Source: Deltaproteobacteria bacterium | GTDB lineage: Bacteria; Desulfobacterota; DSM-4660; Desulfatiglandales; HGW-15 | Direction of reading: 5' to 3' | DNA length: 47,797 nucleotides | Assembly: GCA_016932115.1 (NCBI GenBank) | Contig: JAFGDM010000081.1 | Span: forward strand, 1 to 47,797 | Shown here: positions 1-47,797 of the stretch, piece after piece | How positions within the stretch are numbered: position 1 is the first letter of the stretch | How the letters are laid out: each line of letters starts with the position of its first letter | The notes under the pieces: model-generated | Told to the model about the DNA's origin: nothing | Database searches by the model: none | What the model saw: only the letters and a program-made list of their open reading frames with translations | Made by a program: the position numbers and the translations under genes

Positions 1-38
1 CTCCGCCCGCCTCACCCGTTGCCCGAAGCATAACACGG

Positions 39-126
39 CGATGTGGCTTCTTCGTTTTTGAGTTTTAAGAGGGACCCCCATGCTCGGGGCCGCCGACTTC
101 GGCATTTCAAACAGCTAAATTGTTAC
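39..126 (+). repeat. Copy A of an 88-nt intergenic repeat (partner at 23247-23334)
   Basis: Ungapped hand alignment with 23247-23334 gives about 79/88 identical bases in the same orientation. Contains an imperfect hairpin, ATGCTCGGGGCCGCCGACTTCGGCAT, at 80-105. Confidence 0.7.
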
Positions 127-324
127 AAAAACCCTATGTGTTCCAGTCATCCTGTTTATCACCACGGAAGCATCGGATACGAGGAACCCGGTTGCCCAAT
201 TGTATATCACCGGTCACAGACACTCGGAATTTCTAAACCCATTTCAAATAATAAACAATAATTTTTCCCTTTCAACCTCTCAATTGCCTTATTACGCTCT
301 TAAAAACCGGCTGCCCACTTAGCC

Positions 325-353
325 TTGACACAGAAGAAATCTTTCTCTATAGT
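325..353 (+). promoter_or_regulatory. sigma70-type promoter upstream of the dsrE-like gene
   Basis: TTGACA (325-330), 17-nt spacer, TATAGT (348-353). Lies about 130 nt upstream of ATG 484. Confidence 0.5.
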
Positions 354-483
354 CCCACCCTAACCGAAGGAAATGCCCAACCACTCGGCATTTTGAAATC
401 GCCATGGCGGAGGACTCCCTAGAGGTTCTACAGAAGCTTTACTCCTTAGGAAGAAATGATTTTGCCGGGGGCAACCAAATTTA

Positions 484-861
484 ATGGGAAAATACCTGAT
501 AATCGTTAACAATGGCCCTGAAGATCCAAACAGAGCAACGGTACCTTTTCTTACCGCCAGGGCATTGGTAGAAAAAGGGCACGAGGTGGCTATTTGGCTT
601 TTTAACAACTCGGTCTATCTAGCATTCGAGGGCGTTGCAGAAAATGTTCAGGCTCCGGGCCTGCCTAATCTTGAGGACTTGATGCTTTTCCTTAGCATAA
701 CCAAGAAAATCCCCATTTTCATTGGAACGGCGTGCGCTATGGGACGGGGGCTGGTGAATGAAAATCACGAAGCCTCTGTCACTTTTTTTTGCGGTGAGCT
801 TGGTATGCCTTCCCAATTAGCCGATCTCATTGTAGAGGCTGACAATGTAATCGGCTTTTAG
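484..861 (+). CDS. DsrE/DsrF-like sulfur-relay family protein
   Basis: 125-aa ORF. The MGKYLIIVNNGPEDPNRATVPFLTARALVEKGHEV... start and the conserved-Cys segment IGTACAMGRG are typical of the DsrE fold. Called from motif memory. Confidence 0.65.
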   Translation: MGKYLIIVNNGPEDPNRATVPFLTARALVEKGHEVAIWLFNNSVYLAFEGVAENVQAPGLPNLEDLMLFLSITKKIPIFIGTACAMGRGLVNENHEASVTFFCGELGMPSQLADLIVEADNVIGF

Positions 862-1008
862 CTCTTTTCGGAAAAATAGTGTTTTGTCATTCTCAGCAGA
901 ATTTTGCCGGTTGACTTTGCCTTAAAAACAAGTTATGAGATCGCATATTATTGTTATAATAACTTTTTATCCACTGTTTCCGTCAGCTACAAGGAGTTGA
1001 AGGAGGAA

Positions 1009-2307
1009 ATGCCTATGGCAGATGAAGCGTTGGAGTTGAGCGAACTTAAAGGAGAATTCAGGAAGAAAGTCAATGAGCTTTTACCTGAGGGAAATCTGAA
1101 TCTCTGCTTCACCTGTGGTACCTGTGCCAGCGGTTGTCCGGCTACCGGACTCGAGAACATGGACCCAAGAAAATTTGTCAGGATGATAGCGCTGGGTCTT
1201 GATGATGAGGTAACGAGCACACCCTGGGTGTGGATGTGCAGCATGTGTCAGCGTTGTATCTATGCCTGCCCCATGAATGTTGATATCCCCCGGATGGTAT
1301 ACCTTGCTCGCCAGGCATGGCCGCGTGAGGAAAGGCCTAAAGGGATCCTCGGTTCATGCGATATGGCTCTCAGGAACGACAGTTGCAGCGCCATGGGAGC
1401 GTCGCCTGAGGATTTTCAGTTTGTTGTAGAAGACGTGGCGGAGGAAGTTAGAGAAAACCATCCCGGATTCGAGACGCTCCAGGCCCCGATAGACAAAGAG
1501 GGCGCTTATTTTTTTCTCAACCAGAATTCAAGAGAGCCGGTGACGGAGCCGGATGAAATGATCCCTCTGTGGAAGATTCTCCACCTTGCCGGAGCAGACT
1601 GGACCTATGGCTCCAAGGGGTGGGGCGGAGAAAACTACTGTATGTTTCTGGCTGATAGTGATGCCTGGGAACACATCGTTCGTACGAGCATAAAGCAGGC
1701 CGAAGATCTAGGGTGTAAGGTTTATCTCAATACCGAGTGAGGCCACGTGACCTTCGCAGTCCTGGAAGGACTGAAAAAATTTGGAATCAAGACCGACCTG
1801 GAAATTGCAAGCATTTATCAATACTATGCCAAATGGATCAGGGAGGGAAAATTAAAGGTTAATTCGGACTGGAACAAAGATCTAAAGATAAAATTCACGG
1901 TTCAGGATCCGTGTCAGATCGTCCGAAAAAGCTATGGTGACCCTGTAGCGGAAGATTTACGCTATGTTGTCAGATCCGTTGTCGGGGATGAAAATTTTAT
2001 TGATATGACACCTAACAGGTCCAACAATTATTGTTGTGGTGGTGGCGGTGGATATCTGCAATCCGGTTATGTTGAAGCACGTCATCAGTATGGGAAGGTC
2101 AAATTTGACCAGATCGTTGCTACAGGGGCCGATTATTGCGTTGCCGCATGCCATAACTGTCACGCCCAGATTCATGATCTGGCGGAGCATTTTGAAGGTA
2201 AATACCATACTGTCCACCTGTGGACTTTGATTTGCCTCGCCATGGGAGTTCTAGGTGAAAACGAGCGTACATATTTGGGTCCCGATCTGGCGGAGGTGGG
2301 GCTCTGA
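1009..2307 (+). CDS. HdrD/GlpC-like Fe-S oxidoreductase (ferredoxin domain plus two cysteine-rich CCG-type domains), read through in-frame UGA 1738-1740 as selenocysteine
   Basis: Track ORFs 904-1740 and 1747-2307 share one frame and are separated only by TGA-GGC-CAC. The N part has CFTCGTCASGCP and CSMCQRCIYACP. The C part has DPC...NNYCCGGGGGY. The likely start is ATG 1009 or 1015, after AGGAGG at 1001-1006. A hairpin begins 16 nt after the UGA. Confidence 0.75.
1757..1773 (+). promoter_or_regulatory. Putative bacterial SECIS hairpin for UGA 1738
   Basis: CAGTCC-TGGAA-GGACTG: 6-bp stem and 5-nt loop, starting 16 nt after the UGA. Confidence 0.55.
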
Positions 2308-2337
2308 GTTTGATACCGATAGGCTTTTCATAGTTAA

Positions 2338-2366
2338 ATCCCGCCCTGTTCAGGCGGGATTTTTTT
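2338..2366 (+). terminator. Rho-independent terminator, possibly bidirectional, between the convergent operons
   Basis: ATCCCGCC-CTGTTCA-GGCGGGAT followed by TTTTTT, with an A-run on the 5' side. Confidence 0.7.
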
Positions 2367-2471
2367 CGGCTACAGGTTCCCTGAGAAATAAAGGGTAAGA
2401 GCCATGTGAAAGCGACCCCCCGGGCCTGATGCCGGCGGTTTTTTCAAAAAGCTGAAACGTTACCCCGCTTT

Positions 2472-3314
2472 TTAATACTCCGGCGGCATCCGCTTGAGCT
2501 GAGCCAAGGAAAAAACCGGCCCATCTTTGCACACATACTGATCTCCAATGTTGCACCGTCCGCAAATGCCGATTCCGCACTTCATGCGCATTTCCAGGGA
2601 TAGAATGATTTTCTCCGCGGGGAACCCCAGTTTTTCCAGCACGGGCTGGGTAAACTTGATCATGATCGGCGGCCCGCACACAATGGCAAAGGCGTCATCC
2701 GCGCTCTTGATTTTTTGCTCTGTAACCGTGGGGACGAACCCTACGTTGTATTTCCAGTTTGGATCATCGGTGGCGTCCACGGTGATGTGCATGTTGATGT
2801 CGTCGCGCTGTTCCCATGCTGCGAGTTCATCCTTGTATAAAAGCATGCCGGGGTTCCGGGCTCCATACACAACGGTTATATCCTTGAATCGCGGCCGGTT
2901 GTCCGGGTGGATCATATAGACAATGCTGGAGCGCAGGGTGGTGAAGGCAAAACCGCCCCCTATAATCACCACGTTTTTCCCTTCCATCTCCTCCCAGGGA
3001 TACCAATTTCCCAAGGGGCCGCGAATGCCCATCACCTCTCCCTCTTTCATGTTGTGGAGATAATTAGTTACCTGACCGACCTTATTCACCGTGAAGGTGA
3101 CAACCCCCCCCTCCGTAGGGGAAGAAGCAATACCGATGGGGATCTCGCCTTTTCCGGCAATGGAAAGCTCCGCAAACTGGCCCGGAATATAGGAAAACTT
3201 TTTTTCATCTTCCGGATCCAGAAAAACGAACCTGAAGGTTTTCAAATTTCGGTCTTCAGTCTCCGTGGTAATCTGATCGATACGAACAGGATAAGGCAAA
3301 TAAGGGTTGTGCAT
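2472..3314 (-). CDS. FAD/NAD(P)H-binding oxidoreductase with C-terminal [2Fe-2S] (FlxA / sulfhydrogenase gamma / AsrB / PyrK-like)
   Basis: 280 aa. The start resembles a ferredoxin-reductase-type barrel. There is a GGGFAF nucleotide-binding stretch and a C-terminal MKCGIGICGRCNIG...CKDGP cysteine cluster. Confidence 0.75.
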   Translation of the reverse strand: MHNPYLPYPVRIDQITTETEDRNLKTFRFVFLDPEDEKKFSYIPGQFAELSIAGKGEIPIGIASSPTEGGVVTFTVNKVGQVTNYLHNMKEGEVMGIRGPLGNWYPWEEMEGKNVVIIGGGFAFTTLRSSIVYMIHPDNRPRFKDITVVYGARNPGMLLYKDELAAWEQRDDINMHITVDATDDPNWKYNVGFVPTVTEQKIKSADDAFAIVCGPPIMIKFTQPVLEKLGFPAEKIILSLEMRMKCGIGICGRCNIGDQYVCKDGPVFSLAQLKRMPPEY

Positions 3315-3401
3315 GAAGCTAATACTCCTTTTTCAGGTTGGACTCTTGGAGGGAATCTTTTTTAGCCATTGCTTCCTCCAATGCTCCGCTGTTCCTCTTC
3401 T

Positions 3402-4439
3402 TCAATACCCGTTCATCAATCCAAACACTTCTCGAATATCGATATTAACGGGGCAGAACTGAACACATCGGCCGCAACCGACACATGCCACGCCGTTTTC
3501 GTACTTGTCCACGTAATATTTCAGCTTGTGCATGAAACGTTGTCTGACCCTTTGGAGTTTTTTGTCTCGGGGATTGTGACCTGATCCGTGAAGGGTGAAA
3601 ATCGGAAACATGCATGCGTCCCAGTTGCGTATCCTGTCTCCTTCTTTGCCGCAGGTTTCATCCTGGATGTCGAAACACCAACAGGTCGGGCAGAGGTAGG
3701 TGCAGGTTCCACAGTTGATGCAGGCAAAGGAGATCCTTTCCCAGAAGTGGGCGCTGAATAACTCATTCACGACCTTGTCTTTAAGACGATCGGTGGGTAC
3801 AGTGGAGGAAATTTTTTTCTCCGAGCCTTTGGCCAGCTCCTGCGCCTGCTTGAGGACGGTGCCGTCCGCTTTCTTTCCGCTTTTGAGCGCTCCCAGAAGA
3901 GCTTCGCCTTTGGTCGTGAGGCTCTTTACCAGAAAACGATCGCCCAGATCCACCATGAGCGCATCCAGCCCTTTCTCGCAGAATGGGCCGCTTCCAACGG
4001 ATGTGCAAAAGCAGGACGCGCAAGGCTCGTTGCAGCCAAAGCCGACAATTGTGGTCGCATTCATTCGCTGAATCCACCAGGGATCACGGTATTGGGGGTT
4101 GTCGAAATTGATGCGAACCAACTGGAAGGCAAGGGCGTCGCAGGGCCGGATTCCCACAATGGCCTGCGTTGAGAAATCTTTGGGTGTTTCCTTGATGATG
4201 TGGGCGTCTTCTTTGCTATCATCCAAAGAGTATTCGAACATCCGCTCCGATTGAGGGAAAATTATGCTTTTCGCAGAGAGCCTTGTGTTCTGGAAGTCGA
4301 AACTCGGTTTGGCGCCGTTTTTCAGCGGCCTGAAATTGTGGAAGTCCCCTTCTTTTACGGGTACAAAAACCTTATAAGCGCTTTGCAGCTCTTTAAGTGC
4401 CTCGGTCCATTCTTCCTTGGTAAATGATTTCTCAAGCAT
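3402..4439 (-). CDS. 4Fe-4S dicluster protein, FlxB / sulfhydrogenase beta / AsrA-like
   Basis: 345 aa with CINCGTCTYLCPTCWCFD and CVGCGRCVQFCPVNIDI motifs. Confidence 0.7.
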   Translation of the reverse strand: MLEKSFTKEEWTEALKELQSAYKVFVPVKEGDFHNFRPLKNGAKPSFDFQNTRLSAKSIIFPQSERMFEYSLDDSKEDAHIIKETPKDFSTQAIVGIRPCDALAFQLVRINFDNPQYRDPWWIQRMNATTIVGFGCNEPCASCFCTSVGSGPFCEKGLDALMVDLGDRFLVKSLTTKGEALLGALKSGKKADGTVLKQAQELAKGSEKKISSTVPTDRLKDKVVNELFSAHFWERISFACINCGTCTYLCPTCWCFDIQDETCGKEGDRIRNWDACMFPIFTLHGSGHNPRDKKLQRVRQRFMHKLKYYVDKYENGVACVGCGRCVQFCPVNIDIREVFGLMNGY

Positions 4440-4551
4440 AGTGCTTATCCTAATGACTTTTTGAGGACGCTAAAAACGACACACGGTACAGCCTGCTCAA
4501 CGGAAGTAGTCTCTGTTTCTAAGACCGAGCGGCATAAGACAGAGCACCGTG

Positions 4552-5502
4552 TCATTTTACAAACTCATTGTAATCGTCCACCCGGTAAACATCGAGGGGC
4601 GGCCGCTGATCGGCACGAACGCCCGCTTCCCACCCGAAGTACTCGAAGACATCCTTGTTGAGTTTCTTGGTGAACTGCCTCATCGGTATACCGACCGGGC
4701 AAACCCTTTCACAGGCACCACAGTCGGTGCATCGTCCCGCGCAGTGGTATGCTCGCAGGAAGTGGAAGGTCATGGTATCCACAGGATCAATGCTTTTTCC
4801 TACCCATTGGGGACGGGATTCATCCACAAAACAGGTGGGGCAGTAACAAAGGGGACAGGCGTTCCTGCATGCATAGCAGCGGATGCAGGATGCAATGAGC
4901 TGAGTGAAAAATTGACGTTTTTCATCAGCACTCTTTTTTTCAATACCCTCCACGTCCTTGAAGGGGTTGACCCCTTCCAATTCCGGCACCGGATCGGCGA
5001 CCATCTCGTCGTATTCCACCGGGTTGCGATGGACGCATACGGCGCAATTGGTTCTCAGGAAATCCTTTTTTTGGAAAACTTCCTGGAAACCCTTTCCGCT
5101 CACTGTGAATGATTCGCCTTCTTCTCCCACTTCCAGAATTTCCCGATTTCCCACGGCCCTTTTCACGGCCCGATGATCAATGATACCCCTGCAGGGTATC
5201 CCGACGATATAGAGCTGTTCTCGCTTGATCTGGTTTTCAATGATATGGGTCACGATGTTGCGGGAGTTGCAGCCGTTCGCCACGAGGCCGATACGGTCGG
5301 TGCGCCCGGTCAGGTAGTTACAAAGATTCAGCCCGCAATGGCTGTCCCAATGCAGAAAGTCCACTTCGGCTGGATCCTTAATCAGCACAGGCTCATTCAT
5401 CATGGCCACAGTGCCTTTCCTGTACCCGATAAAAACATCCACCGTGCCTTTTTCCAAAAGCTTTCGAGCGATCTCTCTGATTTTCCGGGTATATTCAAAC
5501 AT
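4552..5502 (-). CDS. Fe-S protein, FlxC-like (paralog of the 41759-42886 product)
   Basis: 316 aa with CIRCYACRNACPLCYCPTCF and CTDCGACERVCPVGIPM. Its start ATG overlaps the mvhD stop (TAATG at 5500-5504). Confidence 0.6.
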   Translation of the reverse strand: MFEYTRKIREIARKLLEKGTVDVFIGYRKGTVAMMNEPVLIKDPAEVDFLHWDSHCGLNLCNYLTGRTDRIGLVANGCNSRNIVTHIIENQIKREQLYIVGIPCRGIIDHRAVKRAVGNREILEVGEEGESFTVSGKGFQEVFQKKDFLRTNCAVCVHRNPVEYDEMVADPVPELEGVNPFKDVEGIEKKSADEKRQFFTQLIASCIRCYACRNACPLCYCPTCFVDESRPQWVGKSIDPVDTMTFHFLRAYHCAGRCTDCGACERVCPVGIPMRQFTKKLNKDVFEYFGWEAGVRADQRPPLDVYRVDDYNEFVK

Positions 5503-5939
5503 TACGCCACCTCAGCTCTTTTCTTGACAAGATAGGCCGCAGGCCCGGCGTCTTTGACCGAATGGAAGATTTCTGTCGCCACCTCCACGAATTTGGTAGC
5601 TTCAGCGGAGGAAATCCAGGAAAAATGAAGCCTTCCCGGCTCCAGTCCGATATGTTCCAGAAGGTTTTTGAGGAGAGCGAACTTGCGTCTTGCGTAATAA
5701 TTACCTTCCAGGTAATGGCAGTCTCCGGGGTGTCACCCGGAAACCCACACCCCGTCGGCACCGTGCCGGAAAGCGGCCAGGATGAGTTTGGGGCTTACCC
5801 GGGCGGAGCAGGGCACGCGAATGACACGGATATTGGAAGGGTACTGCAAACGGCTGACTCCGGCCAGGTCCGCCGCTCCGTAACTGCACCAGTTGCAAAG
5901 GAATGCGGTAATTTTCGGCTGCCAATCGTTCATGGGCAT
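5502..5939 (-). CDS. mvhD: MvhD/FlxD-type [2Fe-2S] protein, selenocysteine form (UGA at 5735-5733)
   Basis: Track ORF 5733-5939 ends ...[12 protein letters not shown]. Hand translation continues in frame as [44 protein letters not shown]... to TAA at 5504-5502. The Cys paralog at 41309 reads [28 protein letters not shown], which places the UGA exactly on a conserved Cys. Confidence 0.85.
5700..5716 (-). promoter_or_regulatory. Putative bacterial SECIS hairpin for UGA 5735-5733
   Basis: Minus strand ATTACC-TGGAA-GGTAAT: 6-bp stem and 5-nt loop, starting 16 nt after the UGA. Confidence 0.55.
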
Positions 5940-6029
5940 TCACTCCGTTTTATCGATTTCCGGTTTTCTATCTTGGAACCTCTCTTTTCCTATGAGCTTC
6001 CGCCACGAGCCTTAGGCCTTGAGGCGTTT

Positions 6030-9000
6030 TCACATTTCATTGATCATCGCCATGATCTGTCCTTCCTCAAAGCCTTTGAGGTTGAGAGCCCCGGAGCGGC
6101 AAGAAGAGACGCAAAGTCCGCAGCCCTTGCAAAGGACGGGGTTGATTTCCGCCTTTCCCGCAAAAGGGCCTTTTGGAATAAAAGACGGAGCGGAGTAAGG
6201 GCAGATCTCCACGCACACGCCGCAGCTACTGCAGACCGCCGGATTGGCGTAAGCAACCATGCCGCTTACGGAGATGTTCTTTCTGGCCAAAAGGGTGACG
6301 GCCCTGGAAGCGGCGGCTTGGGCCTGCGCCACCGACTCGTCGATGGGTTTCGGGTAGTGAGCCATTCCGCAAAGAAAAACGCCGTCCGTGGCAAACTGTG
6401 AGGGGCCTAGCTTCGCATGGGCTTCCACAAAGAATCCGTCCTCGCTCATGGGCACTTTGAAGAATTGGGCCAGTTTTTCGTCCTTGTAGGGAACGATGGC
6501 CGAAGCCAGGGTGAGCAGATCCGCCATGACTATGACAGGGCGCTGCAGCACATGATCCATCACCTCAATCTCGATGCCTTCCTTGCCGACTGTAACCCTC
6601 GGCTTTTGAGCACGGGAGAAGCGGATGAAAATGACGCCCGCTTCTCGCGCAGCTCTGTATAGGAGTTCGCGCTCCCCATAGGTGCGGATGTCCCGATTGA
6701 GAATGTACACGTCCATACCCGGGTTGATTTCCTTGAGATGGAGGGCGCTACCTATGGAGTGGGTGCAGCAGACCCTCGAACAGTAAGGCCTTTCCGGCTC
6801 CCGGGATCCCACGCACTGGATGAATACGGCACACTTGATGCGTTTAAGGGATGAATCTTGATCGATAAACTTGCGGTCCAGTTCCTGGTGCGTGAGGATC
6901 CGGGGATCTTTGCCGTAGAGATATTCCTCGGGTTTGTGTTCGTAGCATCCGGTAGCCAGCACCGCAATTCCGTGTTCGAGGGTCCCCTTTGTACCGCCGG
7001 CTTTAAAGGTGGATTTGAAGTTGCCCACAAAGCCCTCAACCTGCGTTAGCTCGGCGCCAAGATGGGTCTCGATATTTTTGTCACCCTGCACCGATGTAAC
7101 AAGGGTTTTCAGGTTTTCCTGGATATCTTCTCCCTGCCAGGTCTTATACAGGTTGATCGCTTGGCCTCCGAGAACCGGTTCGCGTTCGATAAGATCCACC
7201 TGGTAGCCCTGGTCGCTCAAGGTTTTTGCCGCGGCCATGCCGGATATGCCGCCGCCGATGACCAGGGCTCGCTGGTTGACGTCCAAGGCCGCTTCGGGAA
7301 GGCCTTCCATGAGGGCGACCTTGGCCGTTGCCATGCGCACCAGGTCTTTGGCCTTGACGGTTGCTTTCGAGGGACTTTCCTTATGGACCCACGAATCCTG
7401 GTTGCGGATGTTGGTCATTTCAAATAGATATTTGTTCAGCCCGGCGGCGACAAGGGTTTCCTGGAAAAGAGGCTCATGGGTCTTGGGCGTGCAGGCGGCC
7501 ACCACGATCCGGTTGAGGTTGTTGGCCTTGATCACTTGAGTCATGGCGTCCTGGGTATCCTGGGAGCAGGAGTAAAGGTTGTCCGCCACGTATTCTACAT
7601 AGGGCAAAGTCTTGGCATAGTCACGCACAGCCGGAACATCCACCACACTGCCTATGTTGATTCCACAATGGCACACAAAAACCCCGATCCGGGGTCTTTC
7701 TCCACGGGTGTCCTTTTGTTCGATCACTTCTTTCGTTTTGGTGAGCGTGTTTCTTGCGCTGCTCAGAAGGGCACCGGCCCGGGCGGCCGCAGAGCTCGCT
7801 TCGATAACCGACTGAGGAATGTCCTTGGGACCCTGAAAAGCGCCGCACACGTATATGCCTTCCTTGGATGTGGCCACAGGCGCAAAAGAGCCGGTGCGGC
7901 AAAAATGGGATTCCGTAAGGTCGATGCCGAGCTTTCCTGCCAGCTCCATAACCTCGGGGGAGCTTTCCAACCCGACGGAAAGGACGACCATGTCAAAGGT
8001 TTCTTTGTGAAGCGCACCGTCTTCCGTCGCATACCGGACGCTCAAATCCTCGGTTCCCGGAACCCCCTCGACTGTGTGCACACGGCACCGGATGAACCGA
8101 ACTCCGTGTTTTTCCCTGGCTGCGTCATAGTACCTTTCAAACTCCTTTCCGTGGGTCCGCATGTCCATGTAGAAGATGGCGCACTCCAGATCGGCTCCGG
8201 AATGCTCCTTGGCGATCACCGCTTCTTTGATGGCGTACATGCAGCACACGGAAGAACAGTAAGGGTGATCGGAGGGATGGATCTCCCTGGATCCCACGCA
8301 CTGGAGCCAGGCGATCTTCTTGGGCTCCTTGTGGTCCGACATCCGCGCCAGGTGTCCCATGGTCGGACCGGAAGCCGAAAGAATCCTTTCGAACTCCATG
8401 GATGTTACGACATTTGGAAGCCGGGCATAGTTGTATGTGTCATGCTTCGAGGGGTCGAAAGGCTGGAACCCGGGGGCCAGGATGATAGCGCCTACCTCAA
8501 GTTCGATGATCTCGTCCTTCTGTGTGTAATCGATGGCGCCCACCCCGCAAAACTCCGCGCAGATTTTGCACCCTCCTGTCTTGAAATGCATGCATTTGCT
8601 CCGGTCGATGGCCGGGATATTCGGGATAGCCTGCGCATAAGGGACGTAAATGGGCTTTCGGCCCTTCAGTCCCATATCGTACTCGGAAGGAATTTTCTTT
8701 ACAGCGTGCTTGCTGATGTCTTCCAGTTTGATGTGGCCTGTGGGGCAAACGGAAGCGCAGGCCCCGCAGCCCATACAGTATTCCGTCTGGATATGAAAAG
8801 GGGTGTCCACCTTCATTTCCGTGCCGCGGCCCGTCAGGCTTATGGCCGCATTGCCCATTTTCTCGCAGATCCGAGTGCACAGCCCGCAAAGAATGCAGTC
8901 GTCCTGTTCTTTCTTGAACCTTGGCTCTACGATCCCGTACTTTTTTGCAAGGTTTTTGAGAAGAGGGACATCAGGGCAACGGGCGAAGAGCAGTTCAACA

Positions 9001-9263
9001 ATCAGCTTGCGGCCTTTGCGGACGGCCTCAGAGTCGGTTTTGACCTCCATTCCTTCCCAAATGGGGTAGTTGCAGGCTGTCACAAAACGGGTCCGCCGCC
9101 CGTCAAAAAGCTCGACGGTGCAAAGGCGGCACATCCCGGCAGGCTCCAGGGCCTTGTGATAGCAAAGGGTCGGGATGTCGATCCCGTATTTCTGCGCAAC
9201 CTGCAGGATGTATTGGCCTTCTTCTCCCTGGACGGTCTTCCCATTCATCTTGAACGTAATCAT
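6030..9263 (-). CDS. Fusion protein: NuoG/HndD-type N-terminus ([2Fe-2S] plus 4Fe-4S motifs), then the C-terminal part of one HdrA FAD module, an HdrA N-terminal-type Cys domain, a second complete HdrA FAD module and a 2x[4Fe-4S] ferredoxin domain
   Basis: The real start is most likely MITFKMNGKTVQ at 9263. The track start at 9521 overlaps the nuoF-like gene. Motifs present: CYH...CRLC, CILCGLCTRIC, CMGCGACASVCP, KKIPSEYDMGLKGRKPIY, CVGSREIHPSDHPYCSSVCC, RIGVFVCHCGINIG...VVAACTPKTHE, VIGGGISGMAAA, CVGSREPERPYCSRVCC, CSSCGVCVEICP and CKGCGLCVSSC. Confidence 0.8.
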   Translation of the reverse strand: MITFKMNGKTVQGEEGQYILQVAQKYGIDIPTLCYHKALEPAGMCRLCTVELFDGRRTRFVTACNYPIWEGMEVKTDSEAVRKGRKLIVELLFARCPDVPLLKNLAKKYGIVEPRFKKEQDDCILCGLCTRICEKMGNAAISLTGRGTEMKVDTPFHIQTEYCMGCGACASVCPTGHIKLEDISKHAVKKIPSEYDMGLKGRKPIYVPYAQAIPNIPAIDRSKCMHFKTGGCKICAEFCGVGAIDYTQKDEIIELEVGAIILAPGFQPFDPSKHDTYNYARLPNVVTSMEFERILSASGPTMGHLARMSDHKEPKKIAWLQCVGSREIHPSDHPYCSSVCCMYAIKEAVIAKEHSGADLECAIFYMDMRTHGKEFERYYDAAREKHGVRFIRCRVHTVEGVPGTEDLSVRYATEDGALHKETFDMVVLSVGLESSPEVMELAGKLGIDLTESHFCRTGSFAPVATSKEGIYVCGAFQGPKDIPQSVIEASSAAARAGALLSSARNTLTKTKEVIEQKDTRGERPRIGVFVCHCGINIGSVVDVPAVRDYAKTLPYVEYVADNLYSCSQDTQDAMTQVIKANNLNRIVVAACTPKTHEPLFQETLVAAGLNKYLFEMTNIRNQDSWVHKESPSKATVKAKDLVRMATAKVALMEGLPEAALDVNQRALVIGGGISGMAAAKTLSDQGYQVDLIEREPVLGGQAINLYKTWQGEDIQENLKTLVTSVQGDKNIETHLGAELTQVEGFVGNFKSTFKAGGTKGTLEHGIAVLATGCYEHKPEEYLYGKDPRILTHQELDRKFIDQDSSLKRIKCAVFIQCVGSREPERPYCSRVCCTHSIGSALHLKEINPGMDVYILNRDIRTYGERELLYRAAREAGVIFIRFSRAQKPRVTVGKEGIEIEVMDHVLQRPVIVMADLLTLASAIVPYKDEKLAQFFKVPMSEDGFFVEAHAKLGPSQFATDGVFLCGMAHYPKPIDESVAQAQAAASRAVTLLARKNISVSGMVAYANPAVCSSCGVCVEICPYSAPSFIPKGPFAGKAEINPVLCKGCGLCVSSCRSGALNLKGFEEGQIMAMINEM

Positions 9264-9285
9264 GGGGCAAATCCTTTTCTCTTCC

Positions 9286-11187
9286 CTACTTAACCACAAT
9301 GGCGTCAAACTTACAGGTGTCGTAGCAAATCCCGCACTTGATGCATTTTTCCTGGTCCAGTGTGTGAAGTTTTTTCTTCTCGCCGGTGATGGCTTGCTGT
9401 GGGCACTTGAGGGCGCACACGTGACACCCGGTGCAAGCTTTTTCATCCACCTCGTAATGAAACAGGGGTTTGCAAACGCCTGCAGGGCATTTCTTATCGT
9501 AAATGTGGGCCTCGTACTCATCTCGGAAGTAGAGAATCGTGGTAAGCACCGGATTTGGCGCTGAGGTGCCCAGCCCGCACAGGGAGAACTTCTGAATCAT
9601 GCTTCCCATTTCTTCAAGAAGCTCAATGTCTCCTTCCTTCCCCCGGCCTTCGCAAATGTCCGTGAGCACATCGAGCATCTGCTTGATTCCCTCTCTGCAG
9701 GGGGTGCACTGGCCGCACGATTCTCCTTTGAGAAAATCCAGAAAGTAGCGGGCCAAATCCACCATGCAGGTGCCCTGATCCATCACGATCATGCCGCCGG
9801 ATCCCATCATGGAACCCACCTTGGTGAGCTCATCGTAACCCACCTGGAGATCCAGGAAGGCCTCAGGGATGCACCCTCCCGAAGGGCCTCCTGTCTGGAC
9901 GGCCTTGAATTTACGTTTCTTGGGAATTCCTCCTCCCATCTCAAAGATGATCTCGCGCAAGGTGGTTCCCATCGGTACTTCGACCAAGCCTGTATTCTTC
10001 ACCTTGCCCACCAGGCTGAAAACCTTTGTTCCTTTGCTGTACTTCGTTCCCATGCTGCTGAACCAGTCGGCTCCCTTGAGCATGATGACGGGGACATTGG
10101 CATAGGTTTCCACATTGTTGAGGTTGGAGGGGCCGTCCCTGAAGCCCTTTTCCACGGTGTGGACATACTTGGCTCTGGGCCTTCCGACATTTCCCTCGAG
10201 GGAGGCCATGAGGGCCGTAGACTCGCCGCAAACAAAGGCGCCTGCGCCGGTCGAAATCTTGACGTGGAAACCGAAATCCGACCCGGCGATGTTGTCCCCG
10301 AGAAGTCCAAAATCCTCCGCTTGCTTCAGGGCCGACACAAGGCGTTTAACGGCCAGAGGATATTCGTTGCGCACGTAAATGAAACCCTGAGAGGACCCAA
10401 TCGCATAAGCCGCGATAAGCATTCCCTCCAAAACACTGTGAGGGTCGCCCTCCAGAACACTCCTGTCCATGTAGGCGCCGGGATCTCCCTCATCGGCGTT
10501 GCAGATGACATAGCGCTCTCCCGGGTGTTTGCGACAGCTCTCCCATTTGATGCCGGTGGGGAAACCTCCCCCGCCCCTTCCCCTCAGACCGGACTTCTTA
10601 ATGGTCGCAATGATCTCCTCATGTTTCATCTCAGCGAGGATGCGGACAAAAGCGAAATACCCGCCTCGCCCGATATACTCTTCTATGCTGTCAGGATCGA
10701 TGTAACCACAATTGCGCAAAGCGATTTTGATCTGATGAGCGTAAAAAGGGATTTCATCCAGGAAAGGGATTCCCTTGATGGGATTTACCTTTTCAAGCGG
10801 GTTAGGCCGATCCTCTTCAATGACGGATCTGGGGTCGCGCATCTGACCGAGAATCAATTTTTTGCTGAATGTTTCTTCCATGTAATCCTGGAATACATCC
10901 GGTAGTTTGTCCTCTGTCACACGTTTGTAGACGACCCTCGGTTTACCCTTGGCCAAAATCTCCACCAGGGGTTCTTCTTCACAAAAACCGATGCAGCCGG
11001 TCTGGCGGATTTCAATGGAATCACCGGCGGGATGCTCCTTCAGCGCCCTTTCAAGCGTTGCCCTGGCCCCTGCAGCGATCCCGCAAGAGGCCATGCCCAC
11101 GTTGACCTTGACGCCCTGCGGAAAGGAGAGCTTCTCGTTGAATTCTTCGCTGATCTTCTCCAGATCCTTTACAGATAAAATTCTCAT
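9286..11187 (-). CDS. NuoF/HndC/HydB-like NADH-binding FMN flavoprotein with an N-terminal thioredoxin-like domain and a C-terminal 2x[4Fe-4S]
   Basis: 633 aa with GRGGGGFPTG, ESCGQCTPCREG, CTGCHVCALKCP and CIKCGICYDTC. Confidence 0.85.
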   Translation of the reverse strand: MRILSVKDLEKISEEFNEKLSFPQGVKVNVGMASCGIAAGARATLERALKEHPAGDSIEIRQTGCIGFCEEEPLVEILAKGKPRVVYKRVTEDKLPDVFQDYMEETFSKKLILGQMRDPRSVIEEDRPNPLEKVNPIKGIPFLDEIPFYAHQIKIALRNCGYIDPDSIEEYIGRGGYFAFVRILAEMKHEEIIATIKKSGLRGRGGGGFPTGIKWESCRKHPGERYVICNADEGDPGAYMDRSVLEGDPHSVLEGMLIAAYAIGSSQGFIYVRNEYPLAVKRLVSALKQAEDFGLLGDNIAGSDFGFHVKISTGAGAFVCGESTALMASLEGNVGRPRAKYVHTVEKGFRDGPSNLNNVETYANVPVIMLKGADWFSSMGTKYSKGTKVFSLVGKVKNTGLVEVPMGTTLREIIFEMGGGIPKKRKFKAVQTGGPSGGCIPEAFLDLQVGYDELTKVGSMMGSGGMIVMDQGTCMVDLARYFLDFLKGESCGQCTPCREGIKQMLDVLTDICEGRGKEGDIELLEEMGSMIQKFSLCGLGTSAPNPVLTTILYFRDEYEAHIYDKKCPAGVCKPLFHYEVDEKACTGCHVCALKCPQQAITGEKKKLHTLDQEKCIKCGICYDTCKFDAIVVK

Positions 11188-11208
11188 TTTTCTGCCTCTT
11201 CCGGGCTT

Positions 11209-11706
11209 CTATTCGTAACGCTCCAAGGTTTTCGCCACTTGATCCGGGGACAGGCGGGCATGAACATCCTCATTGATCTTGACCACGGGCCCAAGACTGC
11301 AGCAGCCGATGCAGCGCACGGATTCAAGCGTAAAGGAACCGTCCTCAGTGGTTTGGCCGTTCGAGATGTGCAGGAGCTGCTCAATCTGTTCTTGGACTCG
11401 TTTGGCGCCCCTCACGTGGCAGGCCGTTCCGAGACAAACGGTAATGAGGTTTCGGCCTCTCGGTTCCAAGCTGAAGGTGGCGTAAAATGTGGCGATTCCA
11501 TAGATCCGGCTTAAGGGAACGCCGGTTTTTTCAGCGAGGTAGGCGAGGGCGGGTCTCGGAATGTAGTTATACCGGCCCTGAATCCCCTGAAGCATCATGA
11601 TTAGGTTTTCCTTGTCGCTGCCGTATGTTTCCTCGATGATTTTATCCATCTCGACATAATCCAGTTCCTCGGGAGAAGGGGCAATCGCAACGGGTTCCTT
11701 GTTCAT
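11209..11706 (-). CDS. NuoE/HndA-like thioredoxin-fold [2Fe-2S] protein
   Basis: 165 aa with CLGTACHVRGA ... CIGCCSLGPVV. Confidence 0.85.
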   Translation of the reverse strand: MNKEPVAIAPSPEELDYVEMDKIIEETYGSDKENLIMMLQGIQGRYNYIPRPALAYLAEKTGVPLSRIYGIATFYATFSLEPRGRNLITVCLGTACHVRGAKRVQEQIEQLLHISNGQTTEDGSFTLESVRCIGCCSLGPVVKINEDVHARLSPDQVAKTLERYE

Positions 11707-11719
11707 AAAGACATCCTCT

Positions 11720-12136
11720 TCACTGAGCCTCGCCGGATGATCCTGTGCGTTCTACCGCACCGGCCTCATACAAGACGGGACAGTTCTCAATGCAAACACC
11801 GCATCCGGTACAAAGATCCATATTGATGCTCCGGGCCCTTTTTCTTATCTTCACTTTAAAATGTCCAGGGCTTCCTTCGACAGACTCAAGATCCGAATAG
11901 GTAATGAGTTCAATATTGAGATGCCGGCCGACCTCGACCAGTTTAGGGGAAATGATTCACATCGCACAGTCATTGGTGGGAAAAGTTTTATCCAATTGGG
12001 CCATAACCCCGCCAATGGCCGGGGATTTTTCCAGGAGATACACGTAATATCCGGAATCCGCCAGATCAAGGGCGGATTGCATCCCTGCGATGCCTCCACC
12101 CACAACAAGGACTGAACCTTTTATAGTGTTTGACAT
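11720..12136 (-). CDS. hdrA: HdrA N-terminal fragment (FAD-binding GGGIAG, DCAM-U motif, first CxxCxxCxxxCP), with selenocysteine at UGA 11959-11957. Not present in the ORF track.
   Basis: Hand translation from ATG 12136 (RBS GGAGAAATAAGG) gives [126 protein letters not shown]...Q, ending at TGA 11722-11720. It aligns by eye to both HdrA paralogs in this window. Confidence 0.75.
11924..11941 (-). promoter_or_regulatory. Putative bacterial SECIS hairpin for UGA 11959-11957
   Basis: Minus strand CTGGTCG-AGGT-CGGCCGG: 7-bp stem (two G-U pairs) and an AGGU loop, starting 15 nt after the UGA. Confidence 0.5.
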
Positions 12137-12455
12137 CCTTATTTCTCCTTTGTGTTCATCTTAACAGGTATCGCTTAGAGCTTTCTTATGGCAAGGCACT
12201 TGAAGTTGTCATCCGGATTGAGCCTTCTCGTGCATGATTCTCAGGCCCGAAGAAATTGGATCAGCTGATGCGTCGACAAATCGACATCCGTGATCGAGTA
12301 AGGGTCGGGCTTTACAAGGAAGGGGTTTGGGGATCTGTCCTTCCCTACGGAACCTGTATATCAATGGAATACAGTCGAGGGTAAAGATAGCCGTGGGAAG
12401 GCGAGTCTGTCAATGGTTTTTTGCTCATTCTGTGTGGGAAAGAATCAGGAAAGGG

Positions 12456-12489
12456 CTCTCCCAACCTCCGGATGCGGAAGCCGGGAGAG
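12456..12489 (-). terminator. GC-rich stem-loop just downstream of the dual-REC gene (possible weak terminator or attenuator)
   Basis: Minus strand CTCTCCCGG-CTTCCG-CATC-CGGAGG-TT-GGGAGAG, 10 nt after stop 12499-12501. Followed by CCCTTTCC rather than a clean U-tract. Confidence 0.3.
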
Positions 12490-12498
12490 GATGGGAAT

Positions 12499-13821
12499 CT
12501 ATGCAGCCAAACGAACCGCGTTTTCTGTTACCTTACGGATCTCATCAGGCGTGAAGGGCTTGGGGAGGTAATCGACTGCCCCCAACCTGGCGCTCTCTTT
12601 GGCTGTTTCGATGCTGGCATAGCCGGTGATGATGACAACGGGCGTCTGCGGGCTCTTTTTTCTAATAGTTTGGAGAAGTTCCAGCCCCTGCACGCCGGGT
12701 ATCCTGAGGTCGAGTAGCACCAGTCTGTAAGCTTTCTCCTGGATGCTCCGCAGCGCTTCTTCTTTGGTCATCGCCTGATCTACGGTGAAACCTTTTTTTG
12801 TCAGGATCTTGCGAATATTGTTGTTGACGGCCGCTTCGTCGTCGATAACCAGAATGTCTTGCCCGGTCACTTCGTCCCTTGTAAAGGGAATATCCACATC
12901 AATGATTCGCCTCCTTTCGGCTGCCATTGCGGGTGGAAGCACTCTACGAGGGGCCCTGAGAGGAAAAACGACATCCATGACTTGCCTTCTTTTAGCCAGC
13001 GCCATTTTTTCCTTGAGTTCCTCATAAGGCACAAAGACAACCCCGTCGCCTTGGAGGTGCATGAGGTATTCAGGGCCTGTGATTGAAGCGACCTCCTCAT
13101 AGCTGAAAGGCTGATCAATGCCGACAAGCTTCTTGGGGTCGAATGTTTTTTCGCCCCTGCTTTCTTCCTTGGCCCTCGCGGCATGTTTGGCTTGCGGGCA
13201 TTCGTTCGCCTTAAGGCCCGCCTTGCAGGTGGCGCCGAGTTTCTTGAAAATTTCGCAAACCTTATGCCCTACGGCGCAATAGTACTCGAGAGTTTCCGGC
13301 GAAGGCATCTCCACAACGGGCATGTCCGAGGGGCCCAGCGTATCTGCGTAGGCCTCGCCCGCGAATTCGGCTACCTCCTGCCGATCGAAAGGGATGTCGA
13401 GATCGATGACATCGATCGTCTTTTTCACCTTTTCGGATACCGGCATCTCTTGCAGCTCTCCGGACAAAACCTTGTCCACTGTCTCCCGTACTTCTTTGGG
13501 CGTGAAAGGCTTGGGAATATAATCCAGAGCGCCCAGCCGGATGGCTTTCATGGCCGTATCGGTAGAGGCATAAGCGGTCATGATGATTACCTTGGTCAGA
13601 GGCCACTGTTCTTTGACAAGCTTCAAGAGCTCGAGGCCGTTTTTACCGGGCATCAAAATGTCGGATATGAGCAGGGAATAGGACTCGTTCGCCATCAGTT
13701 CAAGGGCGTCTCTGGCGCTGAAGGCCTGAGTCACTTCATAATTTTCCTTGGTGAGTATCTTACGCACATTGTCACAAATTCCCTTTTCATCGTCGACTAC
13801 CAGAATCTTTTTTGTTTCCAT
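12499..13821 (-). CDS. Dual response-regulator receiver protein (REC, about 200-aa Cys-containing linker, REC) with no recognisable output domain
   Basis: 440 aa. REC1 is KKILVVDDE...DILMPGKNG...KPF. REC2 is ILVIDDE...LDLRIPGVQG...KPF. The linker carries C-X6-C-X9-C-X8-C and three D-x-PF-x3-EV repeats. AGGAGG RBS precedes ATG 13821. Confidence 0.8.
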   Translation of the reverse strand: METKKILVVDDEKGICDNVRKILTKENYEVTQAFSARDALELMANESYSLLISDILMPGKNGLELLKLVKEQWPLTKVIIMTAYASTDTAMKAIRLGALDYIPKPFTPKEVRETVDKVLSGELQEMPVSEKVKKTIDVIDLDIPFDRQEVAEFAGEAYADTLGPSDMPVVEMPSPETLEYYCAVGHKVCEIFKKLGATCKAGLKANECPQAKHAARAKEESRGEKTFDPKKLVGIDQPFSYEEVASITGPEYLMHLQGDGVVFVPYEELKEKMALAKRRQVMDVVFPLRAPRRVLPPAMAAERRRIIDVDIPFTRDEVTGQDILVIDDEAAVNNNIRKILTKKGFTVDQAMTKEEALRSIQEKAYRLVLLDLRIPGVQGLELLQTIRKKSPQTPVVIITGYASIETAKESARLGAVDYLPKPFTPDEIRKVTENAVRLAA

Positions 13822-13878
13822 TATGTCCTCCTATTGGCGGTCGGAGCCGAGAAGATTAACGAAGTTAAATGCCATTGA

Positions 13879-13894
13879 AGCACATTGTGTGCCA
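13879..13894 (-). promoter_or_regulatory. sigma54-type (-24/-12) promoter upstream of the dual-REC gene
   Basis: Minus strand TGGCACACAATGTGCT, against consensus TGGCAC-N5-TTGC. GG and GC are at the correct spacing. Lies about 58 nt upstream of ATG 13821. Confidence 0.55.
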
Positions 13895-14250
13895 ACGGCG
13901 CTTTTTTCGGGTTAACATACTATTTATATTGAATTTATGAGTGATATCCTGTGTCAATCCTTATTGAATGTATATAAATCTTATACAGAAAAAAGTATGA
14001 CGAATAGGCGATGGAAGCCAGTGAAAAGGATAGGCAACTAAAAGCTCCTCTATCCTGAGAAGAAGGGCGTATTTGTAAGATAACTATTTGATAAAATTTA
14101 GTAAGTAAGGGATTTCCCATAAGCTGACAGCTCGGCCTTTCAGACGACAAGAGAAAACATACCTACGCATTGAAACGACTGGAGAACACAATTGGGGAAT
14201 AATCAGAATGGTGTATTAATTAATTATACATGGTATAATTTCTCTAAATT

Positions 14251-15690
14251 TCAAAGATTGTTATCAGGTTTTTTGTGGGGTGGAGAGGAACGGGTTAACA
14301 GGGAGATCCCATGCTTTTTCATGAGATTTTGAAAGTTGGGCCTTTGGAGCCCCACTTTTTTTGCTGCCCGTGTAACGTTCCAGTCGTTTTGCATCAGGGC
14401 CTGGATGATGAAATTTTTTTCCACCTCTCGCACGGCTTTTTCCCGGATCTCTTTTTTGGCCCGTTTCAGATCTTCATTGTTTTCAGGGACTTGGATGACT
14501 AATCCTGCCGTGTCTTGAAGGGCAGGCAGTTCCTTGGGGGTGATCTCATCGCCTTCACAAAGAATCACCGCACGCTCGATTGCGTTCTTGAGCTGCCGCA
14601 CATTTCCAGGCCAATCATAGGCCGTCAACCCGGCCGAGGCTTCCATGGAGAAGCCCTTTATCCCCTTCTGTGTGATGTTGCCGAACTGCCTGAGAAAGTA
14701 ATAGGCGATGGGCAGAATGTCGCTTTTCCTCTCCCTGAGGGGCGGCGTAAAGATGGGATATACAAAGATGCGATAATAGAAATCCTGCCTGAAGGAGCCC
14801 TCTTTCACCATTTCCATCAGGTCTCTGTTGGTGGCAAAGATCAGGCGAACATCAATGTGTTGTTTTACTGTTGCACCAAGGGGAAGGTATTCCCGGGTTT
14901 CAAGGAAACGCAGGAGCTTGCCCTGCACCTCCGGGCTGATGTTGCTGATTTCATCCAAAAACACGGTGCCGCCTTGCGCCGCCTTGAAGATTCCTTCCTT
15001 GTTTTTAAAGGCTCCGGTAAACGCGCCTCTCTCATAGCCGAAGAGCTCGCTTTCCAGGAGGTTACCGGACAAAGTCCCACAATCAACGGCGAAAAAAACA
15101 CGTTCCTTCCGTCTGCTGTTGGCATGAATGGCCCGGGCGATCAACTCCTTGCCCGTGCCGCTTTCCCCGCAGATAAGAACCGTTGAATCGGTCGGGGCCA
15201 CCTTCCCGATCATCTGGATGACCGACTGCATTTTCCGGCTTTTACCGATGAGTTGGTGTGTGACGACTCCCGGCATGTCTTGGTGGGCCTTCATCTCACG
15301 ATTCTGCAGGCGGGTTTCCCAGTCCAAAAGAGCGCGACGAACAACGTTTCTCAACTCTTCCGGGGTGAAGGGCTTGGGAAGGTAATCGTAGGCGCCCATC
15401 TTCATGACTTCAACGGCCGACGACACCGTCGCGTACCCGGTGATCACAATGACGATCGTTTCGGGATAGGATTCCTGCACACGCCTGAGAACCTCCATTC
15501 CCCCCATGCTGGTCATCTTTAGATCCGTAATAATGAGATCAAAAGGGCGTGTCTGCATCATCTTGAGCGCATCATAGCCGTTCAATGCGTACTCAGCTTC
15601 GTACCCCTCTTTGGAGAGGATTTTGACGCAGCTCCGGCAGATGCCCAACTCATCATCCACTACAAGCATCCGGGGTTTCTTATCCGGCAT
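14251..15690 (-). CDS. sigma54-dependent NtrC/Fis-family response regulator (REC, AAA+, HTH)
   Basis: Motifs MLVVDDE, GESGTGKE, GAFTGA and a C-terminal Fis-type HTH. The probable start is MPDKKPRML at 15690, which overlaps the kinase stop by 11 nt. Confidence 0.85.
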   Translation of the reverse strand: MPDKKPRMLVVDDELGICRSCVKILSKEGYEAEYALNGYDALKMMQTRPFDLIITDLKMTSMGGMEVLRRVQESYPETIVIVITGYATVSSAVEVMKMGAYDYLPKPFTPEELRNVVRRALLDWETRLQNREMKAHQDMPGVVTHQLIGKSRKMQSVIQMIGKVAPTDSTVLICGESGTGKELIARAIHANSRRKERVFFAVDCGTLSGNLLESELFGYERGAFTGAFKNKEGIFKAAQGGTVFLDEISNISPEVQGKLLRFLETREYLPLGATVKQHIDVRLIFATNRDLMEMVKEGSFRQDFYYRIFVYPIFTPPLRERKSDILPIAYYFLRQFGNITQKGIKGFSMEASAGLTAYDWPGNVRQLKNAIERAVILCEGDEITPKELPALQDTAGLVIQVPENNEDLKRAKKEIREKAVREVEKNFIIQALMQNDWNVTRAAKKVGLQRPNFQNLMKKHGISLLTRSSPPHKKPDNNL

Positions 15691-17170
15691 CCTCCTCTCC
15701 TTTGCGGATGGGGAGATGAATCCCAAAGGTCGTCCCTTTCCCCGGTTTGCTCTTAACGTCGATGGTCCCGCCATGCTGCTGGATGATGCCGTGGGTTATG
15801 GCGAGGCCGAGGCCGGTGCCGCTCTGCTTGGTCGTAAAGAAGGGCTCAAAAACCCTGTCCGAGGCGTTTTCAGGGATGCCTCGGCCCGTGTCGCTCACGG
15901 TGATCTCAATTTCTCCCCGTTCGGGGATCATTCGGCTGGTGAAGATGATCGTTCCGCCGGAGTCCGTTGCCTCGATCCCGTTGAGCACAAGGTTGATGAG
16001 ACACTGCTGAATTTGATCCTTGTCGACATGAATCAGGGGGAGATCTTCGGAGAGGAGCGACTCAAAGTTTACATCCTTAAAGGCAGCTTGCTTTCTGGTG
16101 AGAGCCATGGACTCCCGGATGATTCCGCTGATGTCGTGAAGGGCTTTTACCGGTTTGCTTTGGCGGGCAAAATCAAGGAGACTCGTCACGATTTTCCTGC
16201 ACCTCAGCGTCTCCTTGGAAATCGTCTCCAGTTCCTGGTAATTGGGATCATCCTCATCCATATCTTCCTGAAGAAGCATGGCGGTGGTCAGAATGGTGGT
16301 CAGGGGATTATTGATCTCGTGGGCTACGCCGGCAGCCAGTTGCCCCACCGATGCCAGTTTCTGCTGTTCTACCAGTTTTTTTTGAAGGAGAATATCTTTG
16401 GTGATGTCCTTAGAGATCTCCACGGCCCCCTCTGCCTCGTTGTTGGTGAAAATAGGATAACAAGAGATGGAATAATAGCACGGGTTGTCCTGCCGGTCAC
16501 GGTGGATGTGGGTTGTCTGCGAAGCCTTACCGGTGCTGAGGCAGTCCGTGAGTGGGCAGGGATGCTCTTTTCCGTCGCAGGGTTTATCCCGGCCGTGAGA
16601 AAGTTCGTAGCAGTGCATTCCCAGTACGGAATCCCTGGTGAGACCAATCTTCTTGAGCATGGTGTCGTTGATGTCAAGGATGCGGTAGTCGCGCCCTATG
16701 AGCATGACGTCTTCATGAAAGAAGGCGTTGATGGCGGCTTCGTATAAGGTCTTTGTCCGCGCAAGGCTCTCTTGGGTTTTCTCCAAAAGGTCGTCTGAAA
16801 GAAGGAACTCCCAGAGAAGCCGTGCTCCCTGCCAAGAAATCAGATGAACGGCCTTTCTTTTCTCTTGGGTGATCCTTTGGGAAATATTCTCGTCCCCAGT
16901 AAGATCGACGATCAGATCAACGTCCTTTAGATGGAGAATTTCCTTCAGGTCTTTCGTCACAAAAATGCCTAGTTCTTGAGCCTTCATCAAGGCGGATGAC
17001 TCATCGCCGCTATCGAAAACAGCCACTACAGCCGCGTGGATTTCCTGAAAAGCATGCTTTTGGAAACGAGCCAAAAGCAGGTCGAACCTTTCCCCTCCGC
17101 CTATGACGGCGATATTCAGGGTGTCCTTTGATATTCTTCCCATGAATGACGTATAGGGCATCACAGACAA
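15680..17170 (-). CDS. Cytoplasmic PAS sensor histidine kinase
   Basis: 496 aa. H-box HEINNPL and an HATPase G-boxes region (DTGRGIP, GTGLGL). The PAS region contains CYELSHGRDKPCDGKEHPCPLTDC. No obvious TM helices. Confidence 0.8.
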   Translation of the reverse strand: MSVMPYTSFMGRISKDTLNIAVIGGGERFDLLLARFQKHAFQEIHAAVVAVFDSGDESSALMKAQELGIFVTKDLKEILHLKDVDLIVDLTGDENISQRITQEKRKAVHLISWQGARLLWEFLLSDDLLEKTQESLARTKTLYEAAINAFFHEDVMLIGRDYRILDINDTMLKKIGLTRDSVLGMHCYELSHGRDKPCDGKEHPCPLTDCLSTGKASQTTHIHRDRQDNPCYYSISCYPIFTNNEAEGAVEISKDITKDILLQKKLVEQQKLASVGQLAAGVAHEINNPLTTILTTAMLLQEDMDEDDPNYQELETISKETLRCRKIVTSLLDFARQSKPVKALHDISGIIRESMALTRKQAAFKDVNFESLLSEDLPLIHVDKDQIQQCLINLVLNGIEATDSGGTIIFTSRMIPERGEIEITVSDTGRGIPENASDRVFEPFFTTKQSGTGLGLAITHGIIQQHGGTIDVKSKPGKGTTFGIHLPIRKGEEDAG

Positions 17171-17270
17171 GAAATCAAGGGGGAGGTGAGGATCAAAACG
17201 GGAGTCAGAGAGGCCATGAAAAGTGTTCGGCGTTTAGTAGCGGGGAAACTTGTTTAACCCTGCTCACCCG

Positions 17271-18509
17271 TTACTGATTTCGGTCGGGGTAGCGCTTGCC
17301 GATGGCCTTCAGATCGTCAAAGCAAGAAAAAAAAGCCTGGATGACCTCGGGATCAAAGCTTTTCCCGGACAGAGCGTGCATCTCTTGAAAAATCCGCATT
17401 TCATCCCAGGCCTCTTTATAAGAACGGCGGGAGCTTAAGGCGTCATAGACATCAGCCACAGCTACAATCCTTCCGAAAAGGGGGATTTCCTCGCCTCTCT
17501 TGCCTTTGGCGTGACCGGGCAGGACTTCGCAGCCGGGCAGCGGCTTTCCGGTGGAAATGTCCACGTGGCCGGGGTAGCCGGTGCCGTCCCACTTCTCGTG
17601 ATGGTTGAGGGCAACATCGATGGCTACTTCCTCGAAATCCGTTTGAATATCCCTGAAAAGCCTGGCTCCTAAAAGAGTGTGACTTTTCATGGCTTCGAAT
17701 TCCAGGTCTGTGAGGCGATCCTGCTTTCTGAGGATTAGATCGCTGATCGCCACCTTACCCACATCGTGAAGCATGGCGGCCATTCTCAGGAAATCCTTGT
17801 TCCTTTCGATGTCCATACCGGCGAAACCTCTTCCTTTGGCCCATTCCTCGTAGATCTCAACAGAGTAAGCGCCCACTCTGTTCACATGGGCTCCTGTCTC
17901 CATAGGATCCCTTAACTCAGCCATGCTGATCATTCTAAGGATCATGTTGCGGGTCAACTGGGCACGCTCGACAGCGAGGGCTGCGGTGGTTGCAAAATGG
18001 GCGATCAGAGGCTCATCGGCGGAAGAGAAAGGGATGATCTTTCCCTGCTCGTCTTTGGCGTTGATCAACTGCATCACCCCTAAGAGGTTCCGTCGCTGGT
18101 TGGTCATGGGTACCGTGAGCATTGATTCTGTTTTGTAACGGGCAAGCTTGTCAAACTGGGAATCAAAGGCGTAAGGTAGAGTGTTGTTCAGATGATAGAC
18201 ATCCGTAATGTTGACAGGGAGGATGTTTTTAGCGACAAACCCGGCGATGGACTGATTGTTCACGGGAATCGAATAGGTATTGAAGAAGAGTTTCTTGCCG
18301 CGCCGCAGTTCTTTCTGAAGGGTCTCGTTTTGAGTGTTGCCGAATCTAAGCTGATCGCCTTCTTTCAAATAGATTGACCCGGCGTCCGCGTTGAAAAACC
18401 GTCGTGCATTGGAGAGGATCCTATCTAGGAGGAGGTCGATGTCTTTGACCTCATTGAGGTCAATGCTGATCCGGGTTATGAGATCTATTTTTTCTTTTTC
18501 GCTCAGCAT
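17271..18509 (-). CDS. GAF domain plus HD-GYP domain protein (probable c-di-GMP phosphodiesterase)
   Basis: 412 aa with HDVGKVAI and HHEKWDGTGYPG motifs, and an N-terminal GAF-like region. Confidence 0.85.
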   Translation of the reverse strand: MLSEKEKIDLITRISIDLNEVKDIDLLLDRILSNARRFFNADAGSIYLKEGDQLRFGNTQNETLQKELRRGKKLFFNTYSIPVNNQSIAGFVAKNILPVNITDVYHLNNTLPYAFDSQFDKLARYKTESMLTVPMTNQRRNLLGVMQLINAKDEQGKIIPFSSADEPLIAHFATTAALAVERAQLTRNMILRMISMAELRDPMETGAHVNRVGAYSVEIYEEWAKGRGFAGMDIERNKDFLRMAAMLHDVGKVAISDLILRKQDRLTDLEFEAMKSHTLLGARLFRDIQTDFEEVAIDVALNHHEKWDGTGYPGHVDISTGKPLPGCEVLPGHAKGKRGEEIPLFGRIVAVADVYDALSSRRSYKEAWDEMRIFQEMHALSGKSFDPEVIQAFFSCFDDLKAIGKRYPDRNQ

Positions 18510-18554
18510 GATCCTATTCGTCTCTTCGAAGTGAAGACCCCGGTCAGGCGGTTC

Positions 18555-19463
18555 TCAGGAGATCTTGTCAATGAGTGAACGAATCTCTTTTTCCATCTTA
18601 AGTCCGGAGATCCACTCCGCCGGAAGGTCTTGGGTTCCCAGATAAGCTCCGAGCACCATGCCCACCATCATTCCTCTACCTGAACTGTCCCCTCCTGCCA
18701 TGACGGACTGGATCAATGCTTCCTTAAGGTTCCTCTCGTACCTGGTGATTAAGTGTACGACTGAGGAGAAAGCTTCATTGATGTGGCAGCTTTGGCCGAA
18801 CCTGCCGATTACGATGACACTCTCTTCGTCTCTGGATTCCAGCCCTTTTTCGACCCAGTCGAATAAGGGCGAATTCTTGTACTCATCAGCCGCCAGATTG
18901 CGAATCGCAGCAACAGGCGCTTCGCCCCGGAGGATTCTCCAGCACACCGCGGCAAAGAACTCTGCACCTTCCACCACGATGGGGTGGTTGTGGGTCATTC
19001 TTGTTTGATCCCTTGCAGATTGGAGGAGGATCTCGGGATCACGGGCGTAACGACAAACCAAGGGTGAGATTCGTGAGGCACCGGCCAAATCGGAAGAGGC
19101 AGAGCCTGCCTCAATGGGTTTTTTGCCTTGAGCCAGATTTTGGAGGGTTACCTTGGTTGCCTGATCCACATATCCCTTGTAGCCGCTGAAGAGGGCTTGC
19201 CATCGGTTCGAAAAATCCTTCATGTCGAATTCGCCGCAGTGCGCCACGGATTCGAGCAGAACGAGGGTTTGATCTCCGTAATGGGTGAATTCACCTTTGT
19301 CCTTTGCGGCATGAAAGGAGTCGGGCATTGGTTTTAGAAGTCGGTCGACCCTGCCGAATTCCTTGCTGATCTTCCCGGTGTCATAAATCCAGTGAGCGCC
19401 CAGAGCGAGAGAGTCCGCCACCATGGAAGCAAGCACAGAGGCCTTTTTCTTATCGTTCATCAT
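18555..19463 (-). CDS. ADP-ribosylglycohydrolase family protein
   Basis: Motifs SLALGAHWIYD ... GGDSSGRG. The track N-terminus runs antisense into cvpA, so an internal start at MMNDKKK (19463) after GGGGTGG is preferred. ATG 19484 is also possible. Confidence 0.7.
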   Translation of the reverse strand: MMNDKKKASVLASMVADSLALGAHWIYDTGKISKEFGRVDRLLKPMPDSFHAAKDKGEFTHYGDQTLVLLESVAHCGEFDMKDFSNRWQALFSGYKGYVDQATKVTLQNLAQGKKPIEAGSASSDLAGASRISPLVCRYARDPEILLQSARDQTRMTHNHPIVVEGAEFFAAVCWRILRGEAPVAAIRNLAADEYKNSPLFDWVEKGLESRDEESVIVIGRFGQSCHINEAFSSVVHLITRYERNLKEALIQSVMAGGDSSGRGMMVGMVLGAYLGTQDLPAEWISGLKMEKEIRSLIDKIS

Positions 19464-19561
19464 TACCACCCCAACCTCATTCATGCCACATATGCTGCCA
19501 AGCGTCAACGCTCTTTTATATGCCTTGACGGGGGCTTCGGGGCTCTGATAAACATGAACAC

Positions 19562-20143
19562 ATGAATATCCTGGACATCTCAATCCTCTGCACCATGGTT
19601 TTCTTCTTGCTGCGGGGTATTTTCCGGGGATTCTTGCGGGAGATCGCATCGCTGGCGGGGATTGTTCTGGGTATCTTGCTGGGAAGCCTTTTTCAGCCTC
19701 AGATCACGGATCTTCTCAAGGCCTACGTGCCCGATTTTTATTACCTTCCCCTGGTGAGCTTTGTTTTTATATTCACTGCGGTCCTTATTGTCTCAAACCT
19801 TCTGGGATATGCACTGAGCCGCCTGTTCAAAAAAATATTTCTAGGCTGGGTGGATAGATTGCTCGGCGTGGGGCTGGCTTTGACCAAGGGGATCATCCTC
19901 ACTTACCTGATCATTGTTCTTCTCACCTTTTTCCTTCCGGCAAAAGCGCCTCTTGTGGCTAATTCCAAGCTGGCCCCGTGGATCATTGTTTCCTACCAAT
20001 CAATGATCCGCATGATCTCCCCTGAACGCTACGAAACATGGAAAAAAAGGCTCCTTGGGGAAGACCAAAAAAAAGAGACCTCCGTGCCTGGAACTGTGAG
20101 CGAGGGAAATGGACAAAAACGAACTGGCCAAATCCTTCCTTGA
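19562..20143 (+). CDS. cvpA: CvpA-family membrane protein
   Basis: 193 aa. The MNILDISILCTMVFFLLRGIFRGFLREI start and four hydrophobic helices are typical of the family. Confidence 0.7.
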   Translation: MNILDISILCTMVFFLLRGIFRGFLREIASLAGIVLGILLGSLFQPQITDLLKAYVPDFYYLPLVSFVFIFTAVLIVSNLLGYALSRLFKKIFLGWVDRLLGVGLALTKGIILTYLIIVLLTFFLPAKAPLVANSKLAPWIIVSYQSMIRMISPERYETWKKRLLGEDQKKETSVPGTVSEGNGQKRTGQILP

Positions 20144-20813
20144 GCTGTGCGACCTTGTCTCCAGGCTCAGAGGTCCCGGTGGGTGTCCATGGGATGCCAA
20201 GCAGACCGAGGAGACGATCAAAACTTATCTTCTTGAGGAAGCCTATGAGGTTGTAGATGCCGTCGATCAAGGGGATCAGGAGGATCTGTGTCATGAATTG
20301 GGAGACTTGCTTTTCCAGATCATCTTTATTTCGGCCCTTGCAGAGGAAAAGGGAAATTTCGCGCTTGTAAAGGTTATCAAAGAGATCACCCGGAAGATGG
20401 TCAACCGCCATCCTCATGTTTTTGGTTCTGTGAAGGCGGCCAGCGCGGAGGAAGTCGCCGAAAACTGGGTAAAGATTAAGAAGCAGGAAAGGGGGTTGGC
20501 GGAAGCTTCCTCAGAGCTTATGGAGAGTGTCCCTTCGAATTTGCCCGCTCTTTTGAGAGCGCACCGTCTTATGGAGAGAGCAGGGCAGTTCACAGCCGGT
20601 GGTCGAGATATGTGGAGCAAAGCGCAGGATGCTTTTCATAAGCTGTCCCGGGTTGCTGCTGAAAAAGAAGGAAAAGCTGTGAAACAGGAAATCGGGGATT
20701 TGCTTTTCACCCTCGTGGGTCTTGCCGGACAAAAGGGCCTAAATGCAGAGCACGTTCTGCGAGAGAAAAATGAGAGGTTCCTCAACCGGTTCAGAAAAAA
20801 GCCCTCCCTTTAA
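20109..20813 (+). CDS. mazG: MazG nucleoside triphosphate pyrophosphohydrolase
   Basis: CPWDAKQT...LLEEAYEVVDAV and ELGDLLF repeats. Confidence 0.8.
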   Translation: MDKNELAKSFLELCDLVSRLRGPGGCPWDAKQTEETIKTYLLEEAYEVVDAVDQGDQEDLCHELGDLLFQIIFISALAEEKGNFALVKVIKEITRKMVNRHPHVFGSVKAASAEEVAENWVKIKKQERGLAEASSELMESVPSNLPALLRAHRLMERAGQFTAGGRDMWSKAQDAFHKLSRVAAEKEGKAVKQEIGDLLFTLVGLAGQKGLNAEHVLREKNERFLNRFRKKPSL

Positions 20814-21037
20814 GAGACCCTTGGGGAAGATGACGGCTTCTCTGGATTCGCAAGAGGAGGCCCTTACTGCAGCGGTCGTGCTTTTCACCTTATCACGGGT
20901 CTCCTTTGCATCACTCAGAGTAAATGAGAGAGAGACAGAAGCGCATACTCAAGAAAACGACCCCGATGAGGGTGCCGTAAGGAATTGAGAACCGGAGCGA
21001 TGGAGTTTTGATAAGAATCTCACATCTATGCACGCGA

Positions 21038-23233
21038 ATGAAGGGGATAAGCCTCAAGTGGAAGCTCCTCATCCCCTTCTTATTTTTCGCATTTGCCGGC
21101 ACTTCCATTTTGACGACGATCAACCTGGTTTCTCAGCACAAGCTTATTAGGGACGAAGAGAGAAAAGGGCTCAGGCTTTATTACGAGCGATTCCTGGAAG
21201 AGTTTAAGGAGAAAAGCAACCAGGCCATGTCGTTGGCGGTCGTGATTGCGGAGAATCGCCAGGTTCAGCTTTATTTGGCTGAAAAAGACAGAGCTGCTCT
21301 TATCAAGCTGCTCATGCCTATCTATGTCGAACTGAAAATGGATTTTGACATTGCGCAACTTCATTTACATCTGCCGGACGCGGTCTCTTTCCTTAGACTT
21401 CACGGCCTGGAGCTGTTCGGCGATGACCTGTCGGACTATAGAAAAACGATCATGGACGCTCTTCGGACAAGAAGAACCACCGGAGGGCTTGAAAAGGGGC
21501 TCACCGGCTTTGGAATCCGAGGTGTGGCGCCCGTATTCCTCTATGAAAAAATTGTCGGGACTGTTGAAATCGGGCATAGTTTCGACAGGTTTTTCCTCGA
21601 ACGTATCCACGAAAAGTGGGGGGTGGATCTCGCGCTTTACGAAGTTGATGCTCATCAACCCTTCAAAGTGATTGCAAGGGTGGGGAAAGAGCTTGACGGT
21701 TTCAACGCGCAACCTCATCTTTGCGAAGCCGTGGATCGGGGGCTTGCCATTCTCGTCGCTCCAAGAGGATATAAAACGAGATCCATCCTTTTCGGAGCTC
21801 TCAAGAACTATTCAGGGCAAACGGTCGCCGTCCTGGAAATCAACATCGATCGATCGGCCATCCGAGAACGCCTGTCCGAGACCGGAAATCTCATGATGGT
21901 GATTGGGGCGATAGGTATTGCGGTCTCCTTTCTTCTCACCTATCTGGTAGCTGTTTTTTTTATAAGACCGATCAAAGAAATCGTCATGGAAGCCCAAGAT
22001 ATTGCTCAGGAGAAGAGGGATAGCCGTCTCAATCCGGGACCGGGCGACGAAATCGGGACTCTTACCGAGGCTCTCAATCTCATGCTCGAGTCCCTGAAGG
22101 AAAAACGGGTGGCCATTGAGAACTATGCAAAAACTTTAGAGAAGAGAGTCGAGGAAAGGACGGCCGATCTGGTCGCCTCAGAGGAGAAGTACCGCACCCT
22201 GGTTGAGCATGTGCCCCTTATCGTATACCGGGTCCTGGAGGACGGAACCACGGAATTCGTCAATTCGTATTTAACGGAATGTCTTGGATACACCATAGAA
22301 GAAGCCGTTAGAGACAGAACGTTCTGGCAAGAGAAAATCTGCGGATTCCCTGCAAAAGAGAATCTCAAGGACTGCCTTGTGCCTTTCAAGACCGGCGAAG
22401 AAAGCCGGAGCGAGAGGATCGTTAAGGACAAGGAAGGTCGGTGGGTCACTTTTATCGATCATGCCATTCCCTCCAAGGACGGAGAAGGACGGATCGAATG
22501 GGTGGACGGCATTATGCTGGATATCACCGAGCTAAAAATTCTCCAAGAACAGGCTCTAAGGGGGGAGGAGATCAGAATCCTGGGTGAAATCTCGGCGCAC
22601 ATGGCCCATGAGATCAGGAACCCTCTCATTTCAGCAGGCGGGTTTGCCCGAAGACTTCGTGACAGCCTGGAGGAAAATGATCAGAATAGAAAGATTGCCG
22701 ACATCATCGTGAATGAAGTGACGAGGCTTGAAAATTTCTTGCGCACTCTTCTGTCTTCCATCCAGCCGTTTGACCTGGCCTTGGGAGAGGTTTCCGTTAA
22801 TGATCTGCTCGAGTCCTGTGTCTCGGATCTGAAGACGTTTCTAGACGGGAAAGGCTGTCGGGTAAAGAGCAACTATGAATCTGATATTCAAAAAATTCAG
22901 GGGGATAAGGAGAGGTTGTATCAGGCTTTTAAAAACCTGCTCAAACATGCGCTTGTCTCAGTAAGGGAAGGAGAAACCATTTTTCTTTCCACGGGCAGCT
23001 TAGCTGATCGGGTGGTTGTCTCCATAAGCCATAGAATCCATCGCCTCTCTCAGGACGATCTTGACAAGTTCTTTTTCCCTCACATCGAGGAGGAGATGGG
23101 TTGGGAGATCCTCGATCTGCCCCTTTCCAGGATTATCATACACCGCCATGGCGGAAAGGTGGATCTCATCCAGAAGGATAATGAGGAGCTGACTCTGAGA
23201 ATTGAATTACCTGTTGGATCGAGTGCCTCGTAA
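21038..23233 (+). CDS. Membrane sensor histidine kinase (Cache-like periplasmic domain, HAMP, PAS, HisKA, HATPase)
   Basis: Two TM segments flank a domain of about 270 aa. H-box HMAHEIRNPL. The likely start is ATG 21038 (MKGISLKWK). Confidence 0.8.
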   Translation: MKGISLKWKLLIPFLFFAFAGTSILTTINLVSQHKLIRDEERKGLRLYYERFLEEFKEKSNQAMSLAVVIAENRQVQLYLAEKDRAALIKLLMPIYVELKMDFDIAQLHLHLPDAVSFLRLHGLELFGDDLSDYRKTIMDALRTRRTTGGLEKGLTGFGIRGVAPVFLYEKIVGTVEIGHSFDRFFLERIHEKWGVDLALYEVDAHQPFKVIARVGKELDGFNAQPHLCEAVDRGLAILVAPRGYKTRSILFGALKNYSGQTVAVLEINIDRSAIRERLSETGNLMMVIGAIGIAVSFLLTYLVAVFFIRPIKEIVMEAQDIAQEKRDSRLNPGPGDEIGTLTEALNLMLESLKEKRVAIENYAKTLEKRVEERTADLVASEEKYRTLVEHVPLIVYRVLEDGTTEFVNSYLTECLGYTIEEAVRDRTFWQEKICGFPAKENLKDCLVPFKTGEESRSERIVKDKEGRWVTFIDHAIPSKDGEGRIEWVDGIMLDITELKILQEQALRGEEIRILGEISAHMAHEIRNPLISAGGFARRLRDSLEENDQNRKIADIIVNEVTRLENFLRTLLSSIQPFDLALGEVSVNDLLESCVSDLKTFLDGKGCRVKSNYESDIQKIQGDKERLYQAFKNLLKHALVSVREGETIFLSTGSLADRVVVSISHRIHRLSQDDLDKFFFPHIEEEMGWEILDLPLSRIIIHRHGGKVDLIQKDNEELTLRIELPVGSSAS

Positions 23234-23246
23234 TTTTTAGGTTATC

Positions 23247-23334
23247 GATGTGGCTTCTTCGTTTTGCGGTTTTAAGAGAGATCCTCATGCTCGGGGCCGC
23301 CGGCTTCAGCATTTCAAACAGCTTAATTGTTACG
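23247..23334 (+). repeat. Copy B of the 88-nt intergenic repeat (partner at 39-126)
   Basis: Starts 14 nt after the kinase stop. About 79/88 identical to copy A. Hairpin ATGCT-C-GGGGCC-GCC-GGCTTC-AGCAT at 23288-23313. Confidence 0.7.
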
Positions 23335-23365
23335 CAAAAATTAAATTCATTTTGACAAAATCGAT

Positions 23366-24100
23366 GTGTCACGACATCTTTTAATAATGTTCCGTTTTAT
23401 TTTTCTCAATCTTTTTATTGCACTCCACACCTTGATGTTCGGAATCTACGGCATTCTTCTCGCACTTTTTGGGGGCAGCGCCGGATTCGTTCATTTCTTT
23501 TGCGCCGTGCCTTGGGCAAAAACGGTTCTCAAGGTGTGCGGGGTAAAGGTTGAAATCAAGGGATATCAACCTGCCCTGGGCAAGCTCCCCCGCATTTACA
23601 TGGCTAACCATTGCAGTTATTTTGATATTTTTGCCCTTCTTTCAGCCCTTCCTGTGGATTTCAAATTTATCGTCAAACAGGAGTTGATGGAGATTCCGGT
23701 TTTCGGGCATGCCATGAAGAGAGCGGGATACATCGGGATTGAGAGGCAAGATCCCCGAAAGGCGATGAAAAGCATGCAAAAAGCCGCGGAAAGGATCAGA
23801 AAAGGAGCTTCTGTGCTCATTTTCCCGGAAGGGACCCGCAGCGATGAGGGAAAGCTGCAGCCTTTTAAGCCGGGGGGGTTTCATCTTGCCTTAAAGTCGG
23901 GGTGTGACATTGTCCCCATCACGATAACGGGCAGTCATCGGATTGCGCCCAAAGGAAGCTGGAGCATCAGGAGGGGAGCTATTCACATAAATGTGGGTGA
24001 AGCGATCCCCCTCAAGGGCCGATCGAGGAAAAATATGAGAGAGGTCATGGATGAGGTGAAAAAAGCAATGTCGGTCTCAGACAGAATCCTTCCTTGCTGA
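23366..24100 (+). CDS. plsC: 1-acyl-sn-glycerol-3-phosphate acyltransferase
   Basis: NHCSYFD (HxxxxD) and FPEGTRS motifs. The start may instead be ATG 23387. Confidence 0.8.
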   Translation: MSRHLLIMFRFIFLNLFIALHTLMFGIYGILLALFGGSAGFVHFFCAVPWAKTVLKVCGVKVEIKGYQPALGKLPRIYMANHCSYFDIFALLSALPVDFKFIVKQELMEIPVFGHAMKRAGYIGIERQDPRKAMKSMQKAAERIRKGASVLIFPEGTRSDEGKLQPFKPGGFHLALKSGCDIVPITITGSHRIAPKGSWSIRRGAIHINVGEAIPLKGRSRKNMREVMDEVKKAMSVSDRILPC

Positions 24101-24212
24101 AAGCCGTCACACAGGTGAAAAAGTCCATGCAATCATCAGGGCCTTTGAACAGAAATAAAACCCTCTTGATTCGCTTCCACCAAAAGGTGCTTCATTGAAC
24201 GCTAAAGACAAA

Positions 24213-26639
24213 ATGATGCTTCGAGTGGCAGTCGCTCTCCCGGTATGGAGCACTTTTGATTACACGGCACCTCCCGAGCTTATCACCAAGGCCAAGATAG
24301 GTTGCAGGGTTCTGGCTCCATTCGGCAGGAAAAAAGTGACCGGTTATATCATTGAGAGAATTCCGCTTTCTTGTGAGAGGGACCTCCGGGATATTTTGGA
24401 TGTCCTGGACGAGGACCCTCTTTTCCAAGAATCCATGACGCCCTTTTTCCAGTGGATGGCGGAGTACTACATGCATCCCCTGGGTCGTCTCATCGGGTCC
24501 GCTTTGCCCGGCGGGCTCAACATACGGATGTTTGCAGCTCCTCGGCTCACGGAGAAGGGAGAAAAAGCGCTGGACCTGCTGGCCCCGGAGGACAAGGAAC
24601 GTCTATTGTGGGTCAAAGAGCATCCCCAAAAAAAAGCCCCCATACCTTTACAGGTCCTTTATCGCTTGCAGAAACAGGGCCTTCTGCTGCTTGAATACAG
24701 AAGGAGAAGGTTGAGTGCAGGGCCCCTCCTGCGGAGGTTCGTCAGGGCAGGGGAGGGGGTTTTTGTCGAGGATTTTTTCCAGGAGTATGGCGATTCCCTT
24801 TCGGCAAAAAACGAAAGGACGTTTCTAGAACAGGTTTTCAGCTCCGGTGGTATCTCGGTGACCGAGTTGTGTGCCCGGTATTCCAACGGCGCTTATCTTG
24901 TGAAGAAGTGGGTGCGCAGAAACATCCTGGAACCTTACGTGGTAAAGGTCGTGCGTGACCCTGCAGGGAATATCCTAGCATCCAACCCGCCGCCTCTACG
25001 ACTCTATCCACAACAGAAAGTGGCGGCGGCCGTCATTCGGGAGGGACTCGGCAGGAAAACCTTTTCCTCCTTTCTTCTCCATGGTGTTACCGGGAGCGGC
25101 AAAACAGAAGTCTATTACCAAGCCGTTAAAGAGGTCATCAGTCTTGGAAGACAGGCGATTCTGATGACACCTGAAATCGCACTTACCGTTTACATTGAGG
25201 GCCTCTTTCGCTCCCGCCTCGGGCAGAGGGTGGCCTTGTATCACAGCGGACTGAGTGATGGGGAACGATATGATCAATGGATGAAAATGGCAAGAGGGGA
25301 AGTTGATCTGGTCATTGGTGCCCGATCCGCCCTGTTCGCGCCTTTGCCTAATTTGGGGCTGATTATCGTGGATGAGGAGCACGACACATCCTACAAACAA
25401 GAAGAGGCCCCGCGCTACCAGGCAAGGGACGCGGCAGTGGTGAGGGGAAAAATCGAAAAAGCTCTTGTACTTTTGGGCTCCGGGACGCCTTCTATTCAGT
25501 CCTTTTACAATGCCCATAAAGGCCGATATGGGCTTTTGCGCATGCCGGAAAGAATCGAGAACAGACCGCCGCCCGAGGTGGAGGTGGTTGATATGAGGAG
25601 CTTTTCCCGGGGCCCTGCAGAAGAAGAAATGATCAGCCCGGTTTTGAAATCGGCACTTGATCATGCGCTAACCGAGAAGAACCAGGCTATGCTTTTCCTA
25701 AACCGTCGGGGCTTTACAAGGGTCTTGCTTTGTCGGTCTTGCGGTCAATCTTTGCGCTGTGCCAATTGCGATGTACCTCTCACCTTTCACCTGAGAGAAA
25801 ACCACGTGGTTTGTCATTACTGTGGATTTCGGAGAAAAGCCGCCTTAACATGCCCCATTTGCGGCCGTGACGCTTTGAAGCCCTATGGATTCGGGACTGA
25901 GAAGGTGGAAAAGGCACTGGCGGAAATCTATCCCGGCCTGCGTATAGAGAGAATGGATCGGGACAGCGTTCGCCGCAAGGGTCAGATTTTTAGACTTTTA
26001 AAAAAATTCAGCCTCCATGAAACCGATGTGCTGATCGGCACACAAATGATCACCAAGGGGTACGATTTTCCCCGTGTCACCCTCGTCGGCGTTCTGGCAG
26101 CCGATTTTTCTTTAGGCTTCCCCGACTTCAGGGCGGCGGAAAAGACATTCCAAATACTTTCCCAGGTTGCGGGCAGAGCCGGCAGGGGAGAACAAAAGGG
26201 GCGGGTGATTGTTCAGACTTTCTACCCCGAACACTATGCCATAGCAGCGGCAAAAAACCACGATTACCAGAGCTTTTTTGATCAGGAAACCGAATTGCGA
26301 CAGCAGTTGAACTATCCTCCCTTTTCCTTTCTTGCCTGTCTCAGGCTGCAAGGGAACCATGAAGGCGCAACATCGGAAATGAGCAAACAACTTGCGGAGG
26401 AAATGGCGCGAGTGATTTTAAACTGGCCCAAGAGGGGCAGAGAAATCCACGTACTCGGGCCGGTTGAGGCACCTCTCGCCAGGCTGAGGGGAAAATACCG
26501 GTGGCAGATTTTTGTCAAAAGCGGAAACTCCGCCCTTCTTCATCGCTTTTTGTATCACGTGAGGGCAAGAAGTGAGAAGTTGCTCAGGGGAAAGGGTGTA
26601 GATCTTATTGTGGACATTGATCCCTACCAGATGCTTTGA
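24213..26639 (+). CDS. priA: Primosomal protein N' (replication restart helicase)
   Basis: GVTGSGKTEVY, DEEHD and a Cys-rich zinc region (CRSCGQSLRCANC...CHYCG...CPICG). ATG 24213 is preferred over TTG 24195. Confidence 0.9.
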   Translation: MMLRVAVALPVWSTFDYTAPPELITKAKIGCRVLAPFGRKKVTGYIIERIPLSCERDLRDILDVLDEDPLFQESMTPFFQWMAEYYMHPLGRLIGSALPGGLNIRMFAAPRLTEKGEKALDLLAPEDKERLLWVKEHPQKKAPIPLQVLYRLQKQGLLLLEYRRRRLSAGPLLRRFVRAGEGVFVEDFFQEYGDSLSAKNERTFLEQVFSSGGISVTELCARYSNGAYLVKKWVRRNILEPYVVKVVRDPAGNILASNPPPLRLYPQQKVAAAVIREGLGRKTFSSFLLHGVTGSGKTEVYYQAVKEVISLGRQAILMTPEIALTVYIEGLFRSRLGQRVALYHSGLSDGERYDQWMKMARGEVDLVIGARSALFAPLPNLGLIIVDEEHDTSYKQEEAPRYQARDAAVVRGKIEKALVLLGSGTPSIQSFYNAHKGRYGLLRMPERIENRPPPEVEVVDMRSFSRGPAEEEMISPVLKSALDHALTEKNQAMLFLNRRGFTRVLLCRSCGQSLRCANCDVPLTFHLRENHVVCHYCGFRRKAALTCPICGRDALKPYGFGTEKVEKALAEIYPGLRIERMDRDSVRRKGQIFRLLKKFSLHETDVLIGTQMITKGYDFPRVTLVGVLAADFSLGFPDFRAAEKTFQILSQVAGRAGRGEQKGRVIVQTFYPEHYAIAAAKNHDYQSFFDQETELRQQLNYPPFSFLACLRLQGNHEGATSEMSKQLAEEMARVILNWPKRGREIHVLGPVEAPLARLRGKYRWQIFVKSGNSALLHRFLYHVRARSEKLLRGKGVDLIVDIDPYQML

Positions 26640-26699
26640 TGGACATTCTTTTAGGATGCCCTGCGAAATCGCGCTGCATGAAACTTTTTTCTGCAGATT

Positions 26700-27038
26700 T
26701 TACCCGGGGTTCAACTTCTTTTTTAGCTTCTGTGACGCCTGAAATTTTACGATCCTGCGTGAATCAACAATGATCTCCTTTCCGGTTTTTGGGTTCCTGC
26801 CTTTTCTGGCCCATTTGAATTTCACTTTAAACTTACCGAACCCCGAGATGAGCACATGCTCCCCCTTTTCCAATTCTATTTTGATGATCTCAAAGGCGGC
26901 ATCGACCAGCTTGGATGCCCGTTGCTTGGTAAGAGGCTCGGAGTCGAATTCAGGAAAAAGATACCGCTGCCGGTTCTTTTTGCGGCTCTTGAACCGGACC
27001 TTCTCCATCAACGTTTTTACCAGATCGGTTTTTGTCAC
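26700..27038 (-). CDS. HU/IHF-family DNA-binding protein with an insertion in the N-terminal helical region
   Basis: ISGFGKFKVKFKWARKGRNPKTGKEI beta-arm motif. Confidence 0.75.
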   Translation of the reverse strand: MTKTDLVKTLMEKVRFKSRKKNRQRYLFPEFDSEPLTKQRASKLVDAAFEIIKIELEKGEHVLISGFGKFKVKFKWARKGRNPKTGKEIIVDSRRIVKFQASQKLKKKLNPG

Positions 27039-27149
27039 CGTTACATCACCCTTTGCAATTTAAAAGGCTGATTTATTCTAAATAGTTATTGGCTAACAAT
27101 GGCATATCTGCTAGAGCATGTCAATGAATTAGCATGATCCGAGCGGCCT

Positions 27150-28163
27150 GTGACAACATCATTCCATCCAATGTTGATAAACGATCCTTTTTGTGATCCA
27201 GGTTTGTTTATTTCTTTTTTGCACCAGCGCAGAGCACTCCTCTTTGATCTCGGCGATCTGCACGCTCTGACGCCACGGGACCTTATGAAGGTTTCACATG
27301 TTTTTGTGACCCATGCTCACATGGATCATTTTATCGGATTCGATTTGCTTTTGAGAACCCTGCTCGGCCGGGACAAGGAGATCCACCTCTTTGGTCCTCC
27401 GGAATTCTTGAACCGTGTTGAAGGAAAACTGGCGGGGTACACATGGAACCTTGTAGAGGAGTATGAACACTCTGTTTGTCTTACGGTCACGGAGGTGTGG
27501 CCGGAAAAACTCAAGACAAAGAGATTCTTTTGTAGGGATCAGTTTAGACCGGTAGATTCGCACGAAAATGCCTGGTTTCAGGGGGTTCTTCTGAAGGAAC
27601 CCTCCTTTCGATTGGAAGCCTCGCTCCTGGATCATCGCGTTCCTTGCCTGGGACTTGCTTTAATTGAGAACTTTTCGATCAATATCGACACGGAAAGCTT
27701 GCGGAACATGGATTTGCCCGTAGGTCCATGGTTGACTCGCTTTAAAAGGGCCCTTTATGGTGGTGCAAAGCACGGTGACGGGTTCGTCGTTACTTGGGAG
27801 GATAGGGGCAGAACAGTGAAAGAGGAGCGCTTTGTCCTTGACGAACTGGCGGAAAAGATCGCCCGCATTTCTCCCGGGCAAAAGATCGCTTACATTTCGG
27901 ATGTGGTAGGGCGGCCTGAGAATCTTGAGAAAGCCGAAAGCCTTATCAAGCATTCGGACCACCTTTTCATTGAAGCCCCATTTATGGACCGGGATAGGGC
28001 GATTGCGGAGAAAAAATGCCATCTGACGGCAAAACAGGCGGGAACTCTCGCGAAAAAAGCAGGAGTGAAGCGTCTCACCGTCTTCCATTTTTCACCCCGC
28101 TATGCAGGGATGGGGCAGGAACTTGAGAGAGAAGCGATGGAGGCGTTTAACGAAAAGGACTAG
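27150..28163 (+). CDS. MBL-fold metallo-hydrolase (RNase Z-like)
   Basis: HVFVTHAHMDHFIGFD motif. GTG start; ATG 27171 is an alternative. Confidence 0.7.
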   Translation: MTTSFHPMLINDPFCDPGLFISFLHQRRALLFDLGDLHALTPRDLMKVSHVFVTHAHMDHFIGFDLLLRTLLGRDKEIHLFGPPEFLNRVEGKLAGYTWNLVEEYEHSVCLTVTEVWPEKLKTKRFFCRDQFRPVDSHENAWFQGVLLKEPSFRLEASLLDHRVPCLGLALIENFSINIDTESLRNMDLPVGPWLTRFKRALYGGAKHGDGFVVTWEDRGRTVKEERFVLDELAEKIARISPGQKIAYISDVVGRPENLEKAESLIKHSDHLFIEAPFMDRDRAIAEKKCHLTAKQAGTLAKKAGVKRLTVFHFSPRYAGMGQELEREAMEAFNEKD

Positions 28164-28334
28164 CAAGAAAAATTTGTGGCACGCTTGAATTCTCTTGACA
28201 AGCTTTACGGCAATTGATAAACAAATCAATTCTATTTATTATTTCTCCTTGTTCCGTTTGATTTGACAGCTCACATATAAGGCGGGACCAAACTTTTCCG
28301 AACAGGGAAGATGCCCGAAGGGAGAGAGACAGGA

Positions 28335-28766
28335 ATGCGGCATTACGAGACGATATACATCGTGAATCCCAATTTGAGTCAAGATGAGTACCGGGATGTG
28401 CTGGACAAGTACACTACTCTCATCGAAAAAAACAATGGTGCAATAGTTAAAACCGAGGAATGGGGGACTCAGCGGCTGGCCTATGATGTGAAGAAGTTCG
28501 ACAAAGGCGCCTACGTGCTCCTGAACTACTGCGCAAAGCCCGGCCTTAGTGCAGAGCTGGAAAGGGATCTCAATTTGGACGACAGGGTCCTCAAGTTTCA
28601 AACCATCAAACTTGCCCATGAGGCGGACCCCAAGGACCTGCTGGAAAAGCAAAAAGATCTAACCGGGCAGACGACCGGGCTGCAGGAGCAAACCGTGGAA
28701 AGCGTCGAGCCGGCAGCCATGCAACCATCAGAAGAACATGTGGAAGAGGAGAGGGGCGATGCTTGA
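28335..28766 (+). CDS. rpsF: 30S ribosomal protein S6
   Basis: [18 protein letters not shown]...WGTQRLAY, with an acidic C-tail. Confidence 0.9.
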
Positions 28767-29007
28767 CAGAAATCGACGCAAGATGGCCTTCCATAGGAGA
28801 AAGGTCTGCCGTTTCTGCGCAGACAGCCACGCAGTTATTGATTATAAAGACTCAAAAACCTTGCGATTGTTCACTACGGAACGCGGAAAGATTATCCCTA
28901 GAAGAATATCCGGAAACTGTGCCAAACACCAACGAGTCCTTACTGTCGCCATTCGTAGGGCGAGAAACATTGCCCTCTTGCCCTATACGACCTCAACACT
29001 GCGATAG
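28759..29007 (+). CDS. rpsR: 30S ribosomal protein S18
   Basis: RRKVCRFC...IDYKD...[18 protein letters not shown]...KHQR. The start overlaps the end of rpsF. Confidence 0.9.
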
Positions 29008-29078
29008 GATGGCGGAGGGGAGCTCCAGACAGGTCTTCCTCCCAAGAAAAAAGAGGAGCAAAGCCTTCCGTAAGATCT

Positions 29079-30017
29079 ATGAAACTGCATGACCTTCTGG
29101 GCTGCGTAGGGGTAGCGACGATCCTGCTTCTAGCCTCGGCGCTCGTTCCGTTAATCGGCCCTTTTTTCAGCCTTGTCATCCCTTTGCCCTTTCTCTACTA
29201 CTCAACGAAGCTGGGTGTCAATCAGGGGGTGAAACTCGCCTCCATAACGGTCCTCTTCGCCGCCCTGCTATCGGCTCTTCTGCAATACCCCTATCTGATC
29301 TTTTTGTGCCTGGAGTTCAGTCTTCTGGGGCTCGTCTTGGCTGAAATCTACAGAAGGAAGTTGAAGATCGGCTTATCCGTTCTGCTGGGGACTTCTTTCG
29401 TGCTTATCATAGGCCTGATCATCCTGACGGTCGCAGGGCTGAGAGAAAACATGGGTCCTTTGGAAATGGTCTATGCTTACGTGGAAAGCAGCCTGCAGCA
29501 AAGCGTTCAAGTTTATGAAAACATTGGGGCAAGTCCCGACAATGCTCACGAACTGGGCGAGTACCTGAGAATGGTTACCAACGTGATTTCGAAAATATAT
29601 CCTTCTCTATTGATCATCGGCACAGGTTTTGTGGTGTGGTTCAACATCATTGTGAGTCGTCCCATTTTTCAGATGAGAAACCTACCCTATCCCCCTTACG
29701 GCGCCCTGGACCGTTGGCGATCTCACGAGTTCATGGTGTGGGGGTTGATCGGTGCAGGTTTCTCTTTCTTTTTGCCGGCCTCTTCTATAAGATGGTTGGC
29801 AACCAATGCTTTGATCGTGATGATGGCCGTATACGTTTTTCAAGGCCTCTCCATCCTGTTGTTTTTTCTAAACAAGTACCGTATACCCCCTTGGATCAGA
29901 TTCGGCGTCTATTTTCTGATCCTCTTTCAACAGATCTTCATGATTGCATTGGCCGTGGCCGGCCTCTTTGACCAATGGATCGATTTTAGAAGAATTCACT
30001 CTAGGAAGGTGGATTAA
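29079..30017 (+). CDS. Polytopic membrane protein, DUF2232/YybS-like
   Basis: Multiple hydrophobic helices, and a conserved position between rpsR and rplI. Confidence 0.55.
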   Translation: MKLHDLLGCVGVATILLLASALVPLIGPFFSLVIPLPFLYYSTKLGVNQGVKLASITVLFAALLSALLQYPYLIFLCLEFSLLGLVLAEIYRRKLKIGLSVLLGTSFVLIIGLIILTVAGLRENMGPLEMVYAYVESSLQQSVQVYENIGASPDNAHELGEYLRMVTNVISKIYPSLLIIGTGFVVWFNIIVSRPIFQMRNLPYPPYGALDRWRSHEFMVWGLIGAGFSFFLPASSIRWLATNALIVMMAVYVFQGLSILLFFLNKYRIPPWIRFGVYFLILFQQIFMIALAVAGLFDQWIDFRRIHSRKVD

Positions 30018-30032
30018 AAGGAGGAAATGTTC

Positions 30033-30479
30033 ATGAAAGTGATTCTCATGCAGGATACGGATTCTCTCGGCCTGGCGGGAGAGATTGTCGAGGTGGCGAG
30101 GGGTTATGCCAGAAATTACCTGATCCCGACCAAGGTCGCCCTCGAGGCGACGCAGAACAACATCAAACGGACGGAGGCTCAGAGAAAAACCATTGAGGTA
30201 AAGCGTATCAAGCTCAAGGAAGATGCCCTCAAGATTAAGGAACGGCTCGCGGATGTGGTGGTCACGATTGCCCAAAAAGCCGGGGAAGAGGAAAAACTTT
30301 ACGGCTCGGTTACCAGCATGGACATCGCCGAGCAACTGGAAAAGCAGGGAGTCACCATTGATCGGAGGAAAATCCACCTGGACAAACCGATAAAAAGCCT
30401 TGGAGAGTTTTCAGTTCCTGTTAAATTGCATCCTCAAGTGAGCGCTCCGATCAAGGTGATTGTCGTAGCTGAACAGTAA
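30033..30479 (+). CDS. rplI: 50S ribosomal protein L9
   Basis: MKVILMQD...LGLAGEIVEVARGYARNYLIP. AGGAGG lies 8 nt upstream of ATG 30033. Confidence 0.9.
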   Translation: MKVILMQDTDSLGLAGEIVEVARGYARNYLIPTKVALEATQNNIKRTEAQRKTIEVKRIKLKEDALKIKERLADVVVTIAQKAGEEEKLYGSVTSMDIAEQLEKQGVTIDRRKIHLDKPIKSLGEFSVPVKLHPQVSAPIKVIVVAEQ

Positions 30480-30505
30480 GCTTTTGAAAGGGAGAAAATT
30501 CCGTC

Positions 30506-31873
30506 ATGGCCCAGGTAAAGGAGAAGGCCCTACCCGTCGCGCTGAAGGTCCCTCCTCAAAACATCGAGGCGGAGCAGGCCGTTTTGGCGGGAATTCTGAT
30601 TAACAATGACGCCATCAATCAGATTGCGGATGTTCTCTCGCCGGACGACTTCTACCGCGAGGCTCACATGCATCTCTACGAGGGGATGACGGAGCTTTAT
30701 AACAGCAATGAGCCTATTGACCTAATCACCCTCTCACATCAACTCAAAGAGAAAGCCGCTCTGGACAAAGCAGGAGGAGCTGAGTATCTGACCTCCCTTG
30801 TGGATGCCGTTTCCACGTCCGCCGGTATCCTCTATCATGCTCAAATCGTCAGAGACCTTTCGGTTAGAAGGAAGCTCATCAGCCAGTGTTCCCTTATCTC
30901 GGAGGCCTGTTTTCAAAACTGGCAGCCTACGGACGAACTCCTGGATATGGCCGAGCAAAGCATCTTCGACATCGCCGAGGACAAAATCGGAGAAGGCTTC
31001 ACTCCTCTCGAGGAGGTGATAAAAGAGAGTTTCAAGAAGCTGGAGAGCGTTGCTGAGCGAGAGGGGTTCATTACCGGAGTTCCCACCGGTTTTAAGGATT
31101 TTGATCGCTATACCTCAGGCCTTCAGCCTTCGGATCTCATTATCCTTGCAGGAAGGCCCAGTATGGGAAAGACCGCTCTTGCCCTGGGTATAGGGTACAA
31201 CGCCGCCTTGGAGACGGGAAAAGGGGTGGCGGTCTTTTCTCTGGAGATGTCGCGGATGCAACTCGGGCTCAGGCTTCTGGGTTTTCATGCGGGGATTGAC
31301 GCCACAAAGCTGAGGACCGGATTTCTGAGGGATACGGATTGGCGGAAGCTGACGGATTCCGCCAATCATCTCTCCGAGGTGTCCATGTTCATTGATGATG
31401 CGTCCTACCTGAGCGTTCTTGATATGAAGGCCAAGTGTCGAAGATTGGTGAAGAAGAAGGAGCTTTGCCTGGTGATCATCGACTACCTTCAGCTTGTGCA
31501 GGGAAGGCGGAGCGCGGAATCCAGGCAGATGGAGATCTCGGAGATTTCCCGGTCCCTGAAAGCCCTGGCCAAGGATTTAAACATTCCGGTTATGGCCCTT
31601 TCGCAGCTTAACCGCAAAGTGGAGGATCGACCCAACAAAAGACCGCAGCTCGCCGACCTGAGGGAAAGCGGCGCCATAGAACAGGATGCGGATGTGATTG
31701 CTTTCATTTACAGAGACGAGCTTTACCATCCTGACTCCGAAGACAACCGCAACCTTGCAGAAGTCATTGTGGCCAAGCAACGGAACGGCCCCACCGGTGT
31801 ATTTAAACTGACCTTTCAAAAGGAGCTCACTCGTTTCAGGGATTATGTGGAAGAGGACAGATACGATGCTTAA
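30506..31873 (+). CDS. dnaB: Replicative DNA helicase
   Basis: PPQNIEAEQAVLG-type N-terminus, GRPSMGKTALAL Walker A, and IIDYLQL. Confidence 0.95.
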   Translation: MAQVKEKALPVALKVPPQNIEAEQAVLAGILINNDAINQIADVLSPDDFYREAHMHLYEGMTELYNSNEPIDLITLSHQLKEKAALDKAGGAEYLTSLVDAVSTSAGILYHAQIVRDLSVRRKLISQCSLISEACFQNWQPTDELLDMAEQSIFDIAEDKIGEGFTPLEEVIKESFKKLESVAEREGFITGVPTGFKDFDRYTSGLQPSDLIILAGRPSMGKTALALGIGYNAALETGKGVAVFSLEMSRMQLGLRLLGFHAGIDATKLRTGFLRDTDWRKLTDSANHLSEVSMFIDDASYLSVLDMKAKCRRLVKKKELCLVIIDYLQLVQGRRSAESRQMEISEISRSLKALAKDLNIPVMALSQLNRKVEDRPNKRPQLADLRESGAIEQDADVIAFIYRDELYHPDSEDNRNLAEVIVAKQRNGPTGVFKLTFQKELTRFRDYVEEDRYDA

Positions 31874-31918
31874 CGCGGGGCTCGAGCTATAGACAAGATC
31901 TACGGTAAAACAGGGGGC

Positions 31919-33553
31919 TTGAAGGCCGGCCAACTCCAACGCCTTCAGAGGTTGTACCGGCGCAGAGTATCCGGCCTCGAGATGCTTACGCCTGAGATCG
32001 CTCGACAAATCTCCGAGCTCTCCTTCGAGATCCAAAGACAATTGGCCTTGCTTATTACCAGGAAGGGGGAGGTCGCGTCCGTCGTTGTGGGAGACGACAG
32101 GCGCGTTCTGCTCACGGATCCGGGTCGGTTCAGACTCGGCGCAGGAAGGCTTAAAGGAATTCGGTGCGTTCACACCCATCTTCACGACGAACCCCTATCC
32201 ACCGAAGACCTCACAGACATGGTTCTTCTAGGGCTTGATCTCATGATCTGCATTCAAGTCACGGATGATGGAATCTCCGGCCCTATTTCCTATGCCCACA
32301 TTCTTCCTGAAAACGGCCTAGGGAAGAAGTGGCGGGTTGAAACCGTTCCGGATCTCGGGCGACTTCAGGTGGATTTCCAGAAGATGATCCAGTCTCTGGA
32401 GGATGAACTTGCCAGGGCCGCGCCGGTCAAGACCACTGGGGAGAAAGAAAAGGCGGTTCTGGTAGGTGTTACGTCAGGTCCATCGTGGAAGGCTCAGGAA
32501 TCCCTGGACGAACTCCGGGATCTTGCCCTGTCCGACAACCTTGAGGCGACGGACACGGTCATCCAGCACATAAAGAAAAGGGACCCTCGATTCTTGATCG
32601 GCAAGGGCAAGTTGAGCGAACTTGTGCTCCGATGCGTTCAGACGGGAGCCAATCTGCTCATTTTCGACCACGAGCTCACGCCGGCCCAGGTGCGGAGCCT
32701 GACGGACGCCACGGAGCTGAAGATCATCGATCGGAGTCAGCTCATCCTTGATATATTTGCCAAGAGAGCGGTGACCAGGGAAGGGAGTATTCAGGTGGAG
32801 CTGGCGCAGCTCAGGTACCTCCTGCCGAGACTAGCCACCAAAAACACGGCCATGTCCCGGCTAACAGGAGGAATCGGCGGCAGAGGGCCGGGTGAAACCA
32901 AGCTCGAGATCAACCGGCGCCGCGCCCGCGAGCGTATTGCCGGGCTCAAACATGAGTTGGAGCAAATCAAGCGGCAGAGAGAAGACCGCAGGAAATTGCG
33001 GAACGTGCGGAGGCTTCCGGTGGTTTCCATTGTGGGATACACGAATGCAGGCAAATCCACCCTTCTCAACAGCCTGACACAAAGCCGAGTGTCGGTTGAA
33101 GACCGTCTGTTCGAAACCCTGGATCCAAGCAGCAGGCGCCTCAGGTTTCCGCGGGATAGGGATGTGATCATCACGGACACGGTTGGATTCATTCGCGACT
33201 TGCCGGCGGATCTCATGGATGCCTTCGCCGCCACCCTTGAGGAACTCCATGATGCGGATCTCTTACTTCACGTTGTGGACGCGAGCAGCCCGCGCATGGA
33301 GGATCAGATAAAGGCCGTAGACGAGATCCTCAAAAAACTTGATTTGGAACAGATCCGAAGACTCCTGGTGCTCAACAAAATCGACCGCCTGGATCCTTAC
33401 CAGGCGGTCGCCCTGTCAAGAAGGTTCGAGGCTGTTGCCGTCTCAGCCCTGAACCGCCGAACTTTTTCAGGCTTGCTCCAAGAAATGGAGCGCATTATAT
33501 GGCCGCGCTCTTCCACCCCCGCGATTTCGACTGAGAACCATTCCTTGAAATGA
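31919..33553 (+). CDS. hflX: GTPase HflX with an N-terminal extension
   Basis: GYTNAGKSTLLN, DTVGFI and NKID motifs. The non-ATG start is uncertain. Confidence 0.85.
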   Translation: MKAGQLQRLQRLYRRRVSGLEMLTPEIARQISELSFEIQRQLALLITRKGEVASVVVGDDRRVLLTDPGRFRLGAGRLKGIRCVHTHLHDEPLSTEDLTDMVLLGLDLMICIQVTDDGISGPISYAHILPENGLGKKWRVETVPDLGRLQVDFQKMIQSLEDELARAAPVKTTGEKEKAVLVGVTSGPSWKAQESLDELRDLALSDNLEATDTVIQHIKKRDPRFLIGKGKLSELVLRCVQTGANLLIFDHELTPAQVRSLTDATELKIIDRSQLILDIFAKRAVTREGSIQVELAQLRYLLPRLATKNTAMSRLTGGIGGRGPGETKLEINRRRARERIAGLKHELEQIKRQREDRRKLRNVRRLPVVSIVGYTNAGKSTLLNSLTQSRVSVEDRLFETLDPSSRRLRFPRDRDVIITDTVGFIRDLPADLMDAFAATLEELHDADLLLHVVDASSPRMEDQIKAVDEILKKLDLEQIRRLLVLNKIDRLDPYQAVALSRRFEAVAVSALNRRTFSGLLQEMERIIWPRSSTPAISTENHSLK

Positions 33554-34547
33554 CCAGGCACTCGCATGAGGGAAGGCCGTTGATAAACTCTGTCCCTTCT
33601 CCCGGTCCCATCACAAAGACGCCGGTGGAAAGAGCGTCCGCCTCCATAGCCGTTCGGGCCGTTACGGAAACGCTGCTTGCAAGGTGTGGAGAGAGCCCTG
33701 TCTTTGGATTCACGATGTGGTGAAACATTTTTTCCCGGTCGAAGTAGATCTCATAATTACCGGAGGTGGCGATTGCTCCGTCCTTCATCTGAACCATATC
33801 AGGGTATTGACTTCGTTTCAGGGGATCCTGGACAGCCACGGTCCAGGGCTTTTCGCCTTCTTTTTTTCCTCGGGTTCGAATATCCCCGCCGGCGTCGATC
33901 AGATGATTTTCGACCCCCCTGGAGGCAAGAAGCTCTGATGCTTGATCCACGATGAAGCCTTTTGCGATACCGTCGAGGGTAATTCCCATGCCTGATTCCA
34001 CGAAGCGGATGGAACGGTCATGAAGTCCCACCTTACCTGCATCCACCAGTTTTAGCAGAGCTTTCAACTCCTGTTCCGTGGGCCGGTCCTTTTTGTCGCC
34101 CCCCAGCTTTTGCCGGAAAAGGTCTACAACAGGTTTCACGGTGATATCAAAGGCGCCATAAGTCAGCTTGTGGTAGTGTAGAGCCCTCGACACGACCCGG
34201 ATCACTTCGGGAGGCAGATCCCGGGCGTAGCCTTCTTTGTTGAGAAAAGCTACGGCTGAAGATCGGTCATAGCGAGTCAGAATCCCGGCGAGACGGTCGA
34301 TTTCCTGAAAAGCCTGTTCCATTGCCTCTTCCGCCTGATCCTTTACAGGGTGAAAAAGGGTCATGGAAACATAAGTGCCCATGATCAACCGCCTTTCGGA
34401 TACCATCATCGTCTGCTTGTTGAACCTGACGGCTTCCGCTGCAGAAGGTATCAGAGTTGTTGCGGCTGCGCTCATTCCGAGCAGGCCCGAAAGCTTGAGA
34501 AACGATCTCCGGTCCAACCGGTGGAACATGAGATCCATATCTTTCAT
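33495..34547 (-). CDS. apbE: FAD:protein FMN transferase (ApbE family) with a Tat-type signal
   Basis: RRSFLKLSG signal, plus GIAKG, DAGGDI and HHIVNPKTG motifs. Confidence 0.85.
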   Translation of the reverse strand: MKDMDLMFHRLDRRSFLKLSGLLGMSAAATTLIPSAAEAVRFNKQTMMVSERRLIMGTYVSMTLFHPVKDQAEEAMEQAFQEIDRLAGILTRYDRSSAVAFLNKEGYARDLPPEVIRVVSRALHYHKLTYGAFDITVKPVVDLFRQKLGGDKKDRPTEQELKALLKLVDAGKVGLHDRSIRFVESGMGITLDGIAKGFIVDQASELLASRGVENHLIDAGGDIRTRGKKEGEKPWTVAVQDPLKRSQYPDMVQMKDGAIATSGNYEIYFDREKMFHHIVNPKTGLSPHLASSVSVTARTAMEADALSTGVFVMGPGEGTEFINGLPSCECLVISRNGSQSKSRGWKSAAI

Positions 34548-34664
34548 ACTGCGCCTCCGATGAATATGTTATTGCAAATTTTTCGAACTATCGTAAATAG
34601 CCGAATATTAGTTCCCTGTTTACCATTGTCCTGCGTCAATGGCAATAGAAAAGGGGATTTTTCG

Positions 34665-34693
34665 TTGACAACACGGATGCATGACCCTATTAT
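34665..34693 (+). promoter_or_regulatory. sigma70-type promoter upstream of the QmoC-like gene
   Basis: TTGACA (34665-34670), 17 nt, TATTAT (34688-34693). Confidence 0.45.
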
Positions 34694-34734
34694 TTCCACT
34701 TCACCTATAAAGATGGCTATTTTCGTTTCGTTCA

Positions 34735-35955
34735 ATGGATGATTTAGGCGCCAGAATAAACCTGAAGCTTATAGAAGAACTTCGGCAGTACGGGGAATTT
34801 AATGTCCAAAATTGCTTCTCCTGCGGCCATTGCACGGCTGTGTGCAACCTTGTGCAGCCCGGAGAATCTTTTCCGAGGCGTGTCATCCGGTACGCACAAC
34901 TGGGTTTGCGCGACCAGCTTGCTGCCACCAAAGCGGTCTGGTCATGTTACTACTGCGGAGATTGCACTCTTTCGTGTCCCAGGCAAGCCACTCCCGGTCA
35001 ACTGATGGAGGCGGCTCGCAGATATTTTATCGTCCACTGGGATATTACGACCTTGAGCCGTCGTTTCTACACCTCCCCCAGGTTCATGTGGGTGTCCACG
35101 ACGGTTATGGCCGTGATCCTGGGCTTTCTGTTTCTCGCCACGGGCGGTGATGTAGTATCAAAACGCCTCGCCCTTTTCGAATTCATGAGCTACGATTTTC
35201 TTCATTACCTCGGCATCGCCGTTATTGCCTTGGTGGCTCTTTTGATGATGATCAATGCGGGCAACATGGCCTTCCATGTGATGAGGGTGCTTCCGAAAAC
35301 ACCCGCTACAGGGCCGATTCTTTGGATCAGAGATGCCTTGCTGGCTTGCAAGGATATCCTGGATGATATGACGATTCAGAGTCGTTTCTCAAAGTGCCGG
35401 GGCAATGAATCGGAAGCTTCCCTGCCATGGTACCTGAGCCGCCGCGTGATCCATTTGTGCATTATGTGGGGCTTTCTTGGTTTGCTGGGAGCTACCACCT
35501 TTGATTTCATTTTTAAAGAACCGGGCTCGTATGTACCGCTGTATTACCCGGGAAGGCTTCTGGGCACGGTCGCAGGAATCCCCGTCCTCTACGGAACGAG
35601 TGTTTCATTGTGGTTGCGCAAGAATCACCGCGGAGGGGCCTCCTTTGAAAGAACCATGCTTTCAGACTGGTTTTTTCTGTGGTTGCTTTGGGTTACGACG
35701 ATTACGGGATATATTACGGAAGTCGCCGTCTATTTGCCGCGAGGTTCTATTTTGGGGTACGGGATCTTTCTCATCCATGTGATTCTGGCAATTGAGCTTA
35801 TTTTGATCCTGCCCTTCACGAAGTTCAGTCATGTGATCTACAGGCCGGTTGCACTCTACCTTCATGCGCTCCACTTGCGAAGGCGTGCCCGGGGTTATGA
35901 GGCGCGTGTGCCCTTGGCTGTGGGCCGGCCTAGCGACATTCCATCCTCCGCTTGA
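34735..35955 (+). CDS. QmoC-like membrane protein: HdrC-like 2x[4Fe-4S] N-domain fused to a NarI/HdrE-type cytochrome b domain
   Basis: CFSCGHCTAVCNL and CYYCGDCTLSCPR, then about 6 TM helices. PFTKFSHVIYRP resembles the NarI PFTRLVH motif. Confidence 0.7.
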   Translation: MDDLGARINLKLIEELRQYGEFNVQNCFSCGHCTAVCNLVQPGESFPRRVIRYAQLGLRDQLAATKAVWSCYYCGDCTLSCPRQATPGQLMEAARRYFIVHWDITTLSRRFYTSPRFMWVSTTVMAVILGFLFLATGGDVVSKRLALFEFMSYDFLHYLGIAVIALVALLMMINAGNMAFHVMRVLPKTPATGPILWIRDALLACKDILDDMTIQSRFSKCRGNESEASLPWYLSRRVIHLCIMWGFLGLLGATTFDFIFKEPGSYVPLYYPGRLLGTVAGIPVLYGTSVSLWLRKNHRGGASFERTMLSDWFFLWLLWVTTITGYITEVAVYLPRGSILGYGIFLIHVILAIELILILPFTKFSHVIYRPVALYLHALHLRRRARGYEARVPLAVGRPSDIPSSA

Positions 35956-36218
35956 CCTAGGCGTGGAAATCGCGGCGGTAAATAGGGGACAACCTCTCAA
36001 GCTCAAAGCTGAGAGGGAGAATGCTGATCATATCCTGTCCGATAAATTGTATGATGCGTCACGACGATTTGATTCTTGGAAATCTAAAATGATGCGGAAA
36101 GTAAAATTCCTTATTTCGAATCTCCGTGTTTTTAGTAAATTGGTCAATTCGTGAAAATTATCGTTGAATATCGCTTTATTATGGAAAAGAATTTTTTAGA
36201 CACGGAATTGTAGGGAAA

Positions 36219-38180
36219 ATGGAAAACAGGATAGGCGTCTACGTCTGCCACTGCGGCACGAACATTGCGGGAAAGGTCGAGGTCGAAAAGGTTGCCGAAT
36301 ATGCCGGAAGCTTGCCCGGTGTGGTTATTTCAAGGGAGTACCGCTTCATGTGCTCGGACCCGGGGCAGGAGCAAATCCGGGAGGATATCGCAAAGCACCG
36401 TCTGAACCGGGTGGTCGTAGCGGCCTGTTCCCCTAGGATGCACGAAAAAACATTCCAAAAAACCCTCGAAAAGGCAGGCATCAACCGCTATTACCTTCAA
36501 GTCGCAAATATTCGAGAACACGTGTCCTGGACCACCGAAGACCCGGAGACAGCAACGAAAAAAGCCATGGATATGGTAAGGGCCGCGGTCGCAAGGGTAC
36601 CTTTGCACGGTCCTCTGCCCACCCACGAAGTGGCGGTAAACAAGGAGGTCATGGTGGTGGGGGCAGGCATCGGCGGGATTCAGGCAGCCCTGGATATTGC
36701 CGATGGGGGGTATAAGGTTCATCTTGTGGAGCGCCTGCCTTCCGTGGGGGGCCACATGTCTCAGTATGACAAGGTGTTTCCCACTCTGGATTGTGCGGCC
36801 TGTATCGGCACCCCGAAAATGGTTGCTGTGGGAATGCACGAACGCATCCAGCTTCATACTTACAGCGAGGTGGAAGAGGTTTCGGGGTTTGTCGGTCAAT
36901 TCAAGGTCAAGGTTCGCCATAAGGCGGCATATGTCAATCACGAGGTGTGCACGGGTTGCGGGATCTGCCAAGAAAAGTGCCCGAAAAAGGTACCTTCCGA
37001 ATACGATATGAAGTTGGGGAAGCGCAAGGCCATCTATACACTCTTCCCACAGGCTGTTCCCAACAAGCCGGTTATCGACCGCGACAATTGCATCTATTTT
37101 CAGAACGGAAAGTGCCGGGCCTGTGAGAAGTTCTGCGAGATGAAAGCGATCGATTTTGCGCAGCAAGACAGGGTGGAGGAGATCGAGGTGGGGTCTATCA
37201 TAGTGGCCACCGGTTTCGACCAGATGGACCCCAGCATCATCGAGCCCTATGGCTACGGTCGTTATCCGAACGTGATCACCGGTCTGGAATTCGAGCGTAT
37301 GGTGGTAGGCGCAGGCCCTACGCTGGGTAAAATCCAGCTTAAGGACGGATCTGTGCCCAAGGATGTGGCTATTTTGCACTGCGTGGGCAGCCGGGACTTG
37401 CGCTACCACGAATACTGCTCGCGCGTCTGCTGCATGTACGGCTTGAAACATGCCCATCAGATCCGGGAAAAGATCGGCGCCAACGTATACATGTTCTATA
37501 TTGACATGCGCTGTTTCGGCAAAGGATATGAAGAATTTTACAATCGTGTGCAAAACGAGGGCGTAATCCTGATTCGCGGCAAGGCGGCGCAGGTGACGGA
37601 TCAAGCCGTTCTGCCGGAAGACGAGGGGCGCCTCATTGTTACGGCTGAAGACACGGCCACGGGTGAAAAGGTCTACGTGCCGGTGGACATGGTCATTCTG
37701 TCCGCGGCCATGGAACCCCGGGTGGACGCACAGCAAACAGCGCGCATCTTTAACATCAACCGGAGCAAAGACGGCTTTTTCCTGGAGCAACACCCCAAGC
37801 TGGCTCCGGTTAACACGGCCGTTTCGGGGATCTTTTTGGCAGGGACATGCCAGGGGCCCAAAGATGTGGTCGACACGGTGGCTCATGCTGCGGCCGCTGC
37901 ATCCAAGAGCCTCGCCTTAGCCAGCAAGGGTGTGGTTGAGACAGAGTCCATGATCTCTTGGATCAATCCCGAGGTTTGCGTAGGGTGCCAGACCTGCATC
38001 TCAGTGTGCCCCGCGAACGCAATCACCTATAATGAACGCCGGGGAATTTCCTCGGTCAACGAGGCCGTATGTCTTGGTTGTGGCTCCTGTGCAGCCACCT
38101 GCCCGAGCGGTGCGGCCAGCCTCAAGCATTTCACGGCCGACGAGGTTCTGGCCGAAGTCGATGCCCTGATGGGAGCGTAA
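36219..38180 (+). CDS. hdrA: Heterodisulfide reductase subunit A (Cys form)
   Basis: 653 aa with RIGVYVCHCGTNIAG, VVGAGIGGIQAA, FPTLDCAACIGTPK, CTGCGICQEKCP, CVGSRDLRYHEYCSRVCC and a C-terminal 2x[4Fe-4S]. Confidence 0.9.
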   Translation: MENRIGVYVCHCGTNIAGKVEVEKVAEYAGSLPGVVISREYRFMCSDPGQEQIREDIAKHRLNRVVVAACSPRMHEKTFQKTLEKAGINRYYLQVANIREHVSWTTEDPETATKKAMDMVRAAVARVPLHGPLPTHEVAVNKEVMVVGAGIGGIQAALDIADGGYKVHLVERLPSVGGHMSQYDKVFPTLDCAACIGTPKMVAVGMHERIQLHTYSEVEEVSGFVGQFKVKVRHKAAYVNHEVCTGCGICQEKCPKKVPSEYDMKLGKRKAIYTLFPQAVPNKPVIDRDNCIYFQNGKCRACEKFCEMKAIDFAQQDRVEEIEVGSIIVATGFDQMDPSIIEPYGYGRYPNVITGLEFERMVVGAGPTLGKIQLKDGSVPKDVAILHCVGSRDLRYHEYCSRVCCMYGLKHAHQIREKIGANVYMFYIDMRCFGKGYEEFYNRVQNEGVILIRGKAAQVTDQAVLPEDEGRLIVTAEDTATGEKVYVPVDMVILSAAMEPRVDAQQTARIFNINRSKDGFFLEQHPKLAPVNTAVSGIFLAGTCQGPKDVVDTVAHAAAAASKSLALASKGVVETESMISWINPEVCVGCQTCISVCPANAITYNERRGISSVNEAVCLGCGSCAATCPSGAASLKHFTADEVLAEVDALMGA

Positions 38181-38183
38181 GAC

Positions 38184-41100
38184 GTGAACAGTGAAGACCG
38201 GGCTCAAGACCCTCAAGAAATGTCAACCCTGGATTCAGACGTCCTCGTGATCGGGGCCGGTCTTTCCGGTTTGACCGCAGCCTTTGATCTGGTTGAAAAC
38301 GGGCGCACCGTGCTTCTCGTCGAGAGCGCTGCGGCCCACGGCGGATACCTCACACTGCTCGACCGCCAGTTCAGCACGGACAGTTGCGGGTTTTGCCAGA
38401 TCCTTCCCCGAACCCCCGGAGGGGCGGAATTTTGCCTGAAGTCCATGATGTATCATCCCATGATCGATTTTTTCCCCTCCACCACGGTGGAAGGCGTGGA
38501 AGGCAAAGTCGGGGCGTTCAGTGTCAAGCTGAAACGGCACGCGACAGGAGTGGATGCCGAGCTCTGCACACATTGCGGCCGCTGCATCGAAGTGTGCCCC
38601 GAGGTTTACCCCGACCCGCTTCAGGCAGGGATGGCCGGCCGAAAGGCGATTGGGAGCCGTGCGCCTGTTTCCTCTCCCTCGAATATCGAGATCGATTGGG
38701 AACACTGCACCAGGTGCAAGGCCTGCGTTGATGCCTGTCCGGAAGGCGCCATCCGTCTTGATGCCGAAGATGTAGCAGAAACCCGAAAGGTAGGTGCGAT
38801 CATTGTCGCCACAGGGTTTCGTCTCTACGACCCGTCCTCTAAACTGGAATATGGCTACGGCCGTTTCCGGGATGTGGTGACCACCCTGGAACTTGAGCGC
38901 CTCATCGGAAAAAGCCTTCTGGAAGGCCATGAAGCAATCGTGAGACCCTCGGACGGGGCCCCGCCCTCGCGCATTGCCTGGATTCAATGCGTGGGCTCCA
39001 GGGAAGAAAAGCGCAATTACTGCTCGTCCGTCTGCTGTATGATCTCCCTCAAGGAGGCGAGGAGATGCCGGCAATTGCTGCCCGACGCCCATCTGGAGAT
39101 CTTTTACATGGATCTTCGGACCTGCGGCAAGGGCTACGAGTCATATTTGAATGAGGCAAAGGATATGGGCATTCGCTTCACCCGCGAAAGGCCCGGAGAG
39201 GTCCTCAACCGAGACGGGGAACTCCTGCTCCAGGTAGAGGATCAGGACGGCGGCTGGCGTGAACAGCCCTTTGATCTTATTATCCTTTCCATTGGTTTCG
39301 AGGCCCACCCGGAGACGCTCAGGCTGGCGCAAATGCTGGGGATCTCCCTGGACTCGGACGGTTTCTTGTCTGCTCATCCGGGCTTTCTGAGCCGCACGGA
39401 GAAAGAGGGCGTCTATATGGCCGGAGCTGCGTCCGAACCGCGGGATATACCCGAGTCCGTGATACAGGCCCATGAAGCTGCAGCCCTGGCGGCCTCGATC
39501 GCGCCCGCTACCAAGCAGCATGGCGAAGGCCCTACTGTTCCTTTGACGGATCTTCTGGACCAGGACCTCCGTGCCATGGTCTTTCTATGCGATTGCTCCG
39601 GTACCTTGACCGAACGCCTGGGAGGAGAAATCCTTCGAACTTCTATTGAGAAGGAGCCCGGGGTTGTCACGGTGGGTCTTCATTCTCGTCTTTGCCACAA
39701 GGAAGGTCTTGAGACCCTAGCAAAGGCTATCCACGAAACAGAGGCTAATGCTCTTGTCGTTGGGGCGTGTACCCCGCGGTGGCTTAATCAGCGTCTGCGG
39801 CAGGTCTCTGAGGAAACCGGTCTGGACCCCAACTTGGTTCAGGTGGTGAACCTGAGGGAGCAAGGGGCATGGTCTCAAGGTGAAGCCTCTGCAGAGGGAG
39901 CCGCCGCGGCGGAGGCGCAACTTCGTGCCGCCCTGGCCAGGTGTCGGGAATACAGGATCTTGCCCCGCCCTGTGGAGGGGAGAGACCGTGAAGCCCAAGT
40001 GCTGGTCGTAGGAGGCGGCCCTGCAGGGATGTCGGCAGCTCTTTCCCTCTCAGAACTGGGTCATGCGGTGACGCTGGTGGAGCGGGAAAGCAAACTGGGC
40101 GGCAACCTCCAATGGATCCACTACGGTCTCGGCGATAATTTTGAACCCGAGAAGATCCTCGGCGATCTTTTGCACGCGGTCCAGGAAACCCCCGGAGTCA
40201 AGGTGTTGACCGAAACCACGGTAGCCGACCTCAGGGGGCGGCCGGGCGCTTACCGGGCCGTTTTAAAAGGATCTGAGGGGCAAGAAACAGACAAAGAATT
40301 CGGCGCCGTCGTGGTGGCGACCGGTGCGGTTGTCAACCGGCCCGAACTTTTCCATTACGGTAAGGATACCCGGATCCTAACGCAGAGGGATGTGGAGACA
40401 TCTCTTTCTGAAAACAGCCTGGACCCGAAGAGCCTGCTGGAAGTAGTGATGATTCAGTGCGTGGGCTCCAGGGACAAAGAGCATCCCTACTGCAGCCGGA
40501 TCTGTTGCGCATCAGCCCTCAAAAATGCTCTCAAGCTTCTTGACGGGAACCCGGGCCTTCGCGTCGTTATTTTTTACAGAGACCTCCGGGCTTTCGGGCT
40601 CATGGAGCGGGACTACCGGAAGGCTCGTGAGAAAGGGGCCATTTTCGTGCCTTTTGAACCCGAGGCCCCCCCTGTGGTGGAAATCGGAGAAGACGGGCCC
40701 ACTGTTACGGCCTATGATCCCATTGCGGGGTTGACCATTTGCTTTCACCCCGATCGCATTGTGCTGAGCACAGGCTTTATCCCGGATGCCCCTTCGGCCT
40801 TGCTCGATCGCCTGGGCTTGGCTGCCGATCCTGAAGGTTTTCTCAAGGAAGCAAATCCCAAGTTTAGGCCTCTCGACCTATGCGACGGGGTTTACGGGTG
40901 CGGAACGGCCCTGGGACCTGCGTTTCTTCCCGAGGCCATGGCCCAAGGGCGGGGGGCCGCCGTGCGGGCGTCAGGATTCCTGCGCAGGATGCAAAGACCG
41001 GCGGTGCTTCATACGGCGACGGTTCAAGCTTCCCGATGCTCGGCGTGCGGCCTTTGTGTAGAAGTTTGCCCTTTCCACGCCAGGGAGCTGGACGAGGATC

Positions 41101-41240
41101 TGGGCCACGCAGTTGTATATGCCGAACTGTGCCAGGCGTGCGGCGCCTGCGCAGCCATATGCCCCAACGATGCTGCCCAGTTGGTCGGCGGCACGGACAG
41201 GCAGATATTGTCGGTTATCGAGGCCCTGATGGAAGCCTGA
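38184..41240 (+). CDS. Tandem HdrA-like flavoprotein (two FAD modules, an internal HdrA-N-type Cys domain, ferredoxin domains); Cys form
   Basis: 1018 aa with VIGAGLSGL, TDSCGFCQILP, CTHCGRCIEVCP, CVGSREEKRNYCSSVCC, VFLCDCSG...VVGACTPRW, VVGGGPAGMSAA, CVGSRDKEHPYCSRICC, CSACGLCVEVCP and CQACGACAAICP. GTG start lies 3 nt after the hdrA TAA. Confidence 0.8.
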   Translation: MNSEDRAQDPQEMSTLDSDVLVIGAGLSGLTAAFDLVENGRTVLLVESAAAHGGYLTLLDRQFSTDSCGFCQILPRTPGGAEFCLKSMMYHPMIDFFPSTTVEGVEGKVGAFSVKLKRHATGVDAELCTHCGRCIEVCPEVYPDPLQAGMAGRKAIGSRAPVSSPSNIEIDWEHCTRCKACVDACPEGAIRLDAEDVAETRKVGAIIVATGFRLYDPSSKLEYGYGRFRDVVTTLELERLIGKSLLEGHEAIVRPSDGAPPSRIAWIQCVGSREEKRNYCSSVCCMISLKEARRCRQLLPDAHLEIFYMDLRTCGKGYESYLNEAKDMGIRFTRERPGEVLNRDGELLLQVEDQDGGWREQPFDLIILSIGFEAHPETLRLAQMLGISLDSDGFLSAHPGFLSRTEKEGVYMAGAASEPRDIPESVIQAHEAAALAASIAPATKQHGEGPTVPLTDLLDQDLRAMVFLCDCSGTLTERLGGEILRTSIEKEPGVVTVGLHSRLCHKEGLETLAKAIHETEANALVVGACTPRWLNQRLRQVSEETGLDPNLVQVVNLREQGAWSQGEASAEGAAAAEAQLRAALARCREYRILPRPVEGRDREAQVLVVGGGPAGMSAALSLSELGHAVTLVERESKLGGNLQWIHYGLGDNFEPEKILGDLLHAVQETPGVKVLTETTVADLRGRPGAYRAVLKGSEGQETDKEFGAVVVATGAVVNRPELFHYGKDTRILTQRDVETSLSENSLDPKSLLEVVMIQCVGSRDKEHPYCSRICCASALKNALKLLDGNPGLRVVIFYRDLRAFGLMERDYRKAREKGAIFVPFEPEAPPVVEIGEDGPTVTAYDPIAGLTICFHPDRIVLSTGFIPDAPSALLDRLGLAADPEGFLKEANPKFRPLDLCDGVYGCGTALGPAFLPEAMAQGRGAAVRASGFLRRMQRPAVLHTATVQASRCSACGLCVEVCPFHARELDEDLGHAVVYAELCQACGACAAICPNDAAQLVGGTDRQILSVIEALMEA

Positions 41241-41308
41241 GAGGGGTTCATAGACTTCAGAGCGCGGAGCAACAGCTCGTCAATGTGTAGTGGAGGAGGA
41301 AGATTTGC

Positions 41309-41734
41309 ATGGAAGACTCGGAGAACTTCAAGATTGTCGCCTTTCTGTGTAACTGGTGCACCTACGCGGCTGCAGACCTGGCCGGTACCGGCCGCCTGAT
41401 CTATCCGCCGAACGTTCGAACCGTGCGGATTATGTGCTCCGGGTCGCTTGATCCCATGTACGTGGTTAAAGCTTTCCTGGAAGGGGCCGACGGAGTGCTC
41501 GTGGGAGGGTGCGCCCTCGGGGATTGCCATTACACGAGCGGAAATTATAAGGCTCGCCGCAAGGTAGCCGTTTTGCGGGAGGTTCTCGATGCGGTGGGCA
41601 TTGAAAAGGATCGATTATGGCTGCGCTGGATCAGCGCCAGTGAAAGCGGTTTGTTTTCCGAGACCATCCAACAAATGACAAAGGCCATCAAAGCCATGGG
41701 ACCGACTCTGGTGCAAGGCCGGATGATCCTTTAA
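41309..41734 (+). CDS. mvhD: MvhD/FlxD-type [2Fe-2S] protein (Cys form)
   Basis: 141 aa with FLCNWCTYAAADLAG and GGCALGDCHY. Confidence 0.85.
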   Translation: MEDSENFKIVAFLCNWCTYAAADLAGTGRLIYPPNVRTVRIMCSGSLDPMYVVKAFLEGADGVLVGGCALGDCHYTSGNYKARRKVAVLREVLDAVGIEKDRLWLRWISASESGLFSETIQQMTKAIKAMGPTLVQGRMIL

Positions 41735-41758
41735 AAAGAACCTGAGAAGGAGAGGTAC

Positions 41759-42886
41759 ATGTCAGGATACTTCGCCCTGGACGAAGATAGCAGGAAAGAC
41801 CCGGCAGGACCGCTGGGCGAATTCTGCCGGAGGTTGCTCGATGAAGGGATACTGGACGCATTGCTTGTGGCCCAGCATATCCCTGATAGCTCCATGGTTC
41901 AGCACACGCTGGTTCAATCGCCGGACAAGATGCTTGCCGTTGATCCTGTGGCGCCGGTGCTCCCCGTGAACGGTGGCGTGCTCGCGGCGCGTTTGACCCG
42001 CCAGGACCCCGGCGGAAAGGTGGGAGCCATACTGAGGCCTTGCGAGATCCGGGCCTTTTTCGAGCTGGTTAAACTCCATCAAGGTGACCGTGAGCGGATC
42101 TTTCTGATCGGGATGGATTGCATGGGAACTTTTGAACCCCCGCAGTACCGGGAATGGGCCAAGGCCAATCCGGAGGCAAGCGGCCGCTTCCTGGAAGCTA
42201 TGCTCAGTTCGGGCGAACCCCCACAAGGGGCTCCTCCGCTTCGACGTTGTTGCCGAGCTTGCGAGTTTCCAACCGGGGAGGGCGCAGATGTTCAGTTGCT
42301 TTTTGTGGGAACGGATGGAGGCCCGTGTCTTTTTGCAGGCACTGAAGCCGGAGAAACGGCAGTGAAGGCCATGAATTTGAAAAACGTGGAAGAGCCGGCG
42401 AAACGGGCGAAAGCGGTCGAGACATGGATTAAAGGACGCATCAAATCCCGGGATGAGCTATTCAAGGAGGTTGAATCGGAGATTCTACCCCTGGATCGTT
42501 TACTCGGTGAACTCTCCTCCTGTATCACATGTTACAACTGCAGGGAAGTCTGCCCTGCCTGTTACTGCAAAAGCTGTGTTTTTGAGAGCAATACCTTCGA
42601 ACACCCCGCCTCTCAATATCTGAAATGGGCCAAAAAAAAGGGCGTCGTCAAAATGCCCACAGAGAGCCTGTTTTTTCACCTTACCCGCATGCTTCACATG
42701 AGCACATCCTGCGTAGGATGCGGCCAGTGTACGAGCGCATGCCCTATGGGGATCCGCGTATCGGATATTTTCCGAACCGTAGCGCGAAGAACACAAGCGG
42801 TGTTTGATTACGTTCCGGGAAGATCCCTGGAAGAGCCTCTACCTATGACCACCTACAAGGAAGATGAACTCTCGCCTCAGTGGTAG
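41759..42886 (+). CDS. Fe-S protein, FlxC-like
   Basis: CITCYNCREVCPACYCKSCVF and CVGCGQCTSACPMGIRV. Same motif layout as the 4552-5502 product. Confidence 0.6.
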   Translation: MSGYFALDEDSRKDPAGPLGEFCRRLLDEGILDALLVAQHIPDSSMVQHTLVQSPDKMLAVDPVAPVLPVNGGVLAARLTRQDPGGKVGAILRPCEIRAFFELVKLHQGDRERIFLIGMDCMGTFEPPQYREWAKANPEASGRFLEAMLSSGEPPQGAPPLRRCCRACEFPTGEGADVQLLFVGTDGGPCLFAGTEAGETAVKAMNLKNVEEPAKRAKAVETWIKGRIKSRDELFKEVESEILPLDRLLGELSSCITCYNCREVCPACYCKSCVFESNTFEHPASQYLKWAKKKGVVKMPTESLFFHLTRMLHMSTSCVGCGQCTSACPMGIRVSDIFRTVARRTQAVFDYVPGRSLEEPLPMTTYKEDELSPQW

Positions 42887-42900
42887 CCGCCTCAATCCTC

Positions 42901-43875
42901 TCATCCGGAAGATGCGGCAGAAACACAACACTTGAGCGGTTCAAAGGCTCGTCCTTCAAACCATTCTCTGGCTTCATGGATATCTCGCGAAATCTGATCA
43001 ATGAGTTCTTGAACGCTTTTGAAAGTTTTTTCATCCCTCAGGCGGTGAAGGAAGGTCAGTTTTATTTTCTTTCCTAGAATATCTCTTGAAAAATTCAAGA
43101 GGTGGGTTTCAACGCTCAGAAACTTGTCCCGGAAGGTGGGGTTGTAACCGACGTTGGTGACCCCACTGTAAGGCTTGCCGTCAATCAGGACAGTGACCGC
43201 ATATACACCTGTCTTGGGCAATAGCTCGTCTTGCGGGCTCAGGTTGGCCGTCGGGAATCCTAGCAGGGCAGCCCCGCGATTGTGGCCCCGCACCACAGAA
43301 CCCTCCAACTGAAAATTCCTACCAAGAAGGGTTTTCGCTTCGGCCAGCCTTCCTTCCTGAATGAGGCGACGGATCGAAGTGCTTGAAACCAGCATTTCAT
43401 CAACATGGATCGGTTGGACAAGATGGACAAGGAAGCCGAATTTCTCCCCCATCTTTTTAAGAAGAGGGATGTTCCCCTCTCTGTCTCTGCCGAATGCATA
43501 GTCGTATCCCACAACAAGTTCTTTGATTCCGATGCCGGCGACAAGAATATTTCCGACAAAATCCTCGGCCGAGATGTCCGCAAACTCTCGGGTAAATGGA
43601 ATGCAGAAAAGCAGATCGATTCCCGCCTGCTGTATGAGTTCAATTTTTTGTTTAGTGGGGGTGATCAGGGGCGGACCGTTGCCCGGCTTCATGACTCTGA
43701 ATGGATGAGGTTCAAAGGTCATGACCGCAGAACGTCCCTGGATTGCTTGGGCTCTTTGCCTGACCTTTTCGAATAGGGCCAGGTGACCCCTGTGAACTCC
43801 GTCGAAATTTCCTATGGTCAGGACAGGGTTGATGAGAGGCTCTTCAATCGCCTTGAGATCGGTGATGATTTGCAT
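42901..43875 (-). CDS. ribF: Bifunctional riboflavin kinase / FMN adenylyltransferase
   Basis: GNFDGVHRGH, a FPTANL-type kinase region, and a length of 324 aa. Confidence 0.9.
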   Translation of the reverse strand: MQIITDLKAIEEPLINPVLTIGNFDGVHRGHLALFEKVRQRAQAIQGRSAVMTFEPHPFRVMKPGNGPPLITPTKQKIELIQQAGIDLLFCIPFTREFADISAEDFVGNILVAGIGIKELVVGYDYAFGRDREGNIPLLKKMGEKFGFLVHLVQPIHVDEMLVSSTSIRRLIQEGRLAEAKTLLGRNFQLEGSVVRGHNRGAALLGFPTANLSPQDELLPKTGVYAVTVLIDGKPYSGVTNVGYNPTFRDKFLSVETHLLNFSRDILGKKIKLTFLHRLRDEKTFKSVQELIDQISRDIHEAREWFEGRAFEPLKCCVSAASSG

Positions 43876-43999
43876 GGAAACTTTATGCCTCCCATAAAAA
43901 GCCGAAAATATCTCTTCAAACTTTTATGAAGATTTAGCCTATTGACACTCTTAAGTATATAATATAAATAGTTACTCCGAAATATCAATTCCTTCGTGT

Positions 44000-44086
44000 G
44001 CGGAAGTGGCGGAACTGGTAGACGCGCTAGGTTCAGGGTCTAGTGTGCGCAGGCACATGGGGGTTCAAGTCCCCCCTTCCGCACCA
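44000..44086 (+). tRNA. tRNA-Leu (anticodon CAG), long variable arm, CCA encoded
   Basis: Hand-folded. Acceptor GCGGAAG/CTTCCGC. Anticodon stem CTAGG/TCTAG with loop TTCAGGG. Variable arm TGTGCGCAGGCACAT. T-arm GGGGG-TTCAAGT-CCCCC, followed by ACCA. Confidence 0.9.
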
Positions 44087-44109
44087 CCTTAAGAAACGGA
44101 AATACCAAG

Positions 44110-44136
44110 GGGTCTTAGCTTTGCTAAGGCCCTTTT
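44110..44136 (+). terminator. Rho-independent terminator after tRNA-Leu
   Basis: GGGTCTTAGC-TTT-GCTAAGGCCC (10 bp, one G-U pair) followed by TTTT. Confidence 0.6.
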
Positions 44137-44369
44137 CCATCTGCTGGCATTTTAGGCATTGTTGGCCGGTTTTCGCCATATTTGGCGGCCTGCATGGCAG
44201 AAAAATGGCAGAAATTTTCTTCGGACTATTTCCTTGACAGACGCAGTCCATGTAGTAAGTATCGCATTGCTAAATGGGAAGCCAGAGAATATCGTTTCTG
44301 CGTACCAACACAATTCTTAAAAGATCAGATTAAATCAGGAAATCAAAAAGGAGACTTTATTCTAACATG

Positions 44370-44912
44370 TCATGAGTATATGTACCGTCCAACCACCAGA
44401 ATGAAAAAGGCGACAGTCCCTAGGAGGAAGAACTGTTCTCTGTTCTCCCTCCAGAAAAGATCAAATTTCCACGGTCTCTTTTTAGCCTTGGGGTAAGGTC
44501 TCAAACGCGGGAGAAGGCTGTGGGTATAAGATGCGTAAGCCTTATACTCCTCTCCAAAGAGATTTTCCAGCCTCATCATCTCTTTTCGATACTTTCGCGG
44601 CATATAGTTGAAAAAGAACACTCCCAATCCAATGAGAAGAATGATCCAATTGTAACCCCAGGCCATGATGCAGAATCCAATCAAGAGAAGAACCCTTCCC
44701 AGATAGAGAGGGTCACGCATGTAAGCATAAGGCCCTGATGTCGTGACTTCTTCATTTCTAATGAGATGCCCGCTTGCCCAGACACGAATCCCTTCCCCGG
44801 CAAGAACAATGATGCCACCAATGATAAGGGATAGCTTGTTGGGTCGTGCAAGGATAAGCACTGCAGCTAAGGCCAAAACGATCGGAGCGGATTTTAATAG
44901 CCTGCTGCTCAT
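44370..44912 (-). CDS. Isoprenylcysteine carboxyl methyltransferase / phospholipid methyltransferase-family membrane protein
   Basis: 180 aa and polytopic, with the motif TSGPYAYMRDPLYLG. Confidence 0.6.
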   Translation of the reverse strand: MSSRLLKSAPIVLALAAVLILARPNKLSLIIGGIIVLAGEGIRVWASGHLIRNEEVTTSGPYAYMRDPLYLGRVLLLIGFCIMAWGYNWIILLIGLGVFFFNYMPRKYRKEMMRLENLFGEEYKAYASYTHSLLPRLRPYPKAKKRPWKFDLFWRENREQFFLLGTVAFFILVVGRYIYS

Positions 44913-45538
44913 TTGATTCCCTTTACAAGGCGGTAAAGATAAAACATCCGTGGAGGCTTCCCTGACCCGAAGAACTTCAATTCAGTCTTATACAATCGTT
45001 CAAGATCAAGAAGCTCAAAAAATCTAAAGAAATTCTTATCCAGGAGGGGCAGCCGACCCCGGACATAGGCCGTCGAAAAGTCGACGATATAAGGATTTTC
45101 CGCGTCAATAAGAATGTTTCTCATGTGCAGATCTCCGTGCGCTACTCCCCTGCTGTGGATCTGGTGAAGGAGACCCCGGAGTCGACTAAAACACAATTTA
45201 CTCACTTCCGTTGTCCTCAGTTTGTCAAGAGGGACACCGGGAACCCTCGTCATCCTAAGTAAATGACTCTTCGGCCTCCCAAGATAAACCGGAATACCTT
45301 CGATCCCTTTGAGCCTCTTTAGCGCCTCCGCCTCCCAGTGAAGGGAGATCTCTCCATATAGCCGAAACGGCAAGGGTGCATCTCGATAATCTTTCTCAAT
45401 CAATCCATTCTCTTGCCGTATTTTAGCTTTCCATAAGTTCCTCTGCGGGTAGGGGCTTGCAACGCCATCCGAAGAAGTCCTCTTAAGGGCATCCAGAGTT
45501 TCAAGGTCGCGATTAACCACAGGACTCAACCCAACCAT
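44909..45538 (-). CDS. Small atypical protein-kinase-fold protein (RIO / Kdo / LPS-kinase-like)
   Basis: HGDLHMRNILID...IVDFS catalytic-loop-like motifs. Its stop overlaps the downstream methyltransferase start (ATGA). Confidence 0.5.
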   Translation of the reverse strand: MVGLSPVVNRDLETLDALKRTSSDGVASPYPQRNLWKAKIRQENGLIEKDYRDAPLPFRLYGEISLHWEAEALKRLKGIEGIPVYLGRPKSHLLRMTRVPGVPLDKLRTTEVSKLCFSRLRGLLHQIHSRGVAHGDLHMRNILIDAENPYIVDFSTAYVRGRLPLLDKNFFRFFELLDLERLYKTELKFFGSGKPPRMFYLYRLVKGIK

Positions 45539-45930
45539 CTAAATCCTCGCAAAAAAACACCGGGCCTAATTCTATCCCTTATTGAAAATAGGTAAAGAAA
45601 ATTCTGAAAGGGGAATCATAAGGGAACTCCCGTAATTCAGGATGTACTTAGCCGCTGCGTTGCCATCTCCGGCTCACAACATCATTAAGAATTACAATCT
45701 CTAAAGTTCACATTTGGGATACCGGGTCGGCTTGTTTCGATTTTCCCATCGAAAGGGATCAGGGAGATCCGTCCCCAGTTTTGCAGACCTCCACTGAGGG
45801 CGATCGAAGCCGTAGTCTTAAATTTTAGGCCGGTACTGAGGCGACGCGATTAGCAATAATCGTATCTTAAACCAAGGTATGCCGTGATAAGGTACCCCAC
45901 ATCCTCAAAATCGATGGTCCGCAATCCCTC

Positions 45931-46569
45931 TCAATAAAGTTGGAAAAAAACGGGAAGCAACTTCAGTTCATGAACTTCTTCTATCACTTCCAGGACACCT
46001 ACCAGCCAAATAAAATACAGAGCACCCAACATGCGTCTTTTGAATACATGTGGCTTAACCACATACTCTGTCGGCTCTCTCAAAAGAGAAAGCTTCGGAA
46101 AGAATGAAGGGGTTTTGCGCAGATAAGTATCGTATTCCTGCCCATGAATATTTAGGAGATGCTTCTGTTCACTCAAAATGACAAAGGGATAATAGAGACA
46201 GAAACCACAAAGGATGATGAACGGGATTGTAATGTTTTCCGAAGCTAACCCTACTCCAATTCCTCCAAGCAAATTGAAAAAATACAAAGGATTTCTGCAC
46301 ATGGAATACGGACCCACTGTAATTAATCTTTCTGTCTTATAACCTCCGATATACAGAGAACACCACAACCGCCCCAATGAAGCGATTGCTACAAGAAAGA
46401 TCCCTGCAAAGAAGAGCAACGAACTGACCATTGGGACTCTGTCTTCCCAAATGCTGCTGGAGAACAGAATTAGGCATATTAGTAAAATGGCGAACATCCA
46501 TGTCAAATGGATACGAAGTTTCTCGACCATATGTTCCGTTTCCACCCTCCCTATGCTCCAAAGCTGCAA
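45931..46569 (-). CDS. Second ICMT / phospholipid methyltransferase-family membrane protein
   Basis: 212 aa and polytopic, with the motif VGPYSMCRNPLYFFN. Confidence 0.6.
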   Translation of the reverse strand: MQLWSIGRVETEHMVEKLRIHLTWMFAILLICLILFSSSIWEDRVPMVSSLLFFAGIFLVAIASLGRLWCSLYIGGYKTERLITVGPYSMCRNPLYFFNLLGGIGVGLASENITIPFIILCGFCLYYPFVILSEQKHLLNIHGQEYDTYLRKTPSFFPKLSLLREPTEYVVKPHVFKRRMLGALYFIWLVGVLEVIEEVHELKLLPVFFQLY

Positions 46570-47019
46570 ATGAATAAGCCCAGCGTGGCAGGAAAGACAG
46601 GAGAGGTCACCTGTACTTTGAATCGCTTTCCTGATGAATATGGTTTCACTTCCTATCAGTTCCTTTTGGAGTCCACGCTTGACGGATTATTATCGATCAT
46701 TTGATAAGGAAAGCGAATTCCAATGACGCCATCTATTAAAAAACATCCTCATCATGTGCAGGTCCCTGCCTATCTGTCAAGAACTGGTCAAGAGAGAACT
46801 TTCTGAGAAGGCGATCTTTCCAATTGAAGGATTCAGATAAAACACTGGGGCGAGGGTGGGGAGTTGCCTGTATCGATTAGTAAATGCAGCCTATTGCGTA
46901 GACGAGCAAAGCGCCGCTTATGACTTCCCAAATTGATGCGCTCGTCGTGACCTTATCCTGAAAGAAAGCCCTAATGGAGGGGTGCTGAACTTCAATATTT
47001 CTAATGATTTCAAACGCTA

Positions 47020-47226
47020 ATGAGAAGTTTAATTCAATTTCCAGGGCTCGTTCTCAAACACCTGTACCTGCCGGAGATCGAGAAAATCGACATCGGGAAC
47101 ATGCAGCATAGACGATTTACGGACAGAGACATTGAACTGATCAAAAAGGTCAAGGCGTATCGGGATAAGGGTTTCACAGTTGAGGCGGCGATTGAATCAG
47201 CCGACGCACAAAAGCCGCGCTTCTGA
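47020..47226 (+). CDS. Short MerR-like ORF that appears to lack the first HTH helix (truncated gene, or a small antitoxin-like regulator)
   Basis: LKHLYLPEIEKIDIGNMQHRRFTDRDIELIKKVKAYRDKGFTVEAAIE resembles the ...LRYWE...R..G.R.Y...D...L..I..L... part of MerR HTH domains. An in-frame stop lies 4 codons upstream of the ATG. Confidence 0.3.
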   Translation: MRSLIQFPGLVLKHLYLPEIEKIDIGNMQHRRFTDRDIELIKKVKAYRDKGFTVEAAIESADAQKPRF

Positions 47227-47257
47227 TTTGCCCGTTCGGCTCTTGATAAATGTTGGC

Positions 47258-47286
47258 TTGACAAATTAAAACACAATATGTACAAT
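47258..47286 (+). promoter_or_regulatory. sigma70-type promoter positioned to give a leaderless PIN-gene transcript, overlapped by a palindrome
   Basis: TTGACA (47258-47263), 17 nt, TACAAT (47281-47286), then 7 nt to ATG 47294. Perfect 12-bp palindrome GTACAATTGTAC at 47280-47291. Confidence 0.5.
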
Positions 47287-47293
47287 TGTACCC

Positions 47294-47683
47294 ATGAAAA
47301 TTATTGCCGACACCAATACATTCATAGCCGTTGCCTTGAATGAGCCTGAAAAGGATATAATCATACGACTTACTGAAGGTCATGATTTAATCGCTCCTGA
47401 TGTTTTGCCGTTTGAAATTGGGAATGCATTAACAGCAATGATGAAAAAAAACGCCTTGAAAAAGGAGGAAGTTGAATCGGCGTGGGAGATCGTTCAAAAG
47501 ATACCAGTCGATCTGCGACATACCGACATCAAATCGGCATTAGGCATCGCGATTAAATATAACCTGTATGCATACGATGCTTATTTTTTAGAATGTGCTG
47601 AAAACTTTCGAAGCCCGCTTCTTACGCTTGACGTAGGAATGCAAAAGATCGCGTTGGAGATGGGCATTACAATTTTGGAGTAA
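47294..47683 (+). CDS. vapC: PIN-domain (VapC-type) toxin
   Basis: 129 aa. MKIIADTNTFIAV N-terminal acidic motif, with conserved Asp/Glu positions downstream (EI, DAYFL, LTLD). Confidence 0.75.
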   Translation: MKIIADTNTFIAVALNEPEKDIIIRLTEGHDLIAPDVLPFEIGNALTAMMKKNALKKEEVESAWEIVQKIPVDLRHTDIKSALGIAIKYNLYAYDAYFLECAENFRSPLLTLDVGMQKIALEMGITILE

Positions 47684-47689
47684 GATATC

Positions 47690-47797
47690 ATGAAAGTGTA
47701 TACATATTCCGAAGCCAGACAACGTCTTGCCGATGTGCTCAATATCGCAAGAAGTGAAGAGGTTGTCATCAAAAGGAGAGGGGGCGAAACCTTCTCA
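47690..47797 (+). CDS. Phd/YefM-family antitoxin, partial (runs off the window end)
   Basis: MKVYTYSEARQRLADVLNIARSEEVVIKRRG is the typical Phd/YefM N-terminus. Starts 6 nt after the PIN stop. Confidence 0.7.
   Translation, partial: MKVYTYSEARQRLADVLNIARSEEVVIKRRGGETFS

What the first reader, a model, noticed from the sequence alone, without database searches (positions are those of the whole stretch)
1738..1773. In-frame UGA joins two track ORFs into one HdrD/GlpC-like selenoprotein
ORFs 904-1740 and 1747-2307 are in the same frame with only TGA-GGC-CAC between them (...KVYLNTE-U-GHVTFAVLEG...).

Neither half makes sense alone. The ferredoxin domain and the first Cys-rich half lie upstream. 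The second CCG domain (DPC...CCGGGGG) lies downstream and has no RBS or ATG of its own.

A 6-bp hairpin, CAGTCC-TGGAA-GGACTG, begins 16 nt after the UGA. GlpC/HdrD-like Fe-S oxidoreductases are an established selenoprotein family in deltaproteobacteria.
Basis: partly seen in the sequence, partly recalled or inferred. Interest (0 to 1): 0.65.

Follow-up and report, generated by a model that had tools for sequence, protein, structure and literature searches.

The report
Selenocysteine codon in HdrD/DsrK-like gene
The apparent stop codon at 1738-1740 is almost certainly a selenocysteine codon inside one 430-residue iron-sulfur reductase gene, which puts selenium at the enzyme's probable catalytic cysteine position; this selenoprotein family has been catalogued since about 2004-2006, so the call is correct but ordinary.

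Summary
TGA 1738-1740 lies in frame between the two track ORFs, and a hairpin at 1757-1773 starts 16 nt after it. Read through, the gene (1015-2307) gives a 430-aa protein with an HdrC-like ferredoxin domain and an HdrB-like fold that has one complete CCG motif.

- **Cys in homologs.** The UGA aligns with an invariant Cys (NTE-C-GH) in every Cys-type homolog examined.
- **Conservation.** The same codon is TGA in 93 distinct orthologs from Desulfobacterales-type genomes.
- **Hairpin.** All 93 carry the hairpin at +20..+36. G is at +27 in 93/93, and pair 26-30 switches between U-A and G-C even though this changes amino acids. Thirteen Cys orthologs lack it.
- **Machinery.** The genome encodes tRNA-Sec, SelA, SelB and SelD.

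The family is the catalogued "Fe-S oxidoreductase (GlpC)-like" selenoprotein, Sec motif UGH. It is not true GlpC, DsrK, HmcF or TmcB.

Public annotations split these genes into fragments. This scan has already reported the same family in at least 24 other genomes. Verdict: real, a new member of a known kind, low novelty.

The parts
1015..2307 (+). Complete gene for a 430-residue Sec-containing HdrD/DsrK-like Fe-S protein (ATG 1015, internal UGA 1738-1740, true stop TGA 2305-2307)
   Evidence: Translation with TGA=U. 2822 homologs at E<1e-10; the 120 best are listed, nearly all 419-460 aa. N-termini align at M1015.
1000..1006 (+). Shine-Dalgarno AAGGAGG, 8 nt before ATG 1015
   Evidence: Read directly from the sequence.
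1096..1281 (+). HdrC-like 2x[4Fe-4S] ferredoxin domain (residues 28-89; Cys 31, 34, 37, 41 and 75, 78, 81, 85)
   Evidence: Pfam Fer4_8 1.6e-9. PDB HdrC chains 8rvv_C and 5odc_C at 1e-15 to 4e-12. These Cys are invariant.
1738..1740 (+). UGA = selenocysteine 242 in the motif L-N-T-E-U-G-H
   Evidence: Aligns with an invariant Cys. The same codon is TGA in 30/30 and 79/80 related loci.
1757..1773 (+). Bacterial SECIS hairpin: stem 1757-1763 / 1767-1773, loop GGA 1764-1766 (G at +27 and +28)
   Evidence: Folding. 95.6% of cells paired and compensatory pair 26-30. 93/93 Sec orthologs against 13 Cys orthologs. Genome background about 2e-4. Same geometry at the window's two other Sec codons.
1897..2172 (+). 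Complete CCG motif (residues 295-386; Cys 300, 340, 341, 379, 382), predicted to bind one non-cubane [4Fe-4S] cluster
   Evidence: Pfam CCG 4.4e-11. HdrB 5odc_B residues 132-270 by sequence profile. Whole HdrB fold by Foldseek, TM 0.62.
2345..2367 (+). Intrinsic-terminator-like hairpin plus T-run, 38 nt after the true stop
   Evidence: Consensus scan and the sequence itself.
484..861 (+). Upstream DsrE/DsrF-like gene (context only; the adjacency is not conserved in orthologs)
   Evidence: Pfam DsrE 3e-10. Absent from the flanks of 29 orthologous loci.

Best explanation
One gene (1015-2307) encodes a 430-residue soluble iron-sulfur oxidoreductase of the HdrD/DsrK type, and its codon 242 (UGA) is decoded as selenocysteine.

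Decoding. The mRNA hairpin at +20..+36 after the UGA, with GG in its apical loop, acts as a bacterial SECIS. It recruits SelB-GTP-Sec-tRNA(Sec) to the ribosome paused at the UGA, so translation continues into the CCG domain.

The protein. It carries two ferredoxin-type [4Fe-4S] clusters (HdrC-like) and an HdrB-like fold. Only the C-terminal CCG motif of that fold is intact, so it should bind one non-cubane [4Fe-4S] cluster.

The role of Sec (inferred). Sec242 sits in the T/GE-C-GH motif. This is the only surviving residue of the lost second cluster site and is equivalent to DsrK Cys329. It is inferred to be the non-ligating catalytic nucleophile that attacks a disulfide, persulfide or trisulfide substrate. 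The resulting Se-S adduct would be reduced by the adjacent non-cubane cluster, with His244 as proton relay.

Shown here: the in-frame UGA, the Cys alignment, the conserved SECIS, the Sec machinery, the domain architecture, and the alignment to DsrK's GECGH. Inferred: actual selenium insertion, the catalytic role, and the substrate and electron donor, both of which are unknown.
For: - UGA in frame, and the fused protein is full length relative to the 120 best-scoring listed homologs, which are 66-78% identical and nearly all 419-460 aa.
- Invariant Cys at the aligned column.
- In the same order, 47 near-full-length orthologs have exactly one TGA and 13 have none. The TGA is at the identical codon in 30/30 fetched loci and in 79/80 species-representative loci, including Desulfonema magnum and D. 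limicola.
- Hairpin: 6.86 of 7 pairs on average in 93 Sec orthologs against 3.08 of 7 in 13 Cys orthologs. G27 is present in 93/93. Pair 26-30 is U-A in 44, G-C in 43 and G.U in 6, and the switch changes Leu-Glu to Arg-Ala/Val.
- The same hairpin geometry follows the window's mvhD and hdrA-N Sec codons.
- tRNA-Sec 74.9 bits, SelB, SelA, and SelD with its own TGA.
- No conserved start for a downstream gene.
- The HdrB fold spans the UGA.
- The Sec/Cys state needs only 5 changes on a 166-protein tree, so it is stably inherited.
- U242 aligns with the Cys of GECGH in this genome's own DsrK, which scores 738 bits against a cut-off of 400. That Cys is described as strictly conserved, non-ligating and persulfidated.
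- Literature: Sec motif UGH for this family.
Against: - There is no direct evidence of selenium incorporation or of a read-through peptide.
- The single-sequence fold is not exceptional (z = -1.36).
- Rfam has no matching SECIS model.
- Covariation rests mainly on one or two base pairs, and the hairpin is also coding sequence.
- The catalytic role is transferred from DsrK, which is only 26% identical, and rests partly on a preprint.
- Gene neighbours are not conserved, so the substrate and partner remain unknown.
Confidence: 0.93

Rival explanations
1. The TGA is a genuine stop. Two separate genes encode a 241-aa ferredoxin-like protein and a 186-aa CCG protein that assemble like HdrC and HdrB.
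For: Methanogen Hdr is split into HdrC and HdrB. A GTG with a weak GAGG lies 6 nt after the stop. Databases hold 493 clustered C-terminal fragments annotated as separate proteins.
Against: The break is not at the HdrC/HdrB boundary. It lies inside the HdrB-like fold, at an invariant Cys. The GTG is present in only 18 of 93 orthologs, and the first possible start varies from 3 to 89 codons downstream. The fragment lengths of 136-186 aa reflect gene-caller guesses. A SECIS hairpin is maintained at the cost of amino-acid changes.
Confidence: 0.02
2. The gene is a pseudogene, or the TGA is an assembly or sequencing error for TGC/TGT.
For: This is a draft genome of 323 contigs. One degraded paralog with multiple stops exists in a relative (G164:C3).
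Against: The same single TGA occurs at the same codon in 93 distinct orthologs from independent assemblies, and no other stops or frameshifts were seen. The flanking sequence is under strong purifying selection, with identity up to 93%.
Confidence: 0.01
3. The UGA is recoded, but the outcome is conditional. Under selenium limitation the ribosome terminates to give a 241-aa product, or inserts Cys or Trp. The locus would then act partly as a selenium-dependent switch and not as a constitutive selenoprotein gene.
For: Termination competes with Sec insertion in bacteria generally (established knowledge). Several related genomes keep both Sec and Cys paralogs, for example G163, G140, G126 and D. 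magnum, as D. autotrophicum does for its Hdr groups.
Against: No Cys paralog of this orthologous group was found in the window's own genome at E<=1e-100 (one match in G000). Nothing in the sequence suggests a function for the truncated product.
Confidence: 0.04

Closest known systems
'Fe-S oxidoreductase (GlpC)-like' bacterial selenoprotein family, Sec motif UGH (Zhang et al. 2006, PMC1794560; review PMC13188914, which credits its reference 12)
   Same: In-frame UGA at a Cys position followed by G-H. Ferredoxin plus CCG architecture. Found in Deltaproteobacteria / Thermodesulfobacteriota. Lies close to Sec-HdrA and Sec-MvhD genes; here these sit in the convergent operon at 2472-12136.
   Different: [quoted passage not shown] Here it is on the opposite strand, probably monocistronic or paired with a DsrE-like gene. 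I could not fetch the family's reference sequence, so orthology to the originally described members is not shown.
DsrK of DsrMKJOP (A. fulgidus; PNAS 2024, PMC10861901; cryo-EM preprint 10.64898/2026.08.25.746951)
   Same: HdrC-like domain plus an HdrB-like fold with a single complete CCG motif. The conserved E-C-G-H motif aligns exactly with E-U-G-H. The His two residues after it is also conserved.
   Different: Only 26% identity, and 117 bits against the model's cut-off of 400. DsrK replaces the last CCG Cys by Asp, whereas this protein keeps it (CHNC). There is no DsrM-type membrane partner next to it. DsrK carries Cys, not Sec.
HmcF and TmcB (HdrD-like subunits of the Hmc and Tmc complexes of sulfate reducers)
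   Same: These are the best-scoring NCBIfam models (181 and 158 bits). They have one CCG motif and the T/GECGH motif.
   Different: The scores are far below the equivalog cut-offs of 750 and 735. No hmc or tmc partner genes are in the window. A class III cytochrome c gene lies upstream only in one ortholog lineage.
HdrD4 of Desulfobacterium autotrophicum HRM2 (Strittmatter et al. 2009, PMC2702500)
   Same: A soluble HdrD-type protein (HdrC plus HdrB domains, no transmembrane part) annotated as a selenoprotein in a member of the Desulfobacteraceae.
   Different: Orthology was not tested here because the sequence was not fetched.
Methanogen HdrB/HdrC and HdrD; mycobacterial EtfD (PDB 5odc, 8rvu, 9ojn)
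   Same: Same folds: Foldseek 9ojn E = 5e-8, and 5odc_B with TM 0.62 over all 291 residues.
   Different: HdrB and HdrD have two complete CCG motifs and two non-cubane clusters. EtfD is membrane-bound. None of them carries Sec at this site.

Membership tests
Fe-S oxidoreductase (GlpC)-like selenoprotein family (Sec motif UGH) | In-frame UGA that aligns with Cys in Cys-containing homologs | tested here: met
   Cys is invariant at column U242 in 19/19 homologs and in 13/13 genomic Cys orthologs.
Fe-S oxidoreductase (GlpC)-like selenoprotein family (Sec motif UGH) | Sec motif U-G-H | tested here: met
   The motif reads NTE-U-GH. The motif as listed in the review table was read.
Fe-S oxidoreductase (GlpC)-like selenoprotein family (Sec motif UGH) | [quoted passage not shown] | tested here: met
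   Stem at +20..+36. G27 is present in 93/93 orthologs, a compensatory pair is seen, and the hairpin is absent from Cys orthologs.
Fe-S oxidoreductase (GlpC)-like selenoprotein family (Sec motif UGH) | Host genome encodes selA, selB, selC and selD | tested here: met
Fe-S oxidoreductase (GlpC)-like selenoprotein family (Sec motif UGH) | Selenium actually incorporated into the protein | not testable with these tools
   This needs 75Se labelling or mass spectrometry.
Fe-S oxidoreductase (GlpC)-like selenoprotein family (Sec motif UGH) | Match to the family's PANTHER model or reference sequence named in the review | not tested
   Neither the PANTHER library nor the reference sequence was available.
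Single-CCG HdrD/DsrK-type proteins (T/GECGH group) | Two ferredoxin-type CxxCxxCxxxCP motifs at the N-terminus | tested here: met
   C31, C34, C37, C41 and C75, C78, C81, C85 are invariant.
Single-CCG HdrD/DsrK-type proteins (T/GECGH group) | Exactly one complete CXnCCGXnCXXC motif, with the other module degenerate | tested here: met
   C300, C340, C341, C379 and C382 are present. In the N-terminal module only position 242 is kept as a motif residue. Pfam finds a single CCG hit.
Single-CCG HdrD/DsrK-type proteins (T/GECGH group) | Conserved T/G-E-C-G-H motif | tested here: met
   T-E-U-G-H aligns with the GECGH of this genome's own DsrK and with the TECGH of a paralog. The motif definition comes from PMC10861901.
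DsrK (NF045796 equivalog) | Score above the curated cut-off of 400 bits | tested here: not met
   117 bits. The true DsrK of this genome lies on contig C88 and scores 738 bits.
HmcF (NF045711) and TmcB (NF045724) | Score above the curated cut-offs of 750 and 735 bits | tested here: not met
   181 and 158 bits.
GlpC, anaerobic glycerol-3-phosphate dehydrogenase subunit C (TIGR03379, NF008369) | Score above the curated cut-offs of 279.9 and 278 bits | tested here: not met
   31 and 43 bits. 'GlpC' is a historical label only.
Methanogen-type HdrD | Two complete CCG motifs (two non-cubane clusters) | tested here: not met
   There is only one complete motif. hhalign finds no significant similarity between the N- and C-terminal modules.

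The most novel reading that the evidence does not exclude
The natural Cys-to-Sec replacement sits exactly at the DsrK-Cys329-equivalent position, in a clade of at least 93 species-level genomes. This would be independent evolutionary evidence that the residue is a redox-active nucleophile and not a cluster ligand. It would mean single-cluster HdrD/DsrK-type enzymes work by a 'one non-cubane cluster plus one chalcogenol' mechanism. The two DsrK papers I read do not mention selenocysteine. The coexisting Sec and Cys paralogs would offer a ready-made natural experiment for that mechanism.
Probability: 0.55. Interest if true: 0.35.

Novelty: new member of a known kind. Interest (0 to 1): 0.2.

Why it matters
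The main value is as an annotation fix. Gene callers split this gene, and at least 493 clustered relatives of its C-terminal half, into fragments. As a result the nearest full-length relatives visible in protein databases are only 78% identical Cys forms, while 93% identical Sec orthologs exist in genomes.

Biologically, it adds a third selenoprotein to this window's Hdr/Mvh/Flx-type redox locus. It also places selenium at the position that recent DsrK work identifies as the sulfur-relay cysteine, which is useful for anyone testing how single non-cubane-cluster reductases work. It does not open a new question.

Tried and rejected
- **Internal duplication.** hhalign of the N-terminal degenerate module (residues 150-262) against the C-terminal CCG module (280-402) gave no significant match (probability 0.2%). 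The mapping of U242 therefore rests on the alignment with DsrK and on the literature, not on internal duplication.
- **Rfam.** A scan of 1650-1900 at E<=10 found no SECIS family. No Rfam family at all matched the hairpin.
- **Conserved operon partner.** The DsrE-like and FlxA-like neighbours occur only in this window. Other lineages have a divergent acyl-CoA-dehydrogenase-like ORF (identified from the sequence only, not profile-tested), a PocR-domain protein, or a class III cytochrome c. No partner could be inferred.
- **Genome-wide scan for the same hairpin geometry after TGA.** It recovered this site and two MvhD sites. The other candidate with long flanking frames (C111, position 7850) is an Arg-rich off-frame translation and was rejected.

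Full report
**Observation.** The window has TGA at 1738-1740, in the same frame as the track ORFs 904-1740 and 1747-2307; only GGC CAC lies between the TGA and the second ORF's GTG. Reading TGA as U gives one uninterrupted frame that ends at a second TGA at 2305-2307. CAGUCC(U)-GGA-(A)GGACUG occupies 1757-1773, which is +20..+36 with U of UGA as +1, and 16 nt separate the UGA from the stem. The most likely start is ATG 1015, 8 nt after AAGGAGG, because homolog N-termini align there. The protein is then 430 residues with Sec at position 242, in L-N-T-E-U-G-H.

**What the protein is.** Pfam finds a 4Fe-4S dicluster domain (residues 28-89) and one CCG domain (residues 295-386). Against NCBIfam the best models are HmcF (181 bits), TmcB (158) and DsrK (117). 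All are far below their equivalog cut-offs of 750, 735 and 400. True GlpC models score only 31-43 bits against cut-offs of about 280. A profile search of PDB sequences matches HdrC with the N-terminal part and HdrB residues 132-270 with residues 280-413. An AlphaFold2 model (pLDDT 77, pTM 0.78) matches mycobacterial EtfD (9ojn, E = 5e-8). It also matches the whole of HdrB (5odc_B, 290 aligned columns of 291 residues, TM 0.62). The HdrB-like fold therefore spans roughly residues 150-430 and the UGA lies in the middle of it, so neither half is a complete domain set.

**Cys at the aligned position.** A search of the 5.8-billion-protein collection returned 2822 homologs at E<1e-10. The 120 best are listed. 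Nearly all are 419-460 aa long and they are 66-78% identical. In an alignment of 19 of them, the column of U242 is an invariant Cys within an invariant N-T-E-C-G-H.

**Conservation of the TGA.**
- A six-frame search of 209 genomes of the same order found 47 near-full-length orthologs with exactly one in-frame TGA and 13 with none.
- In all 30 fetched loci the TGA is at the same codon, LNTE*GH.
- A scan of species-representative genome contigs gave 79 of 80 best loci with TGA there. They come from Desulfobacteraceae / Desulfobacterales / Thermodesulfobacteriota assemblies, including Desulfonema magnum 4be13, D. limicola and an Olavius Delta-1 symbiont.
- On a 166-protein tree the Sec/Cys state needs only 5 changes, against a shuffled mean of about 54, so the state is stably inherited.

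This rules out a sequencing error or a pseudogene.

**The SECIS element.**
- Among 93 distinct TGA orthologs the 7-bp template at +20..+26 / +30..+36 is formed with a mean of 6.86 of 7 pairs. G is at +27 in 93/93 and G or U at +28 in 93/93. The mean local folding energy is -11.1 kcal/mol.
- The 13 Cys orthologs average 3.08 of 7 pairs and -4.7 kcal/mol.
- Pair 26-30 is U-A in 44 sequences, G-C in 43 and G.U in 6. This switch turns Leu-Glu into Arg-Ala or Arg-Val, so base pairing is kept at the expense of the protein sequence.
- On the 30-sequence alignment, 95.6% of cells pair, against 10-47% when the 3' partners are slid by 1-3 columns.
- Within this genome only 27 of 139,969 TGA triplets show a perfect stem of this geometry with G27 and G/U28. 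Those flanked by long frames on both sides include this site and two MvhD sites.
- The window's two other Sec codons, mvhD at 5735-5733 and hdrA-N at 11959-11957 (both on the minus strand), have 7-bp hairpins at +19/+20..+36 with GG at +27/+28.
- Caveats: the single-sequence fold is unremarkable (z = -1.36) and Rfam offers no matching model.

**Machinery.** The genome (3.73 Mb, 323 contigs) has tRNA-Sec (74.9 bits, above the cut-off), SelB, SelA and SelD; SelD itself contains one TGA.

**The two-gene alternative.** The GTG at 1747 is present in only 18 of 93 orthologs. Otherwise the first in-frame ATG, GTG or TTG lies 4-89 codons downstream. The C-terminal half exists in public collections as a cluster of 493 fragments. 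The listed members are 136-186 aa long and are named 'Fe-S oxidoreductase' or 'Cysteine-rich domain-containing protein'; one example is Desulfonema magnum QTA87332.1 at 173 aa. These variable lengths are what gene callers produce after an unrecognised Sec codon.

**Comparison with what is known.**
- Zhang et al. 2006 list 'Fe-S oxidoreductase (GlpC)' among 25 bacterial selenoprotein families. It occurs in Deltaproteobacteria and is often clustered with Sec-HdrA and Sec-FrhD/MvhD genes.
- A 2026 review gives the family's Sec motif as 'UGH', which is exactly the motif here.
- The D. autotrophicum HRM2 genome paper annotated a Sec-containing HdrD4.
- This scan has already reported the same kind of site in at least 24 other genomes with the same conclusion.

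The finding is therefore a new member of a known kind.

**Mechanism.** Barbosa et al. (PNAS 2024) note two things about DsrK, HmcF and TmcB. They have only one CCG motif, and they keep one Cys of the lost second motif within a T/GECGH sequence (A. fulgidus DsrK Cys329). A 2026 cryo-EM preprint reports the following:
- Cys329 does not ligate the cluster and carries a persulfide.
- Cys329 lies between the DsrC Cys114 and the cluster.
- His331 is the probable proton relay.

I aligned the window's protein with this genome's own DsrK (contig C88, 738 bits against a cut-off of 400) and with a TECGH paralog. E241-U242-G243-H244 align exactly with E-C-G-H. The protein keeps the last CCG Cys (CHNC), where DsrK has Asp. 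I therefore infer that Sec242 is the catalytic nucleophile and sulfur relay beside the single non-cubane cluster. Neither DsrK paper mentions selenocysteine. The substrate and the electron donor remain unknown.

**Context.** The upstream gene (484-861) is DsrE/DsrF-like. A terminator-like hairpin follows the gene at 2345-2367, and a promoter-like site lies at 922-951. The DsrE-like neighbour is not found next to any of 29 orthologs, and other lineages have other neighbours, so context does not fix the function. The convergent operon at 2472-12136 carries the Sec-MvhD and Sec-HdrA genes, which echoes the published co-localisation of these selenoprotein families.

**Verdict.** Confidence that UGA242 encodes Sec in a single 430-aa protein is 0.93. 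Novelty is low.

Noticed in passing
window 5733-5735 (minus strand); also G000 contig C186 position 6026: The mvhD-like gene has an in-frame TGA (…[20 protein letters not shown]…) followed by a 7-bp hairpin AUUACCU-GGA-AGGUAAU at +20..+36, the same geometry as the HdrD-like site. A second copy with the same 21-residue peptide around the TGA lies on contig C186.
   Followed up: partly
window 11957-11959 (minus strand): An HdrA N-terminal module has an in-frame TGA in …NDCAM-U-IISPK…, followed by a 7-bp hairpin at +19..+36 with loop AGGU.
   Followed up: partly
G000 contig C48:10111-11037: The genome's SelD (371 bits) itself contains one in-frame TGA, so it is probably a Sec-containing SelD.
   Followed up: no
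table; loci L014-L017: The closest orthologs (85-93% identity) come from a different taxonomic family (f4) than the window's own family (f1, 72-79% identity). A same-genus genome holds only an 89% identical fragment. Possible explanations are horizontal transfer, paralog sorting, or mis-binning.
   Followed up: no
L046 (G198:C36:7236-8522): One Cys ortholog (…NTECGHSTYSVWQGQRRF…) has an 8-bp hairpin CUCUGUCU-GGCAG-GGGCAGAG at about the same distance from the Cys codon (-11.8 kcal/mol). It may be a fossil SECIS left after a Sec-to-Cys conversion.
   Followed up: no
G163 (7.2 Mb genome of the same family): One genome carries four TGA-containing paralogs of this gene plus one Cys paralog. Several other genomes (G140, G126, G198, G161, G111, and D. 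magnum) hold both Sec and Cys versions.
   Followed up: no
L035-L042, about 200-800 nt upstream of the ortholog: In one ortholog lineage a class III (c3-type) cytochrome c gene lies directly upstream on the same strand, which recalls tmcA-tmcB. That lineage may be part of a Tmc-like membrane complex.
   Followed up: partly
window 922-951 and 833-860: A promoter-like site (TTAAAA-18-TATTAT) and a weak terminator-like hairpin lie between the DsrE-like gene and the HdrD-like gene. The selenoprotein gene may therefore be transcribed on its own.
   Followed up: no

Follow-up and report, generated by a model that had tools for sequence, protein, structure and literature searches.

Three genes for iron-sulfur proteins of energy metabolism in the window, the whole 47.8-kb stretch of DNA analysed here, carry an in-frame TGA, which raises the question of whether these codons terminate translation or are read as an amino acid. 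The TGAs lie at 1738 (+ strand) in an HdrD/GlpC-like gene, at 5735 (− strand) in mvhD and at 11959 (− strand) in hdrA-N. Each is in frame, the reading frame extends far in both directions, and the real genes of the window contain no in-frame TGA beyond these three. Comparison with related loci indicates that the three UGAs are very probably selenocysteine (Sec) codons, and the hairpins 19–20 nt downstream of them bacterial SECIS elements. A sequence-only reading had already proposed SECIS elements, and it gains support from the alignment of the UGAs with cysteine, the fit to the published consensus, the conservation of the hairpins where the codon is TGA, and a covarying base pair.

Hairpin positions are counted from the U of UGA, which is +1. 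All three hairpins start at +19 or +20, have stems of 6–7 bp and were present in both the minimum-free-energy and the centroid structures predicted by RNAfold. The earlier description of three UGA-hairpin pairs with GG at +27/+28 is correct to the base by direct reading of the sequence. At each site 22 nt (+4 to +25) separate the UGA from the apical loop, a figure that becomes 23 nt when the 26–30 pair is assigned to the stem. Two of the loops had been described as five-nucleotide UGGAA loops; the letters stand, and a GGA triloop closed by the 26–30 pair is the better description, with RNAfold closing U26–A30 at both the HdrD-like and mvhD sites. The HdrD-like and mvhD hairpins each have a 7 bp (or 6 bp) stem and a 3 nt (or 5 nt) loop, and the hdrA-N hairpin has a 7 bp stem and a 4 nt loop. 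The coding contexts had also been called unrelated. The three proteins are indeed different, but the mvhD and HdrD-like hairpins have a 9-nt core in common, CCUGGAAGG, that is translated in both as L-E-G from the same frame.

The first gene (1009..2307, + strand, read through the UGA) encodes an HdrD/GlpC/HmcF-like Fe-S protein with 4Fe-4S dicluster and CCG domains. ATG 1009 is its probable start, and the mechanical ORF begins at TTG 904. Pfam Fer4_8 and CCG both score above their cut-offs, giving the domain content of a GlpC/HdrD-type protein, while the best NCBIfam matches, HmcF, TmcB and DsrK, all fall under cut-off (HmcF, 181 against 750). The putative Sec codon (1738..1740, + strand) was read from the sequence within the motif NTE-U-GH. 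Orthologue alignments by tblastn run from residue 1 or 3 to residue 432, across the TGA; a Cys codon aligns with the UGA in four loci (L034, L048, L054 and L073), and 80/80 metagenome orthologues have both the TGA and the hairpin. The hairpin of the minimum-free-energy structure, CAGUCCU-GGA-AGGACUG, occupies +20 to +36 (1757..1773, + strand), pairing CAGUCC at +20 to +25 (1757–1762) with GGACUG at +31 to +36 (1768–1773) around the UGGAA loop, with G27 and G28 at 1764–1765. Its pair probabilities were 0.78–1.0 in all contexts tested. In an alignment of 64 sequences, pairing holds in 96.9% of cells and falls to 13–43% when the partners are slid, and the loop-closing pair 26–30 covaries (UA in 33, GC in 24 and GU/UG in 5). 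RNAalifold gave a weak consensus (−3.3 kcal/mol) over the HdrD-like subfamilies and paralogues, owing to a one-position shift of the hairpins in the paralogues.

The second gene, mvhD/frhD of the FlpD family (5502..5939, − strand, read through the UGA), matches PF02662 over its full length (E = 3.7e-53; 179.2 bits, cut-off 22.3), and its product is 75–86% identical to full-length Cys-type homologues. The putative Sec codon, again taken from sequence reading (5733..5735, − strand, motif VSG-U-HPGDCHY), aligns with a nearly invariant cysteine, Cys69, with the Cys of the window's own paralogue mvhD2, and with the conserved Cys of the MvhD of solved structure (PDB 5odc_D alignment). Related genomes contain 59 mvhD loci with TGA and 20 with TGY at this position. 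The minimum-free-energy hairpin, AUUACCU-GGA-AGGUAAU (+20 to +36; 5700..5716, − strand), pairs AUUACC (5716..5711) with GGUAAU (5705..5700) around a UGGAA loop. The sequence CATTACCTGGA(A/G)GGTAAT is identical in 59/59 TGA loci, where third-position entropy is 0 at +21 to +36 (0.2 at +30), compared with 1.0–1.7 bits in the Cys loci. A relic hairpin persists in 3/20 Cys-type genes (L034, L055 and L072). This hairpin is weak, at −5.1 to −5.8 kcal/mol versus −7.5 in the published model, and is predicted to be outcompeted when 30–60 nt of upstream RNA are added (pair probability 0.01–0.09). Folding over 63 nt yields −8.3 kcal/mol, but with unrelated extra helices.

The third gene, hdrA-N (11720..12136, − strand, read through the UGA), is a separate 138-codon ORF that encodes the N-terminal FAD-binding part of HdrA. 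It matches NCBIfam HdrA2 at model positions 137–257 with 160.7 bits (the cut-off of 1100 is set for the whole protein and does not apply to a fragment), and the fusion protein encoded downstream continues the same model at 248–576. The fragment also aligns with HdrA in the PDB (residues 141–255 of 8rvv_A), and the same short ORF is found in L009, L012, L069 and L080. Sequence reading places the putative Sec codon (11957..11959, − strand) in the CxxU motif of HdrA, opposite the DCSMC Cys of HdrA proteins with solved structures. Related loci have TGA here in 46–48 cases and TGY in 12. The hairpin, CUGGUCG-AGGU-CGGCCGG (+19 to +36; 11924..11941, − strand), has a minimum free energy of −10.2 kcal/mol and pair probabilities of 0.85–1.0; it pairs CUGGUCG at +19 to +25 (11941..11935) with CGGCCGG at +30 to +36 (11930..11924), including two G-U pairs, around an AGGU loop. 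The sequence CTGGTCGAGGTCGGCCGG is frozen in nearly all hdrA TGA loci, with a third-position entropy of 0 at +21 to +33 versus 0.4–1.8 bits in Cys loci.

Taken across families, the UGA falls at a conserved Cys of the homologues in all three, with a conserved reading frame before and after it, as in selenoprotein genes. The hairpin is near-invariant in the 59 mvhD and 46–48 hdrA TGA loci, which come from Desulfobacterota and SAR324, and is kept in 80 HdrD-like loci. Third-codon-position entropy in the mvhD and hdrA TGA loci is ~0 at +21 to +36 and 1–2 bits in the flanks, whereas in the Cys-type orthologues the same third positions vary freely (0.4–1.8 bits) and the hairpin is mostly lost. For mvhD and hdrA this is conservation without covariation. 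It amounts to a natural experiment in which synonymous sites are frozen only where the codon is TGA. The GG shared by the three window sites does not extend to all relatives, in which G27 is followed by G or U, with loops such as AGUU in hdrA and GGUCC in HdrD-like genes; G27 itself never varies in any of the hairpin types seen (59 mvhD, 46 hdrA and 64 HdrD-like sequences).

The mechanism, the families, their operon clustering and the SECIS consensus are already known and have been published since 2005–2007. The bSECISearch model of Zhang and Gladyshev describes a 3–9 nt loop on a 4–16 bp stem, a G within the first two nucleotides of the loop, mostly as G[G|U], with optional pairing of the flanking N1/N2, a spacing of 16–37 nt between UGA and apical loop, and a minimum free energy no higher than −7.5 kcal/mol (PMC13188914). 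The three window hairpins agree with this model in location, loop, stem, G[G|U] and spacing; the N1/N2 pair is U26–A30 in the window and also G26–C30 in relatives. They differ in that the mvhD element is weaker than −7.5 kcal/mol over 48 nt (−5.8) and in that the register is far narrower, with G27 shared by all the hairpin types seen. A second description of the SECIS, as a 6–8 bp stem with a conserved loop G ~20 nt downstream (PMC4605307), fits them as well. The SelB-read element of E. coli fdhF likewise directly follows an in-frame UGA that replaces Cys and has a GG/GU-type loop, GGUC. Its loop, however, lies at +22 to +25 with GG at +22/+23, so that the window loops are centred 4–5 nt further downstream, and it forms a long interrupted hairpin of ~40 nt from the UGA, whereas only a 6–7 bp minihelix is evident here.

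HdrA, FrhD/MvhD and the GlpC-like Fe-S oxidoreductase are bacterial selenoprotein families clustered in Deltaproteobacteria (PMC1794560, PMC1976440), and all three count as established selenoprotein families of that group (Zhang et al. 2006). Syntrophobacter fumaroxidans and the Olavius symbionts (PMC1794560, PMC1976440) share with the window the three families and their gene clustering, the positions of Sec (within CxxU in HdrA and, in bacterial FrhD/MvhD, at a single site), and the coexistence of Cys paralogues within one genome. Relative to these systems the window hdrA is split, with Sec in the separate N-terminal ORF; hdrA-N is followed by nuoE- and nuoF-like genes and by the fusion of a NuoG N-terminus with HdrA, and no [NiFeSe] hydrogenase large subunit gene (FrhA/MvhA) adjoins in the window.

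The sequence-only reading had proposed that the hairpins be compared with alternative folds. The hairpins do appear in the predicted folds, but their energies are no better than those of shuffled sequences, with non-significant z-scores of −1.1 (HdrD-like), +0.3 (mvhD) and −0.6 (hdrA-N). The proven E. coli fdhF SECIS has a z-score of −1.3 against shuffles, likewise non-significant. Thermodynamic favourability, offered beforehand as a means of refutation, does not discriminate SECIS elements. Folded over 48 nt, the HdrD-like, hdrA-N and mvhD sites give −11.9, −10.2 and −5.8 kcal/mol, to be set beside a published threshold of −7.5 whose program may use a different folding span.

We used explicit pattern scans in place of a three-family covariance model, searching for a stem of at least 6 bp, a loop of 3–6 nt and GG at +27/+28. 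Among the 14196 in-frame codon positions of the window, 50 (0.35%, our three sites counted) are followed by this pattern, as are 0.21% of all positions, compared with 3/3 in-frame TGAs; the joint chance is ~4e-8. Chance does not account for the geometry; a comparable frequency after random in-frame positions had been the other proposed refutation. A looser consensus matches 6.1% of the 1762 TGA trinucleotides in the window, and even this follows none of the 18 terminal TGA stops of window genes. The scan of 80 related loci for recurrent in-frame TGAs was accompanied by a look at recurrent out-of-frame TGAs in the same loci: these have no hairpin in the +26 to +29 register, most having none and a few having one at +31 to +41. 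No further candidate Sec codon in the window emerged when all in-frame codons, all TGAs and all terminal TGAs were scanned with such patterns. Rfam returned no match at the three sites, either at gathering thresholds or at E ≤ 10 over 1..12600. MAFFT misaligns hdrA-N against mvhD and the HdrD-like site.

Several other explanations deserve consideration. The TGAs might be chance stops, arising from pseudogenes, split genes or sequencing errors, with coincidental hairpins; gene callers would indeed truncate all three genes, and hdrA-N truly is a short, split ORF. Dozens of independent genomes and metagenomes nevertheless have TGA at this same codon, and the frames downstream of it are intact and conserved. 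The joint chance of the hairpin geometry is small, and the comparative data already refute chance stops, whose probability we regard as negligible. The hairpins could instead be a by-product of conserved peptides, or serve ribosome pausing or mRNA stability, with readthrough or termination at the UGA independent of them. The stems do lie within conserved protein motifs (HYLEGN and KLVEVGRH), and the folding z-scores are non-significant. Against this, the peptides of Cys-type orthologues are identical or almost so, yet they are encoded by other codons and mostly without the hairpin; the freezing of synonymous sites is confined to genes with TGA; the HdrD-like peptide changes (LEG, LAG, RAG, RSG) yet pairing and G27 stay; and the register is identical across three different proteins. 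We consider this reading, in either form, highly improbable.

Only slightly more probable, and still very unlikely, is a genuine SelB-dependent signal that delivers Cys, or a mixture of Sec and Cys, either because a tRNASec-like tRNA carries Cys or because selenium is limiting, in which case the proteins would not be obligate selenoproteins. SelB-dependent recoding of UGA to Cys was reportedly described in some bacteria by Mukai et al. in 2016. Many functional orthologues, as well as paralogues within the window, carry Cys at the site; Sec and Cys forms often interconvert, and Cys-type mvhD genes of three loci retain relic hairpins. However, the three families are classic Sec families of Deltaproteobacteria, and retaining a costly signal in 59, 46 and 80 lineages would be unparsimonious when a TGY codon would do.

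TGA is the commonest true stop in the window, ending 18 of 38 genes, and a Sec-encoding UGA therefore needs a local signal. The same count rules out that UGA is reassigned globally, as under genetic codes 4 or 25. For the Sec reading, we propose that, with the ribosome at the UGA, the upstream mRNA would lie inside the ribosome and the downstream 17–18 nt minihelix would stand at the mRNA entrance. SelB would bind the apical loop, with its G27 and a following G or U, through its C-terminal winged-helix domains, and the tethered SelB-GTP-Sec-tRNASec would outcompete RF2 at the A site and insert Sec where homologues have Cys. Established knowledge of bacterial systems suggests SelB binding, the insertion of Sec and not another residue, and the presence of selA, selB, selC and selD in the source genome. 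The ORF list and a tRNA scan gave no Sec machinery gene or tRNA-Sec within the 47.8-kb window, where the sole tRNA is tRNA-Leu.

Under the Sec reading, the window would be annotated with three read-through selenoprotein genes, not six truncated ORFs or pseudogenes, and a selenium dependence of the organism's Hdr/Mvh-type electron-bifurcating complexes would follow. All five hairpin types seen place G at +27 (mvhD, hdrA, HdrD-like and two GlpC-like paralogue types). It is conceivable, if somewhat doubtful, that the SECIS register is essentially fixed in Desulfobacterota and SAR324, unlike the general spread of 16–37 nt. If so, it would point to a lineage-specific mode of SelB that reads both sequence and distance, offset by ~4 nt from E. 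coli, and would offer a sharper selenoprotein predictor for Desulfobacterota and SAR324 genomes. The mvhD hairpin is very weak yet perfectly conserved, and the usual energy threshold might miss such elements; a G27 minihelix can be as weak as −5 kcal/mol.

A redox gene cluster, delineated by the ORF list and domain searches, occupies the left part of the window. The forward strand carries a gene for an HdrD/GlpC/HmcF-like Fe-S protein (HdrD-like, ~1009..2307, +). On the reverse strand lie hdrA-N, an ORF of 138 codons encoding the N-terminal portion of HdrA (12136..11720, -), one NuoE-like gene (11706..11209, -) and one NuoF-like gene (11187..9286, -). The same strand carries the gene for a 1079-aa protein in which a NuoG-type N-terminus is fused to the remainder of HdrA (9269..6030, -), mvhD (5939..5502, -) and three more Fe-S/flavoprotein genes (5502..2472, -). 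The mechanical ORF for the fusion (6030..9521, 1163 aa) shares 236 nt with the 3' end of the nuoF-like gene (9286..9521); the true start is probably ATG 9269 (MITFKMNGK...), which coincides with the beginning of the Pfam 2Fe-2S match. HdrD-like, mvhD and hdrA-N each contain one in-frame TGA, and a scan of all TGAs flanked on either side by 40 or more open codons found no fourth TGA-interrupted real gene in the window. A DsrE-like gene (484..861, +) lies directly 5' of the Sec-type HdrD-like gene. The published list of selenoprotein families includes DsrE-like proteins (PMC1794560), but this copy is without an in-frame TGA.

Each of the three UGAs is followed by a hairpin, and direct reading of the sequence returned exactly the bases reported in the sequence-only reading. 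Counting the U of UGA as +1, the HdrD-like hairpin (TGA 1738-1740, +) pairs CAGUCC (+20..+25) with GGACUG (+31..+36) around the loop UGGAA, and the mvhD hairpin (TGA 5735..5733, -) pairs AUUACC with GGUAAU at the same positions around the same loop. In hdrA-N (TGA 11959..11957, -), CUGGUCG (+19..+25) and CGGCCGG (+30..+36) enclose AGGU. GG thus falls at +27/+28 in all three. RNAfold, applied to 48-nt and 63-nt stretches beginning at the UGA, placed all three hairpins in both the minimum-free-energy and centroid structures. The UGGAA loops were read with the right bases, but folding adds a U26-A30 pair that reduces them to a GGA triloop.

On sequence grounds, these hairpins are very probably bacterial SECIS elements 3' of selenocysteine (Sec) UGA codons, an earlier interpretation now supported by the fit to the published consensus, the alignment with Cys and the conservation in TGA orthologues. 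The consensus comprises an apical loop of 3-9 nt, a stem of 4-16 bp, a G within the first two positions of the loop (usually N1-G-[G|U]-N-N2, where N1 and N2 pair), a UGA-to-loop distance of 16-37 nt and a minimum free energy no higher than -7.5 kcal/mol (PMC13188914). When folded over 48 nt, the HdrD-like and hdrA-N elements appear to agree with it in every respect, and the mvhD element in all but the energy threshold. The mvhD hairpin is weak, yet sequence-invariant in 59 genomes, and the -7.5 kcal/mol threshold could miss it. In another description, SECIS hairpins have a stem of 6-8 bp and a conserved G in the loop, ~20 nt 3' of the UGA, and are bound at the mRNA entrance by winged-helix domains 3-4 of SelB (PMC4605307). 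Given the fit to this description and to the consensus, we adopted the standard SelB mechanism, in which the minihelix would tether SelB-GTP-Sec-tRNASec, and the tethered complex would decode the UGA in competition with RF2. The 47.8-kb window contains no sel gene and no tRNASec.

Folding energies were no better than those of dinucleotide shuffles (z = -1.1 for HdrD-like, +0.3 for mvhD and -0.6 for hdrA-N). The experimentally established SECIS of E. coli fdhF, whose sequence was found at 100% identity in fdhF of at least 5413 E. coli genomes, likewise gave a non-significant z-score (-1.3). Thermodynamic preference over alternatives, offered in the sequence-only reading as a ground for refutation, is thus non-discriminating and should not count against the finding. 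With 30-60 nt of upstream RNA, the HdrD-like and hdrA-N hairpins retained pair probabilities of 0.8-1.0, and the mvhD hairpin (5700..5716, -; only ~-5 kcal/mol) was predicted to lose out to alternative pairings (0.01-0.09). When upstream RNA was omitted, the situation that a ribosome on the UGA would impose, core pairs of all three reached at least ~0.9 and the two outermost mvhD pairs 0.73-0.85.

The UGA aligns with a Cys position in all three families. In mvhD it matches a nearly invariant Cys (SG-C-HPGDCHY) of 18 full-length homologues (71-85% identity), shared by the second mvhD of the window (41309..41734) and by MvhD in the solved MvhAGD-HdrABC complex (5odc_D). In solved HdrA chains (8rvv_A, 5odc_A), the residue aligned with the hdrA-N TGA is the latter Cys of DCSMC; this is CxxU, the listed Sec position of HdrA (PMC13188914). 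For HdrD-like, the codon is TGC in four orthologues of 64-71% identity (L054 from Desulfatibacillum alkenivorans, L073, L034 and L048). An internal Cys-paralogue control is provided by a second cluster (36219..42886, +) of hdrA, hdrA-like (1018 aa), mvhD and FrhB-like genes, which has Cys at the corresponding residues (hdrA2 Cys195, mvhD2 Cys68); no SECIS-like hairpin lies 3' of these two codons.

We compared 80 loci with 10-kb flanks, obtained from one MvhD genome scan of Desulfobacterota and SAR324 MAGs and isolates; many flanks also contain hdrA and HdrD-like genes. The mvhD codon is TGA in 59 loci and TGC/TGT in 20. All 59 TGA sites carry CAT TAC CTG GA(A/G) GGT AAT, with zero third-position entropy across +21..+36 (0.2 at +30), against 0.5-1.9 bits at flanking third positions (+6..+18 and +39..+60). 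Cys-type mvhD genes show 1.0-1.7 bits across this region, most are unable to form the hairpin, and the CUG (Leu) codon is often replaced by one for Ile. Three of them (L034:10199, L055:7137, L072:10199) keep a near-intact hairpin at +20..+36, CATTATCT(G/T)GA(A/G)GGTAAT, and these hairpins probably persist as SECIS relics after recent conversion of Sec to Cys, like the relics already described in Cys-type genes (PMC1794560, Fig. 4). A divergent second MvhD-like paralogue also has a TGA (L028:6129, L029:6136, L030:6132, L043:6361, L079:1334), followed by the same hairpin core lengthened to 8 bp. In hdrA, CTG GTC GAG GTC GGC CGG is frozen across 46-48 TGA sites (third-position entropy 0 at +21..+33), compared with 0.4-1.8 bits at 12 Cys-type sites. 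A Sec-type minority (L058, L070, L076, L077) has GAGTTC, which makes the loop AGUU, so what is conserved is G27 with either G or U after it.

HdrD-like orthologues were taken from a metagenome scan (80 sequences, 73-90% identity); the Sec codon is TGA in every one. Among 64 distinct sequences, the +20..+26 / +30..+36 structure is paired in 96.9% of cells, compared with 13-43% when partners are slid by 1-3 columns, and every sequence has G27. Covariation is seen at the loop-closing pair 26-30 (UA 33, GC 24, GU 3, UG 2, AU 1, unpaired 1), one sequence swaps A21-U35 for U21-A35, and the peptide varies (LEG, LAG, RAG, RSG) with RNA pairing retained. In more distant GlpC-like paralogues from the loci, the stems at this place are wholly different in sequence (GACCA-GGCU-UGGUC; GCGCUUCG-GUA-CGAAGCGC), and both hairpins again have G at +27. 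Recurrent non-coding-frame TGAs in the same loci, a negative control, showed no hairpin in the +26..+29 register; the majority lack any hairpin and a few have one at +31..+41. In one SAR324 MAG (L071), two Sec-type HdrD-like copies flank mvhD (L071:4366 and L071:14095), with different loops (GGUCC, AGGUU) and a U-C stem mismatch in both.

Chance stops, a reassigned code and pseudogenization were weighed as alternatives. Treating every in-frame codon position of 38 genes, hand-annotated from the ORF list, as a mock +1, we found the strict geometry (stem of at least 6 bp, loop of 3-6 nt, GG at +27/+28 inside the loop) at 50 of 14196 positions, or 0.35%, the three real sites included; when all positions of both strands were taken, the figure was 0.21%. 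The joint probability of three out of three is ~4e-8, which upholds the earlier claim that chance is a poor explanation. A looser consensus (stem of at least 6 bp, loop of 3-9 nt, G[G/U] at the loop start, spacing of 16-37 nt) fits 6.1% of the 1762 TGA trinucleotides in the window and none of its 18 gene-terminating TGAs. Global UGA reassignment is ruled out since TGA is the commonest terminator (18 TGA, 14 TAA, 6 TAG), and a local signal must therefore set the three internal UGAs apart. For hdrA-N, the gene is split (6030..12136, -): the short ORF matches HdrA2 model positions 137-257 and holds the Sec codon, the nuoE-like and nuoF-like genes intervene, and positions 248 onward lie behind the NuoG-type 2Fe-2S/4Fe-4S N-terminus of the 1079-aa protein. 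An equivalent short ORF recurs in Sec form (L009, L012, L069, L080) and in Cys form (L048, and L054 from D. alkenivorans), so the architecture is conserved, and hdrA-N is no pseudogene.

The hairpins are confirmed and their reading as SECIS elements is supported; the finding is an ordinary, previously described feature of these genomes. The 25 bacterial selenoprotein families tabulated in 2006 include HdrA, FrhD/MvhD and the GlpC-like Fe-S oxidoreductase, and these three were reported as operon-clustered in Deltaproteobacteria such as Syntrophobacter fumaroxidans (PMC1794560). In the Olavius delta-symbionts they are more abundant than any other selenoprotein families, and bacterial FrhD there has a single Sec (PMC1976440). 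Compared with E. coli fdhF, where a long hairpin begins at the UGA and presents GGUC at +22..+25, the minihelices here are short and carry their loop 4-5 nt farther downstream. Four features go slightly past the textbook and leave the classification unchanged: the strictly fixed register (all hairpin types seen have G27), a very weak mvhD hairpin that is nonetheless perfectly conserved in the 59 related Desulfobacterota and SAR324 genomes examined, the 9-nt core CCUGGAAGG common to the mvhD and HdrD-like elements of the window, and the split hdrA.

A 360-nt non-coding gap lies 5' of hdrA-N (region 12137..17170). Beyond it are two response-regulator genes (-; one AAA+/sigma-54-activator-like, 14251..15774) and a PAS histidine kinase (15680..17170, -), which may be candidate regulators of the hdr cluster.

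Follow-up and report, generated by a model that had tools for sequence, protein, structure and literature searches.

An eight-gene deltaproteobacterial operon that may join two kinds of flavin-based bifurcating module around a split HdrA

Gene layout and genomic surroundings

Eight minus-strand ORFs, verified by coordinates, lie within positions 2472-12136 of the window, i.e. the whole 47,797-nucleotide stretch of DNA analysed. They are given here from 5' to 3', with the parts of g4 indicated, followed by associated signals and flanking genes.

11720-12136, minus: g1, 138 aa, N-terminal fragment of a first HdrA (TrxR1) unit
11209-11706, minus: g2, 165 aa, NuoE/HydC/BamG-like [2Fe-2S] thioredoxin-like protein
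9286-11187, minus: g3, 633 aa, NuoF homologue of HydB/BamH (Bfu) type
6030-9263, minus: g4, 1077 aa, NuoG-N domain, remainder of the first HdrA unit and a second HdrA unit
8799-9263, minus: g4 residues 1-155, fused N-terminal domain of NuoG/HydA/HoxU/BamI type, containing a [2Fe-2S] plus a ferredoxin-type motif
7704-8798, minus: g4 residues 156-520, rest of the first HdrA unit (aligns to 5odc_A 240-516), comprising the C-part of TrxR1 and second half of the inserted ferredoxin domain
6030-7703, minus: g4 residues 521-1077, the other HdrA unit, matching 5odc_A at 2-232 and 503-646
5502-5939, minus: g5, 145 aa, MvhD/FlxD-type [2Fe-2S] adaptor with Sec69
4552-5502, minus: g6, 316 aa, FdhB/FrhB-like iron-sulfur protein ('flxC-like')
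3402-4439, minus: g7, 345 aa, sulfhydrogenase-beta (HydB/ShyB)/AsrA-like iron-sulfur protein ('flxB-like')
2472-3314, minus: g8, 280 aa, FAD/NAD(P)-binding [2Fe-2S] protein of HydG/ShyC/AsrB/PyrK type ('flxA-like')
12384-12413, minus: TTGACA-18-TATCTT, a candidate promoter of sigma-70 type lying ~250 nt 5' of g1, from a consensus scan
11924-11941, minus: SECIS-like hairpin after the g1 UGA, 7-bp stem, loop AGGU
5700-5716, minus: SECIS-like hairpin after the g5 UGA, 7-bp stem, loop GGA
1009-2307, plus: HdrD/HmcF/TmcB/DsrK-like selenoprotein, 2x[4Fe-4S] and CCG domain (PF02754)
484-861, plus: DsrE/DsrF-family protein, 125 aa (PF02635, E 3e-10), just 5' of the HdrD-like gene
15680-17170, minus: PAS histidine kinase (NCBIfam/Pfam)
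14251-15774, minus: sigma-54-dependent response regulator (NCBIfam/Pfam)
12499-13821, minus: double-receiver response regulator (NCBIfam/Pfam)

The gene count, strand and positions of the original prediction hold for all eight ORFs, recomputation from the coordinates gives the same gaps as it reported (13, 21, 22, 90, -1, 112 and 87 nt, the negative value being the TAATG overlap of the g5 stop and g6 start), and its gene labels match the domain calls from Pfam, NCBIfam and PDB sequence searches. A longer ORF for g4 (6030-9521) was rejected, the true start being at MITFKMNG. Intrinsic-terminator-like sites were found in none of the operon's intergenic gaps, and a scan of the operon strand found no sigma-54 -24/-12 site. 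Metatranscriptomes of the same study contained just fragments of homologues, 90-95% identical.

The three regulators upstream of the operon are conserved, with the triad present at the same place in other loci (L001, L011-L013, L018, L020, L025, L027, L029, L071, L081 and L082). Downstream, the HdrD-like gene (HmcF, E 3e-53; DsrK, E 7e-34; NCBIfam) is convergent with g8 across a 164-nt gap and has an in-frame UGA at 1738-1740 (NTE-U-GH), itself followed by a SECIS-like hairpin. The operon lacks hdrBC, as originally proposed, and the further claim that a CCG-domain subunit is missing in cis is true of the transcription unit but not of its surroundings, given this CCG gene on the opposite strand. 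The HdrD-like protein is a possible partner encoded in trans; an hdrD gene so placed is absent from all other loci of the same architecture.

A NuoEFG-type module and a split HdrA

The g2 product matches PF01257 (E 4e-48; Pfam), as well as NuoE/HoxE models (NCBIfam). The g3 product has an FMN/NADH core, extended at the N terminus, together with an N3-type [4Fe-4S] site and a 2x[4Fe-4S] ferredoxin domain at the C terminus. Its PDB matches (7t2r_B, 7q4v_B, 8oh5_B (StnB), 9n5u_B (NfnB) and 9mqx_B; E 1e-196 to 1e-212) span nearly the full chains of bifurcating enzymes, including N- and C-terminal domains (20-594 of 597 for 7t2r_B); complex I NuoF aligns to g3 residues 167-566 only. By sequence, g2 and g3 are assigned to the HydC/HydB (Bfu, BamG/BamH) bifurcating type. 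The g4 N terminus matches PF13510 (E 3e-19) and the HoxU and FeFe-hydrogenase A6 N-terminal models (NCBIfam), with residues 18-182 matching the 'NuoG-like protein' 9mqx_A (E 6.5e-42; PDB).

The first gene had been taken for an extra small HdrA ('hdrA-N'), a view that the alignments contradict: g1 corresponds to HdrA2 positions 137-257 (E 4e-47; NCBIfam), g4 residues 157-453 continue at HdrA 240-516 (5odc_A; PDB sequence search), and g1 and g4 are jointly collinear with unsplit homologues of 1015-1018 aa. Taken alone, g1 is collinear with residues 14-153 of an unsplit paralogue in the window (38184-41240) and, in the unsplit L032 protein, with residues 1-136. It carries the FAD β-α-β motif GGGIAG and, within FPTNDCAMU, Sec60; from the inserted ferredoxin domain it holds the first CxxCxxCxxxCP motif, which is found on either side of the break. 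The continuation in g4 has a CVGSRE..YCSSVCC cluster motif and the bifurcation-hallmark Lys346, equivalent to HdrA K409 and invariant in 10 homologues.

In the second HdrA unit, TrxR2 has a separate FAD motif (GGGISG) and is accompanied by an HdrA N-terminal domain and, at the C terminus, by a 2x[4Fe-4S] ferredoxin domain; the inserted ferredoxin domain is missing and the hallmark lysine is replaced by G838, a position occupied by G, E or D among homologues, such that the lysine is kept in the first unit only. The paired hallmark positions are K346/G838 in g4, K279/E771 in unsplit L032 and K280/Q768 in BamE (bioRxiv 10.64898/2026.04.10.717634). What the original prediction called a duplicated HdrA module is a fused HdrA dimer of BamE type, as described for class II benzoyl-CoA reductase (bioRxiv 10.64898/2026.04.10.717634), with the hallmark lysine in one of its units. 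In this operon nuoE, nuoF and the NuoG-N domain interrupt the dimer within the inserted ferredoxin domain.

The in-frame UGAs of g1 (codon 60, 11959-11957) and g5 (codon 69, 5735-5733) fall in known Sec/Cys sites, of HdrA (FPTNDCxxU) and of MvhD (VSGUHPGDCHY, cf. GUxxGxCHY), respectively. Folding places a 7-bp hairpin with a G at or near the start of the loop about 23 nt 3' of each, the spacing being alike for all three UGAs, including that of the HdrD-like gene. At g1 the whole-segment fold z-score was not significant and Rfam gave no match. In relatives, the codon aligned to the g1 UGA is a stop in 71 of 80 matches and that aligned to the MvhD UGA in 52 of 63, the remainder encoding Cys. Both UGAs behave as Sec codons, in support of the two Sec residues first proposed.

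The MvhD arm and conserved gene order

The g5 product matches PF02662 (E 4e-53; Pfam) and a VhuD model (NCBIfam). g6 has two CxxCxxCxxxCP motifs, a weak FrhB_FdhB_N match (Pfam) and PDB matches to FdhB of Fdh-Hdr complexes (7bkb_E, 8rvu_E and 9t1s_M; E 6e-24 to 5e-20); in the 7bkb and 8rvu complexes it is FdhB that joins Fdh to Hdr. For g7, matches are to PF17179 (E 2e-32), ShyB, HydB and AsrA models (E 1e-40 to 1e-44) and 9nez_B (E 6e-37; PDB), and for g8 to PF00970, PF00175 and PF10418 (Pfam), PRK08345 (E 6e-70; NCBIfam) and 9nez_C (E 1e-54; PDB). The proposal of two pyridine-nucleotide modules is supported, one being NuoEF-type, the other FlxA/HydG-type.

Comparison of gene neighbourhoods across relatives revealed the identical eight-gene order in at least 14 species-level Desulfobacterales genomes or contigs with enough flank (L002, L006, L012, L013, L018, L019, L020, L025, L027, L029, L070, L071, L081 and L082), so the arrangement, conserved in sulfate-reducing bacteria, is not a product of chance. 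Elsewhere hdrC-hdrB, mvhD-hdrD (L024) or mvhD-fdhA-fdhB (L026) come after the g1-nuoE-nuoF-g4 core, and the mvhD-g6-g7-g8 block also lies behind unsplit HdrA or GltD-inserted HdrA ('HdrL'). Sequence comparison shows a modular family, with unsplit HdrA, GltD inserts and HdrCB or FdhAB partners. The gene directly after g8 is dsrC in 29 of 41 loci (its two C-terminal Cys being present; PF04358, E 6.5e-36) and hdrD in 4 others; the window has no such dsrC.

Proposed electron path and its alternatives

The original suggestion of an unusually wired, flavin-based complex that bifurcates or confurcates electrons is supported. We infer complex formation, electron path, substrates and direction as follows, with a probability of about one half: the operon would encode one soluble complex of ~344 kDa per protomer, joining two kinds of bifurcating module. 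The first, HdrA-type, would be the fused dimer of g1 and g4, its split first unit (Sec60, Lys346) being bifurcation-competent. The second, HydBC/Bfu-type, would be an NADH/ferredoxin module made of g2, g3 (providing FMN, a site for NADH and a C-terminal domain that binds ferredoxin) and the g4 N terminus, which is NuoG/BamI-like; because NuoG-N is fused onto the split ferredoxin domain, this module would be hard-wired to that HdrA domain. The third, an NAD(P)H module of g8 (FAD, NAD(P)H, [2Fe-2S]), g7 and FdhB-like g6, linked via the MvhD selenoprotein g5, would occupy the mid-potential donor port, as Mvh hydrogenase or FdhAB do in methanogen Hdr.

NAD(P)H would be oxidised by g8, and the electrons would reach the bifurcating FAD via g7, g6 and g5. 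From there the low-potential electron may travel through the ferredoxin domain and NuoG-N to the HydBC-type module, which would exchange electrons with ferredoxin and NAD(H). The high-potential electron may exit via an E4/HA4-like cluster, its acceptor being a CCG protein that the operon itself does not encode (here the adjoining HdrD-like selenoprotein), followed by DsrC or another disulfide. Electron flow may also be reversed. Clusters HA5/HA6 we take, partly after the 2017 HdrABC-MvhAGD structure, to lie in the inserted ferredoxin domain, which carries low-potential output clusters in methanogen Hdr and benzoyl-CoA reductase. In methanogen Hdr, HA5/HA6 lead to the low-potential acceptor (PMC13580544). 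In benzoyl-CoA reductase, E3/E5/E6 run to BamBC, while E1/E2 (C-terminal ferredoxin domain) and BamF are the input (bioRxiv 10.64898/2026.04.10.717634). The HydBC-type module there feeds the MvhD/C-terminal-ferredoxin port, not the inserted domain, so the arm assignments proposed here could be permuted. Against the proposal, there is no evident energetic reason for delivering low-potential electrons to a module that in turn divides electrons between NAD+ and ferredoxin, the operon has no CCG subunit, the adjoining hdrD is on the other strand and is not kept in same-architecture loci, and the window lacks the dsrC neighbour of relatives.

A thiol-independent transhydrogenase (Nfn/Stn-like), in line with the transhydrogenase idea of the original prediction, is possible, if less probable. 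NADPH at g8 would be the mid-potential 'third substrate', its electrons passing via MvhD and HdrA, as wire or gate, to the HydBC-type module and reducing NAD+ and ferredoxin together, or in reverse, with no disulfide or DsrC partner. This would fit the absence of a CCG subunit from the operon and the 14 same-architecture loci, the closeness of g3 to StnB, NfnB of NfnABC and HydB, and that of g7/g8 to the NADPH-using sulfhydrogenase I β/γ subunits; in Stn, too, a NuoG-N domain is fused to a module that binds NADPH (PMC10482914), but Stn does the same reaction without HdrA. In L026, FdhA-FdhB come after the core and MvhD, formate being another ~-400 mV donor, typical for Bfu enzymes, although a second nuoEFG set follows and fdhAB may belong to another enzyme. 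The strict conservation of Lys346, Sec60 and the HA4/E4-type cluster motif is hard to square with a mere wire, and dsrC or hdrD follows g8 in 33 of the 41 loci.

It seems improbable that the system runs in the direction of benzoyl-CoA reductase, NADH and reduced ferredoxin being confurcated in g2/g3 to feed the HdrA flavin, which would drive a very low-potential reduction (e.g. of persulfide, polysulfide or DsrC trisulfide) at g6-g8, which would then be a reductase module in place of an NAD(P)H port. Counterparts exist for BamE, F, G, H and I and, next to the operon, for BamD; g7/g8 resemble AsrA/AsrB and sulfhydrogenase β/γ, proteins linked to the reduction of sulfur or sulfite; in most relatives g8 is followed by dsrC; and a DsrE-family gene adjoins hdrD. 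Yet g8 has a complete set of pyridine-nucleotide-reductase domains (FAD_binding_6, NAD_binding_1 and [2Fe-2S]), the window contains neither a tungsten/AOR-type nor a sirohaem catalytic subunit, MvhD is the short 145-aa form, unlike the long BamF connecting BamI with BamE, and NuoG-N is fused at another port than in benzoyl-CoA reductase. Two separate, merely co-transcribed enzymes, i.e. an NADH/ferredoxin-linked HdrA complex (g1-g5) and an independent NAD(P)H:acceptor oxidoreductase (g6-g8), are likewise unlikely: the halves do occur apart (g1-g4 without g5-g8 in the hdrCB type, g5-g8 with unsplit HdrA) and the larger gaps (90, 112 and 87 nt) fall in the second half, but the TAATG overlap ties g5 to g6, g6-g8 directly follow mvhD in every locus retrieved (a set biased by selection on HdrA homology), FdhB-like subunits are known docking partners of MvhD/HdrA, and published Flx-Hdr work, as cited in PMC5947623, takes FlxABCD-Hdr as a single complex.

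[quoted passage not shown] The combination of two different bifurcating modules with an NAD(P)H module in one large complex, which this operon appears to encode, has so far been experimentally shown in one other enzyme only.

Operon layout and selenocysteine codons

The eight genes of the operon (g1-g8) are:

11720-12136, minus strand: g1, ORF, HdrA N-terminal piece, 138 aa
11209-11706, minus strand: g2, ORF, NuoE/HydC-type
9286-11187, minus strand: g3, ORF, HydB-type, 633 aa
6030-9263, minus strand: g4, ORF, NuoG-N::HdrA, 1077 aa
5502-5939, minus strand: g5, ORF, MvhD, 145 aa
4552-5502, minus strand: g6, ORF, FdhB-like
3402-4439, minus strand: g7, ORF, sulfhydrogenase-beta/AsrA-like
2472-3314, minus strand: g8, ORF, sulfhydrogenase-gamma/AsrB-like

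Distances calculated from these coordinates are identical to those of the original prediction, which described eight same-strand genes with gaps of 13, 21, 22, 90, -1, 112 and 87 nt. The proposed absence of HdrB/HdrC also holds, no CCG domain being present in any of g1-g8 and an HdrD-like gene lying on the opposite strand, as does the assignment of two selenocysteine (Sec) residues, with an in-frame UGA and a downstream hairpin at the Sec/Cys position of both HdrA (g1) and MvhD (g5). There is one such UGA in each gene, at 11959-11957 in g1 and 5735-5733 in g5, located at the known Sec/Cys positions FPTNDCAM-U of HdrA and VSG-U-HPGDCHY of MvhD; a 7-bp hairpin, with a loop beginning with G, is present ~23 nt 3' of each. 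At the aligned codon, relatives have a stop in 71 of 80 cases for g1 and 52 of 63 for MvhD, and Cys in the remainder. An Rfam scan of 1-14000 (E up to 1) matched no SECIS or riboswitch model and the folding z-scores of the whole SECIS segments are not significant; the selenocysteine reading is based on the shared position of the hairpins and on the alternation of Sec with Cys.

In public gene calls both g1 and mvhD are cut short at the Sec codon, leaving fragments of 59 aa and 66+49 aa, e.g. at 7119-7298, 13352-13552 and 13634-13783 in L081 and at 13545-13751 in L082, two close metagenome contigs. In databases, the N-terminal piece of HdrA and MvhD therefore show up as tiny orphan ORFs, which conceals the split architecture; this truncation is a systematic annotation error.

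The window sequence is supported by ~25x DNA contigs from a sediment metagenome, and the DNA run of the study in which it occurs (X1) contains 98% of sampled window words. Three metatranscriptomes of the same study contain only short homologue pieces, 90-95% identical. Word depth in X1 is ~1100 across 1-467, compared with ~25 elsewhere, with variant positions at 72-96 and no Rfam family matched, as would be expected if the first ~470 bases, at the edge of the window, belong to an element that is multi-copy or widely shared.

Three regulator genes lie upstream (5') of the operon on the same strand, coding for a PAS histidine kinase, a sigma-54-dependent response regulator and a double-receiver response regulator. 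Although the sigma-54 activator is conserved, the minus strand of 12137-12498 has no match to the sigma-54 promoter TGGCACG-N4-TTGCW at <=3 mismatches; the sole promoter candidate from a consensus scan of the g1 upstream region is a sigma-70-like site. The double-receiver regulator (12499-13821, minus strand), which always sits between the sigma-54 regulator and g1, has a linker of ~190 residues, part of which is rich in Cys (CAVGHKVCEIFKKLGATCKAGLKANEC), and lacks a recognised output domain; a role in sensing redox state or metals is possible.

The split HdrA and its associated modules

The g1 product matches positions 137-257 of the HdrA2 model (NCBIfam). The N-terminus of g4 (residues 1 to ~155) is a NuoG/HoxU/HydA-type domain (best PDB match 9mqx_A, E 6.5e-42), after which, in a PDB sequence search, residues 157-453, 522-751 and 930-1074 correspond to HdrA 240-516, 2-232 and 503-646, respectively. 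Thus, g1 and g4(157-520) form one HdrA unit (unit 1), and g4(521-1077) is a second (unit 2), which lacks the ferredoxin domain inserted in unit 1. The break point is the first CxxCxxCxxxCP motif of this inserted domain, the motif being present on both sides (g1 109-119 and g4 163-173). Residues 14-153 of an unsplit paralogue in the window (38184-41240) align to g1 3-130, and residues 123-1015 to g4 158-1077 (E 9e-141); a second unsplit homologue, a Desulfosudis oleivorans protein of ~1014 aa (locus L032), is likewise collinear with g1 plus g4. By alignment, these two homologues (~1014-1018 aa) prove the collinearity. The possibility that g1 is a pseudogene fragment or a stand-alone small flavoprotein is rejected, because it is kept upstream of nuoE in nearly all split loci and supplies exactly the part that g4 misses. 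The identity of the operon parts and the HdrA split are well supported.

The assembled protein has two TrxR-like HdrA units with permuted N- and C-terminal domains, as in a fused dimer, differing in that its first 138 residues have their own gene. BamE of class II benzoyl-CoA reductase is a fused permuted HdrA dimer in which the first FAD, with Lys280 at N5, is bifurcating and the second, with Gln768, is not (bioRxiv 10.64898/2026.04.10.717634). The hallmark lysine is similarly found only in unit 1 of the split protein, g4 K346 (HdrA K409) being invariant and position 838 being G, E or D (G838 in g4); the L032 protein has K279 in unit 1 and E771 in unit 2.

The g2 product is a NuoE/HydC-type [2Fe-2S] protein (PF01257). 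That of g3 aligns end-to-end, at E 1e-196 to 1e-212, with B subunits of bifurcating enzymes in the PDB, i.e. HydB (7q4v/8a6t), NiFe-Bfu (7t2r), StnB (8oh5), NfnB (9n5u) and 9mqx_B; the alignments take in its N-terminal domain as well as its C-terminal 2x[4Fe-4S] domain, with ferredoxin motifs at 585 and 615. NuoF proper aligns to residues 167-566 only, and the full-length HydB-type alignments rule out a plain complex-I NuoF. With g2 as HydC/NuoE partner, g3 is assigned by homology to an HydC/HydB-type (Bfu) NADH/ferredoxin module, with a predicted bifurcating/confurcating role.

On the donor side, g5 is an MvhD (PF02662, E 4e-53) consisting of the FlpD domain only, without the extra Rossmann and wHTH regions of long BamF, which is >100 residues longer than short MvhD (bioRxiv 10.64898/2026.04.10.717634). 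The g6 product resembles FdhB of methanogen Fdh-Hdr complexes (7bkb_E, E 6e-24), g7 resembles the Pyrococcus sulfhydrogenase I beta subunit (9nez_B, E 6e-37) and AsrA, and g8 the corresponding gamma subunit (9nez_C, E 1e-54) and AsrB, with a complete set of FAD_binding_6, NAD_binding_1 and [2Fe-2S] domains. In domain content, g5-g8 would fit the Flx set as equated via the Syntrophobacter fumaroxidans 'Hdr/Flox' description, with an MvhD beside hdrA, two FeS proteins and a FlxA-like FAD/NAD(P)/[2Fe-2S] protein.

Relatives and genomic setting

The comparison of neighbourhoods across Desulfobacterota proposed with the original prediction was run with one genome per species, giving 80 loci, all from Desulfobacterota-type MAGs or isolates; L081 and L082 were added and the window proteins were mapped on all. 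The eight-gene order is present in at least 14 loci, most with the same three regulators upstream.

Architectures of related loci (L, loci in other genomes or contigs)
Type A, same eight genes: L002, L006, L012, L013, L018, L019, L020, L025, L027, L029, L070, L071, L081, L082
Type B, g1-nuoE-nuoF-g4, then hdrC and hdrB, without mvhD: L003, L005, L008, L010, L017
Type C, unsplit HdrA dimer, then mvhD-g6-g7-g8: L032 and ~15 others
Type D, unsplit HdrA dimer with in-frame Fer4_20 and Pyr_redox_2 (GltD/NfnB-like) insert ('HdrL'), then mvhD-g6-g7-g8: L054 and others
Other, core with mvhD and hdrD: L024
Other, core with mvhD and fdhA-fdhB: L026

GltD-inserted (HdrL-type) relatives are L036, L051, L052, L054-L057, L064, L068, L075 and L080; Pfam and NCBIfam searches found no Fer4_20/GltD segment in g1 or g4. 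A library of 1.8 billion representatives contains ~15-17 clusters (50% identity) that span the NuoG-N::HdrA junction. In 29 of the 41 g8-bearing loci, across types A, C and D, the gene immediately after g8 is a canonical dsrC (PF04358, both C-terminal cysteines), and in four Syntrophobacterales-type loci it is hdrD; the window, unlike most g8-bearing relatives, has no dsrC. In most Desulfobacterales relatives the flxA-like gene is directly followed by dsrC, YjbQ/UPF0047, an NirDL/AhbAB-like siroheme decarboxylase and a nitrilase-like gene (including L002, L006, L012, L013, L018-L020, L025, L027, L029, L032, L034 and L037); no member of this block is present in the window.

Tandem paralogy is common (L082 17643-23234, L047 13478-19845, L024 and L033). 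A second g1-nuoE-nuoF-g4 set lies right behind the eight genes in L082, and L047 has a split core, then an unsplit HdrA dimer with mvhD-g6-g8, its g5 and g8 being 85-86% identical to those of the window. Such paralogy suggests that two neighbours of this kind could have given rise to the window operon, through deletion or recombination. In a Desulfatibacillum sp. MAG (L046 7893-8249), nuoF-g4 comes straight after the double-receiver regulator, with no space for g1 or nuoE; either the two would be encoded at another site or this locus is degenerate.

Two further sets of Hdr-related genes are present in the window, the first convergent with the operon and the others forming a second Hdr locus:

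484-2307, plus strand: DsrE-family gene, then HdrD/HmcF/DsrK-like gene
34735-35955, plus strand: QmoC-like membrane protein
36219-38180, plus strand: full-length HdrA, without MvhD
38184-41240, plus strand: unsplit BamE-like fused HdrA dimer, 1018 aa
41759-42886, plus strand: FrhB/FdhB-like FeS protein

The HdrD/HmcF/DsrK-like gene, 164 nt 3' of the operon, encodes a CCG domain and has its own in-frame UGA at 1738-1740 (NTE-U-GH), in the first cysteine-rich region, with a SECIS-like hairpin. An HdrD 69% identical to it is found near two BamE-like clusters in L067. Its adjacency to the operon is not conserved in relatives, so it is rejected as a fixed partner and kept as a candidate only. The fused dimer of the second locus retains the lysine in both units (K290, K780). 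No AOR-family (BamB-type) protein was found among the large ORFs of the window or the flanks of same-architecture loci, and, BamBC being absent, the reading of the operon as a benzoyl-CoA reductase is rejected.

Proposed electron path and comparison with known systems

Strict anaerobes produce their low-potential ferredoxin by electron bifurcation. MvhD is the point at which the donor (Mvh, Fdh) feeds methanogen Hdr; of the two electrons, that of high potential exits at HA4 to HdrC/B and that of low potential passes through HA3, HA5 and HA6 to a polyferredoxin (PMC13580544). In benzoyl-CoA reductase, electrons from BamGHI arrive at E1/E2 and BamF, with E4 as the route to BamD and E3/E5/E6 as the route to BamBC (bioRxiv 10.64898/2026.04.10.717634). 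By homology, g5-g8 would sit at the donor port, a placement supported by the similarity of g6 to FdhB and by the overlap of the g5 stop with the g6 start; together with g2/g3, the NuoG-N domain would be fused onto the output ferredoxin domain, and the HA4/E4 port would have no partner within the operon. From these placements we infer, as the most likely, a path in which electrons would pass from NAD(P)H via g8, g7, g6 and g5 to the bifurcating FAD, the low-potential electron then going to the HydBC-type module (ferredoxin, NAD(H)) and the high-potential electron reaching DsrC by way of a CCG protein whose gene lies outside the operon; substrates and direction are predicted likewise, and the whole chain may run in reverse.

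It is tentatively proposed, with a probability of about one in four, that the operon is a widespread second case, after benzoyl-CoA reductase, of two bifurcating modules in series, hard-wired by gene fission/fusion, in which the low-potential HdrA arm feeds or is fed by the HydBC-type module and which, with DsrC, provides central energy coupling in Desulfobacterales sulfate respiration, the GltD insert of HdrL being a parallel solution. An Nfn/Stn-like transhydrogenase with no thiol partner is a less probable reading; the missing CCG subunit and the similarity of g3 to StnB and NfnB agree with it, but it leaves unexplained the conserved HdrA bifurcation features and the dsrC/hdrD neighbourhood. 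A benzoyl-CoA-reductase-like direction, in which g6-g8 would act as low-potential reductase, is unlikely, since the NAD(P)-binding reductase encoded by g8 is complete. Two separate enzymes are equally improbable in view of the TAATG overlap and of the constant pairing of mvhD with g6.

The arrangement is real and conserved, and is related to Hdr/Flox, HdrL and BamDEFGHI-like systems; its function is a prediction from the genes. Earlier work noted nuoEFG-mvhD-hdrA clusters in Desulfotignum phosphitoxidans (PMC4046663), HdrL and split Hdr genes in Desulfobacterium autotrophicum (PMC2702500) and Hdr/Flox with HdrD and two hdrA genes in S. fumaroxidans (PMC5947623), and Bam-Bfu was discussed by Schut et al. 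2022 (PMC9304861). No published description of an hdrA split by nuoEF/nuoG-N, or of the eight-gene operon, was found, though an earlier one may exist. With its 2026 structure, benzoyl-CoA reductase was described as the first enzyme to couple a HydBC-type with an HdrA-type module, two bifurcation modules in one complex being unreported before (bioRxiv 10.64898/2026.04.10.717634). The present results suggest that serial coupling of this kind is not confined to that enzyme: in many Desulfobacterales, both modules are joined to an NAD(P)H module in a conserved, regulated gene set, usually beside dsrC, and in the relatives the inserted ferredoxin domain of HdrA is a single site where different pyridine-nucleotide modules were grafted. 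If the complex forms as predicted, it would offer a tractable system for studying the chaining of bifurcating modules and, in complete-oxidising sulfate reducers, the balance between the pools of NADH, NADPH, ferredoxin and DsrC. The operon is relevant mainly to research on electron bifurcation and sulfate reduction.

The operon shares with BamDEFGHI of Geobacter metallireducens (bioRxiv 10.64898/2026.04.10.717634; 'Bam-Bfu' in PMC9304861) a fused HdrA dimer with the hallmark Lys in the first unit only, Sec in HdrA and the MvhD-like subunit, an HydC/HydB-type NADH/ferredoxin module with a NuoG-N-like FeS subunit, a nearby HdrD-like CCG protein and two different bifurcation modules in one gene cluster. 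By contrast with the Bam system, it lacks the BamBC tungsten enzyme, its BamE counterpart is split into two genes, its MvhD is short (145 aa) compared with long BamF, it adds an FdhB-like/HydB-like/HydG-like NAD(P)H module and hdrD is on the opposite strand; moreover, its BamI counterpart is fused to that of BamE at the inserted ferredoxin domain, whereas BamI is free and contacts the C-terminal ferredoxin domain.

FlxABCD-HdrABC of Desulfovibrio vulgaris (Ramos et al. 2015), compared by its description in PMC5947623, has a FlxA-type protein, two FeS proteins and a FlxD-type MvhD beside HdrA, the putative counterparts of g5-g8, and, like Hdr/Flox, a genomic link to DsrC. Relative to that description, the operon has a reversed order (hdrA-mvhD-flxC-flxB-flxA), no HdrBC or HdrD, a fused and split HdrA dimer and an added NuoE/NuoF/NuoG-N module. 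The S. fumaroxidans Hdr/Flox (Sfum_1969-1977, PMC5947623) has HdrD in place of HdrBC and two hdrA genes, as in L064, L065 and L077.

HdrL, the HdrA/glutamate-synthase-type fusion of D. autotrophicum (PMC2702500), shares the HdrA backbone, behind which lie mvhD and often an FdhB-like gene, and carries a pyridine-nucleotide module in the same inserted ferredoxin domain (L054 and others). However, the HdrL insert is an in-frame GltD/NfnB-like domain (Fer4_20 and Pyr_redox_2) ~30 residues further on, whereas that of the operon comprises two whole genes and a fused domain, so that the hdrA gene is broken.

With HydABC/Bfu enzymes, including the Stn (NfnABC) transhydrogenase (PMC9304861; PMC10482914), the operon shares HydC/HydB-type subunits, matched full-length by g2/g3, and a NuoG/HydA-type N-terminal FeS domain fused to a third-substrate module; in those enzymes this module is a hydrogenase, formate dehydrogenase or GltD domain, whereas here it is an HdrA dimer, by family a bifurcating flavoprotein. 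Finally, the methanogen Mvh/Fdh-HdrABC complexes (PDB 5odc, 7bkb, 8rvu; PMC13580544) have the same HdrA domain set, including Sec/Cys197 and Lys409, an MvhD adaptor and an FdhB-like donor-side subunit. The operon differs from them in lacking HdrBC, in having the HdrA dimer fused in one chain, in its predicted NAD(P)H donor module, rather than H2 or formate, and in an output ferredoxin domain that is fused to an NADH/ferredoxin module, where that of the methanogen complexes docks polyferredoxin.

Follow-up and report, generated by a model that had tools for sequence, protein, structure and literature searches.

An HdrA flavin domain divided between a small selenoprotein and a BfuA'::HdrA fusion in an operon that appears to join two electron-bifurcating modules

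Introduction

The closest known system to the locus described here is the class II benzoyl-CoA reductase (BCRII), comprising BamGHI, BamE, and BamF, which is also the only solved complex combining Bfu and HdrA components. In BCRII, the ferredoxin domain of BamE that is fed by BamI is the C-terminal rather than the inserted one, and the N-terminus of BamG/HydC touches BamI (bioRxiv 10.64898/2026.04.10.717634). In the HdrA of methanogens, low-potential electrons leave by the inserted ferredoxin, and tandem HdrAs complement each other with respect to Cys197 and the N-terminal domain (PMC9012536).

We analyzed a stretch of 47,797 nucleotides (the window; contig JAFGDM010000081.1, assembly GCA_016932115.1, Deltaproteobacteria bacterium), in particular positions 6030 to 12136. 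An initial annotation of this DNA had proposed that hdrA is split there, inside its inserted ferredoxin domain, by an NADH-oxidizing NuoEFG module wired into the HdrA flavin site. We found no description of such a split and fused hdrA layout in the literature. The wiring proposed below, via the inserted ferredoxin, would differ from that of BCRII.

Organization of the split hdrA locus

All elements of the split hdrA locus were present on the minus strand as annotated, in the order hdrA-N selenoprotein, NuoE-like, NuoF-like, and 1077-aa NuoG/BfuA'::HdrA fusion (9263..6030).

12384..12413, minus strand: match to a sigma-70-like promoter (TTGACA-18-TATCTT) located upstream of hdrA-N (consensus scan, 10/12 positions; pattern match only)
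11720..12136, minus strand: hdrA-N, 138 codons plus stop (translation; BLASTP and NCBIfam HdrA2 profile)
11957..11959, minus strand: in-frame TGA read as selenocysteine, residue 60 of hdrA-N (Cys at the same position in relatives)
11924..11941, minus strand: SECIS-type hairpin CUGGUCG-AGGU-CGGCCGG, beginning 15 nt past the UGA of hdrA-N
11209..11706, minus strand: bfuC (nuoE-like), 165 aa, thioredoxin-like [2Fe-2S] protein (Pfam PF01257, 2Fe-2S_thioredx, E 3.6e-48; NCBIfam NuoE/HoxE)
9286..11187, minus strand: bfuB (nuoF-like), 633 aa (Pfam Complex1_51K, E 1.5e-43; NADH_4Fe-4S, E 2.3e-32)
8742..9263, minus strand: BfuA'/NuoG-type N-terminal domain, fusion residues 1-174 (Pfam Fer2_4 and Fer4)
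8700..8741, minus strand: linker TGHIKLEDISKHAV, fusion residues 175-188, joining the BfuA' domain to the resumed HdrA
7704..8699, minus strand: C-part of HdrA thioredoxin-reductase domain 1, fusion residues 189-520 (BLASTP and phmmer to HdrA)
6030..7703, minus strand: second HdrA unit, fusion residues 521-1077 (phmmer to 5odc_A; Pfam; motif census)

The small gene encodes the N-half of the first thioredoxin-reductase domain of HdrA, the FAD-binding beta-alpha-beta part, with GxGxxG at residues 13-18 and the motif FPTNDCAM-U (C57-x-x-U60), in which U is encoded by the in-frame TGA at codon 60. Sec60 matches Cys197 of Methanothermococcus thermolithotrophicus HdrA (numbering from the 5odc alignment). 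Residues 109-120 form the inserted ferredoxin's first CxxCxxCxxxCP, after which the protein ends with an 18-residue tail.

In the fusion, the BfuA' domain carries a Fer2_4 [2Fe-2S] site (residues 1-78) and two [4Fe-4S] motifs (C123/126/129/133 and C163/166/169/173-P174), all Cys residues being invariant in alignment A1. It lacks a His-ligated cluster and corresponds to a short BfuA' with clusters A1, A2, and A4, its best solved match being the short BfuA (WorA) 9mqx_A (E 6.5e-42). HdrA resumes at residue 189 with KKIPSEYDMGL; this part contributes to the inserted ferredoxin its second Cys motif (C224/232/235/239) and also carries a cluster motif (CVGSRE...YCSSVCC), the CCMYAIK Lys, and the C-terminal FAD motif. 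A motif census of 113 close fusion homologues revealed that all retain the cluster motif and the C-terminal FAD motif of domain 1 and that 111 keep the Lys; GxGxxG and FPTxDCxxC of domain 1 were absent in cis from all 113. The second HdrA unit, which matches residues 2-232 and 503-646 of 5odc_A, consists of an N-terminal Cys domain, a complete thioredoxin-reductase domain 2 (GxGxxG at 667, neither DCxxC nor Lys), and a C-terminal 2x[4Fe-4S] ferredoxin. Judging from its sequence, this unit is probably non-bifurcating.

The two pieces were compared with the uninterrupted HdrA sequences encoded at 36219 and 38184 of the window. By BLASTP, hdrA-N 5-120 matched residues 140-255 of the former (54% identity, E 5e-45), and fusion 157-486 matched its residues 238-554 (E 4e-72); fusion 158-1077 was collinear with residues 123-1015 of the tandem HdrA encoded at 38184 (E 9e-141). 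On the NCBIfam HdrA2 profile, hdrA-N occupied positions 137-257 (E 4e-47) and the first module of the fusion positions 248-576 (E 6e-232). All these E-values are far beyond chance. Once joined, hdrA-N[1-120] and fusion[189-520] aligned with canonical HdrA 140-569 over 436 columns, with 44.5% identity and no gap at the join. At the level of the alignments, the two polypeptides thus partition the HdrA sequence exactly, without gap or overlap, and complement each other, which bears out the proposal that an hdrA flavin domain is divided between two genes. The comparison shows a first thioredoxin-reductase-like FAD domain, with the Lys characteristic of the bifurcating flavin, predicted to be built from two polypeptides. 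The last NuoG-type motif had been described as running straight into HdrA; HdrA does resume at the exact next residue, but after an intervening linker, which has 14 residues in the window and 14 to 20 residues of variable sequence among homologues.

Conservation of the two hdrA pieces

A survey for the gene order identified the same split in about 30 loci from independent assemblies, representing at least 13 bacterial phyla. Chimeras are possible in metagenome assemblies, and one homologue (P0243) is visibly frameshifted, as would be expected if the junctions had arisen artificially, by misassembly or frameshift, from a single hdrA or from unrelated neighbours. However, gene order and junction recur in all of these assemblies, including contigs of 8.16 Mb and 2.43 Mb, and the fusion homologue clusters listed (at least 120) are 1077-1088 aa long and share an MITFK start. 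This recurrence refutes an artefact, for which we retain a negligible probability.

The HdrA N-half was fused in frame to NuoE in about 18 loci of other phyla, which account for most of the split loci, and relative P0242 is a single chain in which the N-half, BfuA', and the C-half follow one another. Such gene-fusion (Rosetta-stone) variants link the HdrA pieces in what are predicted to be single proteins. In the AlphaFold2 model of P0242, both HdrA halves had pLDDT values of 84-98, and the BfuA' insert was not confidently placed (pLDDT about 30-60). Foldseek with this model returned 8rwn_A (TM 0.93) and 5odc_A (E 1.5e-48). The single-chain relative is therefore modelled as an intact HdrA core. 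In neighbour-joining trees, L006, L028, and canonical HdrA grouped together for both the N-half (bootstrap 67%) and the C-half (92%), a shared well-supported grouping which suggests that the halves have a common evolutionary history. Deep nodes did not discriminate between fission plus insertion and an earlier domain insertion.

One could regard the small gene as a leftover of rearrangement and domain 1 as a flavin-free structural remnant, with only domain 2 at work. One of the two FAD domains of BamE is indeed regarded as structural in BCRII (bioRxiv 10.64898/2026.04.10.717634), and locus L015 retains nuoF and the fusion in the absence of both the hdrA-N fragment and nuoE. However, the dN/dS of hdrA-N (0.03-0.08) indicates strong purifying selection rather than decay, and both HdrA pieces retain all of their cluster Cys residues and FAD motifs. 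The SECIS hairpin was 100% invariant, including synonymous sites, in 8/8 TGA-bearing copies; the 4/4 Cys-bearing copies used other codons for the same residues and did not form it. Cys (TGC/TGT) stands in place of Sec60 in L003, L004, L005, and L014 and in all fusions of the fragment to NuoE. Intact stand-alone homologues of 120-150 aa form more than 120 clusters, the NuoE fusions extend to many phyla, and the FAD and cluster motifs, together with the Lys close to flavin N5, are retained in domain 1 and not in domain 2. The leftover interpretation is largely refuted and, in our assessment, highly improbable. Conservation of the layout in about 30 independent assemblies tells against each of the failures envisaged by the initial annotation: pieces that do not complement each other, a decaying small gene, and an artefactual junction.

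Nature of the inserted module

BfuB displays an N-terminal [2Fe-2S] domain, an FMN/NADH site, a [4Fe-4S] cluster, and a C-terminal 2x[4Fe-4S] region. It matched StnB (8oh5_B), NiFe-HydB (7t2r_B), HydB (7q4v_B), and NfnB (9n5u_B) over its full length (E 1e-204 to 1e-212), with about 60-65% identity to StnB and HydB; the matches extend through the additional cluster domains at both ends. In the window, BfuC and BfuB each have a gene of their own, and BfuA' is part of the fusion.

A non-bifurcating NADH input, comparable to the N-module of complex I or to Hox diaphorase, would leave an HdrA complex that depends on NADH and bifurcates at one site only. In its favour, such clusters were read as an NADH dehydrogenase module in the Desulfotignum phosphitoxidans genome paper (PMC4046663), and the BamGHI clusters of BCRII appeared to be reducible by NADH alone (bioRxiv 10.64898/2026.04.10.717634). 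The top NCBIfam names for the module are also NuoE, NuoF, and HoxU. However, none of the NuoF or NuoG cutoffs was reached, NuoE passing one (143.6 versus 141); BfuB carries the additional N- and C-terminal cluster domains that mark this family, with E-values of about 1e-210 against solved bifurcating enzymes versus about 1e-100 against true NuoF; and no other nuo genes were found near the locus. Class-2 loci keep accessory genes resembling those of HydABC hydrogenase operons. We consider a non-bifurcating input unlikely. By similarity, the NuoE/F pair belongs with HydC/HydB (Bfu), an NADH- and ferredoxin-linked bifurcating module rather than a complex I module. The annotated NuoE-, NuoF-, and NuoG-like genes stand, their assignment as a purely NADH-oxidizing module does not.

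Downstream genes and proposed electron path

The operon continues with the following genes.

5503..5939, minus strand: mvhD/flxD, 145-codon selenoprotein (Pfam FlpD, E 3.7e-53; TGA 5733-5735; hairpin 5700-5716)
4552..5502, minus strand: flxC-like iron-sulfur protein, 316 aa (Pfam Fer4_8, weak FrhB_N); its start overlaps the mvhD stop
3402..4439, minus strand: flxB-like, 345 aa, ShyB/AsrA type (Pfam Fer4_22, E 1.6e-32; NCBIfam ShyB, E 1.8e-44, below its cutoff)
2472..3314, minus strand: flxA-like FAD/NAD(P)H-binding [2Fe-2S] protein, 280 aa, ShyC/AsrB type (Pfam NAD_binding_1, FAD_binding_6, DHODB_Fe-S_bind; NCBIfam)
2397..2420, minus strand: terminator-like hairpin 3' of flxA (consensus scan; pattern match only)
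904..2307, plus strand: convergent hdrC-like gene (904-1740) and one-CCG-domain gene (1747-2307) (Pfam Fer4_17, CCG)

The flxC-like gene was syntenic in L002, L003, L005, L008, L012, L013, and L018, and mvhD, flxCBA, hdrCB, or dsrC accompany the core genes in relatives. Since the layout is conserved in so many phyla, it appears to encode one complex joining two bifurcating machines; for the window, we think it likely that the operon (12136-2472, minus strand) specifies a single multi-subunit iron-sulfur flavoprotein complex uniting two different electron-bifurcating modules.

The module is joined to HdrA, as initially proposed, but its tether point is the inserted ferredoxin domain rather than the flavin site itself. 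The two [4Fe-4S] clusters of this domain would draw Cys ligands from both polypeptides, stitching the chains together; alternatively, the partner of the hdrA-N motif might be the first motif of BfuA'. The contact between the BamG/HydC N-terminus and BamI fits the tethering of both HdrA halves near BfuA. The BfuA' chain would connect the FMN/NADH/ferredoxin site of Bfu to the HdrA flavin, by analogy along the arm that in methanogens takes low-potential electrons out to ferredoxin. Electrons from NAD(P)H would enter through MvhD(Sec)-FlxCBA via the canonical C-terminal-ferredoxin entry, and high-potential electrons would pass to an HdrBC-like partner or to DsrC, for which relatives have genes within or beside the operon. 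As a guess for the forward direction, the HdrA FAD would bifurcate electrons from NAD(P)H between a disulfide acceptor and the BfuA' chain, and we propose a second bifurcation at the Bfu FMN, from the BfuA' chain to NAD+ and ferredoxin. We expect the system as a whole to be reversible; the direction of flow and the physiological acceptor are guesses.

The hdrC-hdrB genes lie inside the operon in L001, L004, L005, L016, L019, L025, and L028. They are absent from the operon of the window, which is adjoined only by the convergent hdrC-like/CCG pair; this pair may supply the disulfide-reducing partner, its membership of the complex being uncertain.

The downstream mvhD gene encodes a second selenoprotein in addition to hdrA-N. 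Its hairpin, AUUACC-UGGAA-GGUAAU, was conserved solely in TGA-bearing copies.

Organization of the operon

Eight closely packed genes occupy the minus strand of the window from position 12136 to position 2472, separated by gaps of 13, 21, 22, 90, -1, 112, and 87 nt, in this order.

Table. Genes of the operon and of the region facing its 3' end
12136-11720, minus: small gene (hdrA-N), 138 codons, in-frame TGA at 11959-11957
11706-11209, minus: NuoE-like gene
11187-9286, minus: NuoF-like gene
9263-6030, minus: fusion gene, 1077 aa
5503-5939, minus: mvhD/flxD, second selenoprotein of the operon, TGA at 5733-5735, hairpin at 5700-5716
Downstream of mvhD, minus: FlxC-, FlxB-, and FlxA-type genes, in that order
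904-1740, plus: hdrC-like gene (Fer4_17), convergent to the operon 3' end
1747-2307, plus: 186-aa protein with a single CCG domain, convergent to the operon 3' end

The ATG at 9263, located 22 nt past the nuoF stop codon, was taken as the true start of the fusion gene since the N-terminus MITFK is common to the 120 homologs listed. A sigma-70-like match upstream from the operon and a terminator-like hairpin after the last gene were detected as consensus matches only. The search for a sigma-54 promoter upstream from the operon gave no match on the operon strand, and the match count was not above chance. Genes encoding a double-receiver response regulator and a sigma-54 activator (12499-13821 and 14251-15774, both on the minus strand) are located directly upstream, and similar regulators precede the operon in two loci of relatives, L002 and L015. 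The convergent hdrC-like and CCG genes may encode an HdrBC-like partner outside the operon. Long plus-strand ORFs of up to 605 aa, including 7476-9293, lie beneath the operon, antisense to the fusion gene, and seem to be a side effect of GC-rich codon usage. A tRNA-Leu was the sole match in a tRNA and Rfam scan of the window.

Division of hdrA within the inserted ferredoxin domain

A second Hdr-type cluster, located at 33495-43875, encodes two unsplit HdrA proteins.

Table. Second Hdr-type cluster of the window
34735-35955: QmoC-like membrane protein
36219-38180: canonical HdrA
38184-41240: unsplit tandem HdrA
41330-41722: Cys-type MvhD
41759-42886: FrhB/FlxC-like protein

The initial annotation had proposed that nuoE-nuoF-nuoG' genes split an hdrA gene. 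BLASTP, profile coordinates, and a concatenated alignment confirmed this proposal. Residues 5-120 of the product of the small gene, hereafter the fragment, aligned with residues 140-255 of the canonical HdrA (BLASTP, 54% identity), and residues 157-486 of the fusion with residues 238-554 of the same protein. From residue 158 onward, the fusion matched the unsplit tandem HdrA collinearly. Profile coordinates agreed, with positions 137-257 of the NCBIfam HdrA2 model covered by the fragment and positions 248-576 by the first module of the fusion. The overlap between the two proteins on HdrA was limited to the generic motif CxxCxxCxxxCP. The copy of this motif in the fusion (C163-P174) is part of the NuoG-type domain; a CPTG-type tail comes next, then a linker, TGHIKLEDISKHAV, which is 14-20 aa long and variable in sequence across homologs. 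The HdrA sequence restarts at K189 of the fusion (KKIPSEYDMGL versus KKVPSEYDMKL immediately after CP in HdrA). The last NuoG-type motif, initially noted to run straight into HdrA sequence, is separated from it by this linker. Joining residues 1-120 of the fragment to residues 189-520 of the fusion produced a gapless junction in the alignment with residues 140-569 of HdrA (436 columns, 44.5% identity).

The first, bifurcating-type FAD domain (domain 1) displayed the hallmark of HdrA FAD domains only if the two polypeptides were considered jointly, the GxGxxG motif being contributed by residues 13-18 of the fragment and the C-terminal motif by the fusion. Likewise, the first Cys motif of the inserted ferredoxin is in the fragment (C109-P120) and the second in the fusion (C224-C239), which also contains CVGSRE...YCSSVCC and CCMYAIK. 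None of 113 close homologs of the fusion contained GxGxxG or FPTxDCxxC for domain 1; the cluster motif of domain 1 and its C-terminal FAD motif were kept throughout, and the Lys of CCMYA[IV]K in 111 of the 113. The second FAD domain is complete in cis, contains E, D, or G at the Lys position, and is devoid of DCxxC. This distribution of motifs between the two domains agrees with the published descriptions of tandem HdrA proteins, in which Cys197 is present in one unit and the N-terminal Cys domain in the other (PMC9012536), and of BamE, in which the first FAD is bifurcating and the second structural (bioRxiv 10.64898/2026.04.10.717634). At the level of sequence, these comparisons show that the bifurcating-type FAD domain needs both polypeptides and that BfuA', the short NuoG-type N-terminus of the fusion, is tethered 14 residues ahead of the second half of the inserted ferredoxin. 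The HdrA2 score was 772 bits for a cutoff of 1100 and that of the fragment was 161 bits; the curated equivalog level was not reached, and the split proteins are best classified as homologs of methanogen HdrA/HdrA2, not as equivalogs.

Neighbor-joining trees of the N-half and of the C-half both united the related loci L006 and L028 with canonical HdrA (bootstrap of 67% and 92%, respectively) and both held the main split clade together. Deep nodes were not resolved (support of 0-14%) and, with respect to the order of fission and insertion, only the grouping of L006, L028, and canonical HdrA was supported. In the AlphaFold2 model of P0242, a relative in which all parts form a single chain, pLDDT was 84-98 in both halves. 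This model matched 5odc_A (Foldseek E 1.5e-48, rmsd 1.9 Å) and, over a 428-residue core, 8rwn_A (Foldseek, TM 0.93). The BfuA' insert was poorly modeled (pLDDT of about 30-60), so that cluster distances are not readable from the model. The N-half and the C-half belong together.

The small gene as a selenoprotein gene

The codon at the Sec position of the small gene is TGA or TGC/TGT in homologous loci. An 18-nt sequence, CUGGUCGAGGUCGGCCGG, was identical in all eight TGA-bearing copies, including at synonymous positions, adjacent codons being free to vary. It corresponds to a hairpin located 15 nt past the UGA, with a 7-bp stem and an AGGU loop. The four Cys-bearing copies all used other codons for the same residues and lacked the hairpin. 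Across related loci, about 23 mvhD genes with TGA had kept the mvhD hairpin (AUUACC-UGGAA-GGUAAU), and those with Cys lacked it. Both hdrA-N and mvhD combine an in-frame UGA at a Cys position with a downstream hairpin, as expected for bacterial selenoprotein genes. Because the window contained no Rfam match to the bacterial SECIS family, the SECIS evidence relies on comparative folding across copies; z-scores for single-sequence folding of the hairpins were not significant.

The fragment displayed pairwise dN/dS values of 0.03-0.08, synonymous sites being near saturation, and the fragment search retrieved more than 120 clusters of stand-alone homologs of 120-150 aa (71-87% identity). The low dN/dS and the invariant hairpin argue against decay of the small gene in relatives, an eventuality considered in the initial annotation, and indicate that it is a working selenoprotein gene. 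Gene callers cut the Sec versions to 59 aa, ending at the Sec codon, and the small subunit is consequently hidden in databases. Sec60 of the fragment aligns with Cys197 of methanogen HdrA, a position at which selenoprotein variants of HdrA are known. In the methanogen enzyme, Cys197 ligates the cluster of the N-domain of the partner (PMC9012536). The counterpart in BamE belongs to the Cys59-Cys62 pair, which forms a disulfide beside the bifurcating FAD (bioRxiv 10.64898/2026.04.10.717634).

Identity of the inserted genes

The NuoF-like protein aligned over its full length with StnB (8oh5_B), NiFe-HydB (7t2r_B), FeFe-HydB (7q4v_B), and NfnB (9n5u_B), with E-values of 1e-204 to 1e-212. These alignments took in the [2Fe-2S] domain at the N-terminus as well as the 2x[4Fe-4S] ferredoxin at the C-terminus; at the residue level, positions 27-632 were aligned to StnB, NiFe-HydB, and HydB. 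True NuoF proteins matched at about 1e-100, with coverage of the core only. The NuoE-like protein matched PF01257 (E 3.6e-48). Residues 1-174 of the fusion harbor a [2Fe-2S] site (Fer2_4) and two [4Fe-4S] motifs, all invariant, the His-ligated cluster being missing. The best match of BfuA' among solved structures was the 247-aa short BfuA of WorABCSL (9mqx_A, E 6.5e-42). BfuA' corresponds to the "type 2" BfuA of PMC9304861 and PMC12318220, A3 being likewise absent in type 2 Bfu. The sequence features that define BfuB, BfuC, and BfuA in the HydABC-type bifurcating (Bfu) family were all present. As judged from these features, the inserted genes encode a Bfu (HydBC-type) module, with BfuC as the NuoE-like and BfuB as the NuoF-like subunit, and bifurcating activity is predicted.

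Assignment to a complex I N-module (NuoEFG), which is encoded with nuoA-N and includes a plain NuoF and a long NuoG with the His-ligated cluster and a molybdopterin-like domain, was rejected since the window contains no other nuo genes, the NuoF-like protein carries extra domains, the NuoG part comprises just 174 aa and lacks the His-cluster motif, and the NuoF and NuoG cutoffs of NCBIfam were not reached. The proposal that an NADH-oxidizing FMN module is wired to HdrA was right in substance; the module is of the Bfu type and its site of connection is the low-potential ferredoxin arm, not the flavin site.

Distribution and layout variants

Homolog look-ups, one scan of species-representative genomes with junction alignment, and tblastn and ORF tables revealed that the split layout recurs widely in relatives, in several variants. 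In a library of representatives at 50% identity, at least 15 clusters spanned the junction. Variant (a), as in the window, comprises the fragment, nuoE, nuoF, the fusion, and mvhD, in this order; flxCBA and/or hdrCB come next, and dsrC is often close by. This variant was found in Desulfobacterota (L001-L003, L008-L014), in a MAG labeled Poribacteria (L004), and in a Chloroflexota MAG (L005, with hdrBC within the operon), and includes both Sec and Cys versions. In variant (b), the N-half is fused in-frame to NuoE. The approximately 18 loci of this type, all with Cys copies, are labeled Planctomycetota, Spirochaetota, Cloacimonadota, Gemmatimonadota, Fibrobacterota, Acidobacteriota, Bacteroidota, Bipolaricaulota, Stahlbacteria, and an archaeon; locus L016, for example, encodes a 286-aa protein (FAD_oxidored 12-49, 2Fe-2S_thioredx 148-285). 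These loci often contain DRTGG, CBS-HATPase, PHP, and HATPase genes between nuoF and the fusion (e.g. 6182-9004 of L016), which resemble the accessory genes of HydABC hydrogenase operons.

A canonical, non-tandem HdrA is cut at the same point in L006, which encodes the N-domain, N-half, and motif 1 fused to NuoE, then NuoF, a 594-aa fusion of BfuA' to the HdrA C-part, and HdrCB. L028 harbors the same interruption, its N-part being encoded by a separate, unfused gene upstream from nuoE. The single-module split enzyme of L006 (1796-10941, with an HdrCB fusion) adjoins acyl-CoA dehydrogenase and EtfBA genes, a context that may point to a connection with beta-oxidation in which ETF serves as a partner, as it does in class II benzoyl-CoA reductase (BCRII). 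Variant (c), P0242, is one 660-aa chain in the order N-half, linker, BfuA', and C-half; a gene for a BamB-like tungsten AOR adjoins it. Variant (d) consists of unsplit tandem HdrA proteins of about 1220 aa in hdrC-hdrB-hdrA-mvhD-metV-metF loci (8233-11901 of L039; 8071-11868 of L040). At the same insertion point, these proteins contain two additional ferredoxin domains, of which the distal one is BfuA'-like; they may represent either an intermediate of the split form or a derivative of it. The sole exception to the conserved layout was L015 (Desulfatibacillum MAG), in which nuoF and a gene for a 1076-aa fusion (7123-12231) directly follow a response-regulator gene, the HdrA N-half and nuoE being absent from the locus.

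Cluster members searched for cultured hosts had MAG-level names only. The public names of the split pieces are generic ("FAD-dependent oxidoreductase" or "heterodisulfide reductase subunit A"). The genome paper of Desulfotignum phosphitoxidans notes nuoEFG-mvhD-hdrA clusters and does not mention the split (PMC4046663). No description of the split or fused layout was found in the literature, although the review of HdrA modules by Appel et al. (2021, BBA) may contain an earlier account. The layout is absent from the Bfu classification paper and from its supplement, which has no Hdr entry.

Proposed electron path and comparison with known systems

Flavin-based electron bifurcation provides many anaerobes with a route to low-potential ferredoxin, and four enzyme families are known. 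We tentatively propose, with somewhat less than even confidence, that the split enzymes form an unnamed, widespread double-bifurcating class, present under at least 13 phylum-level labels, in which an FMN-containing Bfu and an FAD-containing HdrA are hard-wired in series via the low-potential arm, with a flavin domain made of two polypeptides tethered to BfuC and BfuA. In methanogen HdrA, the inserted ferredoxin is the arm that carries low-potential electrons to ferredoxin (PMC9012536), and the FMN/NADH/ferredoxin site of Bfu would therefore be in series on this arm. Based on the general 2x[4Fe-4S] ferredoxin fold, each cluster of the inserted ferredoxin would be ligated by Cys residues of both motifs and thus of both polypeptides. 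In the reading that we favor, the HdrA FAD would bifurcate electrons of NAD(P)H between a disulfide acceptor and the BfuA' chain, and the FMN would bifurcate those on the chain once more, to NAD+ and ferredoxin; the two-stage system would be reversible. Synteny suggests that MvhD(Sec)-FlxCBA would be the canonical-route entry for NAD(P)H and that high-potential electrons would be transferred to HdrBC-like or DsrC partners. The main competing explanation is that the NuoEF part serves as an NADH input only. If the double-bifurcating arrangement holds, the two stacked steps would alter the NADH:ferredoxin:disulfide stoichiometry or give access to lower potentials, with a wiring unlike that of BCRII, the sole solved complex combining Bfu and HdrA. 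Since natural fusions reveal contacts between the HdrA N-half and BfuC, and between BfuA and the HdrA C-half, they provide a testable map of the electron path.

The closest known system is the BCRII of Geobacter metallireducens, a Bam[(BC)2DEFGHI]2 complex (bioRxiv 10.64898/2026.04.10.717634) that PMC9304861 had predicted under the name 'Bam-Bfu'. Both systems contain a Bfu-type module (NuoE-like BamG, NuoF-like BamH, and short NuoG-like BamI), a fused tandem HdrA (BamE), and a Sec-containing MvhD (BamF). In both, the bifurcating flavin, with Lys at N5, is in the first FAD domain of the tandem and not in the second. In contrast, BamE is one intact chain and BamI a separate subunit feeding the C-terminal ferredoxin domain of BamE, whereas in the split system domain 1 is divided, BfuA' joins HdrA at the inserted ferredoxin, BfuC and the N-half form one protein in other phyla, and FlxCBA takes the place of the tungsten BamBC and of BamD. 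The operon itself was rejected as a BCRII in the absence of any AFOR gene, as expected for the tungsten AOR-type BamB, and of any counterpart of the HdrD-like BamD, the BamB-like AOR occurring beside P0242 only. According to the 2026 preprint on BCRII (bioRxiv 10.64898/2026.04.10.717634), no complex with two bifurcating modules was previously on record. The split architecture would be the second example, with a different and covalently fixed wiring, and its range is much broader, taking in Desulfobacterota, Chloroflexota, Planctomycetota, Spirochaetota, Acidobacteriota, and further phyla. In addition, it offers a clear example from nature of a Rossmann-type flavin domain divided over two genes and maintained as such, of relevance to electron bifurcation and to the energy metabolism of anaerobes.

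FlxABCD-HdrABC is reportedly the NADH dehydrogenase/heterodisulfide reductase of Desulfovibrio vulgaris (Ramos et al. 2015, cited in PMC10553843). As in that system, homologs of mvhD (flxD), flxC, flxB, and flxA occur downstream in the same order in the window, and dsrC or hdrCB are adjacent in relatives. In the window, flxDCBA-like genes are present, hdrA is split and fused, and the operon contains no hdrBC, only a convergent hdrC-like/CCG pair being found next to it. Flx-Hdr contains an ordinary single-gene HdrA and no Bfu module, and its low-potential arm presumably reduces free ferredoxin.

HdrA9-11 of ANME-1 harbor 500 aa of NfnB-like sequence within the inserted ferredoxin domain (PMC9012536), which was thus already known as a grafting point. 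These proteins share with the split system a second flavin/NAD(P)H module in the same domain and, potentially, two bifurcation sites. They differ in that the insert is NfnB-like, of another bifurcating family, and in one polypeptide, whereas BfuA' and two separate genes split the host gene here. Type 2 Bfu with a short BfuA, such as WorABCSL (PDB 9mqx; PMC12318220), have A1, A2, A4, and the conserved BfuBC core, as here, and WorA and BfuA' both lack the His-ligated A3 cluster and the large C-terminal domain. WorA recruits its partner via a C-terminal helix, whereas HdrA is covalently fused to BfuA'. [quoted passage not shown] In the methanogen complex, unlike in the split system, HdrA is a homodimer encoded by a single gene, electrons are donated by a hydrogenase, and the low-potential acceptor is free ferredoxin.

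The unsplit tandem HdrA encoded at 38184-41240 was rejected as a Bam ortholog, its neighbors being QmoC-like, HdrA, MvhD, and FrhB-like proteins, with no AOR. Genes for ApbE (flavin transferase) and RibF (FAD synthetase) flank this second Hdr-type cluster.

Follow-up and report, generated by a model that had tools for sequence, protein, structure and literature searches.

A UGA-containing gene for a probable small selenoprotein subunit of a split HdrA-type flavoprotein in a deltaproteobacterial contig

A UGA-interrupted gene at the head of a redox operon

We analyzed a stretch of 47,797 nucleotides from a deltaproteobacterium (contig JAFGDM010000081.1), referred to as the window. On its minus strand, a reading frame opens with the ATG at 12136-12134, runs for 59 codons to an in-frame TGA at 11959-11957, continues for 78 codons and ends at the TGA at 11722-11720; no other in-frame stops or frameshifts were found from 12136 to 11720 on this strand. 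A preliminary description of the window had presented this frame as a hidden selenoprotein gene, and all of its coordinates and peptide strings proved correct. As that description also pointed out, the gene is missing from the list of open reading frames. At the default cut-off of 60 aa neither half is listed, and two ORFs in wrong frames, 11851..12108 on the minus strand and 11861..12115 on the plus strand, are present. Lowering the cut-off to 40 aa brings up both halves: 11957..12136, of 59 aa, and 11720..11854, which starts at an internal GTG and has 44 aa. The part after the UGA has no early ATG, and its first start is the GTG at codon 95. This gene opens a minus-strand operon that extends from 12136 to 2472, with the following features.

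12145..12148, minus strand: Shine-Dalgarno sequence GGAG, 8 nt 5' of the ATG (direct sequence reading)
11720..12136, minus strand: coding sequence of a predicted 138-residue selenoprotein, small subunit of a split HdrA (HdrA residues ~141-258; translation, PDB phmmer, short homologs)
12083..12100, minus strand: GGGIAG (residues 13-18), dinucleotide-binding GxGxxG for FAD (Pfam Rossmann match, residues 8-47)
11966..11968, minus strand: Cys57 codon TGT, proposed partner of Sec60 in D-C-x-x-U (homologous to Cys59-Cys62 of BamE)
11957..11959, minus strand: UGA codon 60, predicted to be read as Sec (alignment to HdrA Cys197; exchange between TGA and Cys codons)
11924..11941, minus strand: putative SECIS hairpin CUGGUCG-AGGU-CGGCCGG, +19 to +36 from the U of the UGA, loop at 11931-11934 (fold and comparison)
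11780..11812, minus strand: CxxCxxCxxxC (Cys109, 112, 115 and 119), first motif of the HdrA inserted ferredoxin domain (Pfam Fer4, residues 104-121)
11209..11706, minus strand: NuoE/BfuC-like thioredoxin-like [2Fe-2S] protein, 165 aa (Pfam 2Fe-2S_thioredx, E = 3.6e-48; NCBIfam NuoE/HoxE)
9286..11187, minus strand: NuoF/BfuB-like FMN/NAD(H) subunit, 633 aa, with C-terminal 2x[4Fe-4S] (Pfam Complex1_51K, SLBB, NADH_4Fe-4S and two Fer4)
6030..9263, minus strand: large fusion protein, 1077 aa, NuoG-like part and two HdrA modules (PDB phmmer, blastp collinearity)
5502..5939, minus strand: mvhD (FlpD), predicted selenoprotein with TGA at 5735-5733 in VWVSG-U-HPGDCHY (Pfam FlpD, E = 3.7e-53)
2472..5502, minus strand: three distal genes for a 316-aa Fe-S protein, a 345-aa AsrA/ShyB-like Fe-S protein and a 280-aa AsrB/ShyC-like FAD/NAD(P)-binding protein (Pfam, NCBIfam)

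The redox motif of the small protein reads DCAMU (residues 56-60), and the motif formed by Cys109, 112, 115 and 119 is invariant in the family. In-frame TGA codons occur in two other genes of the window. That of mvhD (5939..5502, minus strand) is TGA in 28 related loci and TGC or TGT in 44. ORFs 904..1740 and 1747..2307 form one HdrD/GlpC-like gene joined by the TGA at 1738-1740, a codon that is TGA in four related loci and TGC in five. Both genes share the Sec/Cys codon pattern of the small HdrA gene, which supports read-through of UGA-60. An HdrD-like gene adjoins the operon on the opposite strand.

No match to a sigma-54 promoter was found upstream of the small gene (minus strand, 12137-12498), and across the window such matches were no more frequent than expected by chance (19 observed, 23.6 expected). 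The response-regulator gene has a near-consensus sigma-54 promoter upstream, at 13894-13879.

Identity of the small protein and decoding of UGA-60

We compared the small protein with solved structures by phmmer against the PDB, writing the UGA as Cys. Residues 7-121 matched HdrA residues ~141-258 (8rvv_A, E = 6.6e-48), and residues 9-121 aligned without gaps to residues 146-258 of 5odc_A (E = 3.6e-44), with codon 60 on Cys197. The preliminary description had placed the UGA on the second Cys of the DCxxC motif in both HdrA paralogs of the window (DCAAC in the gene at 36219, SCGFC in the gene at 38184) and had equated it with the known Sec position of HdrA. Formal alignment agrees on both counts: the UGA coincides exactly with the conserved Cys, known as Cys197 in the solved HdrA and as Sec197 in the Methanococcus maripaludis protein. 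In Pfam, residues 8-47 match the start of a FAD/NAD Rossmann fold and residues 104-121 a single 4Fe-4S motif. The small protein corresponds to the start of the TrxR-like FAD domain, with both GxGxxG and D-C-x-x-C, followed by the first Cys motif of the inserted ferredoxin domain. A complete HdrA chain, with its N-terminal [4Fe-4S] domain, whole TrxR domain, inserted 2x[4Fe-4S] domain and C-terminal ferredoxin domain, is not present. Only about 115 HdrA residues are found, the protein covers about one sixth of a canonical HdrA, and it scores 160.7 bits against NCBIfam HdrA2, for which the family cut-off is 1100. Of the earlier label "HdrA N-terminal module", the match to HdrA stands and the N-terminal assignment does not, as the cluster domain (HdrA 1-133) is absent.

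A database search with the small protein returned 7856 matches at E<=1e-10, of which the best 120 were examined. These are 71-87% identical to the window protein; 116 are 120-154 aa long and the other four 168-205 aa. At the site, 94 of the best 120 carry Cys, 25 carry "W" and one carries Arg. The single "W" protein checked at the DNA level (L001) has the codon TGA, which a gene caller rendered as "W" by applying an alternative code. In L002, a Cys ortholog, the codon is TGT. The codon of the Arg homolog (L003) is AGA, and either some copies can do without the Sec/Cys residue or this copy is defective.

A scan with one genome per species yielded 79 loci with 103 HdrA-like genes that contain the motif. 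When the window gene is included, the aligned codon is TGA in 56 and TGC or TGT in 48 of 104 genes, and scattered stops do not occur at the site. The closest relatives are found in uncultured deltaproteobacterial and Desulfatiglandales MAGs, with 84-88% protein identity. Over the 61 codons after the UGA, comparison with six Sec-type orthologs gave 22-34 synonymous and 4-16 non-synonymous codon differences, and the upstream half shows the same pattern, which indicates that the codons 3' of the UGA are under purifying selection. The in-frame UGA stands where homologs carry Cys, and coding constraint extends past it in the same frame.

Bacterial SECIS elements form a stem-loop just 3' of the UGA, with a G/U-containing apical loop about 16-37 nt from it. 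A stem-loop of this kind is present here. The hairpin with an AGGU loop that had been described at +19 to +36 was recovered at 11941-11924, with 7 bp and a folding energy of -10.2 kcal/mol; it begins 15 nt after the UGA and its loop 22 nt after the UGA. The folding energy was no better than chance when compared with shuffled sequences (z = -0.58; 56 of 200 shuffles fold as well). Rfam returned only tRNA for the whole window at the gathering threshold, and for the locus at E<=10 a single chance snoRNA match and no SECIS family. Because the folding energy is not significant and Rfam gave no match, the assignment as SECIS rests on constraint at synonymous sites. Positions +19 to +36 read exactly CTGGTCGAGGTCGGCCGG in 51 of the 56 TGA genes, and this 18-mer occurs in none of the 48 Cys genes. 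Third-position entropy over the six hairpin codons is 0-0.44 bit in the UGA genes versus 1.3-1.85 bit in the Cys genes, and the third positions of flanking codons have 1-2 bits in both groups. Eight Cys genes that encode the peptide LVEVGR do so with seven different 18-mers. The invariance of the hairpin leaves no compensatory base changes by which the pairing could be proved. Judged by this sequence comparison, an 18-nt constraint limited to the UGA genes is the signature of a SECIS element.

Within the 47.8-kb window, no selA, selB, selC or selD gene was found, and the only tRNA that ARAGORN identified was tRNA-Leu. TGA is the commonest stop in the window and ends 12 of its 27 genes, the small HdrA gene among them. 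Because TGA terminates these genes, we consider the genetic code to be standard. The same usage lends some weight to the reading that survives best beside recoding, namely that UGA-60 simply terminates a 59-residue peptide and that the 78 downstream codons are translated separately or not at all; standard gene callers do end the gene there. However, the second half offers neither an ATG nor a good early start with a ribosome-binding site, its codons are kept as protein in the same frame, the Cys orthologs read straight through the site, and the invariant hairpin stands at SECIS distance in the UGA genes only. We regard plain termination as very improbable.

An HdrA apparently divided between two polypeptides

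The large protein encoded at 6030..9263 begins with a NuoG-like N-terminus (residues 1-180) that carries [2Fe-2S] and 2x[4Fe-4S]. Its residues ~156-516 match HdrA 240-516, the rest of a first HdrA module including CCMYAIK (phmmer, 5odc_A), and residues 521-1073 form a second module (HdrA 2-232 and 503-646) with the N-terminal cluster domain and without DCxxC. The same collinearity was obtained by blastp against the 1018-aa double HdrA of the window, in which residues 14-142 correspond to residues 3-123 of the small protein and residues 123-1015 to residues 158-1077 of the large protein. The sole GxGxxG of the large protein is at residue 670, in the second module, and the first module therefore lacks a FAD dinucleotide fold. 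CCMYAIK is at residue 340, in the first module, and the second module has CCTHSIG. By alignment, the Lys of CCMYAIK is Lys409 in 5odc numbering, so that the Lys near the flavin N5 that marks a bifurcating FAD is present in the partner protein and not in the small polypeptide. In BamE, the Lys near the flavin N5 of the bifurcating FAD is Lys280 (bioRxiv 10.64898/2026.04.10.717634).

Cys motifs of the large protein are paired at residues 123 and 163 (NuoG-like) and at 1011 and 1045 (C-terminal ferredoxin domain). An orphan C-x8-C-x2-C-x3-C is found at residue 224, and its partner is likely the C-terminal Cys109-119 motif of the small protein. This pairing between the two proteins is tentative, as the motif at residue 163 also aligns to the first ferredoxin motif of HdrA. 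On the alignments, the cut through HdrA appears to fall midway through its inserted ferredoxin domain; the nuoE- and nuoF-like genes separate the two halves, and the second half is fused to a NuoG-like part. Taken together, the small and large proteins would equal a BamE-like fused HdrA dimer. The "module" of the preliminary description is a real gene, but it is not free-standing, as the other half of the split HdrA is in the 6030..9263 gene.

The gene order small-nuoE-nuoF-large recurs in Desulfobacterota (loci L002 and L004-L006; in L007 and L010 a contig edge cuts the order short), in a Eubacteriales MAG (L016), in Spirochaetes (L020 and L034), in Dehalococcoidia (L069) and in two archaeal MAGs, from an uncultured archaeon (L029) and an Altiarchaeales member (L066). 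Five of these loci (L016, L020, L029, L034 and L066) encode the small piece and NuoE as one in-frame fusion protein of 293-309 aa; these fusions indicate that the partners probably work together physically. The three distal operon genes are also found in the same order in L002, where they are followed by dsrC. The layout of the split HdrA is conserved across phyla and does not look like decay.

This conservation bears on the possibility that the gene is a decaying fragment, in which rearrangement disrupted an ancestral full-length hdrA and left a pseudogene remnant with the UGA as a true stop. The small size and the low HdrA2 score fit such a history, and two complete hdrA paralogs in the window could make the gene redundant. 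Nevertheless, more than 100 homologs have a similar short length (120-150 aa), the gene order is shared across phyla, NuoE is fused in frame in five lineages, synonymous changes are far more numerous than non-synonymous ones before and after the UGA alike, and further stops or frameshifts are absent. In addition, the FAD-binding motif missing from the first module of the large protein is supplied only by the small gene. We consider decay slightly less probable again than plain termination. Least credible of all is a reading of UGA as Trp or Gly under an alternative code (table 4 or 25), for although "W" stands at the site in 25 of the best 120 database homologs, the L001 protein carries TGA and not TGG, TGG is found at the site in none of the 104 related genes, homologs without TGA all have Cys except one with Arg and never a sense-codon Trp or Gly, TGA serves as an ordinary stop in the window and in this very gene, and the relatives are Desulfobacterota, which are not known to use either table.

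We rejected all three readings. The best explanation of the locus as a whole is an expressed selenoprotein gene in which UGA-60 is recoded through a SECIS element and which encodes the small subunit of a split HdrA-type flavoprotein; we give this a probability of about 0.88. The earlier interpretation as a hidden selenoprotein gene of the HdrA family is thereby supported, with corrections as to which part of HdrA is encoded and whether it stands alone.

Relation to known systems and proposed function

The small protein is 60-70% identical over ~115 residues to the Sec-HdrA of methanogens (M. maripaludis HdrA-U with Sec197, PDB 8rvu/8rvv; 5odc for the Cys form), with which it shares the fold segment, the D-C-x-x-(C/U) motif with Sec in second place and the flavin-proximal location. 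Methanogen HdrA is one chain of ~650 residues with N-terminal cluster and C-terminal ferredoxin domains, whereas the window encodes a separate 15-kDa polypeptide; the SECIS element is in the 3' UTR in archaea, whereas that of the window gene is of the bacterial, in-frame kind. In M. maripaludis HdrA, the Cys-Sec197 pair lies between cluster A3 and the FAD, and its role was called unresolved in a 2026 cryo-EM study (PMC13518236). Cys197 of one HdrA protomer is a ligand to the N-terminal [4Fe-4S] cluster of the other, and in tandem or fused HdrAs the "Cys197" and "N-terminal domain" features are divided between the two halves (PMC9012536).

Among bacteria, HdrA and MvhD (FrhD) have been recognized selenoprotein families since 2006 and are particularly frequent in Deltaproteobacteria; duplicated and split hdrA arrangements (hdrA_N-unknown-hdrA_C) were noted in the same study (Zhang et al. 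2006, PMC1794560). Desulfobacterium autotrophicum HRM2 has several Sec-HdrA/HdrL and Sec-MvhD genes (PMC2702500). The window gene belongs to the same family as the deltaproteobacterial Sec-HdrA and Sec-FrhD/MvhD proteins, with the same phylum-level host range, and Sec-HdrA co-occurs there with Sec-MvhD and Sec-GlpC/HdrD as it does in the window. The described cases are long HdrA, HdrL or double-HdrA genes, in contrast to the short half found here. In the literature searched, which did not take in the most relevant review, we found no split with nuoE- and nuoF-like genes between the halves together with a NuoG-like fusion. The selenoprotein itself is a further member of the known Sec-HdrA family and its novelty is modest; the split architecture is a reasonable lead for follow-up.

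Class II benzoyl-CoA reductase of Geobacter metallireducens offers a second comparison. BamE is a fused HdrA dimer that, like the small and large proteins taken together, opens with a TrxR domain; its CxxC pair is at residues 59 and 62 (Cys57-x-x-Sec60 in the window), and its Cys59-Cys62 form a disulfide in one conformational state (bioRxiv 10.64898/2026.04.10.717634). The BamEFGHI complex likewise combines an MvhD-like adaptor that contains Sec with a NuoEFG-like (Bfu/HydBC-type) module. Collinearity with a double HdrA that has CxxC near residue 60 was established against the 1018-aa double HdrA of the window and not against BamE itself. The two systems differ in several respects. BamE is a single chain and BamI is separate, whereas in the window a BamI-like domain is fused into the middle of a split BamE-like protein; Sec is predicted in the HdrA part of the window system where BamE has Cys; and the Sec of MvhD is at residue 69 in the window system compared to residue 19 in the Bam system. 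The operon contains neither a tungsten-dependent AOR-type BamB nor BamC nor an HdrBC-like BamD, and searches with Pfam and NCBIfam gave no AOR or CCG-domain match among the operon genes (2472..12136). We rejected a class II benzoyl-CoA reductase because BamB, BamC and BamD are lacking from the operon.

The remaining subunits resemble the BfuABC family (HydABC, NfnABC; Schut et al. 2022, PMC9304861). By Pfam domain content and NCBIfam, the operon encodes a NuoE-like BfuC, a NuoF-like BfuB with C-terminal 2x[4Fe-4S] and, in the large protein, a BfuA with a NuoG-like N-terminus; in the Bfu family the A subunit carries the variable catalytic part. The third-reaction modules catalogued for Bfu are FeFe, NiFe, Fdh, Nfn, Wor, Por, Codh, F420, Rub, Bam, Mbh and Nuo, and a BfuA fused directly to HdrA modules is absent from the catalogued classes (PMC9304861). 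Text searches of the literature likewise turned up no class with a BfuA-HdrA fusion.

We propose the following mechanism. Once UGA-60 is recoded to Sec by the SECIS hairpin, the small protein would supply the Rossmann beta-alpha-beta unit with GxGxxG, which would bind the ADP part of FAD, a Cys57-x-x-Sec60 redox pair adjoining the flavin, and, of the two Cys motifs in the inserted 2x[4Fe-4S] ferredoxin domain, the first one. The large protein would supply the remainder of the TrxR-like domain, including the Lys of CCMYAIK and the second ferredoxin motif, and its second HdrA module would be non-bifurcating. Docking of the small selenoprotein on the large subunit would complete both the FAD domain and the inserted ferredoxin domain, an assembly that collinearity and gene fusions point to. 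Sec60 might then alternate between contact with the N-terminal [4Fe-4S] cluster of the partner module and a selenenylsulfide with Cys57, a switch that would gate the low-potential electron path; by homology, its role may be that of Cys/Sec197 in methanogen HdrA and Cys62 in BamE. With the NuoE-like, NuoF-like and Sec-MvhD subunits, the two proteins would form a soluble NAD(H)/ferredoxin-linked complex whose chemistry is presumed to be bifurcating or confurcating, with the NuoEF-like core coupling NAD(H) and ferredoxin to a further acceptor. To judge from the distal AsrA/ShyB-like and AsrB/ShyC-like proteins, there may be a second NAD(P)H site.

A broader proposal, which we put forward tentatively and hold to be rather doubtful, is that the operon represents an undescribed "Hdr-Bfu" class, with an NAD(H)/ferredoxin BfuBC core whose A subunit is joined to a BamE-like double HdrA, and with a split bifurcating flavin domain. 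If this were true, the FAD fold and the Cys-x-x-Sec motif would reside on a separate 15-kDa selenoprotein, fused to BfuC in some lineages. The class would be a second, widespread enzyme type that couples two different bifurcation modules, after class II benzoyl-CoA reductase, and would provide a natural system with a proposed selenenylsulfide gate on a detachable subunit.

For annotation, the window illustrates that ordinary ORF calling splits or drops selenoprotein genes, three of them in this case, and that public protein sets contain relatives either cut short or given a false Trp at the Sec position. A small separate subunit that bears both the Cys-Sec pair and the FAD-binding fold would lend itself to reconstitution and to Sec/Cys exchange. 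The small-nuoE-nuoF-large-mvhD operon occurs in several bacterial phyla and some archaeal MAGs, which suggests an uncharacterised HdrA complex, linked to NAD(H), in anaerobes.

Two further selenoprotein genes in the window

The operon of the small HdrA piece (a 138-residue selenoprotein with UGA at codon 60) contains a second hidden selenoprotein, MvhD/FlpD, which is absent from the ORF list because each half is shorter than 80 aa. Across the related loci its Sec codon is TGA in 28 cases and TGC/TGT in 44. The window's third selenoprotein, of the HdrD/GlpC family, joins ORF 904..1740, which is HdrC-like Fe-S, to ORF 1747..2307, which has a CCG domain; the two ORFs lie in the same frame and are separated solely by a TGA (NTE-U-GH). 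Among relatives, this codon is TGA in L033, L053, L054 and L072, and TGC in L013, L031, L036, L044 and L082.

5502-5939 (-), mvhD/FlpD selenoprotein, 145 residues, in-frame TGA 5735-5733, VWVSG-U-HPGDCHY
~1012-2307 (+), HdrD/GlpC-family gene, two ORFs in one frame, TGA 1738-1740
36219-41240 and 41309-41734 (+), second Hdr cluster, Cys throughout

The second Hdr cluster, from which the unsplit reference for the split small/large HdrA pair was taken, comprises a complete 653-aa HdrA (DCAAC) and a 1018-aa BamE-like double HdrA (SCGFC), together with an ORF of 141 aa that probably encodes MvhD.

Upstream regulators and NuoE fusions

The small-HdrA operon is preceded by a double-receiver response-regulator gene (13821..12499), and about 58 nt upstream of this gene lies a sigma-54-like motif. 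The number of sigma-54 pattern matches across the window was no different from the chance level. Two regulators, one a sigma-54 activator and the other a PAS histidine kinase, are encoded just upstream, and in L002, a related locus, the operon is flanked by the same regulators.

13879-13894 (-), sigma-54-like promoter motif TGGCACACAATGTGCT, 1 mismatch to the -24/-12 consensus

In five loci, the small HdrA piece and the NuoE-like protein are fused in frame (293-309 aa), with Cys at the Sec position in all five. As in the window, nuoF-like and then NuoG::HdrA genes follow downstream.

Hosts of the NuoE-fused small HdrA (match at ~10001-10900 in most)
L016, Eubacteriales
L020 and L034, Spirochaetes
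L029, archaeon
L066, Altiarchaeales

Variation at the Sec codon and in the SECIS

A class of Sec-HdrA proteins of ~510 aa (DCAI-U-IL; L032 16535, L033 13758, L068 13835) carries ATGCTGGATGTCGGTCGRC downstream in place of the common 18-mer, a difference that points to a second form of the SECIS in this family. Separately, a metagenomic ortholog of the small gene (L003) has AGA (Arg) at the Sec position (472-474), replacing TGA/TGY, and retains the exact 18-nt SECIS sequence despite this change; the AGA could reflect recent mutation or a sequencing error, or the copy may be dead.

Tryptophan at the Sec position in public proteins

Trp occupied the Sec position in 25 of the best 120 database matches to the small HdrA (within P0001-P0106). 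In the single Trp case checked, P0008 (locus L001), the codon is TGA, and the gene caller therefore used an alternative code for TGA. If the other Trp proteins are the same as P0008, selenoproteins would be systematically mistranslated in metagenome protein sets.
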